Origin: a virus
Taxonomy: Duplodnaviria > Heunggongvirae > Uroviricota > Caudoviricetes
Length of the DNA stretch: 35,532 bases
Virus record (IMG/VR): IMGVR_UViG_2703718856_000009
Location: 1-35,532 of that record
Direction: 5' to 3' (one strand)
In this document: piece after piece, positions 1 through 35,532 of the stretch
How the letters are laid out: every line of letters starts with the position of its first letter
How positions within the stretch are numbered: the stretch's first letter is position 1
Translations under genes and position numbers: made by a program
Notes under the pieces: generated by a model
Told to the model about the DNA's origin: nothing
Databases searched by the model: none
Seen by the model: only the letters and a program-made list of their open reading frames with translations

Positions 1-321
1 AAGTTGGAGTCATTACCTGAAAATACAACCACTATCGCCCCGTTAACGCCATATGATAAATGGGATGGTGAGAAATGGGTGACGGATACTGAGGCACAGC
101 ATAGCGCCGCAGTAGGTGCAGCAGAAGTACAGCGCCAGTCTCTGGTTGATGCTGCTATGGCTTCCATCAGTCTGATTCAGCTGAAATTGCAGGCCGGACG
201 TAAACTGACGCAGGCAGAAACAACCCGCCTTAACGCTGTGCTGGATTACATTGACGCGGTGACGGCAACAGATACCAGCACCGCGCCGGATGTCATCTGG
301 CCTGAACTGCCGGAGGCGTAG
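1..321 (+). CDS. Tail fibre assembly protein, alternative copy in invertible segment (5'-partial)
   Basis: C-terminal region ...[30 protein letters not shown] is typical of Tfa chaperones. Frame is open to the window edge and converges on the - strand tfa. Confidence 0.7.
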
Positions 322-712
322 GCCATTCAATATCGAGTGCTGTTGAAGTATTAACACGCATCAATAGCACGCGATATTTTTTCCATGCCAGTAACAGTTT
401 CGTTTCATCATCTGTTGCCATACCTAAATCAACCGCATCCTGAAGCGGCGCTATTACATTCGTTGCCTCTGCTATCAGTGCAGATTTCTTTTCATCATTT
501 ATTAAGGCTAATTGTTCTGGTGTTGGAGAAGGACGGTCAACAATGACAGGGTGACCATTCTCACCACAGGTAATCATTTTTGTTACACTCTGCGAATTAA
601 TCAGTGTTTTCCACTCTGATTCCGAGATTTCCACTGCATCATCAGGAATATTGGTGCCGTGAAATTCAGTCGAATAAAATCCGTTTGTCGATGCAGAATA
701 AAAATATGACAT
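293..712 (-). CDS. Tail fibre assembly protein (Tfa)
   Basis: Tfa-like C-terminus (..[45 protein letters not shown]..). Start taken as internal ATG at 710-712, 5 nt after the tail fibre stop, not the ORF-track start at 808. Confidence 0.75.
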
Positions 713-716
713 TTCG

Positions 717-1367
717 TTAATATCCCATTGCAATGTAATACGCATCAGCAGATGAACCATATCCTGAACCGGGCGACACTGTAATATCAAATCCAGTGTT
801 ATGGACATTTGTCGCCGATACAGTCGGCTGCCCTGACGCGCCAGTAACGTTCAATGTAACTGTGACAGCAAGGACTCTTGAGAATGTCATCGGGAACCTC
901 ATCCCGTATGTTGAAGATACATTAGGGGAGCCATTCAACTGACCGCACTGTAAAATTAATCCAGACGGAAATTTTTGCGCAGCAGCCGTTGCGGTATTAC
1001 TTGACGCGAACAGGCTCATATCAGGTATCTGATTCGCCCCTGTACCTACATTCCTTTTAGCTGCTTCTCCCAAACCAAGGTTTTCGAGAGCCGTTTTCAC
1101 CGTGCCATCCGATTTGATATCGCCAAACGGATTCTTGCGGCTTAACAGCAGCGCGCGAAGTGCGGTAAGCAACTGATCGTGCCGCCCCTTCTCCAGGCTG
1201 GCACCGGATGCCTCCACCACGCTGCAAAGCTCCTCCTGCAACATGTCAAAGTAGTCATCATCCAGATCGGTGGCAGGCGTGCCAGTCTGGGGGTTACCAC
1301 GGGTAAAACCGTTCTTACCCGCGCCGAACTTATCCTTCTGCGCGGTTTTCGTGTCTATACGATGCAT
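717..1367 (-). CDS. Tail fibre protein, 216 aa (constant N-terminus plus invertible C-terminal part)
   Basis: Last structural gene before tfa; start abuts the stop of the upstream tail gene. An invertase crossover-like site lies at codons ~93-101. Confidence 0.7.
1065..1090. other. Site-specific DNA invertase crossover site (hix/gix-like), inside the tail fibre gene
   Basis: TTCTCCCAAACCAAGGTTTTCGAGAG: imperfect 12-bp inverted half-sites around a central AA; the AACCAAGGTTTT core matches my recollection of Hin hixL. It encodes ALENLGLGE in the fibre. Confidence 0.6.
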
Positions 1368-1370
1368 GGA

Positions 1371-1955
1371 TTACTCCGGATATTTAAAAATCACATAGGT
1401 ATGCGACGGGCAGAGTTTGTTAAGCACACACTCGACAACGGTGTCCCCCCAGAAGCGCAGCGCGGAATCACAGGGATCGCCACATGTCATCCAGGTGGTG
1501 TTGGTGGCGACTGGCATGTTGACCTGCCAGTAATACCGCCATTCCGGCGCATTCACCGCGTCAGTACAGGCAGATGAGCAGGTGAACGTGCTTTTGTCGT
1601 ATCGCGTGATGGTAGCGTCTGGTCTGCCCAGGGCAGCAAGCTGTGCAAGGTAAAAATCCTCATTGATGCCGCCCGCCAGGTTAACCTTCGCATCCAGTCG
1701 TTGCTGACGCTGGCGAAGGGTCTGTGTCCCTGCGGGAATACATTCATCCGGCAGACCGCACAGACGCTCCCAGCGGTTTATCAGTTCAGTGGTGGTGTGC
1801 GGATCCAGCTCCCGCATCAGGGCATCCGCACGCTGATGAACGCGGGTTAATGACGGTGCCGCACCGGCAATCGCCGGATCTCTGGCTGACCACGCCGGAC
1901 CGGGTGGCAACAGTGCCGACAACAGACGGATGTAATCATCGTTTGTCACGTCCAT
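1371..1955 (-). CDS. Mu gp48-like tail/baseplate protein
   Basis: 194-aa ORF between the baseplate J-like gene and the tail fibre, in Mu-like tail gene order. Confidence 0.65.
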
Positions 1956-3004
1956 GAAATCGTCCCCAGTACCGCCAGTTCATTTTTTGCAATGGAGATA
2001 TTGTCCGCCGGTGCAAGCAACTGATGGCTGTATTCCCCGTTCGCACCGGAAATCGCTTCACTGATACGTGACACCTTCAGTTCTCCCTGCGGATAACCAT
2101 CACGCAGCAGGAACGAACGCAACTCGGCGGTAATGGCAGCCCGTATTTCCGGTGTGTCCGGCGTCACACGGATATGAAAATCCACTTTATGCGCCACCGG
2201 CCTGAATACATACAAATCAGAGCCTGCCACCGGGGCCAGTGGCCCGATATGTTGTCTTGCCGCCGTTTCCGTTGATTCTTCCGGAATGGGATTAATCAGG
2301 TCACTGCCGGCAATCATCACACCGACAGTCCCCGTTCCCATCCAGTGTCGGTATGTCCATGCGCGGGTAATGCCGGGCACTTCTTTAGCCCAGACGACAT
2401 AGTCCCCGTCAGCCCCGCCCTGAGGCGTCCAGTAATACCGCTCAATGACGCGGGCGCGCCACGTTTCCAGCTCTTCAGTATCAAATCCACCTGTCAGGGT
2501 ATCTGCCACGCCGGAAGACGGCAGACCATTCACCGGCGTGACCAGGATTAATGACGTACCGTCGTCAGCGTTACCGACCGCGCCTGCACTTGAGCAGGCG
2601 ATCGGCACGCGCAGGACACCACCGGTGCTGGTTGCATCGGCAGTTGCCGTGTACTGCACCAGGTCATCGCGCTGAATAACACTCCCGGCGGTCACCTTCA
2701 GGCCATCGCTGACACCTTCCCAGCGCATATACCCGCTGGCAGCCGTGGCCCCCTTGCGCGGACACCGTTTCATCGCAGCATGTCGCGCCAGCCAGGACTC
2801 ATCGCACAGGTCAGGCAGCATGTTCATTGCCAGATAATCGATGTAACCGTAAACCGTATGCAGCGCCGCCGCATACACCTTTGCCCGCACGTCTTCATCC
2901 ATGCGCCGGAGCGTGTCGCTGACGTCCAGCCTGGCGAATAAATCGTTACGGAGCATACTGATATTTTCTGCCAGCGTCGGGCGCTGAAATTCACTGTCCG
3001 CCAT
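1946..3004 (-). CDS. Baseplate J-like protein (Mu gp47-like)
   Basis: 352-aa ORF in baseplate position; call by size, synteny and sequence character. Confidence 0.8.
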
Positions 3005-3419
3005 GCGTTATCGCACTCCACAGATCATCAAAAGAAATCATTACTGGTCCATCACGACGCCAGAGGGTGATACTGTTACCCAGCTCATTAATCCCGGTGC
3101 GGCGGATATCCAGATCAATACGGGACACCACGCCGTCATCAATCATCCATTGCAGGCATTCGCGGATATATCCCCTTACCGTCTGCACCAGCTGATTGGT
3201 CAGTTTGCTGCGCTGAAGCAGCCACAGTCGGGAGCCGTAACGGTCATTCTGTACCGCAGGCCAGGTATCCCCCCACCATCCCATCGGGACGTCGGCGTTG
3301 TCATCAGGCTCCGCCCGCCGCCAGGTAAACAGGGAAATCACCACGGCGCGGGTCAGCGGATCCAGCGGTGCGCTGGCGCAGGTGCGTTTACCGTTCACCG
3401 TCAGCCACAGTTCCATCAT
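2991..3419 (-). CDS. Baseplate protein (Mu gp46-like)
   Basis: 142-aa ORF overlapping its neighbours, in Mu-like order. Confidence 0.7.
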   Translation of the reverse strand: MMELWLTVNGKRTCASAPLDPLTRAVVISLFTWRRAEPDDNADVPMGWWGDTWPAVQNDRYGSRLWLLQRSKLTNQLVQTVRGYIRECLQWMIDDGVVSRIDLDIRRTGINELGNSITLWRRDGPVMISFDDLWSAITHGGQ

Positions 3420-3964
3420 GCCTCCATCGCTTTATCAGGTTTGTCGGTGTTACTGCCCTGACCGTTCTCTCTGTGACGATGCCCGTTATAGGCAAGCCGC
3501 ATCGCTGACATGGTGGTGCCGCCGGAGTCGCACAGGTCTTTCACCTGTCCTGTCACTTCCAGGTCCATTTCAAAACGTGCCTTAGGCGCATTGCGAAACG
3601 TGATCGTTTTACCTGCACCGTCCACCACGATCCCCTCCCGGGTCAGCGTCACAGACTGCCCCTGATCGTCATAGACAGCCACCTCACCCGTCTGCAGCCC
3701 TTTCAGGCGGTAGCGCCGGTCCGACACCGTAACAACCACCGCATGAGAACGGTCGCCATCCGGAAACAACACCACCGCTTCCGCACCGCTGTTTGCCCTT
3801 GCGGTAAAACCGTAGGGTTCAAGATGTTCAATCCCGGCTTTGGGTTCACCGGCAATCAGGGACACATCCACGGTCTGACATTTCGTGGCGGCACTGATGC
3901 TTTTCACCACTGCCCGCCCAATCAGGCCGAGGAGTTGTCGCTGCATGGCTTCAATCGTCCTCAT
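3416..3964 (-). CDS. Baseplate assembly/spike protein (gpV / Mu gp45-like)
   Basis: 182-aa ORF in the expected position of the Mu-like tail module. Confidence 0.7.
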   Translation of the reverse strand: MRTIEAMQRQLLGLIGRAVVKSISAATKCQTVDVSLIAGEPKAGIEHLEPYGFTARANSGAEAVVLFPDGDRSHAVVVTVSDRRYRLKGLQTGEVAVYDDQGQSVTLTREGIVVDGAGKTITFRNAPKARFEMDLEVTGQVKDLCDSGGTTMSAMRLAYNGHRHRENGQGSNTDKPDKAMEA

Positions 3965-5043
3965 CAGAACGGGTCCTCCTGTACTCTGGCTTTTTTCTTT
4001 TTCCGCGCGCCGGGGGCTTCGGGTTCAGGCAGATAAGCATCAGGCGGGCCGACACGGATTTCCGTCAGGGTGCCGTTCTGGTCCTGAGTAAACGTGACTT
4101 CCGAAACAAGCAGTTCGGTATTGTCGAAACCACAGACCGGATCAAAGACAATCACCCGCTGGTTGGGCTGCCACAGCGTACCGTTACCCTGTCGCCAGCC
4201 CTGCACCACATAGGTGGTTTCATCCGTCCGCGCCGCCCGTTGCCGGGCTTCAAAGTCAGCACGCGCAATACAGCCTGCCCCCGTAGCCTGCCCTGTCTGC
4301 CTGATATACATCGGACGGTAACGGGCAATAAATGCGTCCTCTGTGCGGGCCCGCAGCGCGGTGGTGGTGGCCTCACCGAAATCATCGTCGTTTCCGGCAC
4401 GCTGCCCCGCCACCTGGTAAACAGAAAATCGCTCCCGGATACTCTTCTCCGTATCGCAGGAAAGGATGTTTTCCCCGAGTACCAGCGCAGTATGTGCCCG
4501 CGTTGAGCCAATACCGCCAATCACCAGCCTGCCGTGCGGGTCGTCGTAAGCCAGTGCCTGCTGCTGACCGAGTATTTTGTTGATTACCTCAATCACCGTT
4601 TCACCGTGATCAGGCTGAACATCAGGAATAACACCCGACGGCGCACCGCTGTTCACCACCTCAATGCCGAAAGGCGCAGCAAGCGCCTGCGCAATCTGTA
4701 CCAGCGATCGTCCGTTAAACTGTGTCGGTTCGGCTGCACAGTCAATCAGGTCAGCGGTCAGACTGCGTCCGGCAATACCGGTGCTGACCGAACGGGCATC
4801 GTAACGAACGGGCGTCGCCTCCACCCAGCCGGTGATCACCAGCTCATCACCAATCAGCACCTCCACTTTTGAACCGTTTTTAATGCGCGGCTGAAGCGTG
4901 GTAATACCCTCATCTCCCGGCCACTGGCGGGTGATCTCCACACTGAAATCCCGCGCCAGCCGTTCAATACCGGCACCGATGCGCACCGATGTCCAGCCAT
5001 TCCACTCCCGGCCATTTACCCGTAGCGTGACATTGTCGTTCAT
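3964..5043 (-). CDS. Tail/baseplate hub protein (Mu gpP / P2 gpD-like)
   Basis: 359-aa ORF between the N-like and spike genes. Confidence 0.75.
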   Translation of the reverse strand: MNDNVTLRVNGREWNGWTSVRIGAGIERLARDFSVEITRQWPGDEGITTLQPRIKNGSKVEVLIGDELVITGWVEATPVRYDARSVSTGIAGRSLTADLIDCAAEPTQFNGRSLVQIAQALAAPFGIEVVNSGAPSGVIPDVQPDHGETVIEVINKILGQQQALAYDDPHGRLVIGGIGSTRAHTALVLGENILSCDTEKSIRERFSVYQVAGQRAGNDDDFGEATTTALRARTEDAFIARYRPMYIRQTGQATGAGCIARADFEARQRAARTDETTYVVQGWRQGNGTLWQPNQRVIVFDPVCGFDNTELLVSEVTFTQDQNGTLTEIRVGPPDAYLPEPEAPGARKKKKARVQEDPF

Positions 5044-6416
5044 TGCACTGGCACCTTCAGAGGGATCACCGGCACAAAGCCGGGATGCGTAATGGCATTA
5101 CGCCGGATAATGTCCGCGTCACGCGCCGCGTTATCAAACCAGGTCGCCGCCAGCACCAGCGCGGGTAAAACCTCATCCGGTGTGCGCTGAATGATCCGTG
5201 CAGACTGTTCAAGGCGCGTGTTGATATCCGCATTCAGATCTGCTTTCACCCGGCGCAGCGCCAGAAACAGCGCATCGCTGGTTGTACGGGACAACTCCTT
5301 ATCAATTGCCGTATTCAGTGTGTCGCGAATGTCAGTCAGTTCTTCCCACGTCGGCAGGTCAACCGTGTTTTTCACCGCCGGTGCATTGTTCAGTGCCGGA
5401 TGCGTGACGGAAGGCCAGCAAGTGCTCTGCGCGGGTGTTGTTGCCTGCCCCACTGCGGCATTCTGCATCACCGCGGAAGTTGTTGGCGCAGGCAATCGGG
5501 TGACGGCATACGCCGCTTCGCTGATTGCGGTCGTACGAAGGGTGCTGGCAACCACGTTACGCTGCTGCGTCGCCGTGGCGGTGGTTTTACTGTCCGTTTT
5601 CCAGACGCCGCGGGGTTGCAGATCGCTGCCGAGGCTGACACCGGAAAGCGTTTTGATCATGGTGACCAGGTCGCTGGCGTTACCATAAAGGCGTTTCCCG
5701 GTACGCCACATTTTCTGCACCTGCTCAACGAAATTTTTGCCTGACGATGGCGGCGGCAGAAGTACCGAGATATCCCCCTGCAACAGCCTGGCGGCATCCG
5801 ATACGGCAGAATCCACCACTTTCATCGCATCAGAAACATACCCCAGCATTATGCTGGCATTACCGATAACGTCGTTCTGCACGAAATCCGCCACACCATC
5901 GATACTGAAACCGCTGAAGCTGTCACTGATGCAGTCATCCAGTGCAGAACAGGATGACATCAGCGTCTGCGCCGTCGCCGCACCTGATGTGGGGTAAGAG
6001 AGTTCTCCCGCTTCGACAAACTTCAGGTCAAAGCGGACAATACGCCCTTCACTCTTCGATGTGCTGACCCGAACTTCTCCGTCAACACAGACTTTCAGCT
6101 CACCGTATGTCGGATGGACAAGCGTGCCGGGACCGGGTTTATTCAGCGCGTCAATCAGGCGATCGCGCTGGTCAAAGCAGTCATCTCCCACCACATAAGC
6201 CGTGATGGACGGGCGAAAAGTGATTTTCCCCAGGTCTTCGGTATAGGGTTTGTCGCGGTTCGGGTATTCATGTGTTTCCACACGGCGACCGGTTCCCGCA
6301 CTTTCTTCTTCAACCTTAAACGGCACGCCGCGAAATGACGCGTCCTGAAGTCTGTCACGCCAGCCTGAAGACGACGAAAGTAATGAAGGTCGGGTGGGAA
6401 ATGAGGATAAATCCAT
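5040..6416 (-). CDS. Mu gpN-like DNA circularisation protein
   Basis: 458-aa ORF immediately downstream of the tape measure gene, as in Mu. Confidence 0.75.
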   Translation of the reverse strand: MDLSSFPTRPSLLSSSSGWRDRLQDASFRGVPFKVEEESAGTGRRVETHEYPNRDKPYTEDLGKITFRPSITAYVVGDDCFDQRDRLIDALNKPGPGTLVHPTYGELKVCVDGEVRVSTSKSEGRIVRFDLKFVEAGELSYPTSGAATAQTLMSSCSALDDCISDSFSGFSIDGVADFVQNDVIGNASIMLGYVSDAMKVVDSAVSDAARLLQGDISVLLPPPSSGKNFVEQVQKMWRTGKRLYGNASDLVTMIKTLSGVSLGSDLQPRGVWKTDSKTTATATQQRNVVASTLRTTAISEAAYAVTRLPAPTTSAVMQNAAVGQATTPAQSTCWPSVTHPALNNAPAVKNTVDLPTWEELTDIRDTLNTAIDKELSRTTSDALFLALRRVKADLNADINTRLEQSARIIQRTPDEVLPALVLAATWFDNAARDADIIRRNAITHPGFVPVIPLKVPVQ

Positions 6417-6440
6417 AGACTGACCTCAAAAAGGACTGCG

Positions 6441-7031
6441 TTATCGTGGAAAACGAAAAGGGGAATACCCCACATCGTGCGTGATTTTCATCAGGGGATC
6501 GGCTTTGCCCGGTACATCAATTATCTTCATACCTGGCGGAGCATTCTCGAACGTGACTTTCAGCTCGCTGTGCTGTGTCATGGAAGAAGATGGATTCAAC
6601 AGCGGAACATTGGGTTTGTACTGGCTCAGGCTGGCCTGATACTGCTCGTACTCTTTACGATCAAAAAAAGGCGTCCAGTCTGAAGCCAGAAACAGCCCTT
6701 TATTATCCAGCCAGTTAACCGTATCTTCAGGAACAACACTTTCCAGAGTATCTTTAACCGGCTCATACATCAGGGTTCCCAAAAAACCATATACCCCGGC
6801 CTTCCCGATAAAGCCGCGGCCTTTCCCCATCAATCCCGTTTCTGCCGATACCTTCCCCAGCGTACGCATCTCTCTGGTCACTGCGGTAATGGATTTGGTA
6901 ACGTCAGCAACCCATTTGGTTGCCATAAACAGGGCAATCGCTTTCAGAACAGTTTCCCATCCCCCCATCACCTGCGCCGTTTCATCCACCACGTGCCAGA
7001 CTTTTTTATGACAGGGCCTACGGTTTCCCAA
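6441..7031 (-). CDS. Tape measure protein, C-terminal part (frame-shifted relative to 6968-8347)
   Basis: Reads on from the upstream ORF after a 1-nt frame change at the T6 run 7002-7007 (A6 on the coding strand). Confidence 0.65.
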   Translation of the reverse strand: MGNRRPCHKKVWHVVDETAQVMGGWETVLKAIALFMATKWVADVTKSITAVTREMRTLGKVSAETGLMGKGRGFIGKAGVYGFLGTLMYEPVKDTLESVVPEDTVNWLDNKGLFLASDWTPFFDRKEYEQYQASLSQYKPNVPLLNPSSSMTQHSELKVTFENAPPGMKIIDVPGKADPLMKITHDVGYSPFRFPR

Positions 7032-8347
7032 TTATCAATAATGAGGTAAGCGCCACCAACCAGAAGAGCAATCAGCCCCTTAGCAGGCGTCATATTCATC
7101 ACACCGCCGAGAACTTTCATGATTCTGGACAAAGAGCCTGCAGCGGCCCCCACTGTCAGTAAAGCCAGACCGATTTTAGCAATGGTCTTAACGAGCTCCG
7201 GGTTTTCACGGACAAACGTTCTCACTTCCTCAAGGAGCGGTTTTACCGCTTCAAGACCATCATTAACCTCAGGAAGAAACGTTTCCCCCAGCGTGGAAGA
7301 AATGGCATCAAGTTGATTTTGCAGAAGTAAAAGCTGGTTTTCCGTCGTCGCTGCCCTCGAAGCATATTCCTTCTGCATCGAACTGCCATACTGCTGGGAA
7401 TCCGCAACCCGCCTGAAGTTGGTACGCAACAAATCAAGGTTAGTCAGCAGAGGTGCTATCGCGCCCAGAGACTCTTTCCCGAACAGGGCATTCAGCACAG
7501 CTGCCTGTTTTTCTTTAGGCACTTTAGCCATCGCATCCAGTACAGACAGCATGGTGCCCCGGGCATCTTTCTGCATATCAGCAGCTAATTTCTTCGGATT
7601 GATCCGCAGAAAACGCAATGCCTGTTTCTGCGATTTTGTCGCAGAATTTCCCGCGGTCAGGGAAAGCATGAAGTTCTTGATCCCTGTGGCGGCAATTTCT
7701 GACTCCACGCCCATCCCGGCAATGGTTGCCCCCATTGCCGCGATTTCGCCGGAAGCCACACCTGCAACACCACCTAAAGGACCAATACGCGTAACAATAT
7801 CGGAGATTTTCTTCGCGTTCGCCGGGCCGGTATTACCAAGGTAGTTGATTTTGTCAGCCAGCCCGGCCACTTCATCCTGCGTCATATTAAACGCAGTACG
7901 CCACTGGGCCATCATCTGCCCGGACTCTTCAGCCGTGGTATCAAAGGCCACGCCCATCTTCACCGCATCAGTGGCAAACTGCATCAGTTCATCACGTGCA
8001 ATCCCGGCCTGACCGCCAGCCGCCACAATTTCCGCGATCCCGTCTGCAGACATGGGAAGCTCAGTAGACAAAGCGCGTACCTGCTCCGTCATGGCCTTAA
8101 ACGCATCCGGCGTATCCAGACCGTCCACCACTTTGCGGACATCAGCCATCTTCGATTCAAGGGTGATGGCTGATTTTACAGGGAGTGCCAGTGCCCCCAT
8201 TATTGCAGTACCCGCCCCGGCAGCGCCCAGAGCAAGGCTGGAGACTTCTTTCTGAAATCCCTTAAGCTGACGCTGCATACCTTTAAGCGGGCCGGACAGC
8301 CTGTCAACAGCGGTGATGATGGCTTTCAGCTGAAAATTATCAGCCAT
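6968..8347 (-). CDS. Tape measure protein, N-terminal part
   Basis: 459-aa Ala/Gly-rich ORF downstream of the tail chaperone; runs into the A-run frameshift. Confidence 0.8.
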   Translation of the reverse strand: MADNFQLKAIITAVDRLSGPLKGMQRQLKGFQKEVSSLALGAAGAGTAIMGALALPVKSAITLESKMADVRKVVDGLDTPDAFKAMTEQVRALSTELPMSADGIAEIVAAGGQAGIARDELMQFATDAVKMGVAFDTTAEESGQMMAQWRTAFNMTQDEVAGLADKINYLGNTGPANAKKISDIVTRIGPLGGVAGVASGEIAAMGATIAGMGVESEIAATGIKNFMLSLTAGNSATKSQKQALRFLRINPKKLAADMQKDARGTMLSVLDAMAKVPKEKQAAVLNALFGKESLGAIAPLLTNLDLLRTNFRRVADSQQYGSSMQKEYASRAATTENQLLLLQNQLDAISSTLGETFLPEVNDGLEAVKPLLEEVRTFVRENPELVKTIAKIGLALLTVGAAAGSLSRIMKVLGGVMNMTPAKGLIALLVGGAYLIIDNWETVGPVIKKSGTWWMKRRR

Positions 8348-8431
8348 GCTTCATCTCCTCATTTATACGGACAGCCTCTGCCTCCAGATCAGCAAAGTGG
8401 GAAATAGCCGTCCGGCGAAGTTCAAGGGGGT

Positions 8432-8755
8432 TTAATTTCCAGAACCACGCGACATTGTAGAATCGCTTCCGGAGCTCTCTTCCGTCTCCAAGCCGGTAAA
8501 AAAACGCATTACAATCATGCCTGCCTTGAAAATATCCAGCTTCGTCATCTGCGCTGCAGACGAGCGCGGGATCCCGGCCAGAAGCGGGATATATTTCAGC
8601 GCCACCTGACTGTCCATTTTCATACCACCATCAGGCGAAACAGAGAAAGGGAACCCCAGCGCCTCAATCTCGTCATACGTAGGCTCACGTATTTCCAGCA
8701 CATGCAGTGTTTCTTTGTGGGCGATGATCGGTTTTTTAAGTACAAGCTCAATCAC
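8432..8755 (-). CDS. Tail assembly chaperone (lambda G-like; Mu gp41-like)
   Basis: 107-aa ORF between tube and tape measure. A -1 frame stays open from the slippery site down to the tape measure start. Confidence 0.75.
   Translation of the reverse strand: MIELVLKKPIIAHKETLHVLEIREPTYDEIEALGFPFSVSPDGGMKMDSQVALKYIPLLAGIPRSSAAQMTKLDIFKAGMIVMRFFTGLETEESSGSDSTMSRGSGN
8498..8504 (-). other. Candidate programmed -1 frameshift slippery heptamer (T TTT TTT on the coding strand)
   Basis: Seven A on the + strand, phased as T_TTT_TTT in the chaperone frame; the -1 frame continues ...LRRTAISHFADLEAEAVRINEEMKHG and stops over the tape measure start. Confidence 0.5.
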
Positions 8756-9108
8756 TGGTAATCCCCTTCTTCACCGTGGAACTCAAGATCAACCGTGCCT
8801 TCTTCGGCATTATGGTTCGCTTCGCCGTGCAGCCAGGCAGACGACAATACATAGACCTGACCGTTCGCCAGCTCGGCAGTGATGGTCATCTCATCAGACG
8901 AGGTGATTTTGCTCACCGGAAAATTCTTCGGCACCTTGAAGGTCCCTTTGACATAAGGCGCACGGTGAGTTTCCTTGCGGTCCACTGAACCGTCCAGGCC
9001 GATGATGTCATCATTGACCGTCCTGTTCATGGGCACCTCAATGCCGCCGGTCAGCGATAGCTGCTGACCGTCAATTTTGAAATAACAGGTTCCCCCGATA
9101 CGGGCCAT
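8752..9108 (-). CDS. Tail tube protein
   Basis: 118-aa ORF directly after the sheath gene (sheath-tube pair). Confidence 0.8.
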   Translation of the reverse strand: MARIGGTCYFKIDGQQLSLTGGIEVPMNRTVNDDIIGLDGSVDRKETHRAPYVKGTFKVPKNFPVSKITSSDEMTITAELANGQVYVLSSAWLHGEANHNAEEGTVDLEFHGEEGDYQ

Positions 9109-10604
9109 TATGCAGACTCCTCTGAATACTGAAGACGGAACTGGTTAACCACGGCAAAGACACGCAACTGGTTAACATAGTCAGGCGGGAACAGCGTGTT
9201 CAGGCGGTTCGGATCGCTGGCATCACGCTCCAAAACCAGGTACTGCTTAAACAGTTCGTAGTTTTCCACGATCCCCGCTCGCTCAAGCTGACGGTAGGTT
9301 GCCAGCAGTTCCCCTTTGATCACCGCCGGGGTGACAATCGCCTGACCGGGACCAAAGCGGGTACCGTCACTGGCAAGCTTGTGACGCCCGTACTTACTGG
9401 TAATGACGGATTTCAGTTTGCGCAGTACATACGCGCTGGTATGCAGCGTCTCGCTGTCGAGGTAGCTGTTATCCGCAACCCCGTAAGCGTTTTTCCTGTA
9501 CGTGGTGACATCACGCTGAATGCGCAGTACCCCGCTTTCGACATACGCCGTTGCCACGCCATGAGACAGCAGGGTCTGTTGTTCGGTCATCGTGAACCGT
9601 TTCCCCTTCGGCGCAGGCAGCATACCCACCAGCTCACCGGTCTGCGTGGGACGTGCCGGATCGTTGCGAATAAACACCGCTGCGCGGGCGGTACGGCTTG
9701 CCGCCAGCTCATCGGCAGGCGTCTGGGTGTCTTTTTCGTACCCCGCCAGGGTAATGTGCTGCTGGTTAAACTGGTCACCTGCGGTCACCAGTTCTGACAG
9801 CGTGCCGATCTTTGCCGTATACACATGACCATACAGCTGACGCGCATAGCTCCAGCGACCGCTGGTATCGTTCATCTCGGTCACCAGCGTGTTAACGGAG
9901 GCCGTGTCGTTGAACGGCAGGCCGATATAATCAAACGGCTCATCCGCCATTGCAGCCACCGCGCCGGTGAGAACCGGAGCACCCGTTCCGGCGGTACCCG
10001 TCGCCACGGCAATCTGTACGCCCGCTGGCAGCACTTCGCCCCCACCAAAGCCGTAGTAATTGAGGCTGACAGGAATTTCATTCCCGCAAAGCCCCTTATG
10101 ACGCGCGGTCAGTGTGACCACGCCTGCCGAAGATGAAGCCGTAAACGGCAGGGCCGGAACGGCATTGATGGCATCTTTGATACTGCTGGCAATCGTCGTG
10201 ACGTTATCGCCGTTGGTCACCGGAGCCTGCACGCGGGTACGTCCCACATAGACATTCACCGTGCCGCTTTCGGTTGCTTCCCCGGTCACCGTCAGCGTAA
10301 CCGTTGCCGCCGCGCCTGTGGCTTCCGGAACGGCAATCACATACAGCTCACCAAACGGGTCGGTCTGGCGATAAGCCTCGACCATACGCGCCAGCTGACT
10401 TCCCGCACCACAAATCTGGCGTGCATAGTCTGCCGACGGCATCAGCACCAGACTGTTGGCAACAATCTCTGCACCGTTATTGGCATGACCAATCAGCAGC
10501 GATGCTCCGCTGTCCTGTGCAGTATTCGCAGCCTGGTTATCCATTTCCGCATAAAACAGCGGAACCAGCGTATTCGACGGAATGGTGTTAAAGCTTATCG
10601 TCAT
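9108..10604 (-). CDS. Contractile tail sheath protein
   Basis: 498-aa ORF, size and position typical of a Mu-like sheath. Confidence 0.85.
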   Translation of the reverse strand: MTISFNTIPSNTLVPLFYAEMDNQAANTAQDSGASLLIGHANNGAEIVANSLVLMPSADYARQICGAGSQLARMVEAYRQTDPFGELYVIAVPEATGAAATVTLTVTGEATESGTVNVYVGRTRVQAPVTNGDNVTTIASSIKDAINAVPALPFTASSSAGVVTLTARHKGLCGNEIPVSLNYYGFGGGEVLPAGVQIAVATGTAGTGAPVLTGAVAAMADEPFDYIGLPFNDTASVNTLVTEMNDTSGRWSYARQLYGHVYTAKIGTLSELVTAGDQFNQQHITLAGYEKDTQTPADELAASRTARAAVFIRNDPARPTQTGELVGMLPAPKGKRFTMTEQQTLLSHGVATAYVESGVLRIQRDVTTYRKNAYGVADNSYLDSETLHTSAYVLRKLKSVITSKYGRHKLASDGTRFGPGQAIVTPAVIKGELLATYRQLERAGIVENYELFKQYLVLERDASDPNRLNTLFPPDYVNQLRVFAVVNQFRLQYSEESA

Positions 10605-10758
10605 CGGTGTTCACCTTTTTATTCACGCGCCGGATATCACCCGCTGCTTCACGGCGCAGCCAGTAGTTGTTCTCGTCAACATTTCGCCCTTCGGCGGGCA
10701 AAAGGTCGCCGCGGGCAGGGTCAGGAACTGACCGCCCTTTAACAGGTTTGACAAACAT
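10588..10758 (-). CDS. Small conserved protein preceding the sheath gene
   Basis: 56-codon ORF translated by hand (MFVKPVKGRSVPDPARGDLLPAEG...); not in the ORF track; overlaps the sheath start. Confidence 0.5.
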   Translation of the reverse strand: MFVKPVKGRSVPDPARGDLLPAEGRNVDENNYWLRREAAGDIRRVNKKVNTDDDKL

Positions 10759-10766
10759 GATGATCC

Positions 10767-11327
10767 TCAGGAAGGAAGGGGTATTTCGGTGTGATGTTCG
10801 ATATCGCCGTCAGGCCCGTTACCGGGATCGAGATAATCAACATCAATCGCCAGCGTTCGCAGTTCATCCAGACTGTTCAGGTCATCCTGCTGGCGGGTAT
10901 CGTCTTCGGTCAGCTCGCTGATGACCGAAAAATCGAACTGATAAATCAGCTCATGACGATTCAGATCCAGCAGCGTGCCGCCGTCATAGGTAATCGGGTT
11001 ACCGCACGCTTCCGGGTTCCAGCCCAGCAGAGCCTTAAAGAGCATCTGCCGGACATCGTCCACCACATCATACGAGGCAAACTGACCGCGCTCATCACGC
11101 CCGTTACTCAGTATGACAACCACGGAGAAGCCCTCTTTCAGCTCCTGCCAGTAGTCGGTCTGACTTTTGTTTTCTCCCGGAGAGTCATCACCCGGTACCA
11201 CATATGCCGCCGGGAGTTTCAACTTTCCGACCTCCGGCAGATTTTTGAACTGGGCCGCGCCTGCCACCCGGTTTTCAAAATACAGACAGCGGGCACGCAG
11301 CGCAGCAATAACAGGAGTCAGTTTCAT
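10767..11327 (-). CDS. Tail completion/terminator-like protein
   Basis: 186-aa ORF upstream of the sheath, in Mu-like order. Confidence 0.6.
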   Translation of the reverse strand: MKLTPVIAALRARCLYFENRVAGAAQFKNLPEVGKLKLPAAYVVPGDDSPGENKSQTDYWQELKEGFSVVVILSNGRDERGQFASYDVVDDVRQMLFKALLGWNPEACGNPITYDGGTLLDLNRHELIYQFDFSVISELTEDDTRQQDDLNSLDELRTLAIDVDYLDPGNGPDGDIEHHTEIPLPS

Positions 11328-11875
11328 GTTTTTTTCCTTCTTACAGGACGTAATGACCGCTGTAACTCACGGGACAGTAACTTTTGTGTCCAGTAACGAC
11401 GCTGGTCGATGACATCAGCCATAAAGTTATTACGTGGTGCCAGCCGCCAGCGGGATGAATGCTGCTTTTTCTGGCGCTTATCCTTTTTGCTCATCCCGTA
11501 TGCGGCATGACGCACACCGTAATACAGAAACGCCGGATAATACGCAGAACCTTCAGGAAAACGCCGGTTACCCTGCCCGTTTTTCTGGTTAGGGGAAATC
11601 CTGACCATCAGGCCAGAACGACGGGAGCTTTTACGGGGGACGTAATAACCTATAGAACGCGCAAGTCGTCCGGTCTGATAGCCGGGGTTTTCACCTGGAG
11701 CAGACCGACCACGTCGCATCACCAGCCGCCGGGCATCACGCATATAGACACGCCCGATTTGAACAAATGCCCTTCGGAGCCTGGCACGGTTAAACTCCAT
11801 CTCCTCCGGTTGTTTGAAATCAACGTGTAAAAATGCTGTCTGATCCACTGCGTCCTCCCATTTGTTCTTCGGCAC
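11324..11875 (-). CDS. Virion morphogenesis / neck protein (basic)
   Basis: 183-aa ORF between head-closure and tail genes. Function by position only. Confidence 0.5.
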   Translation of the reverse strand: MPKNKWEDAVDQTAFLHVDFKQPEEMEFNRARLRRAFVQIGRVYMRDARRLVMRRGRSAPGENPGYQTGRLARSIGYYVPRKSSRRSGLMVRISPNQKNGQGNRRFPEGSAYYPAFLYYGVRHAAYGMSKKDKRQKKQHSSRWRLAPRNNFMADVIDQRRYWTQKLLSRELQRSLRPVRRKKT

Positions 11876-12230
11876 CCAGTTCCGTACACTCCAGCAGCAG
11901 AAAGCGCCGCGCCCCGTTCAGATCACGCTGACGTTTCACCCGGTACACACGGTCATCACAGACCACCTCATAATCAGCAGTGATCCCCCGGCGGTAGCGA
12001 ATGGTGATGTAATGGGTGATGGCGTCCCCGGTCTGCGCGGTTTCCTGCCAGGTGGTGGCACTGGTCTGGATAACCTTCGCCCATGTCCGGAACGTAACCG
12101 GGTATTGAGGCTCCACGCCAAAGTTATCCGCGGGCATATCCACCCGCTGGCGGATCAGGACGCGTTTATTCAGTTCACCGGGGTCCGGCAGAATGTAGGT
12201 TGCGCTGGTCTGCGCCTGACGAATTTTCAT
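11820..12230 (-). CDS. Head closure / head-tail adaptor protein
   Basis: 136-aa ORF downstream of the connector gene in an HK97-like head module. Confidence 0.65.
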   Translation of the reverse strand: MKIRQAQTSATYILPDPGELNKRVLIRQRVDMPADNFGVEPQYPVTFRTWAKVIQTSATTWQETAQTGDAITHYITIRYRRGITADYEVVCDDRVYRVKRQRDLNGARRFLLLECTELGAEEQMGGRSGSDSIFTR

Positions 12231-12550
12231 TGCGGAAAGTACCTGTACGGGCCGACAAGCCAGCCAAAACTCTGCGGCATGTCGAGTTTCTCCACTTCCG
12301 TAACCGACGAGCGGTTTTCGTAAAAATGGCTGATAAGCATCAGCATCCCCAGACGAATATCATCCGGCAGGTGCAGCCCGTCCGGATCGCTGTCCGGAAT
12401 GGTTTCATCCGGTGCATAGAGCTTCCGGTTCAGATACGTTTCCGTCCGCTTTTGTGCCGCACAGGCCAGCAGTTGCAGATGGCGGTCATCAACATCGAAA
12501 TCCTCATCCAGCCGGAGTTGGGCTTTAATCTCTTCCATTGTCAGAAGCAT
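12227..12550 (-). CDS. Head-tail connector protein (gp6-like)
   Basis: 107-aa ORF following the capsid gene. Confidence 0.65.
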   Translation of the reverse strand: MLLTMEEIKAQLRLDEDFDVDDRHLQLLACAAQKRTETYLNRKLYAPDETIPDSDPDGLHLPDDIRLGMLMLISHFYENRSSVTEVEKLDMPQSFGWLVGPYRYFPQ

Positions 12551-12552
12551 AC

Positions 12553-12753
12553 TCAGCCCTCTTTACTGGTCGTGGCTTTTTTCTCTTTTGTCGCTTTACT
12601 GCTTTTTGCACTGGTTCCGCGCTCTGCTAACCCGGCCTGAAGTGCAATCTCCTGCACCCGGGCAGGAAGCGCCCCGTCGTCATACTCACCGGCCCGAATG
12701 ACCTCAACACGCATACCGTCCGGTGACCATTTCAGATCTTGTTTCAGGATCAT
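12553..12753 (-). CDS. Hypothetical small protein (Lys-rich tail)
   Basis: 66-aa ORF between capsid and connector. Confidence 0.45.
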   Translation of the reverse strand: MILKQDLKWSPDGMRVEVIRAGEYDDGALPARVQEIALQAGLAERGTSAKSSKATKEKKATTSKEG

Positions 12754-12801
12754 GATTCTTCACCCGTCAGAACAGGGGCGCGGTTCCGCGCCCCTGAGTG
12801 A

Positions 12802-14010
12802 TTACGCCACTGCAATCTTCAGCAGTTTGATGGCCTGCGAATCGACCAGCATGCCGCCGGTGCGTTTGGTGGTATAAAAACCGACAAACGGTTTATTGGT
12901 GTACGGGTCACGCAGAATGCGGGTGCCGATACGGTCAACGATGGTGTAACCCCGTTTGAAGTTACCAAATGCAATGGCTTTCGCATCAGCGGCGATATCC
13001 GGCATCTGTTCGTTTTCAGCGATACCGTAACCCGCCAGAGAGGACGGCTGCCCCAGCTCCAGCCCCGGACGCCACAGATAGTTACCCTCGCTGTCTTTCA
13101 GCAGACGGATGGCAAACAGGCTATTGTTGTTCATCATGAACTTCGCGCCTGTGCGGTGTGCCTTACGCAGCGTGTAAATCAGTTTGATAATGGCGTCTGC
13201 GGTCACCGCCGTCGCGTCGCCGGATACAATATGCTGAAGTTTGCCGAACGCCCGGACCTTATCGGTTTCATCCGTGGATTCATACGCCAGGAACCCTTTC
13301 GGCTTCTTGGTACCATCGCCGGTGGTAAAGGCAATTTCTTCCTGTTCGGCAAATTCGGTTGCCAGCTCGCTGTTGATCCATGCTTCCACGTTGAAAAAGG
13401 CATCATCCAGCATTTTCTGGGTGGCCTGCGGGTTACCGTAGATTTCCCCCATGAAAGGTTCAATCAGGCCCAGTTTTGAGGTGGCAGTCTGGGAGCGCGC
13501 GTCAGTCTCGCCAACCCATCCGGAAGCCGTGCCGCCCAGATTCACCAGTTTTTTGTAGTCGGAACCACCAACGGTGATCACCGTGGCTTCCTGGCGCATC
13601 ACCACTTCATCTTTCAGCAGGGTGAGAATGTTGCGATCCAGTGCTTCCGGCACGGCATAGCCGCCGTCTTCATCGGTGCCCACCTGTAATGCCTTGCGCT
13701 CCAGATCGCGCAGACCATCTTCACGGCCTTTACGCAGGAAGCCCACAAACGCTTCTTTATGCTCGGTGGCCAGTTTATTTTGCGCACCACCTGCCGGACG
13801 TTTCAGCTCAAGCAGCTCTTTTTCAAGATCGCTTTTGAGGTTTTCCAGCTCGCTGAGTTTCCCGTTCAGGGTTTCCACCTGCCCGGCAAGCTTGCCTTTT
13901 TCCTGCTCAATCGCATCCACGCGCTTGTCGTTCTTTGCTTTGAAGTCGTCAAACTTCTGCTGCAGCTCCTGCGCGACCTGTTCGACATCTTTAATATCAA
14001 CCGCCATCAT
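12802..14010 (-). CDS. Major capsid protein, HK97 family
   Basis: 402-aa ORF with an N-terminal coiled-coil delta-like region, directly after the prohead protease. Confidence 0.9.
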   Translation of the reverse strand: MMAVDIKDVEQVAQELQQKFDDFKAKNDKRVDAIEQEKGKLAGQVETLNGKLSELENLKSDLEKELLELKRPAGGAQNKLATEHKEAFVGFLRKGREDGLRDLERKALQVGTDEDGGYAVPEALDRNILTLLKDEVVMRQEATVITVGGSDYKKLVNLGGTASGWVGETDARSQTATSKLGLIEPFMGEIYGNPQATQKMLDDAFFNVEAWINSELATEFAEQEEIAFTTGDGTKKPKGFLAYESTDETDKVRAFGKLQHIVSGDATAVTADAIIKLIYTLRKAHRTGAKFMMNNNSLFAIRLLKDSEGNYLWRPGLELGQPSSLAGYGIAENEQMPDIAADAKAIAFGNFKRGYTIVDRIGTRILRDPYTNKPFVGFYTTKRTGGMLVDSQAIKLLKIAVA

Positions 14011-14021
14011 ATTTCTCCTGA

Positions 14022-14708
14022 TTAGAAGTTCAGATTTTTCAGTGCATTCAGTGCAGAGCCCACATCCTCAGCGTCGCGCAGGGACAGTGCGCCATAGCCC
14101 CCGGCCATGAATGCTTTGGCCTGGGTACGGGAGAGTCCGACATCACGCAGGACTCTTTCGATTTTTTTCTGTTCGGGGATTTCCCCGCGGGCCAGTGCGT
14201 TCTTGACGTCGCTGATCCGCGCCTCGTCGTTAGACGGGAACGTCACCAGGCTGACTTCCCAGAGGTCGATTTCTTTCAGCAGAAAGGCTTCTTTGCTCCG
14301 GTCGTATTCCCAGTCTTTCAGGACGTACCCAATAGAAAGGCCGGTTAACGAACCGGCCTTCATGTGTGCATGTGCGCGTTTTGCGAGGGGATCATCATCA
14401 ATAAGCAACCGTCCCCTGACGTAAAGCCCGACATCGTCTTCCTTCATTTCGGTGTAAACACCGATGGGTTCATCCATGCGGTGCTGCCAGAGCAGCGCAG
14501 GTAACGCTTTTCTGTCACTCCACGCCCGCAGGGAAGCAGCAAATGCCCCGGACATCACCACATCATCGTGGCTGTCCTTTACACCAAAGACGGAGCCATA
14601 CCCTTCAAACTCACCGGAGTCACTGACAGATTTCAGACTCAGCGGTACATCAAGACGTTGTTTCGTCTGCATTGGCGTTATCCTTCTGCTTACCGGCTTT
14701 ACTGCCAT
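14022..14708 (-). CDS. Prohead protease, HK97 family
   Basis: 228-aa ORF between portal and capsid. Confidence 0.85.
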   Translation of the reverse strand: MAVKPVSRRITPMQTKQRLDVPLSLKSVSDSGEFEGYGSVFGVKDSHDDVVMSGAFAASLRAWSDRKALPALLWQHRMDEPIGVYTEMKEDDVGLYVRGRLLIDDDPLAKRAHAHMKAGSLTGLSIGYVLKDWEYDRSKEAFLLKEIDLWEVSLVTFPSNDEARISDVKNALARGEIPEQKKIERVLRDVGLSRTQAKAFMAGGYGALSLRDAEDVGSALNALKNLNF

Positions 14709-15891
14709 CGGAGGGTTTCGTGGTCATGTTCATCGGTGTGAGATAGACATCACCACCGGGACGCGGATTCATATCTTCCAGGTCGCGGCAGTCATTGGGA
14801 GAGTAAATTCCCCAGTTGATCCCGGTGGCGTAGGCTTCAAAACGGGACTTCATATCCCCGCGCAGTAACGCCCCGGCGTTAAATTTGGCGTAATAAACGC
14901 CCTGCTTACTTTTTCGTACCAGTCCGGTGTTGATCCGCTGTTCGATGCGGGTCAGATACGGCACCAGTGAATAGTTGATAAATCCCAGCCCCAGCTCTTC
15001 GATATTGTTGAAGGTGGCGCGATCGGTGTTCTGCACCATGTGCAACGGCACCCGGAACAGACGACAGATTTCTTCAAGCTGAAACTTGCGGGTTTCCAGG
15101 AACTGGCTGTCCTCGGCGTTCAGCGCCATCGACTTCCAGTCCAGCCCCATCTCAAGGATCATCGGGCGGTGAGCATTGCCAAGCCCGGTGTGACGCTCCT
15201 CAAAATCTTTCTTCAGGCGCTCATAAGCCTGATCTGACAGCGTCTGCTCTGTACGCAACACACCCGACGTCACCGCGCCATTGCTGAACAGTCTGGCCCC
15301 GTGCTCTTCGGTCGCTGCCGCCAGCGATATTGCCTCGCGGGCATAGGCGATGGGATTCAGCCCCACCAGTCCGTCCAGCGTCAGCGTGCGCACATGCCAG
15401 ATATCCTCCTGGCTCAGTACATCCGTGGAGCCATCCGGGAATGTGACCTGATAGACCGGCTCCCAGCTACTGTTAAGCTTCGGTACCACACAGCCGGGAT
15501 CGACGGGCAGCAGTTCAGCCACTTCGCCAAATGCTTTCACTTTGTAGGCGTAAAAGTTTCCCCGCAGGCACAGACAGGTGACCACCAGCTCCCAGAACTC
15601 CTGCGGCGTCATATAGCCATTGGGATGCGTGGAGATCAGCTTATGCAGACGTTCGCCAGCGGCTCTCTGCTTCAGACTGCCGTTCAGGTGATACAGGTTG
15701 CAGGGCAACATCCCGACCGACTCCGCCAGCACCCTGACACAGGAAAAAACCGCCGTCAGTCGCATGGCCCGCTGGCTGCTGATCTGCTTTCCGGTATAGG
15801 TGTCGTAGGACAACCCGATAGCATCCGCCAGCTCTGCTGGCGTGGTCACCGGTGCGTCACTTTTTCGTTGAAATAATCCCGAAAAGAACAC
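14650..15891 (-). CDS. Portal protein, HK97 family
   Basis: 413-aa ORF downstream of the terminase genes. Confidence 0.9.
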   Translation of the reverse strand: MFFSGLFQRKSDAPVTTPAELADAIGLSYDTYTGKQISSQRAMRLTAVFSCVRVLAESVGMLPCNLYHLNGSLKQRAAGERLHKLISTHPNGYMTPQEFWELVVTCLCLRGNFYAYKVKAFGEVAELLPVDPGCVVPKLNSSWEPVYQVTFPDGSTDVLSQEDIWHVRTLTLDGLVGLNPIAYAREAISLAAATEEHGARLFSNGAVTSGVLRTEQTLSDQAYERLKKDFEERHTGLGNAHRPMILEMGLDWKSMALNAEDSQFLETRKFQLEEICRLFRVPLHMVQNTDRATFNNIEELGLGFINYSLVPYLTRIEQRINTGLVRKSKQGVYYAKFNAGALLRGDMKSRFEAYATGINWGIYSPNDCRDLEDMNPRPGGDVYLTPMNMTTKPSDGSKAGKQKDNANADETTS

Positions 15892-16073
15892 TATTTACCT
15901 CCGCCGACAGACGACTGTGTACGGTCGAGATATCGCGCCACCAGCCACGACCAGAACAGACACAACGCCCCGGCAACAACAAACCCCGCCGGGGGATAAA
16001 TCAGCCAGGCACCATACGCCAGCAAAAGCGCCCCCAGCACGCCCACCAGAGGCGCGAGAATCAGCATGATCAT
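15891..16073 (-). CDS. Small hydrophobic protein (two predicted TM segments)
   Basis: 60-aa [29 protein letters not shown]... between TerL and portal. Confidence 0.5.
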
Positions 16074-16084
16074 AATTACCTCAG

Positions 16085-17818
16085 TTAAAGCGAGCGGATC
16101 CCATAGGACTCAATGTGGTCAGACAGCGTGTCTTCTTTCTCGTACAGCATGGCTCTGCCAACCGCCATAATCAGCGCAACTGCACCATCGATTTTGTTTT
16201 CCGCCTGCTCTTTGACGGGCTTCACTAAATCATCGTTACCTGGCATGTTTTTGCCGACCACATTGCCGATACACCAGGTCATGATGGGATTGCCGTCATG
16301 ATGAAAGCGTCCCGATTCAATCGCTGCCTCCAGCTCTTTCATCGGGTCGGACATATTGGCGAAGTTCTGGACGATAGTAACGGGATTCAGGTCTTCATCA
16401 GCAAGGTCATGTGACAGCCCGGTCGCTCCGAAAGGGTCGATGGGTGACTCACTGACCGGGCTGATTTTGTTCGCCGCTTTGGCCTCTTCGAGGATGTAGC
16501 GATAATCCACCTCTGCACCATCGGTAACGGTCAGAACGCCCATTTCCACCCATTTCTGAAAGCGTTCGGCTGTCCGGCGATCTTCATTTTTCTCGACGCT
16601 ATACACCGTGTCATACGGTACCCAGAAACGCGGGGCCACACTGTAGTAATGCGTTTTACCGTCAATCTCGCGGGTATAAAGTCGCGCCATGCTGTTCATA
16701 TCCAGCTTACGCGCCAGGTCAAAGGCCAGAATGCACGGCTGCCCCTCGAACTGCTCAAGAGTCAGTGATTTATCCTCGCAGCTCTGCCAGCTCACCAGGT
16801 TGAAATACGCCGAACGCGCCGACACCCAGATATTGAGGTGTTTTGTTTTAAAGACGTTTGCCAGACGGGCGTTATTTTTCGCACGCTGCTGCTGACTTAA
16901 CAAAAATTCGCGATAAACCGACACGCCAATATTTGGATTGGCTTTTTCCAGCACCTGCGGGTCGGTCCAGTCGTCACCTTCATCAACGGTATAGATGATC
17001 CCGAACAGTTCATCGTTAGGCACCGAGCCGTTGAGCATCTCGATGACTTCCCGCCGTTTGTCGTAGCACGGCCCCTCAATGTTGTACCCGGCGGTGGTGA
17101 TGGCCCACATCAGTGGCTGACGTCGCGCCCCCATCCCGGTAAGCATTGTGGTATAAAGCGCATCGGTGGCATGCTCGTGATATTCATCAACCACGGCACA
17201 GTGGGGTGATGAACCATCACCTGGGTTGCCGATCAGCGGTTCAAACCGCGCGCCATCCTCCGGACGGTTCATGTTTGAGGCGTTAACCTCAATCCCGAAC
17301 GCTTCCGTCAGCATGGGTGTGCGTTTACACATCAGTCGCGCCGGGCGAAAGACTTCCCACGCCTGTTTCTCTGTCGTGGCACCGGAATACACTTCCGCGC
17401 CAAACTCGTTATCACAGGCAAAACAATACAGGGCAACACCGGCAGAGATTGCTGATTTGCCGTTCTTACGGGGGATTTCGGTGTACACCTCCCGGAAGCG
17501 GCGCAACCGGGTGCCTTTATTGACCCAGCCAAACGCACAGCAGATCACAAATAGCTGCCACGGCTCCAGCGTGATGGGCATCCGTTTGAATGCCCACTCC
17601 CCCTTGGTGTGCGGCAACAGCTGAATAAATTTCGCGGCCCGTTCAGCCAGGTCCTTGTCGAAGCGGTAACGAAACGACTTACTTTTTTCCGCCATCAGGT
17701 CATCAAGATGGCGCTGGCAGGCCTGAATCACAAACTGGCAGGCAACAATCTTTCCGCGCACGACATCCCGGGCATACTGATTTGCAGCATTTACGTTGGG
17801 GTAAGATTTCCGGCTCAT
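16085..17818 (-). CDS. Terminase large subunit
   Basis: 577-aa ORF directly after TerS; contains an AVVDEYHE stretch I read as a Walker B-like motif. Confidence 0.92.
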
Positions 17819-18318
17819 GATTCGATAATTTTCAGAAACGGGTTAGTGGCTTTCTTCTGCCCCGCCAGGCCAATCAGACGCTGGCGGCTGCTGGGGTCGA
17901 GTCCGAGCATTGCCCCCGTACTGCTCATCTCGGACTCCTGTTCTTTTTTGGCGGTCAGCTCCGGATTTTTGACCATGCCGCCCATTGCACCGGTGATGGT
18001 GTTGCCCTGTCTGGCAATATTTTTCACGGCACGTCGCCAGAACTCATAGGCCACGCACCACCGCTCAAGCACTGCGAGGTCAGTCACGCACAGCAGGCCC
18101 TGACCGCAGAGTTCTTTGGTTGTCAGTTGCCACATGATCGTGGCGAGAGGGAGCTCTTCTACAGCGAACCACTCCGGTGGCTCAACACCTTTGATGGGCG
18201 TAAAAACGGGTTCATCTTTGTTCAGGGCTCGCTTGCCGGGGTTTCCGGCCAGCGCCTTGCGCGCCGTTGGCTTGGGGCGACGCCCGGAACGCCCCGCCGT
18301 TCCAGCCATATGCGGCAC
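17815..18318 (-). CDS. Terminase small subunit
   Basis: 167-aa ORF immediately upstream of TerL. Confidence 0.8.
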
Positions 18319-18434
18319 TCCTGGTTAAATTTCATTTTTCGCGGGTATAAAAAAACGATGGGGCGGGCAGTCCGGAAGACGTCAGGTCACAGGGATTTGA
18401 CCCGCCCCTCCCCTCTGGCAGTGGGAACTGGTTC

Positions 18435-18785
18435 TTACTTCAGCCATTCACGGGCCGTCTTCGCCTTATGACACGGCCAACACAGGCTCTGTAGATTACT
18501 GTCGGCATCAGTGCCGCCACGCGCTTTAGGGATGATGTGGTCAACGGTTTTCGCCTCACGCACCACACCAGCACGCAGACATAACTGACACAGGCCTTTG
18601 TCACGCTTCAGGACACGCGCGCGGATACAGTCCCACTTCGAACCGTAGCCGCGCTGATGACGGGACTGGCCTGGCTTGTATTGCTTCCAGCCTTCGCTTT
18701 TGTGGCTTTCGCAATAGCCTGACGAGTCAGTGGTGGTATGGGAGCAGCCGCGAACACGGCAGGCTTTTGGGGTTCGTGGGGGCAT
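18435..18785 (-). CDS. HNH endonuclease (terminase-associated)
   Basis: 116-aa ORF with Cys pairs and HNH-like motif (..DHIIPKARGGTDADSNLQSLCWPCH..) next to the terminase genes. Confidence 0.85.
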   Translation of the reverse strand: MPPRTPKACRVRGCSHTTTDSSGYCESHKSEGWKQYKPGQSRHQRGYGSKWDCIRARVLKRDKGLCQLCLRAGVVREAKTVDHIIPKARGGTDADSNLQSLCWPCHKAKTAREWLK

Positions 18786-18880
18786 ATGTACTCCAATGAA
18801 GAAACCAGCGAAATAGCTGCCTTCATTCGTAGTAAACCTTTTTCATCAACGCAGTAATGGATTCTTTGAAGAGTCGCAAT

Positions 18881-18904
18881 CAATACGACTCACTAATGGG
18901 GAGG
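18881..18904 (+). promoter_or_regulatory. T7 RNAP promoter look-alike
   Basis: CAATACGACTCACTAATGGGGAGG: exact over the 14-nt core AATACGACTCACTA of the T7 consensus; the initiation region differs (TAAT for TATA). Confidence 0.4.
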
Positions 18905-18937
18905 CATGTCCAACGCGTTGGACGAGTTGCCTACTTG

Positions 18938-18960
18938 ATTTAGGTGACACTTTAGAAGGA
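18938..18960 (+). promoter_or_regulatory. SP6 RNAP promoter look-alike
   Basis: ATTTAGGTGACACTTTAGAAGGA: 20 of 21 identical to the SP6 consensus ATTTAGGTGACACTATAGAAG. Confidence 0.4.
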
Positions 18961-19006
18961 CAGAATGCCTTCCTCACTCAAATAACATCAATTAAGGAGG
19001 TTCAAC

Positions 19007-19129
19007 ATGCTTCGTTCCAAAAGTCAGTTGACTGTAATTATTACTACGTCACCTTATGCCGAAGACCTTTTCCGCTTCACTTTGAGCCTGATTCACTTCT
19101 ACCTGACCGGCTCGCCTCTATCCTTCTGA
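19007..19129 (+). CDS. Candidate 40-aa hydrophobic peptide behind a consensus RBS
   Basis: TAAGGAGGT at 18993-19001, 5 nt before the ATG; product MLRSKSQLTVIITTSPYAEDLFRFTLSLIHFYLTGSPLSF. Not in the ORF track (under 60 aa). Confidence 0.3.
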   Translation: MLRSKSQLTVIITTSPYAEDLFRFTLSLIHFYLTGSPLSF

Positions 19130-19352
19130 TCCCCGCTTTATCCAGATTGCACTGCCCTAGCGCCGACAACAGACTGACATTCAAATCTAGGCTACCCGCA
19201 TAAGTCAGCGGTTCAGAAATGGCTGGTTGCGGGGTTTCAGCGGTCAGACTCGCCGGTAACGGTATAGCCGGAACTGGCACGTAAACTGTCCGCGAACTTT
19301 CGCAACCGGTCAGCAGCGGCAGCAGGCACAGGGCGTACAGCACAATCATCAT
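19077..19352 (-). CDS. Rz1-like o-spanin (lipoprotein), overlapping Rz in another frame
   Basis: Internal start MMIVLYALCLLPLLTGC gives a signal peptide plus lipobox Cys, followed by a Pro-rich stretch. Confidence 0.55.
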   Translation of the reverse strand: MMIVLYALCLLPLLTGCESSRTVYVPVPAIPLPASLTAETPQPAISEPLTYAGSLDLNVSLLSALGQCNLDKAGIRRIEASRSGRSESGSK

Positions 19353-19629
19353 CCGCAACAGCCACTTTGATATCAGCCTGGGTTCTCTGTGACTCCAGTG
19401 CGATCTGTTGTTTTGCATGCTGGTTAGCCTCCAGAACTGTATTGACGATTTGTAGTGATTGCAGGACGTTATTGGTAATGGCTGTTGCTGATTCAGCATT
19501 TCGTACAGCCTCATCAGCACGTTTCTTTTCGTGCTGATATTTGCTGTAGTAGTGGTTAGCAGACCAGATGAAAGAACCGATGACAGTAAAGAAGAATGCA
19601 GAGATAGCCAGCTTATAGCTCAACTTCAT
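19237..19629 (-). CDS. Rz-like i-spanin
   Basis: 130-aa ORF with an N-terminal TM segment, directly after the endolysin gene. Confidence 0.75.
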   Translation of the reverse strand: MKLSYKLAISAFFFTVIGSFIWSANHYYSKYQHEKKRADEAVRNAESATAITNNVLQSLQIVNTVLEANQHAKQQIALESQRTQADIKVAVADDDCAVRPVPAAAADRLRKFADSLRASSGYTVTGESDR

Positions 19630-20089
19630 TTACCACCCCACCAGCCTCTTTAAACCGGGAAATCAGGTCACCGATTTTATGTTCATACTGACCGTAACCT
19701 GCACCAGGTAACGACGCCCAGATATTGCTGCAACGATCGATAGCCTGACGAATATCGCCGCGATCAATCATCGGTAAAGCGCCACGCTCTTTAATCTGCT
19801 GCAATGCCACAGCGTCCTGGCTTTTCGGAGAGAAGTCTTTCAGGCCAAGCTGCTTGCGATAGGCATCCCACCAACGGGAAAGAAGCTGGTAACGTCCGGC
19901 GGCTGTTGATTTGAGTTTTGGGTTTAGCGTGACAAGTTTGCGAGGGTGATCAGAGTAATCAGTAAACAGTTCGCCGCCAACAATAACATCATAACCGTGG
20001 TTACGTGTCGGTTGTCGCCCGTTATCCGTTCCTTCTGACCATGCCACCATATCGAGGAAAGCTATACGCTGGGAATTTAGTACCTGCAT
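19613..20089 (-). CDS. Endolysin, lambda R-type lytic transglycosylase
   Basis: 158 aa; long stretches match lambda R as I remember it (..FLDM.AWSEGTDNGRQ.TRNHGYDVIVGGELFTDYSDHPRKLVTLNPKLKST.AGRYQLLSRWWDAYRKQLGLKDFSPKSQD..). Confidence 0.95.
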   Translation of the reverse strand: MQVLNSQRIAFLDMVAWSEGTDNGRQPTRNHGYDVIVGGELFTDYSDHPRKLVTLNPKLKSTAAGRYQLLSRWWDAYRKQLGLKDFSPKSQDAVALQQIKERGALPMIDRGDIRQAIDRCSNIWASLPGAGYGQYEHKIGDLISRFKEAGGVVNEVEL

Positions 20090-20092
20090 AAA

Positions 20093-20419
20093 TTACTCCT
20101 TAGAGCCACCAAACTTATTACCGATTACTCGCATTGCAGCCCCACGAATAGCATCAACACCGATCAGCCCCACACCACCACCAATGGCAACAGATAGTGA
20201 TTTAGGCCATCCGACATACTCAAGAGCGGATGCAAAAGTCAGCGTCAGAGCGCCACAGAGTAGAATTTCGAGTGTTTTTCGCTTCCAGCCGCCACCACCG
20301 CCAAAATAGGCAATACGTAAACCAGCCATAACAATCGACATAATCACTGCGCCCAGCGGTGTGTCTCCACGCCACCAGCTCTGGAACAACTCCAGCCAAG
20401 TATTTGGGTTATGAGGCAT
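20093..20419 (-). CDS. Holin
   Basis: 108-aa ORF with hydrophobic segments, immediately upstream of the endolysin. Confidence 0.75.
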   Translation of the reverse strand: MPHNPNTWLELFQSWWRGDTPLGAVIMSIVMAGLRIAYFGGGGGWKRKTLEILLCGALTLTFASALEYVGWPKSLSVAIGGGVGLIGVDAIRGAAMRVIGNKFGGSKE

Positions 20420-20564
20420 TTGTAGTTATCTCTCACCTCGCCAATACAGGAGGTGCCAATTGAGGGAATACCACGTACCGCACATCAGAAGCGGAAACGT
20501 CAAAGAAGCCGAGTCAATGGATAAATGTGGGATAGACCAGGACCAACGAATCCCCAGCCCAAGA

Positions 20565-20593
20565 AACGACAAAACCCGCTCGACGGCGGGTTT
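20565..20593 (-). terminator. Candidate intrinsic terminator on the late-gene strand (tR'-like)
   Basis: On the - strand: CCCGC-CGTCGA-GCGGG hairpin followed by TTTTGTCGTTT, lying between Q and the holin. Confidence 0.4.
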
Positions 20594-20683
20594 AAGCTGT
20601 GTGGCGAAGTAACCACTCTTAACACAGTAATCTAGAAAATGCGGACCGCGTTAGTGATTTTTTCAACTTTTTGATTTATCTTA

Positions 20684-20711
20684 TTGAACACAAGAAACCA
20701 CTGCCTATAAA
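20684..20711 (+). promoter_or_regulatory. Candidate sigma70 promoter of the AT-rich cassette
   Basis: TTGAAC, 16-nt spacer, TATAAA, about 70 nt upstream of the cassette ATG; AAGGA RBS 9 nt before the ATG at 20781. Confidence 0.4.
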
Positions 20712-20780
20712 TCATATCAACCCAAACCATAAAAACCAAAAAATCAAATGATTACATTAACTAGATAAGGAACAAAGTTA

Positions 20781-21866
20781 ATGAAAGAAAGCCGCAGCAA
20801 GGTCATTCAATATAAACGTGCAGTCATCCCTAATTGCACAGCAACGCTTCAACAGATCATAGAATCTATAATTTCTGAAAATGGCGCAGCCTATAAAGTT
20901 AGCGCAAGAAGAGAACAGATTAACCCCTCCGATAGCAATAGTGGATTTAGAGTGGTTAACCGCAGCAGCACTTTCAAGACAGTGTTATTCGGGCAACTTA
21001 TTTTGTTTGAACAAGGTAAAAGCCAAACACTTATGACAATCGCTGATGATGTCAATTATTATGACATCAATGCTATAACATCGAAGCAAATTAAATTAGC
21101 CGAAGACGAAAAAATAAGTGAAGCTGAAAAACAAAAAATAACACGAGAATTTATTGATTCAATACTTTACTTTGGGATTCGTGATAATCATGTGATGATC
21201 GTCCAATCACCGGCTCTAAGGACTAAAGACATAGAAAGCCATCTTAATTGGTTAATCCATTCATTTAGCACTATTTTTAATGGTGACGACTTCCTTGTGC
21301 TTCAAGATAAACCAACTGAAGACACCATAAAAAAAATGCATGAAAGTCCAGTCAAGAAAATAAATTTCGGCAGTATCCCAATCAAAAATTCTGATTCTGA
21401 AGATGTAGTTAAAATAAATAATATAAGTAACACAAACGACCTCCCCACAACAATAAAAGAACAGGTCGAAAAAGTTAAGAAAATAAAATTCATGCCAACT
21501 GGTAAAGGTGGCGATATTATAAAAGCTGCTTTTGGCGAAGCATGGTTTAATAATTTACAACTGGAAGATTCTCTTGATGAATCCAATTTACAAGTTAATC
21601 TAGAAATAACCTATTTCCGCAAGACAAACAAAGATGGTCAACGTGTACTCGATACTTTAGCAACTTCACTCAGAAATATAGACGATGAAGATATTAGTAT
21701 AAACCTTCAAGGTGGTGGCATAATTAAAGGCAGTGATTTAAAACTATCCGGTAAAGTAAACGTCCAATATAACAATGGACTTATTGATGAAAATGATTTA
21801 TATTTACAAATGCACAAATGGCTGACTTCAAAGGTTCAAACTGGAGAAGTAAAAGTTAAAAACTAG
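20781..21866 (+). CDS. Hypothetical 361-aa soluble protein (AT-rich cassette gene 1)
   Basis: Long ORF with RBS; Lys/Asn/Ile-rich; no family recognised by eye. Confidence 0.8.
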   Translation: MKESRSKVIQYKRAVIPNCTATLQQIIESIISENGAAYKVSARREQINPSDSNSGFRVVNRSSTFKTVLFGQLILFEQGKSQTLMTIADDVNYYDINAITSKQIKLAEDEKISEAEKQKITREFIDSILYFGIRDNHVMIVQSPALRTKDIESHLNWLIHSFSTIFNGDDFLVLQDKPTEDTIKKMHESPVKKINFGSIPIKNSDSEDVVKINNISNTNDLPTTIKEQVEKVKKIKFMPTGKGGDIIKAAFGEAWFNNLQLEDSLDESNLQVNLEITYFRKTNKDGQRVLDTLATSLRNIDDEDISINLQGGGIIKGSDLKLSGKVNVQYNNGLIDENDLYLQMHKWLTSKVQTGEVKVKN

Positions 21867-21884
21867 AACCAACAGGAGGCGGAA

Positions 21885-22397
21885 ATGAGCTTCTTTAAAT
21901 TTATTATAAGATTCTTATCCGCCTTCGCTTTTGGGTTTGCAATATTTTACTTTGCATCTAGAAAAATTGACTTAAGTGGCATATCTACTCCATGGTCATT
22001 AATAACCTTATTAGCATTCCCTTTCAGTTATTGTATCGCAGCCTTTTTTAAAGTTTCTGAAGCCGACGAAAACACATCACTATCAGATAATGAACTAAGA
22101 AGATTACGACCGATAATTGATGCAAAAAAAAGACATCTTGGATTTCTTATCTTTTTTTATCTTATTGCTGCTTTTTCAGGAGCAATTGGTATGTTCGCTA
22201 TTTCCAGAGAGTCGATAGTTTATCTATATTTTATATCTGCTTGTGGAGGAGGCATTGCTGCTGCAATGTATTCTTTTTTCTTTATCAGCTCAATAAACAG
22301 CGAAATACAGAGATTTAAAAGCATCTTATTACACAGAGCTGAAGCGAATAAAAAAACGAAAGAATTTATAGACTCATTAAACAAAAAGGCGGATTGA
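21885..22397 (+). CDS. Hypothetical 170-aa membrane protein, about four TM segments (cassette gene 2)
   Basis: AGGAGG RBS 7 nt before the ATG; four hydrophobic stretches (FIIRFLSAFAFGFAIFYFA, LITLLAFPFSYCIAAFF, LGFLIFFYLIAAFSGAIGMFAI, LYFISACGGGIAAAMYSFFFI). Confidence 0.8.
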   Translation: MSFFKFIIRFLSAFAFGFAIFYFASRKIDLSGISTPWSLITLLAFPFSYCIAAFFKVSEADENTSLSDNELRRLRPIIDAKKRHLGFLIFFYLIAAFSGAIGMFAISRESIVYLYFISACGGGIAAAMYSFFFISSINSEIQRFKSILLHRAEANKKTKEFIDSLNKKAD

Positions 22398-22415
22398 AAT
22401 CCGCCTTTTTGTTTT
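22386..22415. terminator. Intrinsic terminator (bidirectional hairpin) between cassette and Q
   Basis: AAGGCGGA-TTGAAA-TCCGCCTT followed by TTTTTGTTTT, with an A-run on the other side; overlaps the cassette stop codon. Confidence 0.7.
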
Positions 22416-22417
22416 CT

Positions 22418-22780
22418 TCAATCCATTTCTAATCTAATATCCAACATTGAAAGACAACCTTCGATAAATCCTTCAGCCATTTTAATCTCAATGCGTATAA
22501 GTTTCTCGTCCTTTTTCTTTTCTTTAGCAATTTTTCTCTTAGAAAGACCATACAAATAATGTGCTACTAGTAACGAATGCTCATAAGGTTTTTTCTTCTT
22601 CAGCCGAGCAAGGCACCCCTCAATGATTAATCCGTCGGCATCAGTACATGAGAGTCTGTTTTTACCTGTTTGTGGTAAAAGCCCTTTAAATCCTGCTGCG
22701 ATTGGAGAATAGTCAACGCCTGAATTATCACTAGCAGCCCATCCCCCCCAACGCTCAAGAACCATCTGAATATCACGCAT
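22418..22780 (-). CDS. Late-gene antiterminator Q
   Basis: Start taken at MRDIQMVLERWGGWAAS...; ends ...GCLSMLDIRLEMD; resembles K-12 QuuD-type Q as I remember it. Confidence 0.8.
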   Translation of the reverse strand: MRDIQMVLERWGGWAASDNSGVDYSPIAAGFKGLLPQTGKNRLSCTDADGLIIEGCLARLKKKKPYEHSLLVAHYLYGLSKRKIAKEKKKDEKLIRIEIKMAEGFIEGCLSMLDIRLEMD

Positions 22781-22797
22781 CAAATTTCTCCACAAAA

Positions 22798-23793
22798 TCA
22801 GGCCAGCACGCCAGTTGCCAGCGCACGATCGATAAAACGAAATATCAGCTCCAGCTGAGAGCCATACTTCTCTTCAAATGCCACGGTATCCGCATGCAGC
22901 TCGTCGTGATGCTTTCTGCACAAAGGCAACACAAAGAGGTCATGCGCTTTTGTACCCATTCCCCCCTGACCGTGGCCTATCAGGTGGTGGGGATCATCAG
23001 CAGGTTTTCCACAACATGCGCACGGCTGCGTCTTAACCCAACGCGTGTACTTTTCGTTAACCCAGCGGCGACGTTTTGGGCGTAACATAAAAGAGTCCGG
23101 CGACTCCGGATCCACTTTCAGCGCCAGCACCTTTTTTGCCTTATCCTGGATGATGCTGGTGGCAGGAACCGAAGGCACAAGGTCACTTTCCCGGGTGACA
23201 GACGGCACAACAGGCTTTGGTAATCTCAGTGCCTTACGGGCTGCACTTTCCGGTAAGGCATCCGCCAGGTCATTACGAACCAGCCACCAGCACAGTTCCG
23301 GCATTGTCACAACGTGACTATCATCAAAACCGAGATCCCGACGCACAACAGACAACACCCAGCGGGCACAGTTATCCGTTGCCATTGATTCCAGCCGTTC
23401 CGTGAACTGATCGCGCAGCTGGTTATCGCAGTGCCAGCACAGACGGATTGCGCCCGGAGCGTGTCGCATTGTGGTCATGTTCTCGCTGTGCCAGTCGGAA
23501 TGAGGCCACTGGCAGCCTTTTTCACGAAGTAACCAGCTTTCAAGACATTCCACGCCACCAGCACGACGGATCACTGCCTCATTGCGGAACACGGCCCGAA
23601 CGGCAGGATCATCCGCCAGCGGTTGTGATGCCGCCGGAACGGCACCGCTGGCGAAAGATGAATAACGTTCCGGCTCAGGCTCCAGCAGGACACGCCCCTG
23701 CATAAACAGGGGCATCAGCTCTGAACCAGGTCTGAACAATACGATCCCCATACGCGGGGCAATTTCAGGGGTCAGTAGTGCTCTCACAGTCAC
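22798..23793 (-). CDS. Prophage protein with C-terminal HNH/zinc-binding-like motif (DUF968-like)
   Basis: 331-aa ORF; C-terminus ...QPCACCGKPADDPHHLIGHGQGGMGTKAHDLFVLPLCRKHHDELH. Confidence 0.7.
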   Translation of the reverse strand: MTVRALLTPEIAPRMGIVLFRPGSELMPLFMQGRVLLEPEPERYSSFASGAVPAASQPLADDPAVRAVFRNEAVIRRAGGVECLESWLLREKGCQWPHSDWHSENMTTMRHAPGAIRLCWHCDNQLRDQFTERLESMATDNCARWVLSVVRRDLGFDDSHVVTMPELCWWLVRNDLADALPESAARKALRLPKPVVPSVTRESDLVPSVPATSIIQDKAKKVLALKVDPESPDSFMLRPKRRRWVNEKYTRWVKTQPCACCGKPADDPHHLIGHGQGGMGTKAHDLFVLPLCRKHHDELHADTVAFEEKYGSQLELIFRFIDRALATGVLA

Positions 23794-23794
23794 C

Positions 23795-24622
23795 TCAATG
23801 AACGGTATCGAGCAGCTTTAACAGCTCAGGGAATCGGGATTCGAAGAAATGCGGCTGCGTCTCGCGCGGATTTGCGGGACTGGTGATGTTCTTGCCGAAC
23901 ATGCAGCCTTTCGCTGTCAGCGACCAGAATTTTTTGATGTTGTTAATCGAGGTACGGCTGTATCGTTCGCGCTGCTCGACGATCCCCAGCTTCACCATCT
24001 GGTGATATGCCTGATTAGCCGTCAGGCGGATACCATACTGCTTCAGCAGTGCACTCAGCGACAGCGTAGGGCGGCTTGAACCATCTGGCGCATCAGCAGG
24101 TGCATCAATGGCATAGATCGGCATAAGTTCAGGAAGACCAGCTACCTTTGATAATTTCTGGTATGCACCAAGTTTCGAGGAGTTTGACAGATTTAGAGTC
24201 TTTGCTGCTGATTCAAGCAGAATGACCCCGGATTTAATTTTGTCGGATGTGGTTTCTTCTGGTGATGAATTATGAAGCGCATCAAAAGTACGTATCACTT
24301 TTAAGCTGAATGCCGGGCTGATCCACATTGCATATGCATAGACCAGCTCTTTACAGACATACGTCCCACCATTGCGCCCCTGAATGGTGATGACAGGAAT
24401 ACTACGGGAATCTCCCGTAGTTTCTTCTTCCAATAATTCCACAAGAGCCTTCGTTTCAGGACGACGCATAAACTCGTGAACTTCCAGCGAACGGGAGGAG
24501 CGATTCTCACCAGCGGCAAGAAGAGCAGCTTTCTGAAGGTCGTTAAGACAGTAGTTAGATTCGAAGTACTGGCGCACAGAAACGCCATCAATTACAAGCA
24601 ACTGATTCATTGGTTTCTCCAC
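23795..24622 (-). CDS. Antirepressor (KilA-N domain plus C-terminal Ant-like domain)
   Basis: 275 aa; N-terminus MNQLLVIDGVSVRQ...GTYVCKELVYAYAMWISPAFSLKVI is KilA-N-like. Confidence 0.8.
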   Translation of the reverse strand: MEKPMNQLLVIDGVSVRQYFESNYCLNDLQKAALLAAGENRSSRSLEVHEFMRRPETKALVELLEEETTGDSRSIPVITIQGRNGGTYVCKELVYAYAMWISPAFSLKVIRTFDALHNSSPEETTSDKIKSGVILLESAAKTLNLSNSSKLGAYQKLSKVAGLPELMPIYAIDAPADAPDGSSRPTLSLSALLKQYGIRLTANQAYHQMVKLGIVEQRERYSRTSINNIKKFWSLTAKGCMFGKNITSPANPRETQPHFFESRFPELLKLLDTVH

Positions 24623-24707
24623 AAATTTTTATCCACGAGCGGGACTGCACTCCCTTTTCGTTGATGCAGGATGAACTTACTGCGATTTTTAATAGTTATC
24701 AAGGATA

Positions 24708-24727
24708 TACTGTTCATAAATACAGTA
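24708..24727. promoter_or_regulatory. LexA (SOS) box upstream of the antirepressor
   Basis: TACTGTTCATAAATACAGTA fits the CTGT-N8-ACAG consensus; lies about 85 bp upstream of the ant start. Confidence 0.65.
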
Positions 24728-24772
24728 TCTTTAACGAGGTAATACCCAAATTTAGGGTGTTGCTCAATTCCG

Positions 24773-25168
24773 TTACCGAGTTGCTAATTTGCAACTCGCT
24801 TTTTCGTACTTACTGATAGTGATCTCGACCTTCCCCTCCGGGATAACCGGTCCCCACTCCACCAGCATTCTTTTCACCTGACTGTCGTCTTCCCACACAC
24901 CCGCGTGGGTCAGGGCGTCAAACAGCGCCTTGTTATAGTTGTCCAGATCGCGGATCCGGTTATCCGGAGGAAACAAAACGATCTCCACTGAAGCAGGTGC
25001 CGACGTTGGTTTCGGCAGACGACGTAACTGCTCAACTATTGCTGCGCACGCCGCGCTCTGGAATTTTCACCCCGCCGCGCTTATCAGGCTCTTACCAGCA
25101 AACGCCCCTTTGTTGGGGTGTCGCCAGTACGTGTTCACGCTGGGCGGAAAAGGAAGGATCAGCTTCAT
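24773..25168 (-). pseudogene. rusA: rusA-type Holliday junction resolvase interrupted by in-frame TGA at codon 34
   Basis: ATG at 25166-25168 gives MKLILPFPPSVNTYWRHPNKGAFAGKSLISAAG, then TGA (25067-25069), then the same frame continues KFQSAACAAIVEQLRR...DLDNYNKALFDALTHAGVWEDDSQV. Confidence 0.75.
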
Positions 25169-25491
25169 ACTTTCAGGCCCCTCTCATGTAACCAGTGGGC
25201 TGCACGCAGCCTGGCGTTTTCCTCACCGGCAAGCAGTGAGCGGATAATCCCGACCGCCTCGCTGTCGTCGTCCTTCACCACGGTATGAAGCGTGATCCCC
25301 CGGGCCACACCACGCTTTATCGTGATGACGCCTTTTTTCTCCAGTGCGCGAAGATGCTCCACCGCTGCATTCACCGAACGGTATCCCAGCATGGTTGCCA
25401 CCTCCTGATTGGTTGGCGGGAAGCCACGTTCTTTCTGATAAGAAATCAGCATATCCAGCACCTGCTGCTGGCATTGAGTTAACGTCGTCAT
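25165..25491 (-). CDS. LexA N-terminal DNA-binding-domain homologue without peptidase domain
   Basis: Start at internal ATG (25489-25491), overlapping the upstream stop as TAATG; LTQCQQQVLDMLISYQKERGFPPTNQEVATMLGYRSVNAAVEHLRALEKKGVITIKRGVARGITL parallels the LexA winged-helix domain. Confidence 0.7.
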   Translation of the reverse strand: MTTLTQCQQQVLDMLISYQKERGFPPTNQEVATMLGYRSVNAAVEHLRALEKKGVITIKRGVARGITLHTVVKDDDSEAVGIIRSLLAGEENARLRAAHWLHERGLKV

Positions 25492-25985
25492 TACGCCCCC
25501 ACGTAATTCCCTGACAGATACCACTCATCACTCGATACAGCGCGCTTGCTGCTTTTCCGTAAACACTGCTCACGACGCGCCAGAAAATTGTTTCGTTCTG
25601 GCTGGGAGTGGCTTTCACGGAATGCCGCCATCCACACCGTTGCAGCACGACGGTATAAGCCCCTGGACTCCAGTTCTTCAGCCTGGCGGGTCAGGCACAA
25701 AATCTCCCGCGGGTCGTTAGTGCCGACATAGAAATTGCGCACAGGTCTGGTTTCACGAACTGGTTGCGGTTCCGCCTCCTGCGCTCTCTCAGTCAGGCGC
25801 GGGAAATGTCTGCGTGTATCCCCTTCACAACGGTGAGCCACACGCCCACTCTGACGTAACTTGCTTGCTGACTGCAGAACGCGCTGCCGTGAGTAACCTG
25901 CAAAAGCATCCGCAATGTCTCCGGAAGTACACCCCGGATGGGCTTCAATGTATTTCTGAACTTCATTCAAAAGACTCATGATCAC
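25491..25985 (-). CDS. Hypothetical 164-aa protein of the replication/nin region
   Basis: ORF with coupled start and stop; family not recognised. Confidence 0.55.
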   Translation of the reverse strand: MIMSLLNEVQKYIEAHPGCTSGDIADAFAGYSRQRVLQSASKLRQSGRVAHRCEGDTRRHFPRLTERAQEAEPQPVRETRPVRNFYVGTNDPREILCLTRQAEELESRGLYRRAATVWMAAFRESHSQPERNNFLARREQCLRKSSKRAVSSDEWYLSGNYVGA

Positions 25986-26923
25986 CCCCTGAATCCTGCC
26001 GGGATCTGGCTGTAGTCCACGTTGTCGTAACTGGCTTTGAAGTACGGGTCTTCGCGTTTTTCTGTGTACGTGCTGACGGACGGCGATAAGCGCAGGGAAA
26101 GCTCATCCCATTTTTCCCGCAGCTTCGACGGGCTGAGCACGTTACGGCACCAGAACGGATCGCGGCTGACGCGGCTGTACATCTCGCAGATTTGTTTGTG
26201 AGTACGACCATCCTGCACACACATCAGGCGAATTTCGTTTGCCCAGGCTGTCCAGTTCGGTTCTTTGGGACGAACCACCTCGCCGTCACATTCGGCGGCC
26301 TGCTCGTACAGGGCGATGATTTTTTTCCAGAGCCACTGTGCGCAGGTCAAATCATCCTGCGTTCCCCACTGGCGCTTTTTAGGGCTGAATACAACCGCAT
26401 CAGGATGGCGAGTTAAAAACTCCTGTTCAGCCGTCTGCGTGTCCGGTTGCGAAGCGTCCGGACGAGAAGTTTTTTTATCTGACGGATCATGTTTTGATTT
26501 TACTGACGGATCCCCGCCAGATTCTGACGGGTGAAAACCCGCTTTTTTGCCAGATTTCGACGCATCAAATTTTGACGGGTCAGATTTTGATGCGTCAGAT
26601 TTTGACGGGTCAGAATCTGACAGTTGAGAAAATGCCGCTGCCTGAAGCTTCGCAACGTTAAGCTGATAAACATTCGACGCATTGCGGTTACCCTGGCGAC
26701 GCGCCTTACGCGTTAACCAGCCTTCTGCTTCCAGCCGTGCGATAGCCGTTCTGACGGTGCTCATCCCCGCGCCAATCTGGCGGGCAATGGTTTCAATTGA
26801 TGGCCAGCACACACCTTCGTCATTACTGAAATCAGCCAGGCGGGCCATAATTGCCACGCTGGATAACTTCATGCCTGACGCAGCGCAACCATCCCATACA
26901 TAGCCGGTTAATTTAGTGCTCAT
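25982..26923 (-). CDS. Replication initiator (lambda O-like, N-terminal winged helix) with internal iterons
   Basis: 313-aa ORF; the middle encodes repetitive SDSDPSKSDASKSDPSKFDASKS over DNA direct repeats. Confidence 0.75.
   Translation of the reverse strand: MSTKLTGYVWDGCAASGMKLSSVAIMARLADFSNDEGVCWPSIETIARQIGAGMSTVRTAIARLEAEGWLTRKARRQGNRNASNVYQLNVAKLQAAAFSQLSDSDPSKSDASKSDPSKFDASKSGKKAGFHPSESGGDPSVKSKHDPSDKKTSRPDASQPDTQTAEQEFLTRHPDAVVFSPKKRQWGTQDDLTCAQWLWKKIIALYEQAAECDGEVVRPKEPNWTAWANEIRLMCVQDGRTHKQICEMYSRVSRDPFWCRNVLSPSKLREKWDELSLRLSPSVSTYTEKREDPYFKASYDNVDYSQIPAGFRG
26480..26630. repeat. Iteron-type direct repeats (candidate replication origin) inside the O-like gene
   Basis: Units of the form (G/C)AGATTTTGA(C/T)G(G/C)GTCAGA recur about six times; cleanest block at 26575-26628. 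Confidence 0.6.
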
Positions 26924-26932
26924 GACCGACCT

Positions 26933-27271
26933 CTATTTCCCTGAATTTACGACGAAACTGTTCGAGCGGGCTGAAGCACTCATGCTCATAGCCTTCGCGG
27001 AGGTAGATAACTCGTTGTGTTTCCGGCTCCCAACGAATGACTCTGACGGGCACTCCGTAGTGATCTTTGAACCAGCGGTTAACTTGTCGCAAAGGACTGT
27101 CTCCTTCTGCCGGTTGAAATCACCCACAGCCCACTCAGCAAAGCTGTGGGTTACAATTTCCCTGTCACCTGGTACATTAACTGCATAGCAATACTCCACC
27201 TTCGCTTTTCCACCCGGTACAGGAAGCGCAATCAGTTGCGAGCGACGGTAGTGTGTTGTTAAACTGTTCAT
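26933..27271 (-). CDS. Hypothetical protein, possibly frame-shifted
   Basis: N-terminal half looks coding; after about codon 60 the -1 frame ([58 protein letters not shown]) looks more protein-like and ends at a stop coupled to the O-like start. Confidence 0.45.
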
Positions 27272-27876
27272 GCGTTAGTTTCTCCACAGTCACGACACGC
27301 CACGGCGCCCGGAGCTGCACACTCGCGGGCGTCATTACTTTCTGAAATGCAAAAGATTTTGTAGACCAGTGCTGCATGCTCCTGCAGCTTCGAAATTGAG
27401 AGATACAGCTCGTCGTTAATTGCTGTCTTCTCATGCGGTTCCACCACACCGTCTTCGATTGCCGAACGAATCTGTCTGGAATAACTGCCAATCTGTTCAA
27501 TGACTTCCAGCAGGCGCTGGTTAATATCGGCGTTGTCCACATCCTCGACGTCAGGAAGAGACACAAAGACGCCATTTGCAGACTGCGCCACAGCGTCAGC
27601 AATGAAGTGAGTTCCACCAGCACGTTGCAAAATCATTGCCCATCCCAGCGGGAAAATCTGATCGCCATCGGCACGAAGGCGGTTAAATAATGCGTTTTCT
27701 GTTACATCCAGCCAGTCAGCTGCTTCAGCGTAACCACCCGGCAACGCTGCGATAGTTTTTCTGACAGCTTTCACGTACCACTCAGGCTGTTTTTCTACTT
27801 TCCAGTGATGCTTACCCACGGTTAGCCTCATCGTTCTGTGGTTTCTGTTAATCGATTTATCCATTAGATTTTTCAT
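27268..27876 (-). CDS. cII-like / YdaT-like regulatory protein
   Basis: Downstream of cro on the same strand; start taken at internal Met ([13 protein letters not shown]...); the ORF-track start at 27933 would overlap cro extensively. Confidence 0.55.
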
Positions 27877-28057
27877 AAAGCTCAGGTTTAAATGGCAACC
27901 GTCCGCAAGTTCTATATGCAGCTTCTGCTGCACGTCCTTTTGGAATTAACTGGCCCGGACGGTTTCGCCACTGATAAACGGCTTCAGTTGTTATGCCGAA
28001 AAAAGCAGCAACTTTCTCAATACTGCCGAAGTAGCTTTCGATATCGTCAGTTGTCAT
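27857..28057 (-). CDS. Cro-like repressor (small HTH protein)
   Basis: 66-aa ORF divergent from cI. Confidence 0.8.
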   Translation of the reverse strand: MTTDDIESYFGSIEKVAAFFGITTEAVYQWRNRPGQLIPKGRAAEAAYRTCGRLPFKPELYEKSNG

Positions 28058-28154
28058 ACGCCCTCCAAACTAAGTTTTATTAGATGCTAATTACAAATCT
28101 ATCTTTGGTCAATAAAAACTAAGATTACTTAGCAATTCAAGAAATGGTGCTCCT
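28058..28154. promoter_or_regulatory. Divergent cro/cI control region (OR-like operators with PR and PRM)
   Basis: 97-bp AT-rich intergenic region with palindrome CTAAGATTACTTAG (28119-28132) and related CTAAGTTTTATTAG (28070-28083). Confidence 0.6.
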
Positions 28155-28781
28155 ATGGAAACGGTTGGTCAGCGTATAAAAGCTCTGAGAAGAGTTACCG
28201 GAACGTCCCAGAAAGAATTGGGTAAATTTTGTGGAGTAAGCGACGTTGCTGTGGGGTACTGGGAGAAAGACATCAATACCCCTGGTGGGGAGGCACTTTC
28301 GAAATTAGCGAAGTTCTTCAATACGTCAATAGATTACATTCTTTATGGTGCTGAGTTTGAAGGCAAACTCGTCACAAACATGCGCAGAGTTCCTGTAATA
28401 TCGTGGGTTCAGGCTGGGCAGTTTACTGAGTGCAGGGCAGCAGAAGTGTTTAGTGAAGTGGACAAGTGGGTAGATACATCATTAAAGGTTGGTGATAACT
28501 CATTTGCATTAGAGGTTAAAGGTGACTCCATGACTAACCCTAATGGCCTCCCAACAATACCAGAAGGCGCAACAGTGATTGTAGATCCAGATGCAGAACC
28601 TCGTCATGGAAAAATAGTCATCGCTCGACTTGATGGAACAAACGAAGCTACAGTAAAAAAATTAGTCATCGATGGCCCTCAAAAGTTTTTAGTGCCATTA
28701 AATCCTCGGTATCCCAACATCCCTATCAATGGTAATTGCCTTATCATTGGTGTAGTCAAAGGAGTTCAATACGAACTCTAA
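28155..28781 (+). CDS. CI-type repressor (HTH plus LexA-like S24 peptidase domain)
   Basis: 208 aa; N-terminal HTH (..VTGTSQKELGKFCGVSDVAVGYWEK..), C-terminal S24-like region with GDSM and a downstream Lys. Confidence 0.9.
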   Translation: METVGQRIKALRRVTGTSQKELGKFCGVSDVAVGYWEKDINTPGGEALSKLAKFFNTSIDYILYGAEFEGKLVTNMRRVPVISWVQAGQFTECRAAEVFSEVDKWVDTSLKVGDNSFALEVKGDSMTNPNGLPTIPEGATVIVDPDAEPRHGKIVIARLDGTNEATVKKLVIDGPQKFLVPLNPRYPNIPINGNCLIIGVVKGVQYEL

Positions 28782-28789
28782 GACCTCTC

Positions 28790-28865
28790 TTCTCTAACTA
28801 AGGCACCGAACTAAGAAAAGTTTGGTGTTTTCTCTTGCCATAATAACTAAGTTAAGTTAGATTTT
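28790..28865. promoter_or_regulatory. Candidate OL/PL-like operator region
   Basis: CTAAG-containing operator-like repeats (28798-28815, 28847-28860) just downstream of cI. Confidence 0.3.
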
Positions 28866-29028
28866 ATATCAAAGATAACGAACAGGCAGGACGCCCACGA
28901 AGTAGCCGCCTGGGGCATATGAAGTCCAGGATGATTCGTTAGCAACAAAAAAGCGCCCTACAGGACGCTTAGCTCTTTAACAATCTGGTCCCCATCAACA
29001 AGTAACTGATAACTTGAGGAGATGTGAA

Positions 29029-29235
29029 ATGCACAAAACAGAACCCAAAATCGTCGCGCCTGGCTACACAGATGAGGAAATTTATGAGTGGATGACAAAG
29101 AAGCTGGCAGCTATAAACCAGCTTCGTGAAGTGCTGTCTTATCGACAGGAAACAATAGACTCCTTAAAAAAACTGGATCAGGAAATCACGGTTTTATCAC
29201 AGGATGTTACTTTAGATATTGTGCAGACAAATTAG
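29029..29235 (+). CDS. Hypothetical 68-aa protein (coiled-coil-like)
   Basis: ATG at 29029 with GAGGA RBS 9 nt upstream; 3' end overlaps the convergent 144-aa gene by 29 nt. Confidence 0.5.
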   Translation: MHKTEPKIVAPGYTDEEIYEWMTKKLAAINQLREVLSYRQETIDSLKKLDQEITVLSQDVTLDIVQTN

Positions 29236-29641
29236 GATCCCATTCATTTTCGTCAAAATCATCAAAGTGATGAATTTGTGATCTCCAGTCTCGATAATCT
29301 AAAAATTTCTGGGCGGTTACGCTTATTTTATCAAGTGTGAGTTCATCCTGAATTGAAAGAAGAAGTTCATCAAATTTCATCTCATTAATCTGTTTTGGCA
29401 TCCAGTGATGCTTCATCAGAATAAGGTGAACCAGAGCCTTTTTCCCATTCAACTGATTATAGGGAGTGCCGAATTTCTTCCGGTGCTCATGTAAGACAAG
29501 GTCCAAAAGAGTAAGTAATGTTGCCCTTGATTCAACTTTGCTTATTTCGACTGATGACACTACCCCACTGATTTCAATGCCCCGATACTTTCCAACATTT
29601 TCACAGTGGGATTTGTACAGCGTATAGATATTACCGGACAT
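29207..29641 (-). CDS. Hypothetical 144-aa protein (AT-rich moron opposite to early-left transcription)
   Basis: AAGGA RBS 7-8 nt before the ATG (29639-29641); direct repeats GTTGTTGGGGA(A)TAAC twice (29657-29674, 29690-29708) in its upstream region. Confidence 0.6.
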   Translation of the reverse strand: MSGNIYTLYKSHCENVGKYRGIEISGVVSSVEISKVESRATLLTLLDLVLHEHRKKFGTPYNQLNGKKALVHLILMKHHWMPKQINEMKFDELLLSIQDELTLDKISVTAQKFLDYRDWRSQIHHFDDFDENEWDPNLSAQYLK

Positions 29642-29789
29642 TTCTTTTCCTTTTGCGTTGTTGGGGATAACCAGATTAACCGAATCCTTGTTGTTGGGGA
29701 ATAACTAGGTCCACCTCGCCTGATGTGGCTAAAAGCAGGCACATAACAGCTAAGTATTTTCAACCAGAGAGAATCCTTAGCGTTGTGGT

Positions 29790-30109
29790 GAATGCGGCTC
29801 AGCGCACGCGGGTTAAGGTTGAGGCTGACAGTCGACCTTCTGTGGATACCCACCCGCCTGGTGTGCAACCTTCGCCAGGCACCGGGAGGCACCCGGCACC
29901 ACAACTTTATGCTGTGTGTAGTCCTGGCGGTACCAGCTTGTACCCTTGCTTCCGGCTGGTACCGTCCTTTTTACAAAACAGAGAAGAGCATCACCGGACG
30001 ACGGGCTCATAACCCAATCCATCCGGGCGGCAGTCACCGCAGGTGTTCTTCTCTGTTTTGTGGAGAAACTAACCGACCTTGCAGGGTCGATATGATGAGG
30101 AGCAGCAAA
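29790..30109 (+). ncRNA. Candidate structured RNA / regulatory leader upstream of the yfdP-like gene
   Basis: GC-rich with several perfect hairpins, including a 13-bp long-range stem (29974-29986 with 30048-60); the ORF-track translation across it is not protein-like. Confidence 0.3.
29928..29972 (+). terminator. Intrinsic terminator inside the leader
   Basis: Perfect 10-bp stem CGGTACCAGC / GCTGGTACCG with a 17-nt loop, followed by TCCTTTTT. Confidence 0.6.
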
Positions 30110-30472
30110 ATGGCTAGCGAACGCAGTACTGATGTGCAGGCATTTATCGGGGAGCTGGACGGCGGCGTATTTGAAACCAAAATCGGCGCAGTTCTCAGTG
30201 AAGTCGCTTCCGGTGTGATGAACACGAAAACCAAAGGTAAGGTCTCGCTCAACCTAGAAATCGAACCGTTTGATGAGAACCGAGTGAAAATCAAACACAA
30301 ACTCTCATATGTTCGCCCGACTAACCGCGGGAAAATTTCCGAAGAAGACACCACCGAAACGCCGATGTATGTCAATCGCGGTGGTCGCCTGACTATTCTG
30401 CAGGAAGACCAGGGACAGTTGCTGACTCTTGCCGGTGAACCTGACGGAAAACTCCGCGCAGCAGGTCGTTAA
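30110..30472 (+). CDS. yfdP: YfdP-like prophage protein (120 aa)
   Basis: Start at ATG 30110 (MASERSTDVQ...) with GAGGAG RBS; the ORF-track upstream extension is non-coding; same length as K-12 CPS-53 YfdP. Confidence 0.65.
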   Translation: MASERSTDVQAFIGELDGGVFETKIGAVLSEVASGVMNTKTKGKVSLNLEIEPFDENRVKIKHKLSYVRPTNRGKISEEDTTETPMYVNRGGRLTILQEDQGQLLTLAGEPDGKLRAAGR

Positions 30473-30537
30473 TATCGTTTTTAATTAACTGATTATTTAT
30501 CTCATCACTGAATATCTTTATATAGTGAGGACTTATT

Positions 30538-31362
30538 ATGTCTCAGAACTTAGACGCAACCGCAATTAATCAAATCCATGCCCTTATTTCTGGTCAGGGT
30601 GTTAATGAAATTATCAGTAAGATTGGTGCCGATGCTGTGGCATTGCCTGAGAATTTCCGCATTCATGATCTGGAAAAATTTAATTTAAATCGCTTCCGTT
30701 TCCGTGGTGCGCTTTCCACTGCCAGCATCGATGACTTTACCCGTTATTCTAAAGATCTTGCAGATGAAGGCACCCGCTGCTTTATCGATGCTGATAATAT
30801 GCGTGCCGTCAGTGTGCTTAACCTGGGTACTATTGATGAACCAGGTCACGCAGATAACACCGCCACACTCAAACTGAAAAAGACAGCACCGTTCTCTGCT
30901 CTGTTGTCTATTAACGGCGAGCTTAACTCCCAGAAGTCACTAGCAGAATGGATTGAAGACTGGGCAGACTATCTTGTGGGCTTTGATGCTAATGGTGACG
31001 CTATTCAGGCAACAAAAGCGGCTGCGGCTGTCCGTAAAATCACGATTGAAGCAAACCAGACCGCTGATTTTGAAGATAATGACTTCAGCGGCAAACGCTC
31101 CCTGATGGAGTCTGTCGAAGCGAAGACCAAAGACATTATGCCAGTGGCATTTGAATTTAAATGCGTTCCGTTTGAAGGTCTGAAAGAACGTCCGTTTAAA
31201 TTACGCCTCAGTATTATCACTGGCGATCGTCCTGTACTGGTTCTGCGCATTATTCAGCTGGAGGCGGTGCAGGAAGAAATGGCTAACGAATTTCGTGATC
31301 TGCTTGTTGAGAAATTCAAGGACAGCAAAGTAGAAACCTTTATTGGTACTTTCACCGCCTGA
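30538..31362 (+). CDS. yfdQ: YfdQ-like protein (DUF2303-like, 274 aa)
   Basis: Length and sequence match my recollection of K-12 CPS-53 YfdQ; followed by the R-S-T neighbours. Confidence 0.75.
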
Positions 31363-31489
31363 TTTCATTACTGCAAATGCCCCTGCGGGGGCATTTATGG
31401 AAACGTAATTTACTCAATAATCGCCGGATGGTGAGGGATTCTTTTTACCAGAATTCAGCTCGGTGCAGCGCATATACGTGGAGAACAAA

Positions 31490-32026
31490 ATGTCATTTAT
31501 TAAAACTTTTTCCGGGAAGCATTTTTATTATGACAGGATAAATAAAGACGACATCGATATTAACGATATCGCGGTTTCCCTTTCAAATATCTGTCGCTTT
31601 GCCGGTCATCTTTCGCACTTCTACAGCGTCGCCCAACATGCGGTTCTTTGCAGCCAGCTGGTGCCGCAGGAATTTGCTTTTGAAGCGTTAATGCATGATG
31701 CAACAGAAGCGTATTGCCAGGACATTCCCGCACCACTGAAACGCCTTCTTCCTGACTATAAACAAATGGAAGAAAAAATAGACGCCGTAATCCGTGAGAA
31801 ATACGGGTTACCCCCAGTTATGAGTACGCCCGTGAAATATGCCGATCTCATCATGCTGGCAACCGAACGCCGCGATCTCGGGCTTGATGATGGCTCTTTC
31901 TGGCCTTTACTGGAAGGTATCCCGGCAACAGAGATGTTCAACGTGATTCCACTGGCACCGGGCCATGCCTACGGGATGTTTATGGAACGCTTTAACGAGT
32001 TATCGGAGTTACGCAAATGCGCATGA
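31490..32026 (+). CDS. yfdR: HD-domain phosphohydrolase (YfdR-like 5'-deoxynucleotidase)
   Basis: HD motif context (..HLSHFYSVAQH.. and ..LMHDATEAY..); ATG at 31490 with GGAGA RBS preferred over the GTG at 31463; 178 aa. Confidence 0.8.
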   Translation: MSFIKTFSGKHFYYDRINKDDIDINDIAVSLSNICRFAGHLSHFYSVAQHAVLCSQLVPQEFAFEALMHDATEAYCQDIPAPLKRLLPDYKQMEEKIDAVIREKYGLPPVMSTPVKYADLIMLATERRDLGLDDGSFWPLLEGIPATEMFNVIPLAPGHAYGMFMERFNELSELRKCA

Positions 32027-32379
32027 ATGTTTTCGAAATGGAAGGGTTTCTTCGTGGGAGATGTGTACCGCGAGATCTGAAAGTAAATGAAACAGATGCT
32101 GAATACCTGGTGCGTAAATTCGATGCGCTTGAAGCTAAATGTGCAGCACAGGAAAACAAAGTAATACCAGTGTCAACTGAACTGCCACCAGCAAATGAAA
32201 GTGTTTTGTTATTCGATGCTAACGGAGAAGGCTGGCTAATTGGCTGGCGTTCTCTCTGGTACACCTGGGGACAAAAAGAAACCGGAGAATGGCAGTGGAC
32301 ATTTCAGGTCGGGGACCTTGAAAACGTCAATATCACTCACTGGGCAGTAATGCCAAAAGCACCGGAGGCTGGAGCATAA
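32017..32379 (+). CDS. yfdS: YfdS-like protein (DUF551-like, 120 aa)
   Basis: Size and position after the yfdR-like gene. Confidence 0.65.
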   Translation: MRMNVFEMEGFLRGRCVPRDLKVNETDAEYLVRKFDALEAKCAAQENKVIPVSTELPPANESVLLFDANGEGWLIGWRSLWYTWGQKETGEWQWTFQVGDLENVNITHWAVMPKAPEAGA

Positions 32380-32684
32380 TGACCACTTTTACCGACAAAG
32401 AACTGATTAAAGAAATTAAAGAGCGTATCAGCAGCCTTGACGTGCGAGACGATATTGAGCGCCGTGCTTATGAAATCGCACTCCTATCTCTGGAAGTAGA
32501 ACCAGATGAACGCGAAGCTTATGAATTATTCATGGAAAAGCGTTTCGGTGACTTAGTAGATCGTCGGAGAGCAAAAAACGGCAATAACGAATACATGGCA
32601 TGGGATATGACTCTCGGTTGGATCGTCTGGCAGCAACGAGCTGGTATCCATTTTTCAACAATGTCACAGCAAGAGGTGAAATAA
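32379..32684 (+). CDS. yfdT: YfdT-like protein (101 aa)
   Basis: Size and position; start overlaps the upstream stop. Confidence 0.6.
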   Translation: MTTFTDKELIKEIKERISSLDVRDDIERRAYEIALLSLEVEPDEREAYELFMEKRFGDLVDRRRAKNGNNEYMAWDMTLGWIVWQQRAGIHFSTMSQQEVK

Positions 32685-33034
32685 TGGAGCCATACAGCCT
32701 CACACTCGATGAGGCCTGTCATTTTCTCAAGATATCCAGACCGACTGCCATTAACTGGATACGCACAGGGCGTCTTCAGGCAACACGCAAAGATCCCACT
32801 AAGAATAAATCTCCTTACCTCACAACACGACAAGCCTGCATTGCGGCTCTTCAGTCTCCGCTGCATACTGTCCAGGTGAGCGCGGGTGATGGCATAACAG
32901 AGGAAAGAAAATGTCACTCTTCCGCAGAGGTGAAATATGGTACGCCAGTTTCACATTGCCGAACGGTAAAAGATTTAAACAGTCTCTTGGAACAAAGGAC
33001 AAAAGGCAGGCGACAGAACTCCATGACAAGCTAA
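32684..33034 (+). CDS. xis: Excisionase (P22 Xis-like)
   Basis: Internal ATG at 32684 with AAGAGGTGA RBS; [36 protein letters not shown]...; overlaps the int start. Confidence 0.8.
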
Positions 33035-34074
33035 AGGCTGAAGCATGGCGGGTCAGCAAACTTGGTGAAATACCTGATATAACGTTCGAGGAAGCGTGTG
33101 TCAGGTGGCTTGAAGAGAAAGCACATAAAAAATCACTGGACGATGACAAAAGCCGGATCGGATTCTGGCTTCAACATTTCGCAGGAATGCAACTAAGAGA
33201 CATTACTGAATCAAAAATTTATTCAGCAATGCAGAAAATGACGAACCGGCGTCATGAGGAAAACTGGAAACTCAGGGCAGAAGCATGCAGAAAAAAAGGG
33301 AAACCTGTTCCAGAATACACGCCAAAACCAGCGTCCGTTGCAACGAAGGCTACGCATCTTTCATTTATAAAGGCCCTACTAAGAGCCGCAGAGCGTGAAT
33401 GGAAAATGCTGGATAAGGCACCAATTATTAAAGTGCCTCAACCAAAGAATAAACGGATCCGCTGGCTGGAGCCCCATGAAGCACAAAGGCTGATTGATGA
33501 ATGTCCGGAGCCATTAAAGTCTGTTGTTGAATTTGCACTGGCAACAGGCTTAAGACGCTCGAACATCATCAACCTTGAATGGCAACAAATAGATATGCAG
33601 CGCCGGGTGGCATGGATAAACCCGGAAGAGAGTAAATCAAACCGCGCAATTGGCGTTGCGCTGAATGATACTGCATGTCGCGTATTGAAAAAACAAATCG
33701 GGAATCATCACCGTTGGGTATTTGTGTACAAGGAAAGCTGTACCAAACCAGACGGAACGAAAGCGCCAACAGTAAGGAAGATGCGGTATGACGCAAACAC
33801 AGCCTGGAAAGCGGCGCTGAGACGGGCTGGTATTGATGATTTCAGATTTCACGACTTGAGACACACCTGGGCAAGTTGGCTGGTTCAAGCCGGAGTCCCG
33901 TTGTCAGTGTTACAGGAAATGGGAGGCTGGGAGTCTATCGAAATGGTTCGTCGATATGCTCACCTTGCACCTAATCACCTTACCGAACACGCACGGCAAA
34001 TAGACTCGATCCTGAACCCATCGGTCCCAAATTTGTCCCAGTCAAAAAATAAGGAAGGTACTAATGATGTGTAA
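32911..34074 (+). CDS. int: Tyrosine integrase, P22 Int-like
   Basis: 387 aa; [34 protein letters not shown]...; C-terminal catalytic region [17 protein letters not shown]...; 15 bp from the tRNA 3' end. Confidence 0.95.
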
Positions 34075-34088
34075 CTTATTGATTTAAA

Positions 34089-34164
34089 TGGTGCCGATAA
34101 TAGGAGTCGAACCTACGACCTTCGCATTACGAATGCGCTGCTCTACCAACTGAGCTATATCGGC
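34089..34164 (-). tRNA. thrW: tRNA-Thr (anticodon CGU)
   Basis: Reverse complement reads GCCGATATAGCTCAGTTGGTAGAGCAGCGCATTCGTAATGCGAAGGTCGTAGGTTCGACTCCTATTATCGGCACCA, with cloverleaf features, CGT anticodon and CCA end. Confidence 0.95.
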
Positions 34165-34278
34165 CCTGAAAGGACATGTTCACGAACGTGAATCACGGTG
34201 GACAAGGTTAAAACTAACCGGGCGATGCGTCAATGGCCTTGTGAATCAAATGGCTACTTTTGCATCACCCGGTTTTAT

Positions 34279-35532
34279 TTACGCACGAATGGTGTAATCA
34301 CCAATGCCGATCCACTTGTAAGTGGTCAGTGCTTCCAGCCCCATTGGGCCACGCGCGTGGAGTTTTTGTGTGCTTACCGCCACTTCCGCACCCAGACCAA
34401 ACTGGCCGCCGTCGGTAAAACGCGTAGAGGCGTTAACGTAAACAGCGGACGAATCCACTTCGTTAACAAAACGCTGGGCGTTGCGCATATCGCGGGTCAG
34501 GATCGCATCGGAGTGTTGTGTGCCGTGTTCACGAATATGGGCGATGGCATCGTCAAGATCGCTGACGATTTTGACGTTCAAATCTAATGACAGAAACTCA
34601 TCGTCATACTCTTCGGCTTTAACAGCAACCACCTTCGCAGGGCCTGCCTGCAACTGCGCCAGTGCAGCTGCATCTGCGTGTAATGTCACGCCGCTTTCCG
34701 CCATTTGTTTGCTTAATGCGGGCAGGAAGCTATCGGCGATGTTTTTATTCACCAGCAACGTTTCAACCGTATTACATGTGCTCGGACGCTGAGTTTTCGC
34801 GTTGACGATCACTTTTAATGCTTCAGCGATCTCTACACTTTCATCAACGTAAATATGGCATACGCCTATACCACCTGTGATCACCGGGATTGTCGACTGT
34901 TCACGGCACAGTTTATGCAAACCAGCGCCACCACGCGGGATCAGCATGTCGATGTATTTATCCATACGCAGCATTTCACTGACCAGCGCACGGTCAGGAT
35001 TATCAATCGCCTGCACGGCACCCGCCGGTAAGCCGCAGGATTTCAGGGCGTCCTGAATCACCGCCACCGTTGCAGCGTTAGTGCGACACGTTTCTTTGCC
35101 ACCGCGCAGGATCACCGCATTACCGGTTTTCAGGCACAGCGAAGCGACATCAACCGTCACGTTCGGGCGCGCTTCATAAATCACGCCAATAACCCCCAGC
35201 GGTACGCGACGACGCTCAAGACGCAGGCCGCTGTCCAGTACGCCGCCATCGATTACCTGCCCCACCGGATCGGCGAGGTTGCACACCTGACGTACATCGT
35301 CGGCAATGCCTTTCAGCCGTGCGGGCGTCAGTGCCAGACGGTCAAGCATCGCTTCGCTAAGGCCATTGGCTCGCGCGTCAGCAACATCCTGGGCGTTAGC
35401 GTTGAGGATGATTTCGCTTTGTGCTTCCAGTTCATCGGCGATTTTTTCCAGCACGCGATTTTTTTCGCGGCTGGAGAGTTGCGCTAATTTATACGAGGCT
35501 TGCTTCGCGGCAATGCCCATTTGTTCCAGCAT
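34279..35532 (-). CDS. proA: Gamma-glutamyl phosphate reductase
   Basis: 417-aa [23 protein letters not shown]... to ...[12 protein letters not shown]; start codon is the last three bases of the window. Confidence 0.97.

Follow-up and report, generated by a model that had tools for sequence, protein, structure and literature searches.

A probable relic of an e14-type tail-fibre inversion segment at the left edge of an SfIV-type prophage

The window, by which we mean the whole 35,532-nucleotide stretch of caudoviral DNA analysed here (IMG/VR record IMGVR_UViG_2703718856_000009), opens with a group of tail-fibre genes whose coordinates are collected in Table 1. The fibre ORF (717-1367, minus strand) encodes a 216-aa protein with a Gp53-like_C tail-fibre domain (Pfam), and upstream of it lies a ymfQ-type gene, the last gene of a conserved baseplate module whose gp45-gp48 genes are Mu-like. 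A 26-bp sequence, TTCTCCCAAACCAAGGTTTTCGAGAG, occupies codons 93-101 (ALENLGLGE) of the fibre gene; it has an AAACC-NN-GGTTT core and sits at the boundary between the constant (Sc) and variable (Sv) parts of the gene. The fibre is fixed in one configuration, in which Sc, the site and Sv are followed by a U-type chaperone gene. The start of this chaperone is uncertain, with ATG codons at 712, 745 and 760; the longest ORF reaches 808, and gene calls in relatives give products of 144-155 aa. Its C-terminal 13 letters are common to e14 TfaP. On the plus strand, a frame open from position 1 to a stop at 321 also matches Caudo_TAP, and the two chaperone ORFs, 293-808 (minus) and 1-321 (plus), converge with a 29-bp overlap at 293-321. 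The tfaP and tfaE genes of e14, a cryptic prophage in E. coli K-12, converge in the same way and overlap by the same length (positions 4018-4046 of e14 extract L006). The initial annotation had picked out both the hix/gix-like site and the pair of converging assembly genes, and both observations stand: the site is unique and matches its e14 counterpart throughout, as described below, and each assembly frame is recognised as Caudo_TAP (E 3e-31 and 2e-26).

Table 1. Positions of the features discussed in the text, in window coordinates.
Feature	Position	Strand	Basis
Terminal 17 nt of IS1 copy (outer inverted-repeat end)	1-17	+	Identity to K-12 IS1A end
3′ fragment (C-terminal ~101 codons) of tfaE-type assembly gene	18-321	+	Pfam Caudo_TAP, E 1.7e-26
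Tail-fibre assembly chaperone (U-type), expressed cassette	293-760	-	Pfam Caudo_TAP, E 3.2e-31
Variable C-terminal part (Sv) of tail-fibre gene, Gp53-like_C receptor-binding domain	717-1064	-	Pfam PF21882 at aa 132-216
Orphan Pin-type (pix) crossover site, encodes ALENLGLGE	1065-1090	.	Uniqueness and identity to e14 stfP site
Constant N-terminal part (Sc) of tail-fibre gene	1091-1367	-	e14 StfP match; DNA 95-96% identical to relatives
YmfQ / Mu gp48-like baseplate wedge gene	1371-1955	-	Pfam Phage_Mu_Gp48, E 2e-26; ymfQ in relatives
int, tyrosine integrase	32911-34074		Phage_integrase, E 3e-48
tRNA-Thr(CGT)	34089-34164		
417-aa ORF, putative proA	34279-35532		Reading from position and size
Homology blocks, e14	left 9-355; right 1056-2000		
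Homology blocks, E. coli VTB97420v	left 9-446; right 1015-2000		
Homology blocks, phage SKA5	left 40-334; right 1017-2000		
Homology blocks, vB_EcoM-689R6	left none; right 1064-2000		

The window as a whole closely matches phage SfIV. Four megablast blocks covering 5-34134, except 27844-28876, align with SfIV at 99.3-99.9% identity (99.3% over 5-2000 and 99.9% over 5-18376), and E. coli CFSAN061762 is 99.8% identical to the window. The right end has the arrangement of the SfV family, with a tyrosine integrase gene and integration at thrW/proA, the locus at which SfI integrates (PMC3636060). These features identify the source as an SfIV-type serotype-converting Shigella/E. coli myovirus prophage at thrW/proA. 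In SfIV, CFSAN061762, SfV and ten genomic contexts encoding the identical fibre protein, a gtrA-gtrB-gtr(type) operon lies between the tail genes and attL.

Elsewhere in the prophage, three departures from SfIV were observed. The tape-measure gene is split into overlapping minus-strand ORFs (6441-7031 and 6968-8347) by a 1-nt deletion relative to SfIV, A7 to A6 at ~7001-7007 (1904/1908 identity), and the source record calls no gene across the region; the prophage may be defective here, or the draft assembly may contain a homopolymer sequencing error. IS1 positions also differ between these near-identical prophages. SfIV carries a 768-bp IS1 (record 35186-35953) beside the Q-lysis 'moron', where the window has an empty site at 22181-22189, seen as a 9-bp overlap of the alignment blocks; the ORFs beside the empty site (20781-21866 and 21885-22397) gave no Pfam match. 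Finally, 27844-28876, the only stretch of the window with no megablast homology to SfIV, includes a cI-like repressor gene (28155-28781; HTH_3 and Peptidase_S24), and a CII-like gene (27268-27933) overlaps its left edge. The immunity allele of the prophage is therefore not that of SfIV.

We compared the 26-bp sequence with crossover sites of known inversion systems. It is identical at 26/26 positions to the e14 stfP site (positions 3279-3304 of e14 extract L006) and identical to site 1 of the intact systems in E. coli VTB97420v and phage SKA5. The Mu gix site, TTCCTGTAAACCGAGGTTTTGGATAA, matches at 18/26 positions and falls at the corresponding motif, NLGLQE, in the Mu S protein (...FIQNLGLQE). 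In experiments published in 2025 the 1797-bp e14 P segment inverted at the repeats CCTTCTCCCAAACCAA, a reaction catalysed by PinE and, in trans, also by PinQ of the Qin prophage (PMC12529663). Within the 35.5-kb window TTCTCCCAAACCAAGGTTTTCGAGAG is unique at up to 3 mismatches (0 expected in 100 shuffles), and the site core AAACCNNGGTTT is likewise single (0.04 expected).

The patterns of homology around the site are those of a cassette boundary. In the relatives listed in Table 1, the left homology block consists of the tfaE-type gene and the last bases of tfa, and the right block of the site, the constant part of the fibre gene and the baseplate genes. From the site rightward, the DNA is 95-96% identical to e14, vB_EcoM-689R6, VTB97420v and SKA5, and no DNA homology to any of these four was found across 356-1014. 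At the protein level, fibre residues 1-101 are identical to e14 StfP at 100/101 positions, with complete divergence directly after LGLGE. Because the cassette at 356-1055 differs in every relative, we regard 1065-1090 as an authentic crossover site of the Pin type that marks a true boundary between constant and variable parts. In vB_EcoM-689R6 (ON470584.1) the junction between the constant fibre part and a StfE-type end falls precisely at the site. A deletion or rearrangement at the site was considered for this phage and rejected, as such a junction is simply what the inverted orientation of the P segment gives. The vB_EcoM-689R6 record is a scaffold with an N-run at ~1811-1821, and its annotated 171-aa 'side tail fiber protein' (1794-2309) runs into this gap.

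Complete systems of this type show what would be expected to accompany the site. The gene order in e14 is ymfQ-stfP-tfaP / tfaE-stfE'-pinE, and the partner site, TTCTCCCAAACCAACGTTTATGAAAA, lies between stfE' and pinE; the same sequence is found beside pin in VTB97420v. In both VTB97420v and SKA5 the order is invertase (-), site 2, alternative fibre end (+), tfaE (+), tfa (-), fibre (-) and ymfQ (-), with site 2 beside the invertase, 1.8 kb from site 1 and differing from it by 5-7 mismatches. The assignment of the window to the e14 P / Mu G type of layout, made in the initial annotation, is borne out by this homology, since the relatives that keep the complete system, with pin directly to the left, are 94-96% identical to the window in the baseplate genes and fibre N-terminus.

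The remaining parts of such a system were not recovered. With up to 8 mismatches allowed, neither the window nor the complete SfIV genome holds a second copy of the site apart from its own reverse strand, and with up to 7 allowed there is none in CFSAN061762 or the SfIV locus sequence, so that an inverted partner at 1.8-3 kb is lacking in the window, SfIV and CFSAN061762 alike. A degenerate partner in the window was ruled out separately, as no other 12-nt half-site occurs at up to 1 mismatch in the window or SfIV. In tblastn searches at E≤1e-3, PinE matched nothing in the window, the flanks of SfIV and CFSAN061762 or the ten fibre contexts, and at E≤10 the window and the whole SfIV genome gave only noise of 11-14 residues. 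The same search detected e14, vB_EcoM-689R6 and VTB97420v at E of about 1e-119 or better and SKA5 at 2e-66. By this measure the adjacent serine invertase gene, which would also carry the recombinational enhancer, is missing. As to why the orphan site persists, the probable reason is that it encodes a conserved junction motif, ALENLGLGE, in a fibre that is functional; a young lineage is a further probable cause, and the two are not separable because the flanks are equally conserved.

Only one of the two converging cassettes is full, comprising 717-1064 and the chaperone from 293 to ~760. The other is represented by the plus-strand segment 18-321, which is identical at 304/304 positions to SfIV ORF-22 and to a pseudogene in CFSAN061762, but only 92-94% identical to intact tfaE genes, the maximum being 94.4% with tfaE of e14. 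SfIV ORF-22 (record 18057-18581) abuts ISEhe3, has GTG as its called start codon and aligns to nt 89-603 only of e14 tfaE, the first 88 nt being missing; the CFSAN061762 copy is annotated by PGAP as 'incomplete, missing N-terminus'. In the report describing SfIV, ORF-22 was presented as a unique additional tail-fibre assembly protein that possibly explains host range, and inversion was not mentioned (PMC3851460). We consider it most likely that ORF-22 is a 5′-truncated tfaE pseudogene, and this re-reading as a tfaE relic is a small annotation correction rather than a discovery. The truncation is common to SfIV and CFSAN061762, each of which matches the window at 99.3% identity or more, and it is therefore most probably older than the window lineage. 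Related assembly genes are found well outside this group of prophages: the tfaE-type fragment at 9-334 is 93-96% identical to genes in very different phages, among them P2-like phages, HK106, pro483 and Klebsiella and Citrobacter phages, a distribution that points to a widely exchanged module.

In the window this remnant is cut a second time. Positions 1-17, AAGTTGGAGTCATTACC, are the reverse complement of the final 17 nt of K-12 IS1A and form the outer end of an IS1 terminal inverted repeat; the contig carries no more of the element. This short stretch diverges from SfIV and CFSAN061762, both of which align only from about position 18. Window position 1 is the first base of the 57,535-bp draft contig LOPP01000045.1 (GCA_001576395.1), whose first 10,321 bases are identical to the window and whose record has a gene at positions 1-321 for a partial product of 106 aa; no other record was retrieved with this product. 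The exact 40-nt junction (window 1-40) had 0 matches in IMG/VR, GTDB genomes and JGI metagenomes. The window therefore begins where the draft assembly broke off within an IS1 copy, one that has inserted into the plus-strand chaperone gene, and the segment 18-321 appears to be a pseudogene left over from the alternative (U') cassette and severed by this IS1. At the other end of the element, the source would be expected to read ...GATTACCCTGAAAATAC and then the IS1 left end, GGTGATGCTGCC.

The left flanks of the closest relatives indicate what may lie beyond the element. SfIV has, in order, the truncated tfaE, an IS3-family element (ISEhe3), gtrIV, gtrB, gtrA and attP/int, and CFSAN061762 has the same arrangement adjoining host genes. 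In SfV the order is fibre, tfa, terminator, gtrV, gtrB, gtrA and int. In each of the ten ±10-kb contexts that encode the identical 216-aa fibre protein, tfa is followed by gtr genes, and the contexts that were read are all in one orientation. Neither SfIV nor CFSAN061762 has an alternative fibre end; the IS3-family element and gtr genes are found there instead. In SfI/SfII/SfV-type prophages, homology to the window begins at 349, within the 3′ end of tfa, and the tfaE fragment is also gone. The last 12-18 residues of their Tfa proteins (...DIKNTEWPKKPESNL or ...VVKPEWPMHPNK) differ from the 18-letter end in the window (293-349), as in contexts L015 (10608-11063) and L010 (10623-11057). In these types the deletion of the rest of the inversion segment extended into the chaperone gene.

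These comparisons bear on the remaining proposals of the initial annotation. It had placed the second site, the alternative C-terminus and the invertase immediately to the left of position 1, where they "must lie"; SfIV and CFSAN061762 have the truncated tfaE, an IS3-family element and gtr at that place, and the leftward search for an inverted site and an invertase that it had suggested, when run on these two genomes, found neither. Of the two chaperones that it had listed as genes, the minus-strand one is a gene, and the plus-strand one is a 3′ fragment in which bases 1-17 belong to IS1 and not to the fibre module. The statement that the window opens inside an invertible segment named the right family of elements, but the window begins where the assembly broke within a pseudogene, and very probably not in a live switch.

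Taken together, our results indicate that window 1-1367 very probably represents an invertible tail-fibre segment of the e14 type (Pin family) that has decayed and no longer switches. Its ancestral state would have been pin, site 2, Sv', tfaE, tfa and Sv-site 1-Sc, an arrangement that survives in relatives with the same baseplate module. Extrapolating from SfIV and CFSAN061762, the sequence beyond IS1 should contain about 200 nt more of the tfaE fragment, then ISEhe3 of the IS3 family, which would account for the loss of tfaE nt 1-88, followed by gtrIV-gtrB-gtrA and attL; neither an invertase nor a second site nor another fibre end would be present. A lone site without an invertase would not allow enhancer-dependent intramolecular inversion, and a single fibre type would be made. 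SfIV is a viable myovirus (PMC3851460), and the fixed fibre cassette would thus be functional in that phage.

Among the alternatives, an unlikely one is that the orphan site is used in trans by a Pin-family invertase of the host, such as those of e14, Qin or Rac-type cryptic prophages, in combination with pix-type sites of other prophages, leading to exchange of fibre cassettes or large chromosomal rearrangements. The site is a perfect copy of a proven substrate on which PinQ acts in trans (PMC12529663), and homology to the relatives resumes 0-50 bp on the variable side of it (at 1064, 1056, 1017 and 1015), although these resumption points, while fitting cassette exchange, fit any set of different inversion cassettes equally well. 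The window itself holds neither an invertase nor a partner site, and no rearranged junction at the site was seen in any SfV-family context examined. Moreover, invertases of the Gin/Hin/Pin type require a single supercoiled molecule that carries two inverted sites and a Fis-bound enhancer, and recombination between molecules or over very long distances is disfavoured, which argues against such use. That the orphan pix site is at present a live substrate for trans-acting Pin-family recombinases of host cryptic prophages, by analogy with PinQ and e14, we regard as quite unlikely. If it were, receptor-binding cassettes could be exchanged between prophages, or rearrangements could be anchored at thrW, giving host-range or surface-protein variation with no cognate invertase.

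We consider it very improbable that the locus is a live host-range switch, with Sv', the second site and pin just beyond IS1 and the segment still inverting. Exactly such a layout, with pin adjacent, is present in VTB97420v, SKA5 and e14, which are 94-96% identical to the window in the baseplate genes and fibre N-terminus, and vB_EcoM-689R6 shows the alternative junction at the site. In addition, the source DNA is seen only from the contig start at position 1 rightward. IS1 is able to mediate deletions and inversions, so that the true left neighbour in the source could be anything, even in principle a retained invertase module. Against a live switch, the tfa' fragment is the SfIV-lineage pseudogene base for base, whereas its identity to intact tfaE genes is 92-94%. 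The whole prophage is of SfIV type; the ISEhe3 truncation is common to SfIV and CFSAN061762, and in both of them the gtr operon stands where pin would be expected. A Pin homologue is absent from ten of ten contexts of the identical fibre protein, and because IS1 disrupts tfa', the alternative cassette would be without its chaperone even if the other parts were present. It is scarcely tenable that the resemblance is coincidental, with the 26-mer encoding a conserved fibre motif (ALENLGLGE, compare NLGLQE of Mu S at gix) beside tandem or duplicated chaperone genes unrelated to inversion, for although tfa fragments without invertases are carried by many phages, the 26/26 DNA match to the e14 site, the 94.4% identity of tfa' to e14 tfaE, the equal 29-bp overlap and the presence of pin and a second site at the expected distance in intact relatives all argue for homology by descent.

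If the locus is a locked remnant, as we favour, the SfV/SfIV family of Shigella serotype-converting phages would descend from an e14-like phage in which a Pin-type switch controlled host range. Where the invertase side of that switch would be expected, SfIV, CFSAN061762, SfV and the other contexts that were read have IS elements and the gtr/int module instead. The locus also illustrates that convergent chaperone genes and a crossover site are not proof of a live switch, and that a sequence may end where it does for no other reason than that its contig broke at an insertion sequence. Its components are all known already, from the site of the e14 P segment and tfaE to IS1 and the SfIV genome as published, and the significance of the observation extends little beyond annotation.

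Comparison with known systems places the window closest to SfIV (NC_022749 / KC814930; ORF-20, -21 and -22 with ISEhe3), with which it shares the fibre, tfa, the orphan site and the tfa' remnant; it differs in the extra IS1 in this remnant, the lack of an IS1 near the Q-lysis moron, the immunity region and the 1-nt tape-measure deletion. The e14 P segment resembles the window in the crossover site, the upstream ymfQ, tfaE and the convergent overlap. Unlike e14, the window has no pinE, second site or stfE-type alternative end, its tfaE copy is a fragment cut by IS elements, and its expressed Sv and tfa cassette (356-1055) is unrelated in DNA to stfP-C/tfaP; the place of pinE in e14 is taken by the gtr serotype-conversion operon in SfIV and CFSAN061762. 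The VTB97420v prophage and SKA5 share with the window the baseplate genes, ymfQ, the fibre N-terminus (about 95%), the identical site 1 and a tfaE-type gene converging on tfa, but keep the invertase, site 2 and alternative fibre end that the window lineage is without. In comparison with the Mu G segment, the window lacks a gin homologue and a second site, its site matches gix in part only, and its fibre is much shorter (216 aa versus 504 aa in Mu). What the two have in common is a crossover site inside the fibre gene, at the boundary between constant and variable parts, together with converging chaperone genes.

Follow-up and report, generated by a model that had tools for sequence, protein, structure and literature searches.

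T7-group promoters consist of an AT-rich stretch (-17 to -13), the specificity block CGACT (-12 to -8), CAC (-7 to -5), a TA-rich stretch (-4 to -1), and a G at the start of transcription; in the primary origin of T7, tandem promoters followed by an AT-rich stretch serve replication priming. Tandem T7-like promoter regions are also said to occur in enterobacterial genomes, where Chen and Schneider reportedly described 12 clusters in 2006 under the name "T7 islands." These islands are reportedly 4 to 13 kb long, bear an integrase gene, lie within a tRNA or tmRNA gene between direct repeats, and are said to contain two to three promoters over 150 to 620 bp that drive two to five phage-related genes. 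We know of no experimental follow-up since 2006. Small exclusion proteins of prophages, e.g., gp15 of HK97, and abortive-infection systems acting on T7, e.g., PifA of F, Rex, and others, represent natural barriers to infection, and phage-triggered suicide cassettes have been engineered, e.g., with the lactococcal phi31 promoter and LlaIR by Klaenhammer and colleagues or as T7-promoter-driven laboratory toxins. A search of the available literature for prophage-borne T7 or SP6 promoters in defense retrieved nothing relevant.

The cassette presented here is located in an SfIV-like prophage sequence of 35,532 nt (the window, i.e., the whole stretch of DNA that was analyzed). Its region is 100% identical to the published genome of Shigella phage SfIV, whose genome paper left it unannotated, and also identical to E. 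coli CFSAN061762. The putative elements follow each other on one strand in the order Berlinvirus/T7-group promoter, SP6-group palindrome, SP6/K1E promoter, +1 stem-loop leader, ribosome-binding site, and 40-codon gene (ORF40). As in the T7 islands, two tandem putative promoters for T7-type polymerases are present in an integrated enterobacterial element without such a polymerase, for which no single-subunit gene was found among the annotated prophage genes, and an infecting T7-like phage would switch the promoters on. Unlike the islands, which are reportedly small integrase-bearing elements at tRNA genes, the cassette resides in an entire temperate phage of 39.8 kb (39,758 bp for full-length SfIV, with structural, lysis, and immunity genes), and the promoters lie only 57 bp apart, represent two specificity families, enclose an SP6-group palindrome, and precede a single 40-codon ORF. 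We see roughly equal chances for and against the interpretation that the cassette is an expression unit gated by the RNA polymerase of an invading phage, which mimics a late unit of virulent Autographiviridae and probably serves abortive infection or exclusion.

Promoter 1 (CAATACGACTCACTAATGGGGAG, -17 to +6; positions 18881 to 18903, + strand; predicted +1 at G18898) is a predicted promoter for single-subunit RNA polymerases of the Berlinvirus type (T7 specificity group, Studiervirinae). The first-pass annotation had called it a T7-like look-alike, and the sequence CAATACGACTCACTAATGGGGAGG (18881 to 18904, +) indeed contains the 14-nt core AATACGACTCACTA as an exact T7 match, but the assignment to the T7 class has to be revised. 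When scored against weight matrices made from the promoters of the phages themselves, the site reached 35.3 bits for Berlinvirus (own sites, 21.1 to 38.8 bits; median, 36.1 bits) and 24.8 bits for T7, which is below the minimum of T7's own sites (27.5 bits). The sequence conforms to the 23-nt Studiervirinae consensus (-17 to +6) and agrees at 27 of 28 positions with the promoter upstream of the tail fiber gene (phi17) of BP12A, PhiV-1, CarlSpitteler, and S523, each of whose genomes contains 9 to 11 such sites. A degraded T7 promoter was considered and dropped after comparison with the real promoters of BP12A and Yepe2, according to which CACTAATGGG is the Berlinvirus consensus. In most related cassettes, the G at -11, a position important for T7-type specificity, is replaced by A, a variant that is also used by Berlinvirus phages themselves.

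Promoter 2 (ATTTAGGTGACACTTTAGAAGGA, -17 to +6; 18938 to 18960, +; predicted +1 at G18955) is a predicted SP6-type promoter (Molineuxvirinae). The stretch ATTTAGGTGACACTTTAGAAG (18938 to 18958) shares 20 of its 21 positions with the SP6 consensus, the sole change being at -3, and the site scored 31.4 bits with the SP6 matrix (own sites of SP6, 22.2 to 35.9 bits). It was the only match when the window was scanned for the SP6 consensus with up to three mismatches, and shuffled sequences gave none. The sequence corresponds to the Molineuxvirinae promoters, i.e., ATTTAGGTGACACTATAGAAG of SP6 or ATTTACTGGACACTATAGAAG of K1E/K1-5, with the specificity block at about -12 to -8. In the majority of relatives, the site reads ATTTACTGGACACTATAGAAGGA, i.e., it has the consensus of K1E/K1-5 and scores 36.9 bits, and this cassette type matches exactly, over 23 nt, the promoter that is present in 8 to 10 copies per Vectrevirus genome. 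Exact copies of the K1E promoter 20-mer were found in IMG/VR only in Vectrevirus-type contigs of about 44 kb and in this cassette. Further promoter variants (CTCGCTA, GACAGT) differ at positions important for T7-type specificity, and the promoter 2 variant ATTTAATGGACACTATAGAGGGA is the own promoter of no phage in the phage collection. Such changes may weaken several of these promoters.

The matches are far beyond chance. The first-pass annotation, whose elements were all recovered at the positions it gave, had judged two such promoters in tandem very unlikely to arise by chance, and the scores bear this out, with 35.3 and 31.4 bits compared to 16 bits for the third-best promoter-matrix site anywhere in the window. 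Even in 1.95 Mb of related prophage DNA, searched on both strands, all sites of at least 18 bits fall into the cassette. The starts of both promoters are on the same strand.

Between the two promoters, a predicted hairpin (18901 to 18930, +) would span positions +4 to +33, approximately, in a transcript from promoter 1; the element lies 14 nt upstream of promoter 2. The palindrome CCAACGCGTTGG that had been noticed in the first reading is part of its core, the 16-nt palindrome GTCCAACGCGTTGGAC (18908 to 18923), whose arms of 7 to 8 nt are below the 9-nt seed of the inverted-repeat finder. This palindrome is, on the basis of its sequence, a characteristic element of the SP6 group: counterparts occur in nine copies in SP6 (GTC(C/T)AAC-NN-GTTGGAC), in eight copies in K1E-type phages (GTCTCAC-NN-GTGAGAC), and in seven copies in Klebsiella phage FBKp16, and the SP6 and K1E versions are both found among the cassettes. 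The layout of palindrome, spacer, and promoter is that found upstream of gp20 of SP6 and gp18 of K1E (z about 12). The stem retains 95% pairing among 15 variants, and three pairs are changed on both sides. That the palindrome might be some generic prophage terminator or operator was considered and rejected, because it lacks a U-run and is identical to the multicopy element of SP6, K1E, and FBKp16.

A second stem-loop (GAAGG acagaatg CCTTC; 18955 to 18972, +) begins exactly at +1 of the predicted promoter 2 transcript. All five pairs are retained in the 15 variants (100%); where two of them vary, the alternative is always G-U. Hairpins of a like kind at +1 are present in the capsid gene leaders of K1E and SP6 and in the phi9, phi10, and phi17 leaders of Berlinvirus. 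The leader ends with a consensus Shine-Dalgarno sequence (TAAGGAGGT; 18993 to 19001, +) and the 5-nt spacer TCAAC (19002 to 19006) in front of the ATG. In the alignment of relatives (A2), columns 116 to 125 (TAAGGAGGTT) and 127 to 132 (AACATG) are invariant, with either C or A in the column that separates them. This conservation is partly circular since the relatives were retrieved with a search pattern containing this stretch. The wider region of 289 nt is represented by 39 unique versions.

ORF40 (MLRSKSQLTVIITTSPYAEDLFRFTLSLIHFYLTGSPLSF; 19007 to 19129, +) comprises 40 codons, and its last 53 nt are antisense to the 3' end of the Rz1/LysC gene. It is intact in 105 of 105 complete loci, with 19 peptide variants and a constant stop position (TGA or TAA). 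Its C-terminal half appears to be under purifying selection in its own frame only, as indicated by nine synonymous versus two nonsynonymous changes in this frame and zero synonymous versus ten nonsynonymous changes in the Rz1 frame, whereas the N-terminal half is hypervariable (3 synonymous versus 26 nonsynonymous changes); these counts ignore phylogeny, and the relatives were chosen by a pattern that requires the ribosome-binding site and the ATG. The product is a small predicted two-helix protein, with helices at residues 2 to 14 and 18 to 34 in the AlphaFold2 model (pLDDT, 81). The description as a hydrophobic peptide proved too strong, since hydrophobicity is only mild (GRAVY, 0.45; best 19-aa Kyte-Doolittle window, 0.90) and there is no clear transmembrane segment; the common variants reach a best 19-aa mean of 1.4 to 1.5, below the usual 1.6, and the Klebsiella versions appear, by eye, more hydrophobic. 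ORF40 matched no family in Pfam, PHROG, NCBIfam, or PADLOC, including known toxins and defense proteins, and tblastn detected no copy in the genomes of virulent phages. A homologue search returned only 40-aa proteins of E. coli, and the conserved part had no exact match in the collection of species-representative genomes. The cassette matched no Rfam family at an E value of ≤1, and neither this search nor the promoter scan of the opposite strand indicated an antisense RNA antitoxin, which leaves room for an RNA of an undescribed kind.

The cassette is a natural, accessory insert, a moron of SfIV-like temperate phages, that is polymorphic for its presence or absence. Between the start of the HNH endonuclease gene (18785) and the stop of the Rz1/LysC gene (19077), 291 nt are noncoding, compared to 26 nt between the equivalent genes of the sister phage SfV, which lacks a counterpart of the insert of about 300 to 340 bp. 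The left part of the insert (18786 to 18880), which on the - strand comprises the spacer and the 5' untranslated region of the HNH gene, is conserved across the cassette alignment and without equivalent in SfV. The left neighbor, the HNH gene of the packaging module (18435 to 18785, -; Pfam HNH, E = 4e-16), is divergent from the cassette, is annotated as HNH in SfIV and E. coli CFSAN061762, and flanks the cassette in every copy with sufficient flanking sequence, the genomic slot being always identical. The right neighbor, the o-spanin gene Rz1/LysC (19077 to 19352, -; RefSeq lysC at equivalent coordinates), is convergent, and the end encoding its C-terminal tail is antisense to ORF40. Where the lysis cassette of the carrier is of the lambda type, Rz1/LysC survives only as a dead 3' remnant, which is followed by iss/bor on the + strand. 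In most carriers, iss/bor is located about 180 nt downstream of the cassette, whereas iss is missing from the window and the Klebsiella versions; in the window, two + strand ORFs without assigned function (20781 to 22397) are located 1.65 kb downstream.

The cassette was detected in 630 of 5,426 complete E. coli genomes (about 12%), with diverged copies of 84 to 98% identity, and in about 94 to 100 prophage stretches of IMG/VR that exhibit natural variation. Some copies are broken by insertions, and the variants are mosaic, e.g., with an SP6-type palindrome beside a K1E-type promoter. Temperate phages of Klebsiella contain an equivalent cassette in the same slot, whose promoter TAATAGTGGCGAGTATAGAAG is the own promoter of Klebsiella Molineuxvirinae, where it is present at seven to eight places per genome. 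None of the 59 HNH loci from other genera or species contained a promoter-like match, and these loci have other inserts or none.

The cassette would be read as follows. Silence is expected in the lysogen because a sigma-70 promoter was not detected and a gene for a single-subunit RNA polymerase is not annotated in the prophage; a simple and insensitive consensus scan of 18786 to 19236 found no sigma-70-like promoter, no intrinsic terminator, including the stretch after ORF40, and no promoter-like site on the opposite strand within the cassette. Upon infection by a phage of either family, the phage polymerase would transcribe the cassette, the 40-aa helical protein would be made in large amounts, and the transcripts would run on into the downstream genes, which in most relatives are iss/bor. 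Most probably, the cassette would serve to harm the invader via abortive infection, premature lysis, or exclusion. Promoter specificity would serve as the infection sensor, and the two promoters would provide cover against two phage families. The sequences show the identity of the signals with real phage promoters and palindromes, variants that follow the phages of the host, the polymorphism of the insert, and the selection on the ORF; transcription by phage polymerases, silence in the uninfected lysogen, and an anti-phage effect together with its mechanism are inferred. The more specific proposal, a natural infection sensor by promoter mimicry in temperate E. coli, Shigella, and Klebsiella phages, in which the invader's polymerase triggers abortive infection or exclusion, is tentative and in our judgment falls somewhat short of an even chance. 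Under this proposal, the promoters, palindrome, and leader would have been taken up from virulent phages preying on the host, probably by recombination with the DNA of past attackers, and placed ahead of a small effector gene, and an arms race would have left its traces in the hypervariability of the N-terminal half of the effector and in the turnover among promoter types. A trap triggered by the polymerase of an infecting phage had already been suggested for this locus; its anatomy, with promoters, palindrome, and leader of phage classes, the matching Klebsiella version, and a selected ORF, gives this part of the suggestion strong comparative support, whereas a membrane-active toxin and a defense of the cell are its more speculative parts, the peptide being only modestly hydrophobic. 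Shut-off and breakdown of host DNA by the phages could restrict what a single chromosomal copy yields.

The same promoters could also allow the prophage to exploit the invader's polymerase for its own benefit, a satellite-like strategy close to the proposal made for the T7 islands, which we regard as unlikely but worth consideration. The payoff might consist of the overexpression of downstream cargo (iss/bor, or here the + strand ORFs at 20781 to 22397), the silencing of lysis genes by antisense transcription, or local priming of replication. The position of iss/bor directly behind the cassette in most carriers and the two + strand ORFs in the window are consistent with cargo, and the simple consensus scan detected no terminator behind ORF40, so the intended product could be located downstream. 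Transcription from the cassette would proceed antisense into Rz1, Rz, endolysin, and holin, and the tandem promoters with a fairly AT-rich stretch resemble the primary origin of T7. However, only one downstream element is constant in E. coli and Klebsiella, namely, the small ORF, which has a perfect ribosome-binding site and a selection signature of its own, and the absence of iss from the window and the Klebsiella versions argues against this cargo. Unlike the tandem pair of the T7 origin, the two promoters serve different polymerases and would therefore not form a true tandem pair in one infection, and the cassette is directed away from the packaging and structural genes. A heptamer at 19403 resembling a class II T7 terminator (ATCTGTT) was also inspected, but it occurs 10 times in the window and the site is therefore not interpretable.

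Rather improbable is a neutral recombination scar, in which past infections left a piece of virulent-phage regulatory DNA in the prophage through illegitimate or short-homology recombination, and this piece, having no function, has since hitchhiked with the HNH/terminase module. The colinearity of the palindrome and promoter 2 with the region upstream of gp18/gp20 in the phages, the mosaic variants, the copies broken by insertions, and the constant company of the HNH gene would all be expected of such a scar. Chance capture does not readily account for signals from two phage families in one orientation before one ORF with an optimal ribosome-binding site, for the intactness of ORF40 in every complete locus and the excess of synonymous changes in its conserved half, or for hairpin pairing that is kept by compensatory changes. 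The Klebsiella prophages, with an equivalent cassette but a different, host-matched promoter, and the lack of a counterpart of ORF40 in virulent phage genomes likewise argue against it.

Still less probable, and in our view quite unlikely, is an ordinary lysogenic-conversion moron in which ORF40 is expressed by the host polymerase or by read-through and the phage-type promoters are irrelevant relics. Morons are classically found in the slot between lysis and packaging genes, as shown by bor in lambda, by iss at this locus, and by the different inserts of other genera, and the cassette is a small autonomous unit between late genes that is missing from the close relative SfV; it has its own promoters and ribosome-binding site on the strand opposite to the late operon. 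The host-driven promoter and the terminator of its own that characterize a moron were not detected by the simple consensus scan, which in the case of sigma-70 promoters (18786 to 19006 upstream of ORF40) is insensitive, and near-consensus promoters that track the promoter classes of phages across hosts are unexpected of relics. The vector contamination, engineered construct, or assembly chimera that the first-pass annotation had also proposed is refuted, for although cloning vectors typically combine a T7 with an SP6 promoter and an MluI site is present in the palindrome, a search of E. coli and phage collections retrieved natural prophage copies instead, identical in the independently sequenced SfIV and E. 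coli CFSAN061762 and diverged in the 630 complete genomes, always in the same slot between phage genes, with promoters that are tandem rather than convergent around a cloning site and that fit the natural Berlinvirus, SP6, and K1E sequences better than the vector versions.

If the gated expression unit works as its anatomy suggests, the cassette would act as a natural trigger of immunity that the polymerase of the virus itself gates, and no sensor protein would be needed, because the transcription machinery of the virus itself would read out the defense gene. Defense would then be based on viral transcriptional specificity, in contrast to host sensor proteins that recognize a viral protein or nucleic acid. 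This would add to the known anti-phage strategies a new one, to which protein-based finders are blind (PADLOC, Pfam, and PHROGs reported nothing), and it could explain why strains differ in how well T7-like and K1E/K1-5/SP6-like phages infect them. These phages are candidates for the therapy of E. coli K1 and Klebsiella infections. Each time T7 or SP6 polymerase is provided in the laboratory, carrier strains would produce one more small protein. The cassette would also document a flow of regulatory DNA from virulent to temperate phages, and it revives the computational observation of the T7 islands from 2006.

Among the known systems, the late units of Autographiviridae (phi17, phi9, and phi10 of Berlinvirus, gp20 of SP6, gp18 of K1E, and the capsid genes) are closest in architecture. 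They share the promoters, the +1 hairpin, and the strong Shine-Dalgarno sequence with the cassette, and the palindrome is located 13 to 15 nt upstream of the promoter in both. Unlike these units, the cassette is present as a single copy in an unrelated temperate phage with an HK97-like head and a contractile tail, joins signals of two subfamilies that are never found together in one virulent genome, and precedes a gene without a homologue there. Morons such as bor of lambda and iss occupy the same slot and are likewise small inserts between late genes, but known morons rely on sigma-70 promoters of the host for expression during lysogeny, whereas the cassette carries only promoters for foreign phage polymerases and should therefore be conditional on infection. 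With type I toxin-antitoxin systems and abortive-infection peptides, the cassette shares a small, partly hydrophobic candidate effector and, as the expected outcome, the death or block of the infected cell. It differs from type I systems in that an Rfam search detected no antisense RNA or antitoxin partner and a clear transmembrane segment is lacking, and its proposed control is based on promoter recognition rather than on RNA or protein stability. The logic of an invader-activated promoter combined with a host-borne effector is shared with the engineered phage-triggered suicide cassettes. These are man-made, whereas the prophage cassette is natural, widespread, and of predicted dual specificity, with a candidate effector.

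The window carries 291 nt of noncoding DNA from the start of an HNH endonuclease gene (18435-18785, - strand) to the stop of LysC (Rz1/LysC, 19077-19352, -), with Rz (19237-19629, -), the endolysin, and the holin lying beyond and the small and large terminase genes on the other side, all on the - strand. The window sequence contains here, entirely on the + strand, promoter 1 (CAATACGACTCACTAATGGGGAGG, 18881-18904), a palindrome (GTCCAACGCGTTGGAC, 18908-18923), promoter 2 (ATTTAGGTGACACTTTAGAAGGA, 18938-18960), a ribosome-binding site (TAAGGAGGT, 18993-19001), and the 40-codon ORF40 (ATG at 19007, end at 19129). The tandem promoters, palindrome, ribosome-binding site, 40-codon ORF, and gap of ~290 bp were all confirmed where the first-pass annotation had placed them. 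The prophage gene annotation includes no polymerase for the cassette promoters, a promoter scan detected no sigma-70-like promoter in the cassette, and no terminator was found after ORF40. Beyond ORF40, 274 nt from its stop, ATCTGTTGTTTTG (19403-19415, +) resembles a class II T7 pause/termination signal; because the window holds 10 ATCTGTT heptamers versus 4.5 expected, the site is uninformative. Two AT-rich ORFs of 361 and 170 amino acids (20781-21866 and 21885-22397, both +) lie between the holin and Q, opposite to the late operon, on the same strand as the cassette and 1.65 kb downstream, where read-through transcripts could reach them. Both match PHROG 3482, a family of unknown function, but nothing in Pfam, PADLOC, or NCBIfam; as this position is occupied in relatives by a KAP-family NTPase gene or by other hypothetical genes, it looks like a variable moron or defense slot.

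With respect to distribution, the region 18786-19236 (451 nt) recurs at 100% identity in Shigella phage SfIV (NC_022749, 38899-39349) and in an E. coli CFSAN061762 prophage, and it has matches, mostly at 84-88% identity, in 630 of 5,426 complete E. coli genomes. An exact search found the ribosome-binding-site region in 94 IMG/VR prophage stretches, and the core region exists in 39 distinct versions. The SfIV genome paper (PMC3851460) does not mention the region. In the sister phage SfV (L162, 409-436), only 26 nt separate the Rz1 stop from the HNH start, which marks the cassette as an insertion of ~300 nt; the Rz1 C terminus of SfV is unlike that of SfIV, whose tail (…IEASRSGRSESGSK) is read from the strand antisense to the inserted ORF40. 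At all loci with enough flank, the cassette lies between the divergent HNH gene and the convergent end of the lysis cassette. Most E. coli carriers (L007, 2840-3320; L006, L008, L009, and L010) have a lambda-type lysis cassette instead of the SfIV-type genes, and a dead Rz1 3' remnant follows ORF40, with iss/bor ~180 nt downstream and in the same orientation. Transcripts made by a phage polymerase would therefore extend over the serum-survival gene iss, a homologue of bor, as well. Two IMG/VR copies (L111 and L132) are interrupted by foreign DNA, one inside the palindrome with loss of promoter 1 and the other right after +4 of promoter 2 with loss of the leader and the ORF.

The promoters were scored with weight matrices derived from those that SP6, K1E, a Vectrevirus, T7, and the Berlinviruses BP12A and Yepe2 themselves carry. 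Promoter 1 reached 35.3 bits on the Berlinvirus matrix (own sites, 21.1-38.8; median, 36.1) and 24.8 bits on the T7 matrix (T7's own minimum, 27.5); its "CACTAATGGG" is the Berlinvirus consensus, and 27 of 28 positions are identical to the promoter upstream of the tail fiber gene of BP12A, PhiV-1, CarlSpitteler, and S523. Promoter 2 scored 31.4 bits on the SP6 matrix (own sites, 22.2-35.9). Its commonest counterpart in relatives, ATTTACTGGACACTATAGAAGGA, scored 36.9 bits on the K1E matrix (own sites, 26.9-37.7) and is the exact K1E/K1-5 consensus, present in 8-10 copies per Vectrevirus genome; in IMG/VR, the exact K1E 20-mer occurs only in ~44-kb Vectrevirus-type phage contigs and in the cassette. 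The sole other window site above 12 bits, CCATTCAACTGATTATAGGGAGT (29445-29467, +; 16.1 bits, T7 matrix), is well below genuine promoters and probably due to chance, and in 1.95 Mb of related prophage DNA all sites of at least 18 bits fall in the cassette. The -11 G-to-A change in promoter 1 of most cassette variants is also present in TAATACAACTCACTATAGGGAGA, found at two promoters (370 and 25695) of the laboratory-evolved T7 clone MZ375262, and at some own promoters of Yepe2 and BP12A.

The palindrome, too, has counterparts in virulent phages: SP6 contains nine copies of GTC(C/T)AAC-NN-GTTGGAC, K1E and a Vectrevirus (L106) contain eight of GTCTCAC-NN-GTGAGAC, and the Klebsiella SP6-like phage FBKp16 contains seven of the SP6 type. 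Each of these SP6-like genomes has 7-9 intergenic copies of the 16-nt GTCYMAC-NN-GTKRGAC, often with extended flanking complementarity and just upstream of a promoter or ribosome-binding site, and the stems of SP6 and K1E differ by compensatory changes. The window combines an SP6-type promoter 2 with an SP6-type palindrome, and many relatives combine the K1E types; hybrids also occur. One phage copy lies 14-15 nt upstream of the SP6 gp20/K1E gp18 promoter, the cassette spacing being 13-14 nt, and alignments of the cassette with these upstream regions were highly significant (z of ~12). In a comparison of 15 distinct versions of the cassette, pairing stands at 96.5% over two hairpins, the extended one and that at +1 of the promoter 2 leader, and in three pairs both bases have changed. 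Late leaders of Berlinvirus, SP6, and K1E likewise start with a +1 stem-loop and end with a strong Shine-Dalgarno sequence. No known RNA family in Rfam matches.

ORF40 is intact and keeps its exact length of 40 codons at each of the 105 complete loci (19 peptide variants), and its stop position is fixed despite TGA/TAA switching. In a set of 26 nucleotide haplotypes, the changes in codons 21-41 number 9 synonymous and 2 nonsynonymous in the ORF40 frame versus 0 and 10 in the Rz1 frame, the remaining frames being similarly poor; constraint on the C-terminal half therefore acts at the protein level, and by these counts the Rz1 tail is merely read off the ORF40 antisense strand. Codons 2-20 (3 synonymous, 26 nonsynonymous) suggest diversifying selection on a hypervariable N-terminal half, in counts that ignore phylogeny. 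AlphaFold2 predicted helices at 2-14 and 18-34 (pLDDT, 81). The hydrophobic character first ascribed to the 40-codon product holds only in part, hydropathy being moderate. No family or defense model matched in Pfam, PHROG, NCBIfam, or PADLOC, and no virulent-phage homologue was found.

A cassette that occupies this slot in the same orientation was also found in the Klebsiella temperate phages Kp4864-1 and Kp4856-1 and in related IMG/VR contigs. It comprises an SP6-type palindrome, the sequence (T)AATAGTGGCGAG(T/G)ATAGAA once or twice, a hairpin at +1, a Shine-Dalgarno sequence, and an ORF of 38 codons with the same ...LSL(I/A)H(F/Y)YLTG(S/Y)PLSF end. Klebsiella Molineuxvirinae have the AATAGTGGCGAG-type promoter as their own (at 7-8 places per genome in >20 phages; 8 listed sites in FBKp16), and judged by these elements the Klebsiella cassette is an independent replicate. 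Klebsiella prophages (L155, 1205-1275; L159/L161) also have an upstream CTTGTCTCTTATGAGAGACAAG-like hairpin and a T7-group-like site, ATTAAGACTCACTATTAGGAAGG; no phage in the collection uses the latter as its own multicopy promoter, the nearest being phiOR Berlinvirus promoters (24 of 27 positions). As a negative control, 59 HNH loci of other genera were scanned with five matrices; none of these gave a site of at least 14 bits upstream of HNH, and the slot is tight or holds unrelated inserts.

By sequence comparison, we demonstrate that regulatory signals from two virulent Autographiviridae subfamilies form a mosaic in the cassette, all in one orientation and ahead of a maintained small gene. 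ORF40 would be silent in the lysogen and strongly transcribed by an invader's polymerase, via promoter 1 upon Berlinvirus/T7-type infection and via promoter 2 upon SP6/K1E-type infection, the pair of promoters serving to detect more kinds of invader; the invader would then be harmed through abortive infection, premature lysis, or exclusion. Such harm is the most likely purpose because only in this reading does a conditional, invader-operated switch on a small conserved effector benefit the carrier. A genuine phage-polymerase-responsive expression unit appears likely to us, and the full statement, including its purpose, is evenly balanced; the cassette is directly testable.

The cassette may instead serve the prophage's own benefit, its real output being cargo farther downstream (iss, for example), an antisense RNA that acts on the lysis genes, or the priming of replication, because no terminator was found after ORF40; however, ORF40 is the sole constant element downstream of the promoters. 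A neutral recombination scar is contradicted by the ORF40 statistics, the maintained hairpin pairing, and the Klebsiella replicate, and a host-expressed moron with relic promoters is contradicted by promoters of near-consensus quality whose types follow the host's phages. The engineered, vector-derived, or chimeric origin considered by the first-pass annotation is refuted by the identity to SfIV, the natural spread through 630 complete E. coli genomes, and the 39 distinct versions of the core region.

Returning to the invader-switched unit, it has the principle in common with the "T7 islands" that Chen and Schneider are said to have described in 2006. These are reportedly small integrase-bearing islands of 4-13 kb, with promoters over 150-620 bp and several genes downstream, and were reportedly interpreted as satellite phages. 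Unlike these islands as reported, the cassette is carried by a complete temperate phage, covers two phage families in a compact design, includes a captured palindrome and leader, and has a single small ORF as cargo. In all but its promoters, it behaves as a prophage moron does, and its logic is similar to that of engineered phage-triggered suicide cassettes.

Follow-up and report, generated by a model that had tools for sequence, protein, structure and literature searches.

An AT-rich two-gene cargo beside antiterminator Q of an SfIV-like prophage: a predicted, very distant structural relative of lambda RexA/RexB

What does this SfIV-like E. coli prophage carry between its antiterminator gene Q and its lysis genes? 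In the window (the whole stretch of DNA that was analysed, 35,532 nucleotides), a pair of genes, here called A and B, is slotted between Q on one side and a tR'-like terminator plus the holin gene on the other. All flanking genes lie on the minus strand and A and B both on the plus strand; ORF list and annotation thus bear out the earlier note, which had seen two co-oriented genes running opposite to the surrounding phage genes, and sizes and hydrophobicity agree with its description of a soluble 361-aa protein plus a 170-aa protein with four transmembrane (TM) segments. The locus is organised as follows:

19237-19629, minus strand: Rz, flanking gene
19613-20089, minus strand: endolysin, flanking gene
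20093-20419, minus strand: lambda-family holin (PF05106, 6.6e-25; also the RefSeq annotation), the first lysis gene past the slot
20571-20625, minus strand: 55-bp conserved element upstream of the holin gene, holding the tR'-like terminator (20572-20593); left-hand border of the slot
about 20663-22421, no strand: cargo segment (moron) of 33% GC, with the promoter-like element, A, B and the terminator inside
20684-20711, plus strand: promoter-like element upstream of A, TTGAAC-16 nt-TATAAA, a weak match read by eye
20781-21866, plus strand: gene A, 361 aa, ATG start, soluble product
21885-22397, plus strand: gene B, 170 aa, ATG start, product with four TM segments
22379-22414, both strands: bidirectional intrinsic terminator whose perfect 16-bp hairpin has U-runs on either strand, common to the convergent B and Q
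22418-22795, minus strand: antiterminator Q (PF06530, 3.8e-53; RefSeq 'antiterminator Q family protein'), right-hand border of the slot
22798-23793, minus strand: DUF968/HNH, flanking gene
23795-24622, minus strand: KilA-N, flanking gene

The strong ribosome-binding sites proposed for both genes were found: AAGGA (20767-20771) lies 9 nt upstream of the A start and AGGAGG (21874-21879) 5 nt upstream of that of B, which follows A after 18 nt and thus has a Shine-Dalgarno sequence of its own. So was the terminator proposed to close the cassette. Its hairpin occupies the 20 bp that separate the stop codons of B and Q, and folds at -22.3 kcal/mol on the plus strand (z -7.6) and -22.8 kcal/mol on the minus strand (z -6.1), with none of 200 shuffles being equally stable. 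Regarding a promoter of its own, the claim held in part, in that the match listed above can be seen by eye but is missing from the list of the consensus scan. The same applies to the placement of the cassette between Q and a PR'/holin region: the Q and holin borders stand, but PR' itself was not located, as neither scan nor inspection by eye revealed a sigma-70 consensus on the minus strand of the conserved stretch 20594-20678, and only the tR'-like terminator was found in the space from the cargo to the holin gene (terminator scan plus folding; -12.8 kcal/mol, z -2.3). To judge from its orientation, the terminator that closes it, and the weak match to a promoter, the cassette may be expressed in the lysogen.

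In line with the visibly AT-rich DNA described before, GC content falls to 0.32-0.39 over positions 20600-22550, as compared to 0.50-0.59 in both flanks. The ends of the segment were set by blastn against closely related sister prophages with other cargo, namely a KAP NTPase (L003) or a TIR protein (L004): homology stops at 20662/20678 and restarts at 22422, delimiting a swapped segment from ~20663/20679 to 22421 that nearly equals the interval 20640-22415 assigned earlier. The suspected separate acquisition is supported by a discrete AT-rich cargo, in whose place sister prophages hold a KAP NTPase or TIR protein. Alternative cargos of the Q slot in related prophages are recognised by PADLOC as defence genes, PDC-S20 (1.4e-176) and TIR-TM (1.7e-57). 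At the left-hand border, the 55-bp element recurs with 98% identity in the Stx2a phage WGPS2, where it lies on the far side of that phage's divergent A/B pair. Overall, A/B forms an AT-rich cargo unit, complete with start signals and a terminator of its own, that travels on prophages and satellites.

How widespread is this pair? The A profile matches 823 cluster representatives at 50% identity, ruling out chance ORFs, and the family spans Gamma- and Betaproteobacteria. A B homolog directly follows A in all 40 loci inspected, at a distance of -29 to +52 nt, and the identities of A and B co-vary (Pearson r 0.93, Mantel p <= 0.001); A and B are always adjacent and co-diverge. The earlier note had put forward a survey of the Q-S junctions of other prophages as a check; A/B takes the same Q slot in Serratia prophages and Stx2a phages. 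Elsewhere, the pair directly follows a CI-type repressor, that is, it takes the rexAB position, in E. coli Perceval/LF82-type prophages and Acinetobacter phages; in P4-like satellites of Aeromonas it comes after the primase, and further copies neighbour flagellar genes or occupy a primase island. Of the complete E. coli genomes, about 1% contain a member of one of three subfamilies; each of these is annotated as 'hypothetical protein' and overlooked by PADLOC 2.0, and the family is still 'hypothetical' in the annotated records checked. Two individual labels stand out: an Acinetobacter phage homolog bears its depositor's independent annotation 'DefenseFinder protein', and a Vibrio cidicii homolog is named RdgC in UniRef.

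The view that neither product has a recognisable relative withstood our searches. A and B match nothing in Pfam (for A, 0 hits at E<=1), NCBIfam or PADLOC 2.0, nor any toxin-antitoxin or virulence family, and their PHROGs matches are families of unknown function only. Specifically, the window's A and B do not match the RexA and RexB models PF15969 and PF15968, which retrieve the controls lambda RexA at 1e-97 and lambda RexB at 8.5e-92; PF15969 is likewise unmatched by 75 diverse A homologs at E<=10, and no Pfam family, RdgC included, recurs among these 75. Alignment-to-profile comparison with hhalign gave probabilities of 0.2% for A against a 5-sequence RexA profile, 2.2% for B against a 4-sequence RexB profile, 1.2% for A against gp30 of mycobacteriophage Sbash, and 0.1% for B against Sbash gp31, and lambda RexA and RexB as single sequences were also insignificant against the A and B profiles. 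A deeper RexA profile was not attainable: the scan of viral contigs yielded near-identical copies only, and tblastn of the phage collection gave just four sequences that differ. An 'RRL' loop motif common to B and RexB was dismissed as chance, Salmonella RexB lacking it. The profile and structure searches advised in the earlier note thus parted ways, the profile comparisons with RexA/B and Sbash gp30/31 being negative and the Foldseek search with B finding Sbash gp31.

Structural models are more telling. A is devoid of hydrophobic segments (maximum KD19 0.95), and its model comprises, in this order, an N-terminal domain built on a seven-stranded sheet, an inserted domain of a sheet plus four helices, and a C-terminal helix that packs back onto the first domain, with an insert of roughly 75 residues (199-273) that is modelled at low confidence or disordered. 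This order of elements agrees with the description of the RexA crystal structure (PDB 8TWQ; PMC11077077). A thus has a predicted fold and domain order like lambda RexA, i.e., an RdgC-like two-domain architecture, scoring 12.0 against RexA and 6.6 against RdgC; a Foldseek search of BFVD with A did not retrieve RexA, and the A profile had 0 matches at E<=10 among PDB sequences. Conserved positions of A are Y11, R43, E152, R298, and W347.

B contains four hydrophobic segments (2-25, 37-58, 83-107, and 110-134), and AlphaFold (AF2) models it as four long helices (pLDDT 82), with a long, charged and basic C-terminal helix. The positive-inside rule would place the charged and conserved loop between TM2 and TM3 in the cytoplasm, along with the N- and the C-terminus, and it is this loop that holds the sole cluster of invariant or near-invariant residues of the B family, E70/R72/R73. 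In BFVD, the best Foldseek match after SfIV's own truncated copy is a 165-aa Sbash protein, named here as gp31 from its length and residues R70/D73 (probability 1.00, TM 0.57); its E-value of 0.076 is weak, and four-helix membrane bundles are structurally unspecific. It is only B that resembles a Sbash protein, and in its predicted structure alone. A holin or other lysis role for B was considered and rejected: B lies on the strand opposite to holin, endolysin, and spanin, matches no holin Pfam family, and accompanies A even outside lysis loci.

What, then, might the physiological role of the pair be? No experiments on the A/B family were found in the literature searched. The earlier note had drawn an analogy in architecture to the sensor and membrane effector RexA/RexB, and this has grown stronger, with Sbash gp31 as the best non-self viral match of B and sister clades positioned directly after CI. 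By this analogy, A/B would be a very distant structural relative of lambda RexA/RexB, most likely guarding the lysogen from other phages, and we consider it probable that the prophage carries, in this cassette, a RexAB-type module for phage exclusion (abortive infection) with two components. Extrapolating from lambda RexAB, Sbash gp30/31, P. putida RexABpp, and V. cholerae Sucellos, A/B would be transcribed in the lysogen from a promoter of its own and would not depend on the late operon, which runs the other way. A would bind DNA non-specifically, probably in dimeric form, and sense a product of the infecting phage, for instance one of its proteins or an intermediate of replication or recombination. 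Once activated, A might engage B at the cytoplasmic loop (E70/R72/R73), at the C-terminal helix, or at both, whereupon B, probably an oligomer, could open a channel or pore; the resulting depolarisation of the membrane and drop in ATP would lead to growth stop or death before the invader completes its cycle.

Other roles deserve consideration. The pair might be Rex-like yet serve the element's own lysis-lysogeny decision, with A as a DNA-binding modulator and B as its membrane anchor or regulator. Both the RexA-like fold of A and the sister clades immediately after CI would suit such a role, and a switch function is on record for lambda RexA, which biases the CI/Cro switch toward lytic growth without RexB (PMC11077077). 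However, P4-like satellites and the flagellar-gene and primase-island sites offer no CI/Cro switch, the window pair sits beside Q with the repressor far off, and the linkage of A to B in 40 of 40 loci marks the membrane partner as integral, whereas the switch role of RexA needs no RexB. We therefore regard this explanation as unlikely. Roles in the lysis-lysogeny decision and in defence are not mutually exclusive.

Quite unlikely is an addiction (toxin-antitoxin-like) or host-fitness moron, in which B would be a membrane toxin checked by A and the benefit would be element stability, stress tolerance, or colonisation. Some background speaks for such a role: in the Rex-like pair gp30/gp31 of phage Butters the roles are reversed, the membrane protein sequestering a toxic cytosolic partner, and lambda RexB has been reported to affect ClpP-dependent antitoxin turnover. 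Carriage of the cassette on many kinds of mobile elements would fit as well. Yet, IS1 interrupts B in SfIV, a viable phage, and Shigella has fragmented copies, indicating that neither B nor A is indispensable; moreover, the other cargos of the slot are defence genes rather than toxin-antitoxin pairs, and no toxin-antitoxin or virulence family is matched.

Many prophage exclusion proteins are membrane proteins, and B, as a small polytopic inner-membrane protein on a prophage moron, could likewise act at the inner membrane by superinfection exclusion or a block of injection, without abortive infection and with A as an accessory. This seems very unlikely to us, as known blockers are usually single membrane proteins lacking an obligate 360-aa cytoplasmic partner, the RexA/RdgC-like fold of A hints at intracellular, DNA-linked sensing, and the conserved loop of B is predicted to be cytoplasmic. 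Highly improbable, finally, is a membrane-tethered RdgC-like modulator of recombination or replication of host or phage DNA with no immunity role, since the score of A against RexA is well above that against RdgC, RdgC does not recur as a Pfam match in the family, and an obligate four-TM partner and residence in mobile-element hotspots are not RdgC features.

If A/B indeed forms an exclusion module, why would it matter? Abortive infection was first seen with Rex, in Benzer's rII work, and how RexA senses infection and opens RexB is still a puzzle, partly because the canonical family is very small and hardly varies (four distinct sequences). A large and diverse family with RexAB fold and architecture would supply conserved positions for mutation, E70/R72/R73 in B and Y11, R43, E152, R298, and W347 in A being the useful residues if the assignment is true. 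Should A/B prove to be a distinct lineage, its deep alignment would open a tractable route, native to E. coli, to a 70-year-old problem: how a RexA-type sensor activates a RexB-type channel. Natural variants exist in several phage backgrounds (SfIV, Perceval in strain LF82, and O157:H7 Stx2a phages), and the cassette is compact, at 1.7 kb with native signals, and hence directly clonable. The Q-proximal slot, which adjoins toxin genes in Stx phages, merits attention as a possible defence hotspot.

How does the pair compare to known Rex-type systems? Validated systems of the RexAB type, defined by structure, are already on record (PMC12894663; bioRxiv 10.1101/2024.07.02.601686), so the kind of system is known, while the present family, with >800 clusters at 50% identity, is unannotated in the records checked. 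Such systems are defined by a cytoplasmic protein with an RdgC-like two-domain fold (PMC11077077, PMC12894663), which A is predicted to adopt, and by a four-pass partner encoded adjacently in one transcription unit, as is B. Further defining traits are residence on a temperate phage, typically next to the CI-type repressor, with expression in the lysogen, a need for both genes in exclusion, depolarised or damaged membranes upon activation, and an A-type protein that forms dimers and binds DNA. Like lambda RexA/RexB (PF15969/PF15968), A and B would be adjacent, co-transcribed prophage genes, the soluble protein first and the small four-TM protein second, and their sister clades likewise come right after cI. 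Similarity in sequence to the lambda proteins was not detected by Pfam or hhalign; RexA (279 aa, pI 8.6) is about 80 residues shorter than A (361 aa with its insert, pI 6.3, close to the 6.1 of Sbash gp30), RexB (144 aa) lacks the long C-terminal helix of B (170 aa), and lambda rexAB resides in the cI operon, whereas in the window A/B is placed behind Q, on the other strand and not beside cI.

In size, A/B is near to Sbash gp30 (372 aa) and gp31 (165 aa), a pair that is also displaced from the repressor and adjoins lysis genes. Defence by gp31 is lost with the substitutions R70A and D73A, which lie in its TM2-TM3 loop (PMC6426596), and these critical charged residues and the conserved ones of B share the same predicted location, the TM2-TM3 cytoplasmic loop near residue 70. 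Sbash gp30/gp31 and gp44/gp43 of the Gordonia phage CarolAnn are validated Rex-like systems, but belong to actinobacteriophages, have specific mycobacteriophage proteins as triggers, and show no sequence similarity to A/B.

A better fit in size than the lambda proteins is offered by P. putida RexABpp (PP_5643/PP_5644), with a RexApp-His of 37.5 kDa and a four-TM partner of at least 181 residues. This pair is prophage-borne, and its DNA binding and RexB-dependent membrane damage were shown experimentally (PMC12894663). RexApp is linked to RexA by HHpred at 98%, as compared to no profile signal for the A family. Primer-derived termini of RexApp (HRTATFV.. and ..VYNKQSRLMV) and RexBpp (MLIGQLANP.. 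and ..LYYLGYKLQE) are absent from ~330 family proteins and 40 loci, and of the seven RexBpp residues named in PMC12894663 and used as a fingerprint, at most 3 positions are matched in the family; DNA pattern scans for rexApp/rexBpp, whose native start codon is GTG, found no copy of P. putida rexABpp. With termini and fingerprint missing, A/B does not appear, by sequence, to be a close ortholog of RexABpp.

Sucellos (SclA/SclB), encoded by cassette 68 of the V. cholerae superintegron, could be compared by description: as here, it has a RexAB-like structure unmatched by Pfam models (bioRxiv 10.1101/2024.07.02.601686), and it comprises two genes that are both required, has its own promoter and an abortive phenotype, and SclB is a predicted pore. 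Sucellos homologs occur mostly in Enterobacteria prophages. No V. cholerae protein was among the relatives of the family's Vibrio member, and no attC/VCR-like sites were seen around the Vibrio copies, both being weak negatives. Weighing these comparisons, we regard it as possible, though doubtful, that A/B represents a distinct, uncharacterised Rex-like lineage, separate from Sucellos, RexABpp, and canonical RexAB, that could be the most widespread of them, and that the segment from Q to the late terminator in SfIV-like and Stx2a-converting prophages is a dedicated defence-cargo hotspot that also lies beside stx2.

What does the cassette between the antiterminator and the lysis genes of this SfIV-like prophage encode? 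Our best overall reading, which we consider probable, is a RexAB-type abortive-infection module working by membrane depolarisation. The ORF call placed its two genes, A and B, where the earlier note had located them:

The cassette and its neighbours (window positions)
19237-19629, minus strand: Rz, neighbour on the lysis side
19613-20089, minus strand: endolysin, lysis side
20093-20419, minus strand: lambda-family holin, lysis side
20571-20625, minus strand: 55-bp element with a tR'-like terminator, left border region of the slot
20684-20711: promoter-like TTGAAC-16-TATAAA, by-eye match
20781-21866, plus strand: gene A, 361 aa
21885-22397, plus strand: gene B, 170 aa
22379-22414, both strands: perfect 16-bp hairpin, filling the 20 bp that separate the B stop from the Q stop
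22418-22795, minus strand: antiterminator Q, neighbour on the other side

All neighbouring genes, including those for a DUF968/HNH and a KilA-N protein beyond Q, lie on the minus strand, opposite to A and B, and GC content is 0.32-0.39 across 20600-22550 versus 0.50-0.59 in the flanks; both strand arrangement and AT richness were thus described correctly from the sequence. The same goes for the division into a soluble and a four-pass membrane protein: a hydrophobicity scan found no hydrophobic segment in A, and B has four (2-25, 37-58, 83-107 and 110-134). Among the proposed signals, the ribosome-binding sites (AAGGA, 9 nt ahead of the A start; AGGAGG, 5 nt ahead of the B start) and the terminator held up. 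The hairpin folds at -22.3 and -22.8 kcal/mol on the two strands (z -7.6 and -6.1) and, being stable and having U-runs on both strands, looks like a bidirectional terminator. The promoter fared less well: it is absent from the list of a consensus promoter scan and is the cassette's weakest element. Elsewhere in the window, a RusA-family Holliday-junction resolvase gene (24773-25168, minus strand) is a RefSeq pseudogene with an internal stop, of which only a 71-aa ORF (24773-24988) is still in frame.

When compared with closely related prophages by blastn, homology stops at 20662/20678 and restarts at 22422. At the same place and in the same opposite orientation, related prophages carry other, single-gene cargos, whose products PADLOC classes as defence or defence-candidate proteins:

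Alternative cargos of the slot
L003 (related E. coli prophage), 1817-3148, opposite to flanking genes: KAP-family NTPase; PADLOC PDC-S20, 1.4e-176, PifA-like similarity
L004 (related E. coli prophage), 1818-2633, opposite to flanking genes: TIR-domain protein; PADLOC TIR-TM, 1.7e-57

The match corresponding to the slot in phiP27 spans an annotated GIY-YIG nuclease gene. Since varied cargos share these boundaries, the interval from Q to the late terminator behaves as a cargo hotspot; it resembles a defence hotspot of SfIV-like prophages, and many E. coli genomes have it. Separate acquisition, as previously suggested, is supported by this discrete AT-rich cargo and by the other genes that sister prophages hold in its place. 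The 55-bp element is 98% identical in the Stx2a phage WGPS2, where it lies on the far side of a divergent A/B pair belonging to that phage. We found no sigma-70-like PR' on the minus strand at 20594-20678, between this element and the cargo, and there is no room for one between the Q stop and the cargo, because the ~20 bp there are occupied by the shared terminator hairpin.

Over a 2.4-kb test segment (20400-22800), the window matches an E. coli CFSAN061762 prophage at 100% identity and Shigella phage SfIV at 99.6%. In SfIV, IS1 cuts gene B into pieces of 108 and 76 aa (L002 3501-3827 and 4560-4790), and the A cluster includes many Shigella flexneri proteins that are fragments (124-261 aa). 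Decay of the cassette seems under way in Shigella, with intact copies kept in E. coli.

Pfam, NCBIfam and PADLOC searches with A and B matched neither, and PHROGs assigns both to families of unknown function, in keeping with the earlier note, which had recognised no relatives. A word-indexed search returned ~90 clusters and an exhaustive search with the A profile 823 representatives at 50% identity (314 with E<=1e-30), mostly about 315-380 aa long among the 150 listed. Named members come from Enterobacterales, Aeromonas, Vibrio, Shewanella, Pseudomonas, Marinobacter, methanotrophs and a Rhodocyclaceae MAG; nearly all are labelled 'hypothetical', and the few automatic names have no bearing on function. 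The homolog in Acinetobacter phage phi1_092021 (L068 3483-4484) was deposited as 'DefenseFinder protein', and that of Vibrio cidicii (P0260) bears the UniRef name 'Recombination-associated protein RdgC'; these two independent public labels hint at a Rex-like conclusion.

A B homolog directly follows A in all 40 A-bearing loci (gap -29 to +52 nt). The two genes are strictly linked, and the mobile elements carry them as a self-contained cargo. B diverges faster (mean pairwise identity 29% vs 47% for A), and the two identity matrices covary (Pearson r 0.93, Mantel p <= 0.001) as expected of an obligate co-inherited pair, although tightly linked genes generally show some covariation too.

The opposite-strand setting between Q and lysis genes recurs in Serratia prophages and Stx2a-converting O157:H7 phages; in the O157:H7 phages the pair lies upstream of a methyltransferase gene, three tRNA genes and stx2AB. 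Perceval/LF82-type E. coli prophages and Acinetobacter phages carry it on the same strand directly downstream of a CI-type repressor, the position of rexAB in lambda.

Pairs in other elements
L069 (WGPS2), 3492-5055: Stx2a-type A/B pair directly after Q, 32% identical to the window pair
L006-L009 (Aeromonas veronii P4-like satellite), 6001-7690: A/B pair immediately after the primase (Zn_Ribbon_Prim/Toprim_3/DUF927)

Other genes of the satellite code for Ogr/Delta, GPO_N and a P2-type capsid protein, and the site of the pair reportedly resembles the defence hotspots of E. coli P4 satellites. In Vibrio and Oceanospirillum the pair occupies small islands beside flagellar genes or a primase/DUF3987 element; in V. 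cidicii it adjoins IS elements. Of 5,426 complete E. coli genomes, 2 carry the window type, 13-14 the Stx2a type and 42-43 the cI-adjacent type, all annotated 'hypothetical protein'.

The window's own CI-type repressor lies at 28155-28781, and the interval downstream (28782-30472) is the slot of a Rex-like pair in sister phages. ORFs there, 29207-29641 (minus strand, 144 aa) and 29792-30472 (plus strand, 226 aa), were matched by neither Pfam nor PADLOC and are followed by the genes for a DUF2303 protein (30538-31362) and the integrase (32911-34074). Phage SfI (JX509734 / NC_027339), serotype-converting in S. flexneri like SfIV, carries a 100% identical canonical lambda rexA at its immunity region (28834-29670). 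The Q slot is where SfIV has its divergent pair, so the two S. flexneri phages differ both in the Rex-type pair they hold and in its slot.

How close is the pair to known Rex proteins? Lambda RexA and RexB match PF15969 (1e-97) and PF15968 (8.5e-92); in Pfam, neither model matched window A or B, nor did PF15969 match any of 75 diverse A homologs even at E<=10. Profile comparisons with hhalign gave probabilities of 0.2% (A family against RexA), 2.2% (B family against RexB), 1.2% (A family against Sbash gp30) and 0.1% (B family against Sbash gp31). With all sequence-level tests negative, kinship is seen only in fold and architecture.

AlphaFold modelled A from 52 aligned sequences with a mean pLDDT of 73.5 and pTM 0.71; confidence is good at about 1-198 and 300-355, and pLDDT is <50 at 199-250 and 258-273. 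The model has an N-terminal part of seven strands plus helices, an inserted sheet and four-helix domain, and a C-terminal helix that runs back to the first domain. This order of elements matches the published RexA topology (PMC11077077), and A is accordingly modelled as a soluble protein with a RexA-like fold. As a caveat, RexA was absent when the model of A was compared with BFVD by Foldseek, and the two significant matches are uncharacterised siphovirus proteins. Residues 199-273 (DNA about 21375-21599) form a low-confidence, charged, Asn/Lys-rich insert of variable length and sequence within the family, which RexA lacks and which may be a flexible linker or specificity region.

B is modelled as four long helices (pLDDT 82). 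Among its Foldseek matches in BFVD, SfIV's own truncated copy ranks first and a 165-aa mycobacteriophage Sbash protein second (probability 1.00, TM 0.57/0.58, E 0.076). The Sbash genome identifies the latter as gp31, which has this length and, in agreement with the literature, R70 and D73 in its loop following TM2. [quoted passage not shown] In the B alignment, the only conserved cluster (E70, R72 and R73, in the 'LSxSE-RRL' motif between TM2 and TM3) occupies the corresponding loop, with residue numbers almost identical to those in gp31; F144 and R151 are also conserved, in a basic C-terminal helix. By the positive-inside rule, the basic TM2-TM3 loop and C-terminal tail of this four-helix membrane protein should be cytoplasmic. 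Uncultured siphovirus ctylc9 supplies both rank 1 for A and rank 33 for B, which also fits. The earlier analogy to RexA/RexB, drawn for architecture only, thus gains from the models, which suggest a likeness in fold as well.

By analogy with characterised Rex-type systems, the pair would be expressed in the lysogen, where A, likely a DNA-binding dimer, would sense a product of the infecting phage and then engage the cytoplasmic loop or tail of B; B would oligomerise into a channel or pore, and depolarisation and ATP loss would abort the infection. Among the alternatives, action in the prophage's own switch is improbable, an addiction or other moron function somewhat more so, and superinfection exclusion of a non-abortive kind ranks below both; an RdgC-like role in DNA metabolism is the most doubtful.

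We regard A/B as a probable, still unannotated RexAB-type two-gene exclusion system. Both the RexAB-type concept and a method for detecting its members are in the literature; the family described here is a large, compact one native to E. coli, with a hotspot that lies beside stx2 in some phages. A close orthology to RexABpp of P. putida could be ruled out, because the protein termini and residue fingerprint that we derived from primers and mutants (PMC12894663) occur in none of the A/B-family sequences collected; DNA pattern scans for RexABpp likewise found no copy. Another published system is Sucellos (SclA/SclB) of the V. cholerae superintegron, described as structurally RexAB-like though missed by the Pfam domain, abortive in phenotype, dependent on both genes and mostly prophage-borne in its homologs (bioRxiv 10.1101/2024.07.02.601686); at least one later study names it among defence systems detected in phage genomes. 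Compared by description only, it comes very close to the A/B family, and the pair might be this already validated system.

Follow-up and report, generated by a model that had tools for sequence, protein, structure and literature searches.

A consensus-grade LexA (SOS) box stands in front of a kilA-N gene in a prophage whose own cI repressor is of the cleavable lambda type, which raises the question of what the host SOS response would control at this locus. The original prediction was that the box places an antirepressor under SOS control, as in phage 186 Tum or the Gifsy phages. We arrive at a different reading, to which we give about an even chance: that host LexA controls an internal promoter of the nin region, here called P_kilA, and that SOS-triggered expression from this promoter runs in parallel with cleavage of cI.

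Genetic context of the box

The window, by which we mean the whole stretch of DNA that was analysed (35,532 nucleotides), is an SfIV-like E. coli/Shigella prophage (a myovirus) with a lambdoid early region. E. coli CFSAN061762 and Shigella phage SfIV both match the region of the box at 100% identity. All of the early-right genes are on the minus strand and run from cro through a CII/YmfL-type gene, a replication gene, a PerC-like gene and a gene for a LexA N-terminal domain to a rusA pseudogene, a 162-bp intergenic region containing the box, kilA-N, a DUF968/HNH gene and Q. The main features are as follows.

28155..28781, plus strand: cI repressor, HTH_3 and Peptidase_S24 domains (alignment to the lambda cI C-terminal domain, E about 1e-27)
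25165..25491, minus strand: LexA N-terminal-domain-only protein, 108 aa (PF01726, E = 3.7e-19), two genes upstream of the box
24773..25168, minus strand: rusA pseudogene with an internal stop and a variant C-terminus (RefSeq 'internal stop'; RusA domain on a 71-aa remnant)
24708..24727, no strand assigned: LexA (SOS) box
23795..24610, minus strand: kilA-N gene, 271 aa (PF04383, E = 1.3e-15; phrog_129 'transcriptional regulator'; RefSeq WP_001072674.1)
22798..23787, minus strand: DUF968/HNH-like gene (PF06147, E = 1e-80), 7 nt after kilA-N
22418..22780, minus strand: late-gene antiterminator Q (PF06530, E = 3.8e-53), 17 nt after DUF968

The rusA pseudogene forms the upstream border of the intergenic region in which the box lies, with kilA-N on the other side; an intact version of rusA, encoding 131 aa, is found in O104:H4 and others. 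The box is in the nin region, outside the immunity region, 3.4 kb from cI and approximately 1.25 kb downstream of the replication gene. Transcription from pR that passes the replication genes on its way to Q would cross the box, and no minus-strand terminator was found in front of it. Downstream, only weak terminator-like matches occur between kilA-N and Q, and a strong terminator (a hairpin followed by a T-run) follows Q at approximately 22385-22408.

The cI of the window aligns with that of lambda, and the alignment includes the cleavage site Ala-Gly (VQAG) as well as the catalytic serine (GDSM) and lysine (KKL). The earlier statement that this repressor keeps an S24 autocleavage domain is thus borne out, with all of the lambda cI autocleavage determinants present.

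The plus strand was also considered. An open reading frame that crosses the box (24610-24816, 68 aa, TTG start) starts upstream of it and is unsupported, and the plus-strand promoter candidates near the box are weak and are not conserved; neither was retained. We do note a plus-strand terminator-like hairpin with a T-run at 24777-24798, for which no transcript was identified. When we looked for a source of the intergenic segment, the matches were to homologous prophage loci only, with no host SOS promoter and no other phage source among them.

The LexA box

The LexA consensus used here is a 20-bp palindrome, approximately TACTGT(AT)4ACAGTA, with the core CTGT-N8-ACAG. A consensus box had been placed at 24708-24727, and TACTGTTCATAAATACAGTA is found at exactly this position on the plus strand (TACTGTATTTATGAACAGTA on the minus strand). 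The arms of the palindrome are perfect (TACTGT...ACAGTA) and the three mismatches all fall in the AT-rich centre. The core occurs once in the 35.5-kb window, which by itself is not significant as 0.36 occurrences are expected by chance. The full 20-mer consensus, allowing up to three mismatches, also has its sole match in the window at this position, and none of 100 shuffled sequences gave one.

With a weight matrix the box scores 23.2 bits, compared with 12.7-26.9 bits for known sites and 11.0 bits for the runner-up in the window; the matrix was built from 20 literature sites of E. coli, and its absolute values are approximate while the ranking is robust. In 2000 first-order Markov simulations of the window the best site scored 20.6 bits, and 23 bits was never reached. 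A score in the style of the heterology index gives 3.9 for the box, compared with 4.8 for recA and 3.2 for sulA on the same home-made scale. On that scale the box ranks with strong LexA sites such as those of recA and sulA. No other strong LexA box occurs in the window. We consider the palindrome to be a predicted operator for the host LexA repressor, and we infer that it is occupied.

The predicted kilA-N promoter

The best sigma-70 candidate in a weight-matrix scan lies directly downstream of the box.

24697..24702, minus strand: predicted -35 hexamer of P_kilA, TTGATA
24674..24679, minus strand: predicted -10 hexamer of P_kilA, TAAGTT, 17 nt after the -35 hexamer, in a register kept in relatives

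This candidate (TTGATA-17-TAAGTT) is by far the highest scoring on both strands of 24560-24860, with 11.6 bits on a matrix for which scores of at least 9 bits occur at a background of 0.48 per kb. A built-in consensus promoter scan of 24400-25300 with a 9-of-12 threshold found no promoter. To this we add a comparison with loci from Klebsiella, Kluyvera, Raoultella, Leclercia and Kosakonia and with 33 distinct IMG/VR segments, all anchored on the leader hairpin described below. Most of the anchored relatives align without gaps, with the -35 and -10 hexamers exactly 17 nt apart and a spacer that differs widely in sequence. The -35 hexamer is TTGAAA, TTGAAT, TTGAAG or TTGATA, and the -10 hexamer is TAATGT, TAAGTT, TAATCT or TAAGGT in an identical register. 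Conserved hexamers and spacing around a variable spacer, as seen here, are the signature of a real promoter.

The box lies next to this predicted promoter. Its edge is 5 nt upstream of the -35 hexamer, and in the gapless promoter-bearing copies the end of the dyad is always found 5 nt before the -35. Relative to the predicted transcription start, which we place at approximately 24667, the box spans about -37 to -56 and is centred near -50, overlapping neither the -35, the -10 nor the start site itself. Most E. coli LexA operators overlap one of these three elements, so repression from the position seen here is not assured.

The leader, the start codon and the KilA-N protein

Two further elements lie between P_kilA and the gene.

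24631..24665, minus strand: leader hairpin from fold prediction, with its core GGGA-GUGCAG-UCCC at 24641-24654
24617..24622, minus strand: ribosome-binding motif GTGGAG, kept ahead of the ATG in homologues

The hairpin sits between the promoter and the ribosome-binding site. In 14 distinct loci the loop UGCAG is invariant, and the stems vary by locus yet remain paired. All five loop-proximal pairs show compensatory changes in these 14 loci (24 cells, compared with 1-8 in slid controls); the sequences had been selected for at least three pairs, which biases the percentage paired but has far less effect on the covariation. An Rfam search of the leader region returned no family.

The GTG at 24622, listed as the start in the table of open reading frames, falls within the conserved GTGGAG motif. 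RefSeq starts the gene at the ATG at 24610, a choice backed by homologues that begin MNQL.... The predicted distance of 85 bp between box and gene is therefore right for the GTG, and becomes 97 bp when measured to the true start.

The KilA-N domain (PF04383) covers the N-terminal residues 10-114 with 57.6 bits against a cut-off of 23.8, and no domain was assigned to the C-terminal half. The AlphaFold model of the protein has a pLDDT of 76, and Foldseek searches of the PDB and BFVD gave weak matches, to APSES/KilA-N DNA-binding folds only. A sequence search of the PDB with the protein found no relative of solved structure.

Distribution of the box among homologues

The KilA-N protein has thousands of homologues, which differ in what precedes the gene. 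In most phage relatives the homologue, 53-70% identical to it, belongs to the pR operon and lies 17-20 bp behind rusA, a gap that has no box and is too short for a promoter; examples are mEp460, SfV, cdtI, Stx2a_WGPS2, Salmonella 118970_sal3 and Morganella. A closer sub-family, with proteins 73-88% identical, has a gap of 85-162 bp containing the conserved promoter. Sub-family relatives from other genera carry a weaker dyad at the position of the box, for example AGGTGGATAAATGTCCAGCT, with scores of 10-13 bits. One of its half-sites is good; in the other, which overlaps the last rusA codons, GTGG replaces CTGT (the GTGG-N8-CCAG type). Among these relatives the complete CTGT-N8-ACAG is confined to the E. 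coli/Shigella type. Because the relatives have the weak dyad and most homologues have no box, LexA control would be a feature of a lineage and not a trait of the family.

Of 5426 complete E. coli genomes, 186 (approximately 3%) carry this type, among them O104:H4 2011C-3493 and certain strains of O157:H7 and O111:H8. The module is also found in SfIV, a serotype-converting phage of Shigella. In IMG/VR, 69 of the 118 related occurrences have an intact CTGT-N8-ACAG box, and in one further copy of the same type ACAG has become AGAG. The core of the box is invariant across the E. coli copies examined, which is uninformative because these copies, with a mean identity of 96%, are too similar to one another.

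LexA-like sites also occur 55-80 nt upstream of distant homologues in Erwinia, Edwardsiella, Yersinia phage YeP3 and Serratia. In one Erwinia locus such a site covers part of the -10 element of an unmistakable promoter, TTGCCA-17-TATATT. Across 45 distinct full-length loci, sites of at least 12 bits occur at 0.87 per kb within 200 nt upstream, compared with 0.032 per kb elsewhere; this 28-fold enrichment has a Fisher p of 2e-7, a statistic that ignores the relatedness of the loci. The pattern suggests that LexA-type control of kilA-N arose or persisted repeatedly, without being family-wide.

The order kilA-N, DUF968, Q is kept in relatives. In E. coli strains the box and kilA-N form a module (99.5% identical) that is joined to two types of Q and to three different S24-type repressors, namely the 208-aa cI of the window, a repressor of 217 aa in O157:H7 NE122 that is 41% identical to it and one of 230 aa in O104:H4 that is essentially unrelated.

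Proposed control by host LexA

The sequence of events that we propose is as follows. In the lysogen cI shuts pR, and LexA bound at about -37 to -56 would hold P_kilA low, probably through a clash with sigma region 4 or with the alpha C-terminal domains. DNA damage would activate RecA and lead to self-cleavage of LexA, upon which P_kilA would fire and express kilA-N, the DUF968/HNH gene and then the antiterminator gene Q. Since the gaps between these genes are 7 and 17 nt and there is no convincing terminator between them, the transcript should reach Q. DNA damage would thus probably switch on three phage genes (kilA-N, DUF968 and Q) directly. Firing of P_kilA would be parallel to the RecA-stimulated cleavage of cI, and the presumed benefit to the phage is that lytic development is primed or speeded; it would not be a route to inactivation of cI. 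Read-through into Q is open to some doubt, because Q expressed under LexA control while the rest of the prophage is repressed could be harmful. Of the original prediction, SOS control of kilA-N stands as plausible, given a consensus-grade box that adjoins a conserved promoter, and the role of antirepressor is unsupported, for the reasons given in the next section.

LexA-controlled prophage promoters are already well known as an established wiring of induction to DNA damage. What is unusual here is the cargo of KilA-N, DUF968 and Q, together with the position of the operator. If the proposal is true, it would represent a new case: a lambdoid module in which KilA-N, DUF968/HNH and Q are controlled by LexA beside a cleavable cI. 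SOS-inducing antibiotics could, if LexA gates Q, start the late genes faster than repressor cleavage or without it; if LexA does not gate Q, the locus is one more predicted prophage SOS box. Our search of the literature returned no report of a LexA box before kilA-N, of SfIV regulation or of LexA in a coliphage nin region, and no experimental data on the box/kilA-N locus.

Alternative explanations

The antirepressor reading holds that KilA-N, like 186 Tum or the Gifsy proteins, inactivates cI or the repressors of co-resident prophages and so provides a second route of induction. A strong LexA box does precede the gene outside the immunity region, at a map position as in Gifsy, and some KilA-N-related phage proteins carry the antirepressor label (kilA of P7 and RCS47; ant of Salmonella phage Emek). 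Fels-1, moreover, has a cleavable CI together with an antirepressor that acts on other prophages, although that antirepressor is not LexA-controlled and is not needed for the induction of Fels-1 itself (PMC3121763). We nevertheless regard this reading as decidedly unlikely. The protein has no match to an antirepressor family or fold: its matches are to KilA-N and PHROG 129 only, Pfam (E <= 0.01) finds no ANT/KilAC (PF03374) or Bro-N domain, that is, nothing of the P22 Ant or P1 Ant type, no Tum/DinI or other antirepressor family was found with Pfam, PHROG or NCBIfam, and NCBIfam gave no match at all. Most homologues are in the pR operon with neither a box nor a promoter of their own, and a kilA-N gene in that operon needs an open pR and therefore cannot be what opens it. 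The module is joined to three different S24-type repressors, which speaks against a cognate repressor/antirepressor pair. The LexA-controlled antirepressors that have been described (Tum, AntC and GfoA/GftA) are small, and this mode of induction is tied to uncleaved repressors (Lemire et al., PMC3121763). Judged as a module of that kind, the locus has its box outside the immunity region, but its product is neither small nor of a known antirepressor family, and in place of a non-cleaving cognate repressor there is a cI with the S24 domain, Ala-Gly site, serine and lysine. Because cI has every lambda-type autocleavage determinant, no antirepressor is needed. A possible antirepressor role, perhaps in trans on other prophages, has the domain name as its sole basis.

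The 108-aa phage protein, which aligns to residues 2-86 of E. coli LexA, could bind the box. In its recognition helix it retains Ser39, Asn41, Ala42, Glu45 and His46; Glu44 is replaced by Val and Arg28 by Asn. It includes a stretch resembling the Ala-Gly cleavage region but has no S24 core, and its match to TIGR00498 is below the cut-off. The dyad might then be mainly a target of this protein, which would either activate a weak promoter from a position upstream of its -35 or, as an uncleavable repressor, shut the operator again later in the lytic cycle, with binding of host LexA secondary. Apart from the retained helix residues, this would fit the presence of the gene just upstream of rusA in nearly all of the loci with promoter and dyad, and the conservation of the dyad position in relatives although GTGG-N8-CCAG is a poor LexA site. 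A dyad near -50 beside a poor -10, as seen here, is also a common position for an activator. Several observations make it quite improbable. A protein 98-99% identical is found in mEp460 and Stx2a_WGPS2, both of which are without dyad and promoter; the recognition helix is unchanged across dyad types, with no co-variation seen; the copy of the module in O157:H7 NE122 has the box and has lost the gene; and the protein is without the LexA dimerization domain. On account of the NE122 copy, the boxless phages with the protein and the unchanging helix, host LexA is the better candidate. It is also conceivable that LexA binds with little or no regulatory effect, the box being a by-product of the recombination that formed the rusA/kilA-N junction on a pre-existing half-site. 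Repression from upstream of the -35 is atypical, the adjoining rusA is already a pseudogene in the window copy, and in relatives the right half ATGAACAG is already there in an identical register, partly within rusA codons, which left only the left half to be gained. We consider this explanation unlikely, since a chance gain of the missing half needs approximately 11-12 bits, the full box is kept in the 186 complete E. coli genomes and in most related IMG/VR contigs, and independent homologues from other genera repeatedly have LexA-like sites upstream. Finally, LexA could act as a roadblock to pR transcription upon infection of undamaged cells, delaying Q and favouring lysogeny until damage lifts the block. 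The box does lie in the way of transcripts that run from pR past the replication genes to Q, and no minus-strand terminator was found ahead of it. Protein roadblocks, however, are usually leaky against coupled or antiterminated transcription, the conserved promoter directly downstream is left unexplained, and the idea is pure inference; we view it as very improbable.

Comparison with known systems

The control by host LexA proposed above resembles that of the dinI-antirepressor operons of the Salmonella prophages Gifsy-1, -2 and -3 (gfoA, gftA and gfhA). In the Gifsy prophages a LexA box lies approximately 1.3 kb downstream of the replication genes, and the operon that it controls is needed for induction (Lemire et al. 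2011, PMC3121763). Both arrangements have a LexA box in the nin region, outside the immunity region, with a palindrome before the box, and prophage expression is tied directly to the SOS response in Gifsy and is predicted to be so here. The two differ in their products, which are a DinI homologue and a small antirepressor in Gifsy and the 271-aa KilA-N, followed by DUF968 and Q, in the window. They also differ in their repressors, which are uncleaved in Gifsy, whereas the cI of the window is of the cleavable lambda type. Furthermore, the box of the window is upstream of the -35, and the palindrome that precedes it has no T-run on the transcribed strand.

For Tum of coliphage 186 and AntC of N15, as for P_kilA in our proposal, a single phage promoter is under LexA control and responds to DNA damage. 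Tum, however, is a protein of 146 aa, half of it DinI-like, and no similarity to KilA-N was found via Pfam, PHROG or NCBIfam. Fels-1, with a cleavable CI-type repressor and the antirepressor FsoA, shows that the two can coexist in one prophage. The phages mEp460, SfV, cdtI, Stx2a_WGPS2 and 118970_sal3 have the same rusA-kilA-N-DUF968-Q order, proteins of 60-70% identity, a hairpin with the GUGCAG loop and a GGAG-type ribosome-binding site, and differ from the window in the gap of 17-20 bp between rusA and kilA-N, which contains no internal promoter and no LexA box.

As regards the position of the operator, LexA reportedly has its site immediately upstream of the core of the CTXphi promoter PrstA and acts there with RstR. 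This may be a precedent for repression from an upstream position, although CTXphi is a filamentous phage with a different repressor system.

For the supply of Q, a parallel is found in the byp mutations of lambda, which create a new promoter upstream of Q and bypass N. Like P_kilA, this is an internal nin-region promoter from which Q would be expressed independently of pR; byp is a constitutive laboratory mutation, whereas P_kilA is natural and flanked by a LexA box. In a bolder version of our proposal, which we hold to be rather doubtful, host LexA gates the late-gene switch itself. P_kilA would then drive Q, KilA-N and the nuclease-like DUF968 protein independently of cI and pR, as a natural SOS-regulated equivalent of byp, and the uncleavable LexA N-terminal-domain protein of the phage might re-occupy the operator, along with host SOS boxes, during lytic growth.

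Mosaic context of the LexA box and the kilA-N leader

The segment running from rusA through the LexA box (24708-24727) and kilA-N to DUF968 behaves as a mosaic unit, as indicated by the loci from E. coli O104:H4 (L224), O157:H7 NE122 (L225) and AZ 187 (L226). The same block, with an intergenic region that is 99.5% identical, occurs with three S24 repressors that are unrelated or distantly related, and with two different Q types. The features of the window that lie within or beside this block are as follows.

24631-24665 (core 24641-24654), minus strand: kilA-N leader hairpin, conserved, its loop carrying an invariant UGCAG
24773-25168, minus strand: rusA pseudogene, with an internal stop
24777-24798, plus strand only: terminator-like hairpin with a T-run, within the 3' end of rusA, at a distance of 50 nt from the LexA box
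25165-25491, minus strand: phage-encoded LexA N-terminal domain only, 108 aa, identified by a domain match and by alignment to E. coli LexA
25491-25985, minus strand: PerC-family (YfdN-like) regulator, with the replication gene and the LexA-like gene on either side

The stems of the leader hairpin vary by locus (GGGA/UCCC, GGCGG/CCGCC, GGGC/GCCC and GUCGG/CCGAC), with pairing kept throughout, and a comparison of 14 loci revealed compensatory changes at all five loop-proximal pairs. No Rfam family matched the hairpin, which is also found in relatives that have neither the LexA box nor the predicted promoter adjoining it.

The rusA gene of the Shigella phage SfIV is likewise a pseudogene with an internal stop. 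Strains including O104:H4 encode an intact RusA product of 131 aa, which shares the unusual C-terminus (…KYEKASCKLATR) of the rusA in the window. The LexA boxes of the Salmonella Gifsy prophages are preceded by terminator-like palindromes, but the palindrome at the 3' end of rusA differs from these in that the T-run is missing on the minus strand, which is the one transcribed.

A phage-encoded LexA-like protein

Residues 2-86 of E. coli LexA align with the 108-aa phage protein, including the recognition helix and an Ala-Gly-like stretch; the S24 core is absent from the phage protein. The protein is possibly a LexA mimic that cannot be cleaved. In lambdoid phages a gene for such a protein is common directly upstream of rusA.

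Other LexA-like sites

The second-best LexA-like site in the window, ATCTGTTTTGGCATCCAGTG (29388-29407), lies inside the minus-strand ORF 29207-29641 and scores 11.0 bits on the LexA weight matrix. Since 25% of simulated windows contain a site of at least 12 bits, a score of this size is what chance alone would give. Prophages of three genera, namely Kluyvera (L018, position 5656), Rosenbergiella (L025, 5451) and Providencia (L044, 4960), have a strong LexA box, TACTGTAAAAATAAACAGTG (22.5 bits), that starts 6 nt past the ATG of a gene which lies downstream of Q and encodes a DNA methyltransferase; this box has no counterpart within the window.

Accessory genes and the right end

20781-22397, plus strand: low-GC (about 33%) gene pair in opposite orientation (361 and 170 aa), flanked by Q and the lysis genes
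34092-34164, minus strand: tRNA gene close to the window's right end

Neither gene of the pair has a match in Pfam or PADLOC, and SfIV carries an IS1 copy in the matching region; the pair looks like an accessory 'moron'. The tRNA gene is possibly the integration site.

Follow-up and report, generated by a model that had tools for sequence, protein, structure and literature searches.

What do two small genes do that face each other, with overlapping 3′ ends, between the repressor and the early-left genes of a prophage, and are they coupled? The question is raised by a stretch of 35,532 nucleotides from a virus of the Caudoviricetes (IMG/VR record IMGVR_UViG_2703718856_000009), here called the window, which represents a prophage of the SfV/SfIV group that is integrated at tRNA-Thr. 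Over the segment 28782-30110, it shares 99.8% identity with Escherichia phage Kati and 98% with Shigella phage SfIV. An earlier note on this DNA had described a 68-aa gene on the plus strand and a 144-aa gene on the minus strand, lying in an AT-rich island between repressor and early-left genes, and had considered an antisense coupling, or a toxin–antitoxin-like or exclusion pair. Our analysis confirmed the position, with cI on one side and the YfdP/YfdQ/YfdR genes on the other, as well as the convergent arrangement with a 29-bp overlap of the two coding regions (Table 1). The AT-rich island is also real, but it is moderate only: the GC content is 40.7% in the span 28782-29720 and 39.9% in the cassette 28941-29710, compared with 51.4% in the window, and the cassette thus ranks at the 5.7th percentile among 770-bp windows. 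A stronger AT-rich island lies elsewhere, at about 20.8-22.4 kb of the window.

A promoter scan identified a PL-like promoter directly after cI that overlaps with OL-like operator repeats, and operator-like direct repeats near this promoter are shared with the OR region in the cro/cI intergenic region (28068-28132). The OL assignment rests on these pairwise repeats with OR, as a search with a strict-consensus operator pattern gave a result that was not above chance. By analogy with lambdoid immunity regions, we infer that 28797-28870 functions as OL/PL. If the site is read in this way, the 68-aa gene is the first ORF of the early-left transcript and lies outside the cI transcript. On the other side, the pair is adjoined by an sRNA element that is best called STnc100/PasD-like, as its full-length match to Rfam RF02076 (42.4 bits, E 6e-8) is below the gathering threshold of 47 bits. 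The plus-strand fold of this element has a z-score of −6.8, and a bona fide STnc100 is found in an equivalent relative place in one of the related loci described below (L045).

Table 1. Features at and around the gene pair, in positions of the window
Feature	Position	Strand	Remarks
Cro-like gene	27857-28057	-	
cI	28155-28781	+	HTH_3 and Peptidase_S24
OL-like operator repeats	28797-28870	+	AACTAAG-N-TTAG type; overlap the PL-like promoter
PL-like promoter	28835-28863	+	TTGCCA-17-TAGATT; promoter scan; directly after cI
60-bp element	28877-28938	+	5′ leader of the presumed PL transcript; in all SfV-like relatives (blastn breakpoints)
Intrinsic terminator of the minus-strand cargo transcript	28943-28970	-	AAGCGTCCTGTAGGGCGCTT and T-run; terminator scan; beyond the whole 68-aa gene
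Trailer arm of the bracketing inverted repeat	28982-29002		AATCTGGTCCCCATCAACAAG; just before the minus-strand terminator
68-aa YdfC-like gene	29029-29235	+	Shine-Dalgarno GAGGAG at 29016-29021; same orientation as cI and the early-left operon
3′ overlap of both coding regions	29207-29235		29 bp
144-aa ECs1072-family gene	29207-29641	-	against the surrounding operon
Conserved leader with both direct repeats	29657-29710	-	mosaic breakpoints 29657 and 29711
Leader arm of the ~20-bp inverted repeat	29658-29677		proximal repeat copy; ends 15 nt before the ATG
STnc100/PasD-like sRNA element	29752-29975	+	ends in terminator hairpin 29925-29972; adjoins the pair
YfdP-like gene	30110-30472	+	followed by YfdQ/DUF2303 and a YfdR-like HD protein, both +
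Integrase	32911-34074		
tRNA-Thr(CGT)	34089-34164	-	host aldehyde-dehydrogenase-family gene also beyond the integrase side

Two protein families in a conserved convergent pair

The earlier note had regarded neither protein as recognisable and had proposed profile and structure searches. Such searches (for the profiles: Pfam, NCBIfam, PHROGs and PADLOC) now gave a family name for each of the two proteins, but they gave no function and no convincing structural relative. The 144-aa protein belongs to the NCBIfam "ECs1072 family phage-associated protein" (NF033230), with 157.8 bits at a cut-off of 70 and an alignment of residues 4-144 to positions 2-142 of the 142 profile positions, and it matched phrog_5286 with an E-value of 1.5e-90. 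With an exhaustive HMMER search, 76 clusters at 50% identity were found among 1.84 billion representative proteins, nearly all with lengths of 145-155 aa, and the named members come from Escherichia, Salmonella, Yersinia, Pectobacterium, Proteus, Morganella, and Pantoea. A scan of genome contigs yielded only three loci, and a Serratia homolog was found in this way. Near-invariant positions of the family are L50, R54, L64, G66, A69, H72, and W134. The AlphaFold2 model of the 144-aa protein, based on a 47-sequence alignment, is all-helical with a pLDDT of 94.6 and a pTM of 0.88, and suggests a soluble protein; the GRAVY values of the two proteins of the pair are −0.47 and −0.50. A PDB sequence-profile search and a Foldseek search of BFVD found no match for the family, and neither did Pfam and PADLOC searches with 47 ECs1072 members and 15 partners. 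As all these searches were negative, the fold was left without an assignment: it is confidently predicted but has no assigned relative, and nothing points to an enzyme. An HD domain was considered on the basis of scattered low-Z matches to HD, HD-GYP, and HDOD helical bundles, and it was not called because the family lacks the conserved H..HD..D signature.

The 68-aa protein is YdfC-like. Its gene starts with the ATG at 29029 and not at 29030, with the Shine-Dalgarno sequence 7 nt upstream. The protein matched phrog_1744 over residues 1-68 of 68 (E 6e-35), and tblastn revealed 39-41% identity over residues 1-66 to proteins annotated as ydfC or YdfC family in many coliphages; the full-length profile match, the similarity to annotated YdfC, and a length within the range of about 65-72 aa agree with membership in this family, as does the promoter-proximal position of the gene behind the PL-like promoter. 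The protein is acidic and hydrophilic (pI 4.8, GRAVY −0.5) and has no membrane segment, and its short N-terminal motif EP..P.YTDEE..EW is followed by a coiled coil. The partners of all lineages share this organization, with an N-terminal motif (R/T)EP-x-(I/F)-x3-4-(Y/L)-(T/S)-x2-(E/Q)-L-x2-W-(M/L) before the coiled coil, and with invariant P6 and W21. PDB profile matches of the partner family were designed coiled coils only and were dismissed as compositional. YdfC itself has been described as a protein of unknown function that is encoded promoter-proximally in the dicBF operon of the Qin prophage (PMC5069750). The YdfC of Qin (ydfA-ydfB-ydfC-dicF-dicB) and the 68-aa protein are 41% identical over 66 residues, both have an EP.I.AP.YTD(D/E)E.YEWM motif followed by a coiled coil, both genes are promoter-proximal in a repressor-controlled early operon, and a structured sRNA is found downstream in both cases, namely DicF in Qin and the STnc100-like element in the window. 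Unlike the window, Qin has no ECs1072-family gene between ydfC and the sRNA.

Distant ECs1072 loci were collected, and their opposite strand was searched with an HMM derived from ten partner sequences. In 27 of the 40 ECs1072 loci, a convergent YdfC-like ORF was detected whose 3′ end overlaps with that of the ECs1072-family gene; these loci represent 18 distinct lineages and reach down to about 25% identity. Twelve of the 27 paired loci (L010, L011, L024-L027, and L040-L045) were not part of the HMM training, and their partners were recognized with E-values from 3e-7 to 1e-26. The overlaps have lengths of 29, 32, 62, 64, 71, 74, 86, 95, 194, and 224-227 bp. The exact 29-bp overlap of the window also occurs in L024 and L027 (32 bp in L040), and the ECs1072 protein of L024 is only about 29-34% identical to that of the window, yet the overlap is the same. 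The pairs occupy three prophage positions: the slot from cI to the early-left genes (in the window, E. albertii, Yersinia, Pectobacterium, Proteus, and Morganella), the slot between the Q antiterminator and the holin (in Serratia locus L012, Salmonella phage ST64B, and Klebsiella phage KPP5665-2, with the ECs1072-family gene left unannotated in the two phage records), and a position within the Cox-to-GpA early operon of P2-like Pantoea prophages. In all three contexts, the YdfC-like gene has the direction of the lytic operon, and the ECs1072-family gene has the opposite one.

The identity matrices of the two proteins correlate over the 18 pairs (r 0.83, Mantel p ~2e-4) and also among the pairs below 60% identity (r 0.55). 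Co-divergence of tightly linked genes is to be expected by default; the weight lies in the survival of the linkage in genomes that otherwise recombine freely. There are exceptions, as L008 has an ECs1072 gene without partner, the ECs1072 genes of the P0107 clade (12 loci) face another conserved ORF, which begins with MNVTTE, and the true ydfC of the ydfABC-dicF-dicB operon, with its context as seen in locus L019, is not accompanied by an ECs1072 gene. In conclusion, both genes are real, their pairing is conserved, the module is portable, and its orientation is fixed. As the convergent overlap is conserved in distant relatives across three prophage positions, coupling of some form, at the antisense and/or the protein level, is very likely. 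In this respect the suggestion of a coupled pair holds, but a classical toxin–antitoxin architecture was not found. As far as our searches show, the convergent-overlap architecture of the pair has not been described previously, and the entries NF033230 and phrog_5286 only name the family, with the convergent YdfC-like partner being absent from the family description.

A framed slot with exchangeable cargo

The idea of a variable accessory-gene slot was substantiated by the related phages, which carry other cargo at this place. Whatever their repressor type, SfV-like relatives share the left element 28877-28938 and the right flank from 29711 onwards, and SfV, SfII, mEp460, PhiR29, and ST64B have other cargo or none between these flanks. 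Examples are orf33 of SfV (98 aa, plus strand), a 122-aa HTH protein of mEp460 (plus strand), and a 242-aa gene of PhiR29_1 (minus strand), and nothing is annotated between the SfV-like flanks of ST64B. Among 5426 complete E. coli genomes, 1556 contain at least the left element and 407 contain the whole pair, and Salmonella as well as serotype-converting phages of Shigella also have the cassette. A put/nut-like fold of the left element was considered and dropped, as its folding was not distinctive (z −1.3).

Upstream of the 144-aa gene, tandem direct repeats GTTGTTGGGGA(A)TAAC had been pointed out. Both copies are present (GTTGTTGGGGATAAC at 29657-29671 and GTTGTTGGGGAATAAC at 29690-29705), but they are 33 bp apart and not in a head-to-tail tandem arrangement; a third copy, inverted and with one mismatch, is located at 28989-28998. 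The 10-mer of the repeat as such does not occur above chance in the window (5 occurrences versus 3.1 expected, with one mismatch allowed), and the repeats matter because the whole leader is conserved in front of four different cargo genes. This leader, which ends with ...CCACATCAGGCGAGGTGGACCTGGTTATTCCCCAACAACAAGGATTCGGTTAATCTGGTTATCCCCAACAAC, stops 10-15 nt ahead of the start codon of the gene in the window, of the distant ECs1072 homolog in L024, of the 242-aa gene in PhiR29_1, and of the cargo of L028, which consists of a small ORF and a 157-aa membrane protein. The inverted repeat brackets all four cargos, including the unrelated ones, and it is also present in L008, where the sequence is changed on both arms. 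The mosaic breakpoints between the window and PhiR29_1 coincide with the arms (28988 and 29657), and in modelled transcripts of six cassettes a duplex between the 5′ and 3′ ends was predicted with a probability of ~1. In non-SfV contexts, the Serratia, ST64B, and Pantoea pairs appear to have no such bracket or only a weak one that is short or AT-rich. In SfV-like phages, the cargo is framed by leader, inverted repeat, and terminator, and the bracket may act in the DNA, as a boundary for cassette exchange, or in the RNA, as a stalk that influences stability or RNase III processing. An invertible segment was rejected, as the vicinity contains no invertase and the orientation does not vary among the loci.

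The terminator on the minus strand, a hairpin (28970-28951) with a T-run, is kept behind different cargos. The pair shares such an own terminator with lambdoid morons, together with presence or absence among close relatives, a lower GC content (0.40 versus 0.51), and an orientation that permits independent expression. In these features the pair fits the moron concept; it is unlike morons in having two genes on opposite strands and a 20-bp inverted repeat on either side of its cargo. A promoter scan of the minus strand at 29642-29800 found no match to a sigma-70 consensus promoter for the 144-aa gene; upstream of the Proteus homolog there is a TTGCCA-16-TATTCT sequence with TG.

How the pair may work

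Our preferred reading, to which we would give somewhat less than an even chance, is a portable prophage accessory ("moron"-type) module of two functionally coupled genes, a lysogen-phase effector and a lytic-phase partner. The ECs1072-family product, with its 144 residues, its predicted all-helical fold, and its non-enzymatic appearance, would be the lysogen-phase protein that is read against the lytic operon. Its gene is presumably expressed in the lysogen, as suggested by its orientation, by its own terminator, and by a microarray study that listed ECs1072 among the growth-phase-regulated transcripts of an uninduced O157 Sakai culture (PMC2241611). The main weakness of this argument is that the promoter scan gave no sigma-70 consensus match upstream of the 144-aa gene; the partnerless locus L008, the P0107 clade, and the ydfC of the dicBF operon also count against the preferred reading. 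The YdfC-like gene would be read with the lytic operon and, being the first ORF after the PL-like promoter, would be expressed only after derepression. The first convincing terminator on the plus strand is the hairpin that lies beyond the 144-aa gene (Table 1), and as each terminator is located beyond the opposing gene, each transcript would be antisense to the other along about 700 nt. Such a layout could result in mutually exclusive expression by transcriptional interference and double-stranded RNA. The YdfC-like protein may then counteract or partner the ECs1072 protein in the lytic phase, the likeliest case being self-immunity against a prophage-encoded effector of the exclusion or abortive-infection type. 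The Rex system of lambda has a comparable prophage position. Furthermore, SieB adjoins an ECs1072 homolog in Yersinia, and BstA is also encoded in a comparable prophage position (PMC8585504). As this neighbourhood is where prophages keep exclusion genes, an exclusion-type effector with self-immunity in the lytic phase is favoured. Expression timing, protein–protein antagonism, and defence function of the pair are what we infer, and our literature search found no functional study of ECs1072, of the function of YdfC, or of this slot in SfV-like phages.

The pair could also have no coupling at the protein level. The ECs1072 gene would then act on its own as a lysogenic-conversion or moron gene that tends to lie behind a common small gene close to the promoter, and the overlap would reflect a shared cassette history and the placement of the terminator. 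This is improbable in our view but has a considerable chance of being right: the same frame of leader, inverted repeat, and terminator surrounds unrelated single cargos, no YdfC-like partner occurs in L008 or in the P0107 clade, and co-divergence comes with linkage in any case. On the other hand, the pair has moved jointly into three unrelated slots with different flanks in each, the overlap is kept in 18 of 18 lineages and is exactly 29 bp even at about 30% identity, and phage mosaicism would normally break such a linkage. The conserved N-terminal motif in all lineages, the protein-level similarity to YdfC across 66 residues, and the strong Shine-Dalgarno sequence likewise speak against the very improbable case that the 68-aa ORF is untranslated here and is nothing but the opposite strand of the 3′ UTR in the 144-aa mRNA. 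In favour of this case, the ORF is frameshifted in locus L009 of E. albertii, and many database variants diverge after about residue 48; against it, L027 has an undamaged copy of the E. albertii type.

If the two genes are coupled, the roles could be reversed, in a guard or antitoxin-like logic in which a leaked YdfC-like protein is harmful and is neutralized by the ECs1072 protein and/or the antisense 3′ UTR until induction. The conserved pairing would be in line with this, as would the minus-strand transcript, which would be antisense to the entire 68-aa gene before it reaches its terminator, and the occurrence of YdfC homologs in the toxic dicBF operon (PMC5069750). We nevertheless consider this reversal unlikely, as YdfC is widespread without an ECs1072 gene, the papers that we consulted contain no report on YdfC toxicity, the 68-aa protein is hydrophilic and acidic without membrane segment, and the architecture resembles neither type I nor type II toxin–antitoxin systems. 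Even less probable appears a role as an accessory of the lysis–lysogeny circuit, in which early-left or late transcription would be dampened by the ECs1072 protein or its transcript and restored by the YdfC-like protein. The location immediately behind a PL-like promoter in the window, and behind Q or Cox in the other contexts, could be understood in this way, and so could the STnc100/DicF-like sRNA in an equivalent place in the window and in L045; however, no DNA- or RNA-binding domain was detected, and the presence or absence of the module among otherwise near-identical phages indicates that it is not a core component.

The module of lysogen-phase effector and lytic-phase partner could, more speculatively, be a widespread prophage system, so far overlooked, in which effector and antidote are encoded on opposite strands by mutually antisense, 3′-overlapping genes, and which is armed in lysogeny and disarms itself on induction. 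The SfV-like cassettes would be exchangeable, with the 20-bp inverted repeat serving as a 5′-3′ RNA stalk or as a recombination site. We regard this full scenario as rather unlikely; if it were true, orphan YdfC genes such as that of Qin would be stand-alone counter-defence genes.

Relation to known systems and significance

As the earlier note had drawn attention to the region where lambda carries rexAB, a comparison with this system was of interest. The position near the repressor agrees, but there is no Rex similarity, cI and the 144-aa gene lie on opposite strands, and a PL-like promoter precedes the pair. In lambda, rexAB lies inside the cI transcription unit, is transcribed from PRM on the same strand, and is located upstream of OL/PL. 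The pair, being downstream of the PL-like promoter and operators, is outside the cI transcription unit and thus not co-transcribed with cI as rexAB is. Pfam, PADLOC, and PHROG searches gave no match of the pair to RexA or RexB, and neither protein is predicted to be a polytopic membrane protein like RexB; likewise, models for SieB (PF14163), BstA, and the PADLOC-DB had no match among the window proteins and 47 family members. The likeness to lambda rexAB, P22 sieB/esc, and BTP1 BstA/aba lies in the location next to the repressor, in the variability among related phages, and in the logic that we propose for the pair, which is a lysogen-expressed effector combined with self-sparing. The pair is unlike these systems in that it has no sequence or profile similarity to them and in that its 144-aa protein is small and predicted to be soluble. 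The proposed antidote would be a separate convergent gene, whereas esc is an internal start and aba a DNA element.

The pair also does not form the co-directional bicistronic operon with recognisable toxin and antitoxin folds that characterizes type II toxin–antitoxin systems, and it differs from type I systems, as the 68-aa protein is not hydrophobic and the antisense partner encodes a conserved 144-aa protein. In its face-to-face units with overlapping RNAs, it rather resembles pR/pL of coliphage 186, Pe/Pc of P2, prgQ/prgX of pCF10, and cII/oop of lambda. In such convergent-transcription switches, overlapping RNAs can enforce an either-or expression. These switches are core regulatory circuits with mapped promoters, whereas in the pair both units are protein-coding, the overlap extends over whole genes, and the promoters are unmapped.

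Both genes continue to carry hypothetical annotations, or are missing from the annotation as in ST64B and KPP5665-2. The pair occurs in 407 of 5426 complete E. coli genomes, and relatives exist across prophages of Yersinia, Serratia, Klebsiella, Proteus, Pantoea, and Pectobacterium. The conserved module provides a testable partner for YdfC, a long-standing y-gene product of E. coli K-12. The pair is a candidate for a lysogen-phase function with built-in self-control in a slot that is known for exclusion genes. The convergent overlap and the bracketed cassette frame bear on how prophage accessory genes are exchanged, and the same design bears on how such genes may be silent or active in the correct phase.

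The shared palindrome and unannotated family members

Just past the end of the overlap between the 68-aa YdfC-like gene and the 144-aa ECs1072-family gene lies the palindrome TGGGATCCCA (GATCCCATTC region), which is also found in the homologs and reads W-D-P on either strand. It supplies the invariant C-terminal EWDP of the ECs1072 proteins, and it gives the Serratia-, ST64B- and Klebsiella-type partners their FPWDP tail; in the window, the TAG stop codon of the 68-aa gene is located right at the palindrome. With the family HMM, we detected full-length ECs1072-family genes that are unannotated in the GenBank records of Salmonella phage ST64B and Klebsiella phage KPP5665-2. Both are antisense and positioned between a Q-like gene and the holin, and their convergent YdfC-like partners are Sb50 and GP45, respectively.

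Features in the window and in collected homolog loci (L013, L024, L028, L044, L045)
Feature	Location	Strand	Details
Second AT-rich island	window 20781-22397	+	more AT-rich than the pair's region
60-bp element	window 28877-28938		just downstream of PL-like promoter
Inverted repeat, 20 bp	window 28982-29002 and 29658-29677		brackets cargo
Stop of 68-aa gene	window 29233-29235	+	TAG
Palindrome	window 29236-29245		
Plus-strand fold	window 29711-30110	+	z -6.8
STnc100/PasD-like sRNA element	window 29752-29975	+	Rfam RF02076, full length, E 6e-8, 42.4 bits (slightly below gathering score of 47)
226-aa 'YfdP'	window 29792-30472	+	annotated in several phage records
Terminator hairpin of sRNA element	window 29925-29972	+	also weak DicF match
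Long hairpin	window 29973-30061	+	25-nt arms, 84% complementary; 39-nt loop region
Start of 120-aa YfdP	window 30110	+	
SieB-family gene	L013 (Yersinia) 4827-5321	+	adjoins ECs1072 homolog
DicF-like match	L024 1987-2035	-	
157-aa membrane protein	L028 4029-4502	+	adjoins ECs1072 homolog
ECs1072-family gene	L044 (ST64B) 2345-2779	+	E about 1e-42
STnc100	L045 (KPP5665-2) 2028-2223	-	108 bits
ECs1072-family gene	L045 (KPP5665-2) 2345-2788	+	E about 1e-42

The cargo slot and its borders

The 60-bp element is kept in all SfV-like relatives, whatever their repressor type, and among 5426 complete E. coli genomes, 1556 carry at least this element. It is possibly a site of the nut/put type, although the fold predicted for it is not distinctive (z -1.3). 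The inverted repeat bracketing the cargo also occurs in L004, L008, L024, L027 and L028, regardless of cargo type. Its arms coincide with mosaic breakpoints, and a 5'UTR-3'UTR duplex is predicted for it with a probability of about 1. It may act at the DNA level or at the RNA level. In the cI-proximal slot, a SieB-family gene (L013) or a 157-aa membrane protein (L028), the latter driven by the same repeat-bearing leader as the window cargo, adjoins the ECs1072 homolog, and the slot thus accumulates several opposite-strand cargos. The second AT-rich island, where GC content reaches its lowest value in the window (about 0.32), is a candidate for a further accessory cassette: it holds two plus-strand ORFs of 361 and 170 aa amid minus-strand genes, neither with a match in Pfam or PADLOC.

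An sRNA element beside the gene pair

The STnc100/PasD-like prophage sRNA element lies ahead of yfdP, in its leader, and is oriented divergently to the 144-aa gene. Immediately 3' of its terminator follows the long hairpin, about 50 nt upstream of the yfdP start. The annotated start of the 226-aa 'YfdP' falls within this GC-rich RNA region, and its N-terminal extension, which overlaps the STnc100-like element, looks non-coding; it is the 120-aa form of the protein that is conserved.

KPP5665-2 has a bona fide STnc100 in the same relative position, the gene order being Q, YdfC-like GP45, ECs1072 homolog (opposite strand), STnc100 and holin, and in L024, a locus with the same 29-bp overlap as the window, a DicF-like match takes the corresponding place. 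As these arrangements echo ydfC-dicF-dicB of the E. coli prophage Qin, where an sRNA lies near ydfC, the ECs1072/YdfC-like module may include the sRNA as its third member.

Follow-up and report, generated by a model that had tools for sequence, protein, structure and literature searches.

Positions 29782-30109 of the window (the whole 35,532-nt stretch of DNA analysed here) were confirmed, on the plus strand, as a real non-coding prophage leader that is structured far beyond shuffled sequences (z -6.2). We found that this leader is made of at least three independently assorting modules, and not of the single element that had been supposed in the original prediction. The leader is partly known (an RNA of the STnc100/PasD type) and partly a new variant, and its second fold is listed in no database. 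The best explanation is that the stretch represents the distal part of a ~1.2-kb modular untranslated pL leader, carried by an SfV/ST64B-type lambdoid prophage without N that is integrated at the tRNA-Thr adjoining proA. Our best model, to which we give a probability of about 0.5, is that the leader would release a terminated STnc100-type sRNA at a tL1-like barrier placed before the genes from yfdP to int, with read-through of this barrier depending on a promoter-proximal leader element (PLE) and/or a boxA sequence far upstream.

The segment spanning positions 29775-30115 (341 nt) folded at -150.8 kcal/mol on the plus strand, against -118.7 ± 5.2 kcal/mol for shuffled sequences (z -6.19; none of 100 shuffles equal), while the minus strand of the same segment reached a z of only -2.99. 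No credible ORF runs across the leader, where PGAP places only a pseudogene for a ‘frameshifted hypothetical protein’, and the combination of both results bears out the proposal of an untranslated, structured early-left leader. The high GC content ascribed to it is real, yet modest (56.9% versus 51.4% for the window). Several hairpins are indeed present on the plus strand, with the 5′ multi-hairpin part forming one closed domain (29782-29905); a leader starting at 29790, as originally drawn, would lose the 9-bp closing helix of this domain, which begins at 29782. At the 3′ end, the leader terminates as predicted at the yfdP ribosome-binding site, with the SD sequence GAGGAG at 30098-30103 and the AUG at 30110—further in-frame AUGs being present at 30092 and 30095. 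A small hairpin (CGACC-UUGCAG-GGUCG, 30074-30089) opens this start region (30074-30112, plus strand), and relatives keep a hairpin at the same position with varied sequence. The operon continues in the order yfdP through int. The 469-nt intergenic region containing the leader (29642-30109) has matches in 2782 of the 5426 complete E. coli genomes.

The first module is a 124-nt core of the STnc100/PasD type (29782-29905, plus strand) comprising six helices, as delineated by an Rfam match, folding, covariation and a pseudoknot test. Its closing helix P1 has 9 bp (29782-29790/29897-29905, GUUGUGGUG/CACCACAAC) and is followed by AAU; within it lie the arms H1 (29794-29809), H2 (29815-29822/29832-29839) and H3 (29842-29853), the hairpin H4 (29856-29863/29873-29880, with its loop at 29864-29872) and H5 (CCGGG-AGGCA-CCCGG, 29882-29896). 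The Rfam model STnc100 (RF02076) aligned with all of its positions (1-206 of 206) to 29752-29975, scoring 42.4 bits versus a gathering cut-off of 47 bits, with an E-value of 2.1e-7 for a 1.7-kb search space and 4.3e-6 for the whole window. The score thus lies below the gathering cut-off. The architecture is that of the family, with its closing helix, then five hairpins inside it and finally the terminator in the same succession, and the 22-nt conserved 3′ segment CACCGGGAGGCACCCGGCACCA is identical in the core. Late-operon copies of STnc100 scored 54-161 bits, and no STnc100 call at gathering level was obtained for the core variants of ST64B, phiES15, SJ46, mEp460, L137 and L013. The core belongs to a divergent subfamily of STnc100. 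Of the three functions originally offered for the leader—attenuator, nut/put-like element or prophage sRNA—the last fits best, given the full-model match with the same helices at 42.4 bits. A whole-window Rfam scan with gathering and E-value thresholds returned only a tRNA-Thr, the sub-threshold STnc100 match and a sub-threshold IS009-like match, with no second STnc100 copy at the late promoter of the phage.

P1 covaries across the family (GC19/AU9 at columns 7/190 and UA11/CG9 at columns 6/191), extends over at least 6 bp in all sequences and has 7 bp in 83% of them. We further propose a candidate pseudoknot between the linker and the H4 loop, a feature absent from the Rfam structure line, in which AAGGUUG (29815-29821) would pair with CAACCUU (29866-29872) in competition with H2. 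This pairing is available in the window and common to canonical STnc100 members too; in 38 family representatives, the self duplex gave -9.0 kcal/mol versus -5.4 kcal/mol for cross duplexes, a difference reached in none of 2000 permutations. Since the MAFFT alignment of the core was unreliable in the H4/pseudoknot region, the structure was parsed directly in Python instead of with a covariance model. The promoter scan gave no promoter belonging to the core, with the plus strand of 29642-30110 and the operon interior lacking any promoter-like site; a weak promoter reading of 29718-29740 was discarded, as this is a hairpin block also found in the leaders of other genera. A connection has been drawn between STnc100 and PasD, an Hfq-associated sRNA that is abundant on northern blots and in RIL-seq, and the Pas sRNAs all end in a terminator taken as the Hfq site (bioRxiv 10.64898/2026.05.13.724894). 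According to the literature on these relatives, both STnc100 and PasD accumulate as discrete terminated RNAs.

Downstream of the core lies an intrinsic terminator (29926-29972, plus strand; -23 kcal/mol, z -4.0), with a 13-bp stem that includes two G-U pairs (29926-29938/29954-29966), a 15-nt loop and, after a C, the tract UUUUU (29968-29972). The terminator in the original prediction is therefore genuine, with corrected limits; its loop of more than 8 nt is the only reason why it escaped a simple scan for terminators. In ST64B, the stem shows compensatory replacement, and a mosaic joint was located at ~29925, the 5′ edge of the terminator (blast breakpoint at query position 284). Most likely, the STnc100-like RNA ends at this terminator, which would also be the first obstacle that transcription meets on its way to yfdP. 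The position of the joint between core and terminator, together with the lack of a conserved alternative pairing between the two, argues against the attenuator option. Similarly, a nut/put-like identity for 29790-30109 found no backing, as no similarity to HK022 put was detectable and the terminator persists without the core in relatives.

The next module is a second conserved leader element (29973-30061, plus strand), folding at -46.2 kcal/mol (z -7.9; none of 200 shuffles). The long-range stem described earlier, with 13 bp and about 60 nt enclosed, does exist, but it turned out to be a 20-bp helix P1 (29973-29992/30042-30061) that encloses 49 nt and closes a three-way junction with P2 (29994-29998/30022-30026) and a variable P3 (30027-30030/30037-30040). 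The hairpin GGG-CUCAUAA-CCC (30003-30015) on this junction exactly reproduces the initiator-tRNA anticodon arm, and the conserved sequence UGUGGAGAAAC (30058-30068), of which the first four bases are the end of P1, follows the element. Covariation supported this fold, with 96.8% paired, 8 pairs changed on both sides and none of 500 shuffles comparable. The element was found upstream of yfdP homologues in many genera; in Providencia, its interior is replaced while the long helix and a UGUGGAG motif are kept. A reading as a second terminator was rejected, since the U-tract after the helix is not conserved. Of the checks put forward with the original prediction, covariation across relatives supported the pairing in the core P1, the pseudoknot and the second element, and the Rfam scan yielded the full-length but sub-threshold match to the core, with no match to the second element at E-values up to 10.

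The modular character of the leader becomes apparent in relatives. In an unbiased set of 28 yfdP loci, the T-tract was present in 23, the GGCUCAU element in 18, the PLE in 14 and the full core in only 3, and relatives were found that retain the terminator and the downstream element without the core. P1 and its flanks are common to mEp460, Kosakonia, Phytobacter and SJ46, with a different interior; in Phytobacter, where P1 has an unchanged sequence and the flanks are homologous, ARAGORN calls a tRNA-Ile(aat) in the core slot. The slot is bounded by a closing helix of 7-9 bp and contains, in other relatives, a mini-core, a different core or a tRNA. As ARAGORN and the Rfam tRNA model call a tRNA in the Phytobacter slot but do not call the core, the relation of core to tRNA is positional and partial (P1 with the acceptor, H5 with the T arm). 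The core family occurs in three operon contexts—pL, late operons and the P1 tciA/ban region—and always in sense orientation. Canonical STnc100 copies have a Q gene (PF06530) and a strong promoter on their 5′ side and, on their 3′ side, terminators and the holin/endolysin genes, being located either at +1 of the late promoter after Q or inside late operons adjoining tRNAs. In P1-type phages, the core has no terminator and stands directly before a ribosome-binding site among tRNA genes, with no Q gene annotated in the 5-kb stretches around it. A general link between the core and PF06530 Q was rejected: the window phage has a Q gene (identified by its annotation as a Q-family antiterminator) but no core at the late promoter.

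We also examined the region where the pL transcript would begin. A candidate pL promoter (TTGCCA-17-TAGATT, 28835-28863, plus strand), inferred from the promoter scan, lies directly 3′ of an S24 repressor gene (28155-28781, by Pfam analysis of flanking genes) and is surrounded by operator-like ACTAAG..TTAG repeats (28809-28862), further copies of which lie at 28068-28132, between cI and cro or close to them (cI-cro region; repeat families D2, D4 and D5). It is followed by the PLE, an element of ~66 nt (28876-28941, plus strand) represented by 48 unique variants behind different promoters and supported by covariation, which starts ~8-15 nt past the -10 of many unrelated pL promoters and occurs as a single copy per locus. 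The PLE consists of a closing helix (28876-28882/28935-28941), stem I (28885-28887/28893-28895) and stem II (28909-28913/28926-28930); 86.6% of cells were paired versus 77.2% in shuffles (none of 500), with CG11/GC8/UA6 at the stem II columns 45/62. By position only, the PLE is a candidate put-like RNA; its nhmmer profile found nothing in HK022 at E-values up to 10. King et al. reportedly described put-like RNAs in prophages (J Bacteriol, 2011), and the PLE or an mEp460-type element may be among them. Further downstream, a hairpin (28951-28970) is followed by an exact copy of the rrn-type boxA core GCUCUUUAACAA (28972-28983, plus strand), the single exact match in the window, where 0.24 matches are expected even allowing one mismatch. 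On the minus strand, the same hairpin was called as the terminator of an ECs1072-family gene (29207-29641), which is antisense to the long pL transcript. The boxA occurs in 23 of 67 distinct PLE leaders. In 22 of them, ~93 nt separate the hairpin-boxA pair from the start of the PLE, and in the remaining one 527 nt. Additionally, the PLE is missing from about half of the leaders with the second element. The earlier statement that no N-like protein is evident holds, as no N-like ORF was found between cI and yfdP; a 68-aa candidate at 29029-29235 was dismissed, having no Pfam hit and being absent from ST64B. Situated ~900 nt upstream of the core, the PLE and the boxA are better candidates for antitermination than the core itself.

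From the anatomy, family relationship, covariation, modularity and contexts described above, we infer the following course of events. Transcripts arriving from upstream would stop at the strong 29926-29972 terminator and yield a separate, structured RNA ending in the terminator hairpin plus U-tail, the usual Hfq handle, and by analogy with its family this RNA might act in trans as an sRNA. The terminator would at the same time serve as a tL1-like barrier that keeps yfdP-yfdQ-yfdR-...-xis-int silent, such that RNA polymerase from pL would have to read through it after induction; the likeliest source of this read-through would be a modification acquired near the promoter, through the PLE RNA and/or boxA, and not the core. 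The second element moves together with the terminator and with whichever gene comes first in the early-left operon (yfdP or rdgC-like), and its 20-bp helix has the size of an RNase III substrate, which suggests, by analogy, a site of processing and translation control where the leader could be split from the mRNA. With no promoter just 5′ of the core, a discrete RNA would need 5′ processing, unless it is just the 3′-terminal part of the long transcript from pL. Several observations weigh against this best model: the long transcript crosses the antisense ECs1072-family gene, the Rfam score lies below the cut-off, the PLE and put are dissimilar, boxA occurs in only 23 of 67 leaders, and the P1-type core without a terminator, directly before a ribosome-binding site, points to a role in cis. 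Moreover, the pseudoknotted fold and the invariant 22-nt 3′ segment are unusual for an Hfq sRNA and suggest a protein, RNA polymerase or ligand partner.

Alternative functions of the core have to be weighed against a terminated sRNA. We consider it unlikely that the core is a tRNA-like module for processing or stability in cis, at which RNase P or other tRNA-processing enzymes would cut the leader and so fix its ends, with P1 (~7 bp) stacked on the abutting H5 (5 bp) so as to mimic an acceptor/T-arm minihelix. The tRNA-Ile(aat) cloverleaf with the same P1 in the Phytobacter slot, a P1 of at least 6 bp in every sequence, the canonical STnc100 copies within or beside phage tRNA arrays, the terminator-less P1-type copies among tRNA genes and the T-arm-like hairpins (GGUUCGAUUCC) just 5′ of the core in several relatives are all consistent with such a module. 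However, the core escapes both ARAGORN and the Rfam tRNA model, the H5 loop AGGCA is no T-loop, a CCA or discriminator context is lacking and the common P1 could merely mark a recombination joint. Very unlikely, too, is a role of the core as a put- or EAR-like processive antiterminator in cis, which would bind the transcribing polymerase and carry it past 29972 and beyond. The canonical copies, located beside the Q gene between constitutive-type, Q-controlled late promoters and lysis-gene terminators that have to function in lysogens, would as autonomous antiterminators express lysis genes in lysogens, which would be lethal; STnc100 and PasD accumulate as terminated RNAs; the core is optional (3 of 28 loci) while the terminator persists; and a mosaic joint separates the two, with no similarity to put. 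These points stand against the complex pseudoknotted fold with its invariant segment (EAR, an internal pseudoknotted antiterminator RNA, being a precedent), the sense orientation kept in the leaders of all three operon contexts, the P1-type copy without a terminator and the absence of N from the phage. A riboswitch or attenuator, with the core as a ligand- or factor-binding aptamer and the terminator as its expression platform, seems highly improbable. The aptamer-like junction, pseudoknot and invariant unpaired bases, the terminator within 20-40 nt in most lambdoid copies and the complementarity of CCUGGCG (29923-29929, overlapping the start of the terminator 5′ arm) to the H4 3′ arm would fit this idea, but ST64B does not preserve the alternative pairing, the spacer and the terminator show free variation and are swapped irrespective of the core, a terminator is missing from some copies, and the late-operon decision is made by Q. 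In fact, neither a conserved, mutually exclusive pairing of aptamer and terminator nor a known aptamer class was found, with no match to Rfam riboswitch families in the window.

The second element invites a reading of its own, as a mimic of the initiator-tRNA anticodon arm. It would control whether the early-left mRNA is translated or survives, either as a decoy or sensor for a factor that reads this arm (MetRS, the 30S P site/IF3, or an anticodon nuclease, for example VapC of Shigella/Salmonella) or through pairing of CUCAU with AUGAG at the start region. VapC cleaves tRNAfMet. The hairpin sequence GGGCUCAUAACCC (30003-30015) is unique in the window (0.02 expected) and, with its flanks, identical at 17 of 19 positions to the tRNAfMet anticodon arm, the sequence of which was verified in 5426 of 5426 E. 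coli genomes; it also sits on an arm of a covariation-supported three-way junction, GGCUCAU is kept in 18 of the 28 unbiased leaders, and many relatives have AUGAG on or close to their start codon. Other genera, however, carry GGGCUCAUUCCCC or CGGCUCAUAACCC, with differences in the stem or at positions 37-38, and Scandinavium and Providencia lack the motif. The apparent invariance stems partly from the search pattern used, AUGAG is equally explained by a Met-Ser N-terminus, and the hairpin may be the remnant of a tRNA gene; on balance, we hold the mimic to be decidedly unlikely. A still broader proposal, which we regard as quite unlikely, is that N-less SfV/ST64B-type phages possess an RNA-only chain of early-left control, in which a PLE antiterminator class unrelated to put, sometimes with boxA, would replace N, a tRNA-derived pseudoknotted STnc100-type RNA would be released at the first terminator, and an initiator-tRNA-arm three-way junction would gate the first gene, e.g., by decoying or sensing host factors or nucleases that act on anticodons.

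These findings bear on STnc100 and PasD, which few prophage RNAs of E. coli, Shigella and Salmonella surpass in spread or abundance. The covarying pseudoknot, the closing helix and terminal hairpin placed in a tRNA slot, and the three operon contexts suggest a protein- or enzyme-binding fold, not a simple seed-pairing sRNA. Furthermore, an old gap becomes testable, i.e., how N-less SfV/ST64B phages pass the pL terminators to express xis and int, with the PLE and boxA as two short, defined candidates for read-through. A conserved leader RNA with a copy of the initiator-tRNA anticodon arm, unlisted in Rfam, is newly flagged.

Among known systems, STnc100/PasD agrees with the core in prophage location as well as in the order of helices, which runs from the closing helix through AAU, an H1 carrying a bulged base and variable arms to H4, the invariant CACCGGGAGGCACCCGGCACCA and the terminator. 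The window core differs in its H1 (GCGGCUCAGCGCACGC versus CCCCCUGUGCGGAGGGG in the family), in the extra arms H2/H3 and in its place ~900 nt past pL in an early-left leader, whereas canonical copies reside in late operons. HK022 likewise is a lambdoid phage without N whose early-left operon opens with structured RNA and terminators; put and the PLE are both promoter-proximal, ~65-70 nt long and share the short motifs CGAAC.GGC and AGGAUGA. The leader stretch nonetheless differs from put in size, topology and position (a 124-nt six-helix domain ~900 nt from pL); the core sequence was compared with put by eye, and it is the PLE, not the core, that occupies the place of a ~70-nt two-stem RNA right after an early promoter. 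The PLE differs from put through its closing helix, other topology, one copy per phage and lack of a putR counterpart; in Smith-Waterman comparisons of putL/putR with the PLE and the mEp460 element, scores stayed within the shuffle range (26-906 of 1000 shuffles as high), and where the mEp460-type element looks like stem I of put (CGGCG..AUGCGUCG), the likeness did not reach statistical significance. With lambda nut and rrn leaders, the latter having a hairpin-then-boxA order, the pL leader shares the exact boxA core after a hairpin (28951-28983). This boxA lies outside 29790-30109—where none was seen on reading the sequence, the only match of the window being at 28972—has no N-like protein to accompany it and occurs in about a third of related leaders. 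The lambda-type combination of boxA, boxB and an N-like arginine-rich protein was not found at the leader, H5 being boxB-like in dimensions only (5 bp and a pentaloop), and the complexes formed on an rrn-type boxA act chiefly against Rho, as opposed to strong intrinsic terminators. The lambda N leader contains an RNase III hairpin site and the thrS operator a tRNA anticodon-arm mimic. The second element resembles the former as a long perfect helix just 5′ of the ribosome-binding site of the first pL gene, differing in that it closes a conserved three-way junction instead of a simple hairpin, and resembles the latter as an mRNA-leader hairpin copying an anticodon arm, here of the initiator tRNA and with no partner protein encoded nearby. 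Finally, PR′-tR′ transcripts such as lambda 6S RNA and StxS, the latter attributed to this logic in PMC7547250, are also short RNAs from a leader terminator that is passed only after antitermination. The window terminator differs in belonging to an early-left operon with no adjacent constitutive promoter evident, while the canonical STnc100 copies match the PR′-tR′ layout exactly.

The leader upstream of yfdP is real and unusually structured: folding of 29775-30115 (+) gave -150.8 kcal/mol with a z-score of -6.2, against only -3.0 for the complementary strand. Its most fitting description is three-part: a divergent STnc100/PasD-type RNA cassette (the core, 29782-29905, +), a tL1-like terminator (29926-29972) and a separate conserved 5'-UTR element (29973-30061). 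Folded individually on the plus strand, the core (29780-29907) reached -58 kcal/mol (z -2.7), the terminator (29920-29975) -23 kcal/mol (z -4.0) and the second element (29973-30063) -46.2 kcal/mol (z -7.9). The intrinsic terminator of the original prediction was recovered (stem 13 bp, loop 15 nt, then C+U5); the 13-bp long-range stem also exists, but is 20 bp long and closes a three-way junction. With the proposed start at 29790, part of the 9-bp helix that closes the first domain is lost, and the GC enrichment, although present, is modest (56.9% vs. 51.4% for the window). A PGAP/RefSeq 'frameshifted hypothetical protein' pseudogene spanning the RNA modules in a related locus (L009 12144-12454, equivalent to window 29785-30095) is almost certainly a spurious CDS.

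The window belongs to a lambdoid prophage of the SfV/SfIV/ST64B type that has integrated at tRNA-Thr, next to proA. Its S24/HTH repressor gene (cI, 28155-28781, +) faces cro (27857-28057, -), which lies opposite together with a CII-like gene, and ACTAAG..TTAG operator-like repeats occur in the cI-cro region and again directly after cI. Amid such repeats lies the promoter-like candidate pL (TTGCCA-17-TAGATT, 28835-28863, +), followed by a small ORF (29029-29235, +). An AT-rich (37.9% GC), moron-like ECs1072-family gene (29207-29641, -), whose 144-aa product had no Pfam match, is inserted antisense within the pL leader, and pL transcripts must cross it in antisense. The 469-nt intergenic region beyond it contains the structured leader and ends at yfdP (30110), after which yfdQ (DUF2303), yfdR, two further genes, an HTH protein gene and the integrase gene follow on the plus strand. 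The promoter scan revealed no promoter-like site from the terminator to yfdP, nor on the plus strand inside the operon. Transcription from pL must consequently pass 29972 for yfdP through xis and int to be expressed. As originally noted, gene annotation of the window phage includes no N-like protein; a Q-family antiterminator for late genes is present. The divergent ECs1072-family gene may be regulated through direct repeats GTTGTTGGGGATAAC / GTTGTTGGGGAATAAC around CCAGATTAACCGAATCC (29652-29705, +), a block that a Kosakonia prophage (L256) also keeps ahead of its leader.

A prophage sRNA was among the possibilities first raised, and the 5' half indeed aligns with Rfam STnc100 (RF02076) over all 206 model positions (29752-29975), sharing the order of closing helix, five hairpins and terminator at 42.4 bits (cut-off 47; E 2e-7); the scan gave no second STnc100 match elsewhere in the window. 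STnc100 is a prophage sRNA that a 2026 preprint relates to PasD, an abundant Hfq-associated EPEC sRNA, noting a location near Q genes and also downstream of stx2 (10.64898/2026.05.13.724894). Scanning IMG/VR for the invariant 22-mer CACCGGGAGGCACCCGGCACCA gathered relatives from >120 contigs; a first parse yielded 72 unique cores and a wider one 102 (24-38 clusters). Because the pL-leader variants (window, ST64B, phiES15, the P1-like SJ46, mEp460, and loci L137 and L013) stay below the Rfam threshold that late-operon copies pass (54-161 bits), they form, by Rfam score, a divergent subfamily rather than canonical STnc100 members. The core closing helix covaries at two positions (GC19/AU9 and UA11/CG9), reading GUUGCGGUG/CACCGCAAC in SJ46. 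Tandem STnc100 copies occur in L141, L156, L169, L188 and other loci (spacing 484 nt in four)—those of L141 directly 3' of a tRNA-Met/Arg/Arg array—and L142 and L148 hold two diverged copies in series. Matches to Rfam isrK (64.3 bits; ST64B near sb41, locus L002 21-97, -) and isrI (56 bits; L148 8139-8235, -, adjoining its two STnc100 copies) add to a picture of several structured RNAs clustered in these prophages. The window itself gave, at 342-518 (-), a full-length sub-threshold match (48.6 bits vs. cut-off 117; E 2e-8) to IS009, a further RNA family of prophages that the Pas preprint mentions (10.64898/2026.05.13.724894).

Across the core family, the linker after H1 can pair with the H4 loop (29864-29872 in the window) through sequences that differ between lineages: AAGGUUG/CAACCUU in the window, AAGGCUG/CAGCCUU in phiES15, and CCAGUCA/UGACUGG, CUGGUG/CACCGG and AGACUGACAAA/UUUGUCAGUCU elsewhere. 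Among 38 representatives, mean duplex energy was -9.0 kcal/mol for true partners vs. -5.4 for mismatched ones (Mann-Whitney p 1e-10; observed mean reached in 0 of 2000 permutations). This pseudoknot, which competes with local hairpin H2 in the window, is new, being missing from the Rfam structure line and from the preprint (10.64898/2026.05.13.724894).

Genomic context speaks against the nut/put-like role once considered for this stretch. A strong TTGACn-17-TAAnTT promoter lies 5-8 nt ahead of many canonical copies; where flanking proteins were scanned (three loci), this promoter comes after a Q gene (PF06530, in some cases beside DUF968), and one or two terminators, then holin and endolysin, lie 3' of the core—the layout of PR'-tR'. 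A passage of the StxS paper (PMC7547250) describes PR' as always active and terminated during lysogeny; an RNA autonomously suppressing termination there would switch on lysis genes in lysogens. Given these contexts, and since STnc100 and PasD were seen as discrete RNAs, it is very improbable that the core acts alone as a put-like antiterminator. Further copies reside inside late operons, adjoining phage tRNA arrays; in P1-type phages the core lacks a terminator and sits immediately 5' of the RBS belonging to tciA or a protease gene. The early-left position downstream of the repressor recurs in SfV, SfII, SfIV, ST64B, 118970_sal3 and phiES15, as in the window.

The leader is also modular, with a Blast breakpoint at ~29925: terminator, second element and yfdP are ~96% identical in mEp460, cdtI and Stx2c phages lacking the window-type core. 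In mEp460 the closing helix and flanks are as in the window and the interior differs; Kosakonia, Atlantibacter and L013 carry a two-hairpin mini-core; and in Phytobacter the slot, with homologous flanks, holds a cloverleaf called tRNA-Ile(aat) by ARAGORN, whose acceptor stem is the core P1 sequence GUUGUGGCG..CGCCGCAAC. Because this tRNA shares P1, and because the 5-bp H5 abuts the 3' strand of the ~7-bp P1 in the way a tRNA T arm adjoins its acceptor stem, the core could be a tRNA-like processing module, a reading we regard as improbable. T-arm-like hairpins (GGUUCGAUUCC, GUCCGUUCAACUCGGAC) directly 5' of the core slot in L005, L007, L013 and L239, at which ARAGORN calls no tRNA, may be tRNA remnants. 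Unbiased collection via the protein, across many Enterobacterales genera, gave 28 usable loci with a yfdP homologue; the T-tract terminator was present in 23 of their leaders, the GGCUCAU-bearing second element in 18, the UGUGGAG(A/U)A motif in 18, the promoter-proximal leader element (PLE) in 14, a P1-type cassette in 11 and a full STnc100-type H5 in 3. The core can be dispensed with, unlike the terminator and the parts that come after it. Just 5' of the core, the hairpin GCCUG-AUGUGGCUAAAAG-CAGGC (29718-29740, +) recurs nearly unchanged in core-less leaders (L013, L081, L086, Mangrovibacter) and is therefore another leader module.

The second element, detected by pattern scan in >120 viral contigs, always begins at the terminator U-tract and precedes yfdP or an rdgC-like first gene. 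Its own helices P1 (20 bp), P2 (CCGGR/YCCGG) and P3 were 96.8% paired in 16 representatives, with eight pairs changed on both sides (e.g., GC8/CG8 at one position); 0 of 500 shuffles matched this pairing, and slid controls were 35-53% paired. As to two of the checks proposed with the original prediction, covariation across relatives was seen in the closing helix, the linker-loop pairing and the second-element helices, and the Rfam scan returned STnc100, below cut-off, for the 5' half and no match at E up to 10 for 29973-30061. In Providencia a plain long hairpin replaces the interior, and the helix and following UGUGGAG motif persist. The helix length suggests a possible RNase III substrate, on the model of the lambda N leader. 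An arm, GGGCUCAUAACCC (30003-30015), occurs once in the window (0.02 expected) and, with its flanks, matches the E. coli initiator tRNA anticodon arm at 17 of 19 positions; the reference tRNA sequence was 100% identical in 5426/5426 genomes (median 4 copies). Since the first collection was biased by its search pattern, and the arm is only partly conserved in genera beyond the E. coli/Salmonella group (GGGCUCAUUCCCC, CGGCUCAUAACCC, or missing), putative initiator-tRNA mimicry is a lead, not a result. Within 30092-30112 (+), two in-frame AUGs (30092 and 30095) come before the yfdP start codon as annotated and overlap with its SD; UAUGA/AUGAG in this stretch shows complementarity to the arm's CUCAU loop.

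A nut/put-like function more plausibly resides upstream, in PLE and boxA. The conserved 66-nt PLE (28876-28941, +), directly after pL, occurs once per locus, behind at least six different promoter/operator types in relatives, and in 57 of the 109 leaders with 2 kb or more of upstream sequence. Covariation is seen in its closing helix and in stem II (CG11/GC8/UA6 and GC14/UA8/AU3; 0/500 shuffles). Some 30 nt beyond PLE comes a hairpin and then GCUCUUUAACAA (28972-28983), identical to the rrn boxA core. BoxA is present in 23 of 67 distinct PLE leaders, the hairpin-boxA lying ~93 nt from the PLE start in 22 and 527 nt in the remaining one. On the opposite strand, the hairpin of this hairpin-boxA unit (28951-28983, +) reads, with its T-run, as the terminator of the ECs1072-family gene, and it may serve both strands. 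A different, nearly invariant mEp460-type promoter-proximal element occupies another 37 of the 109 leaders; this element (..ACACGGCGUAUGGCACAUGCGUCGUUAGCGG..; mEp460, locus L006 about 2110-2210, and 37 IMG/VR loci) replaces PLE behind at least three promoter types. Judged from sequence, our mechanistic model of the leader as a whole has a probability of about 0.5. New and testable here are the family pseudoknot, the relationship of the core slot to a tRNA, the second element and the tRNA-arm copy that it contains, and PLE together with boxA.

Two GGA motifs in PLE resemble sites bound by CsrA (GCAGGACGC, located in the loop of stem I, and CCAGGAUGA), and CsrA binding may be an alternative role; HK022 put likewise has CAGGAUGA, at the stem II tip. 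The first hairpin of the mEp460-type element resembles put stem I (CGGCG..AUGCGUCG), a similarity that was not significant in the alignment test. HK022 put lies just downstream of PL and spans about 70 nt with two stems (PMC9378689), and PLE is like putL in position and size. Because profile and alignment tests gave no significant similarity between them, PLE would be at most a functional analogue of put.
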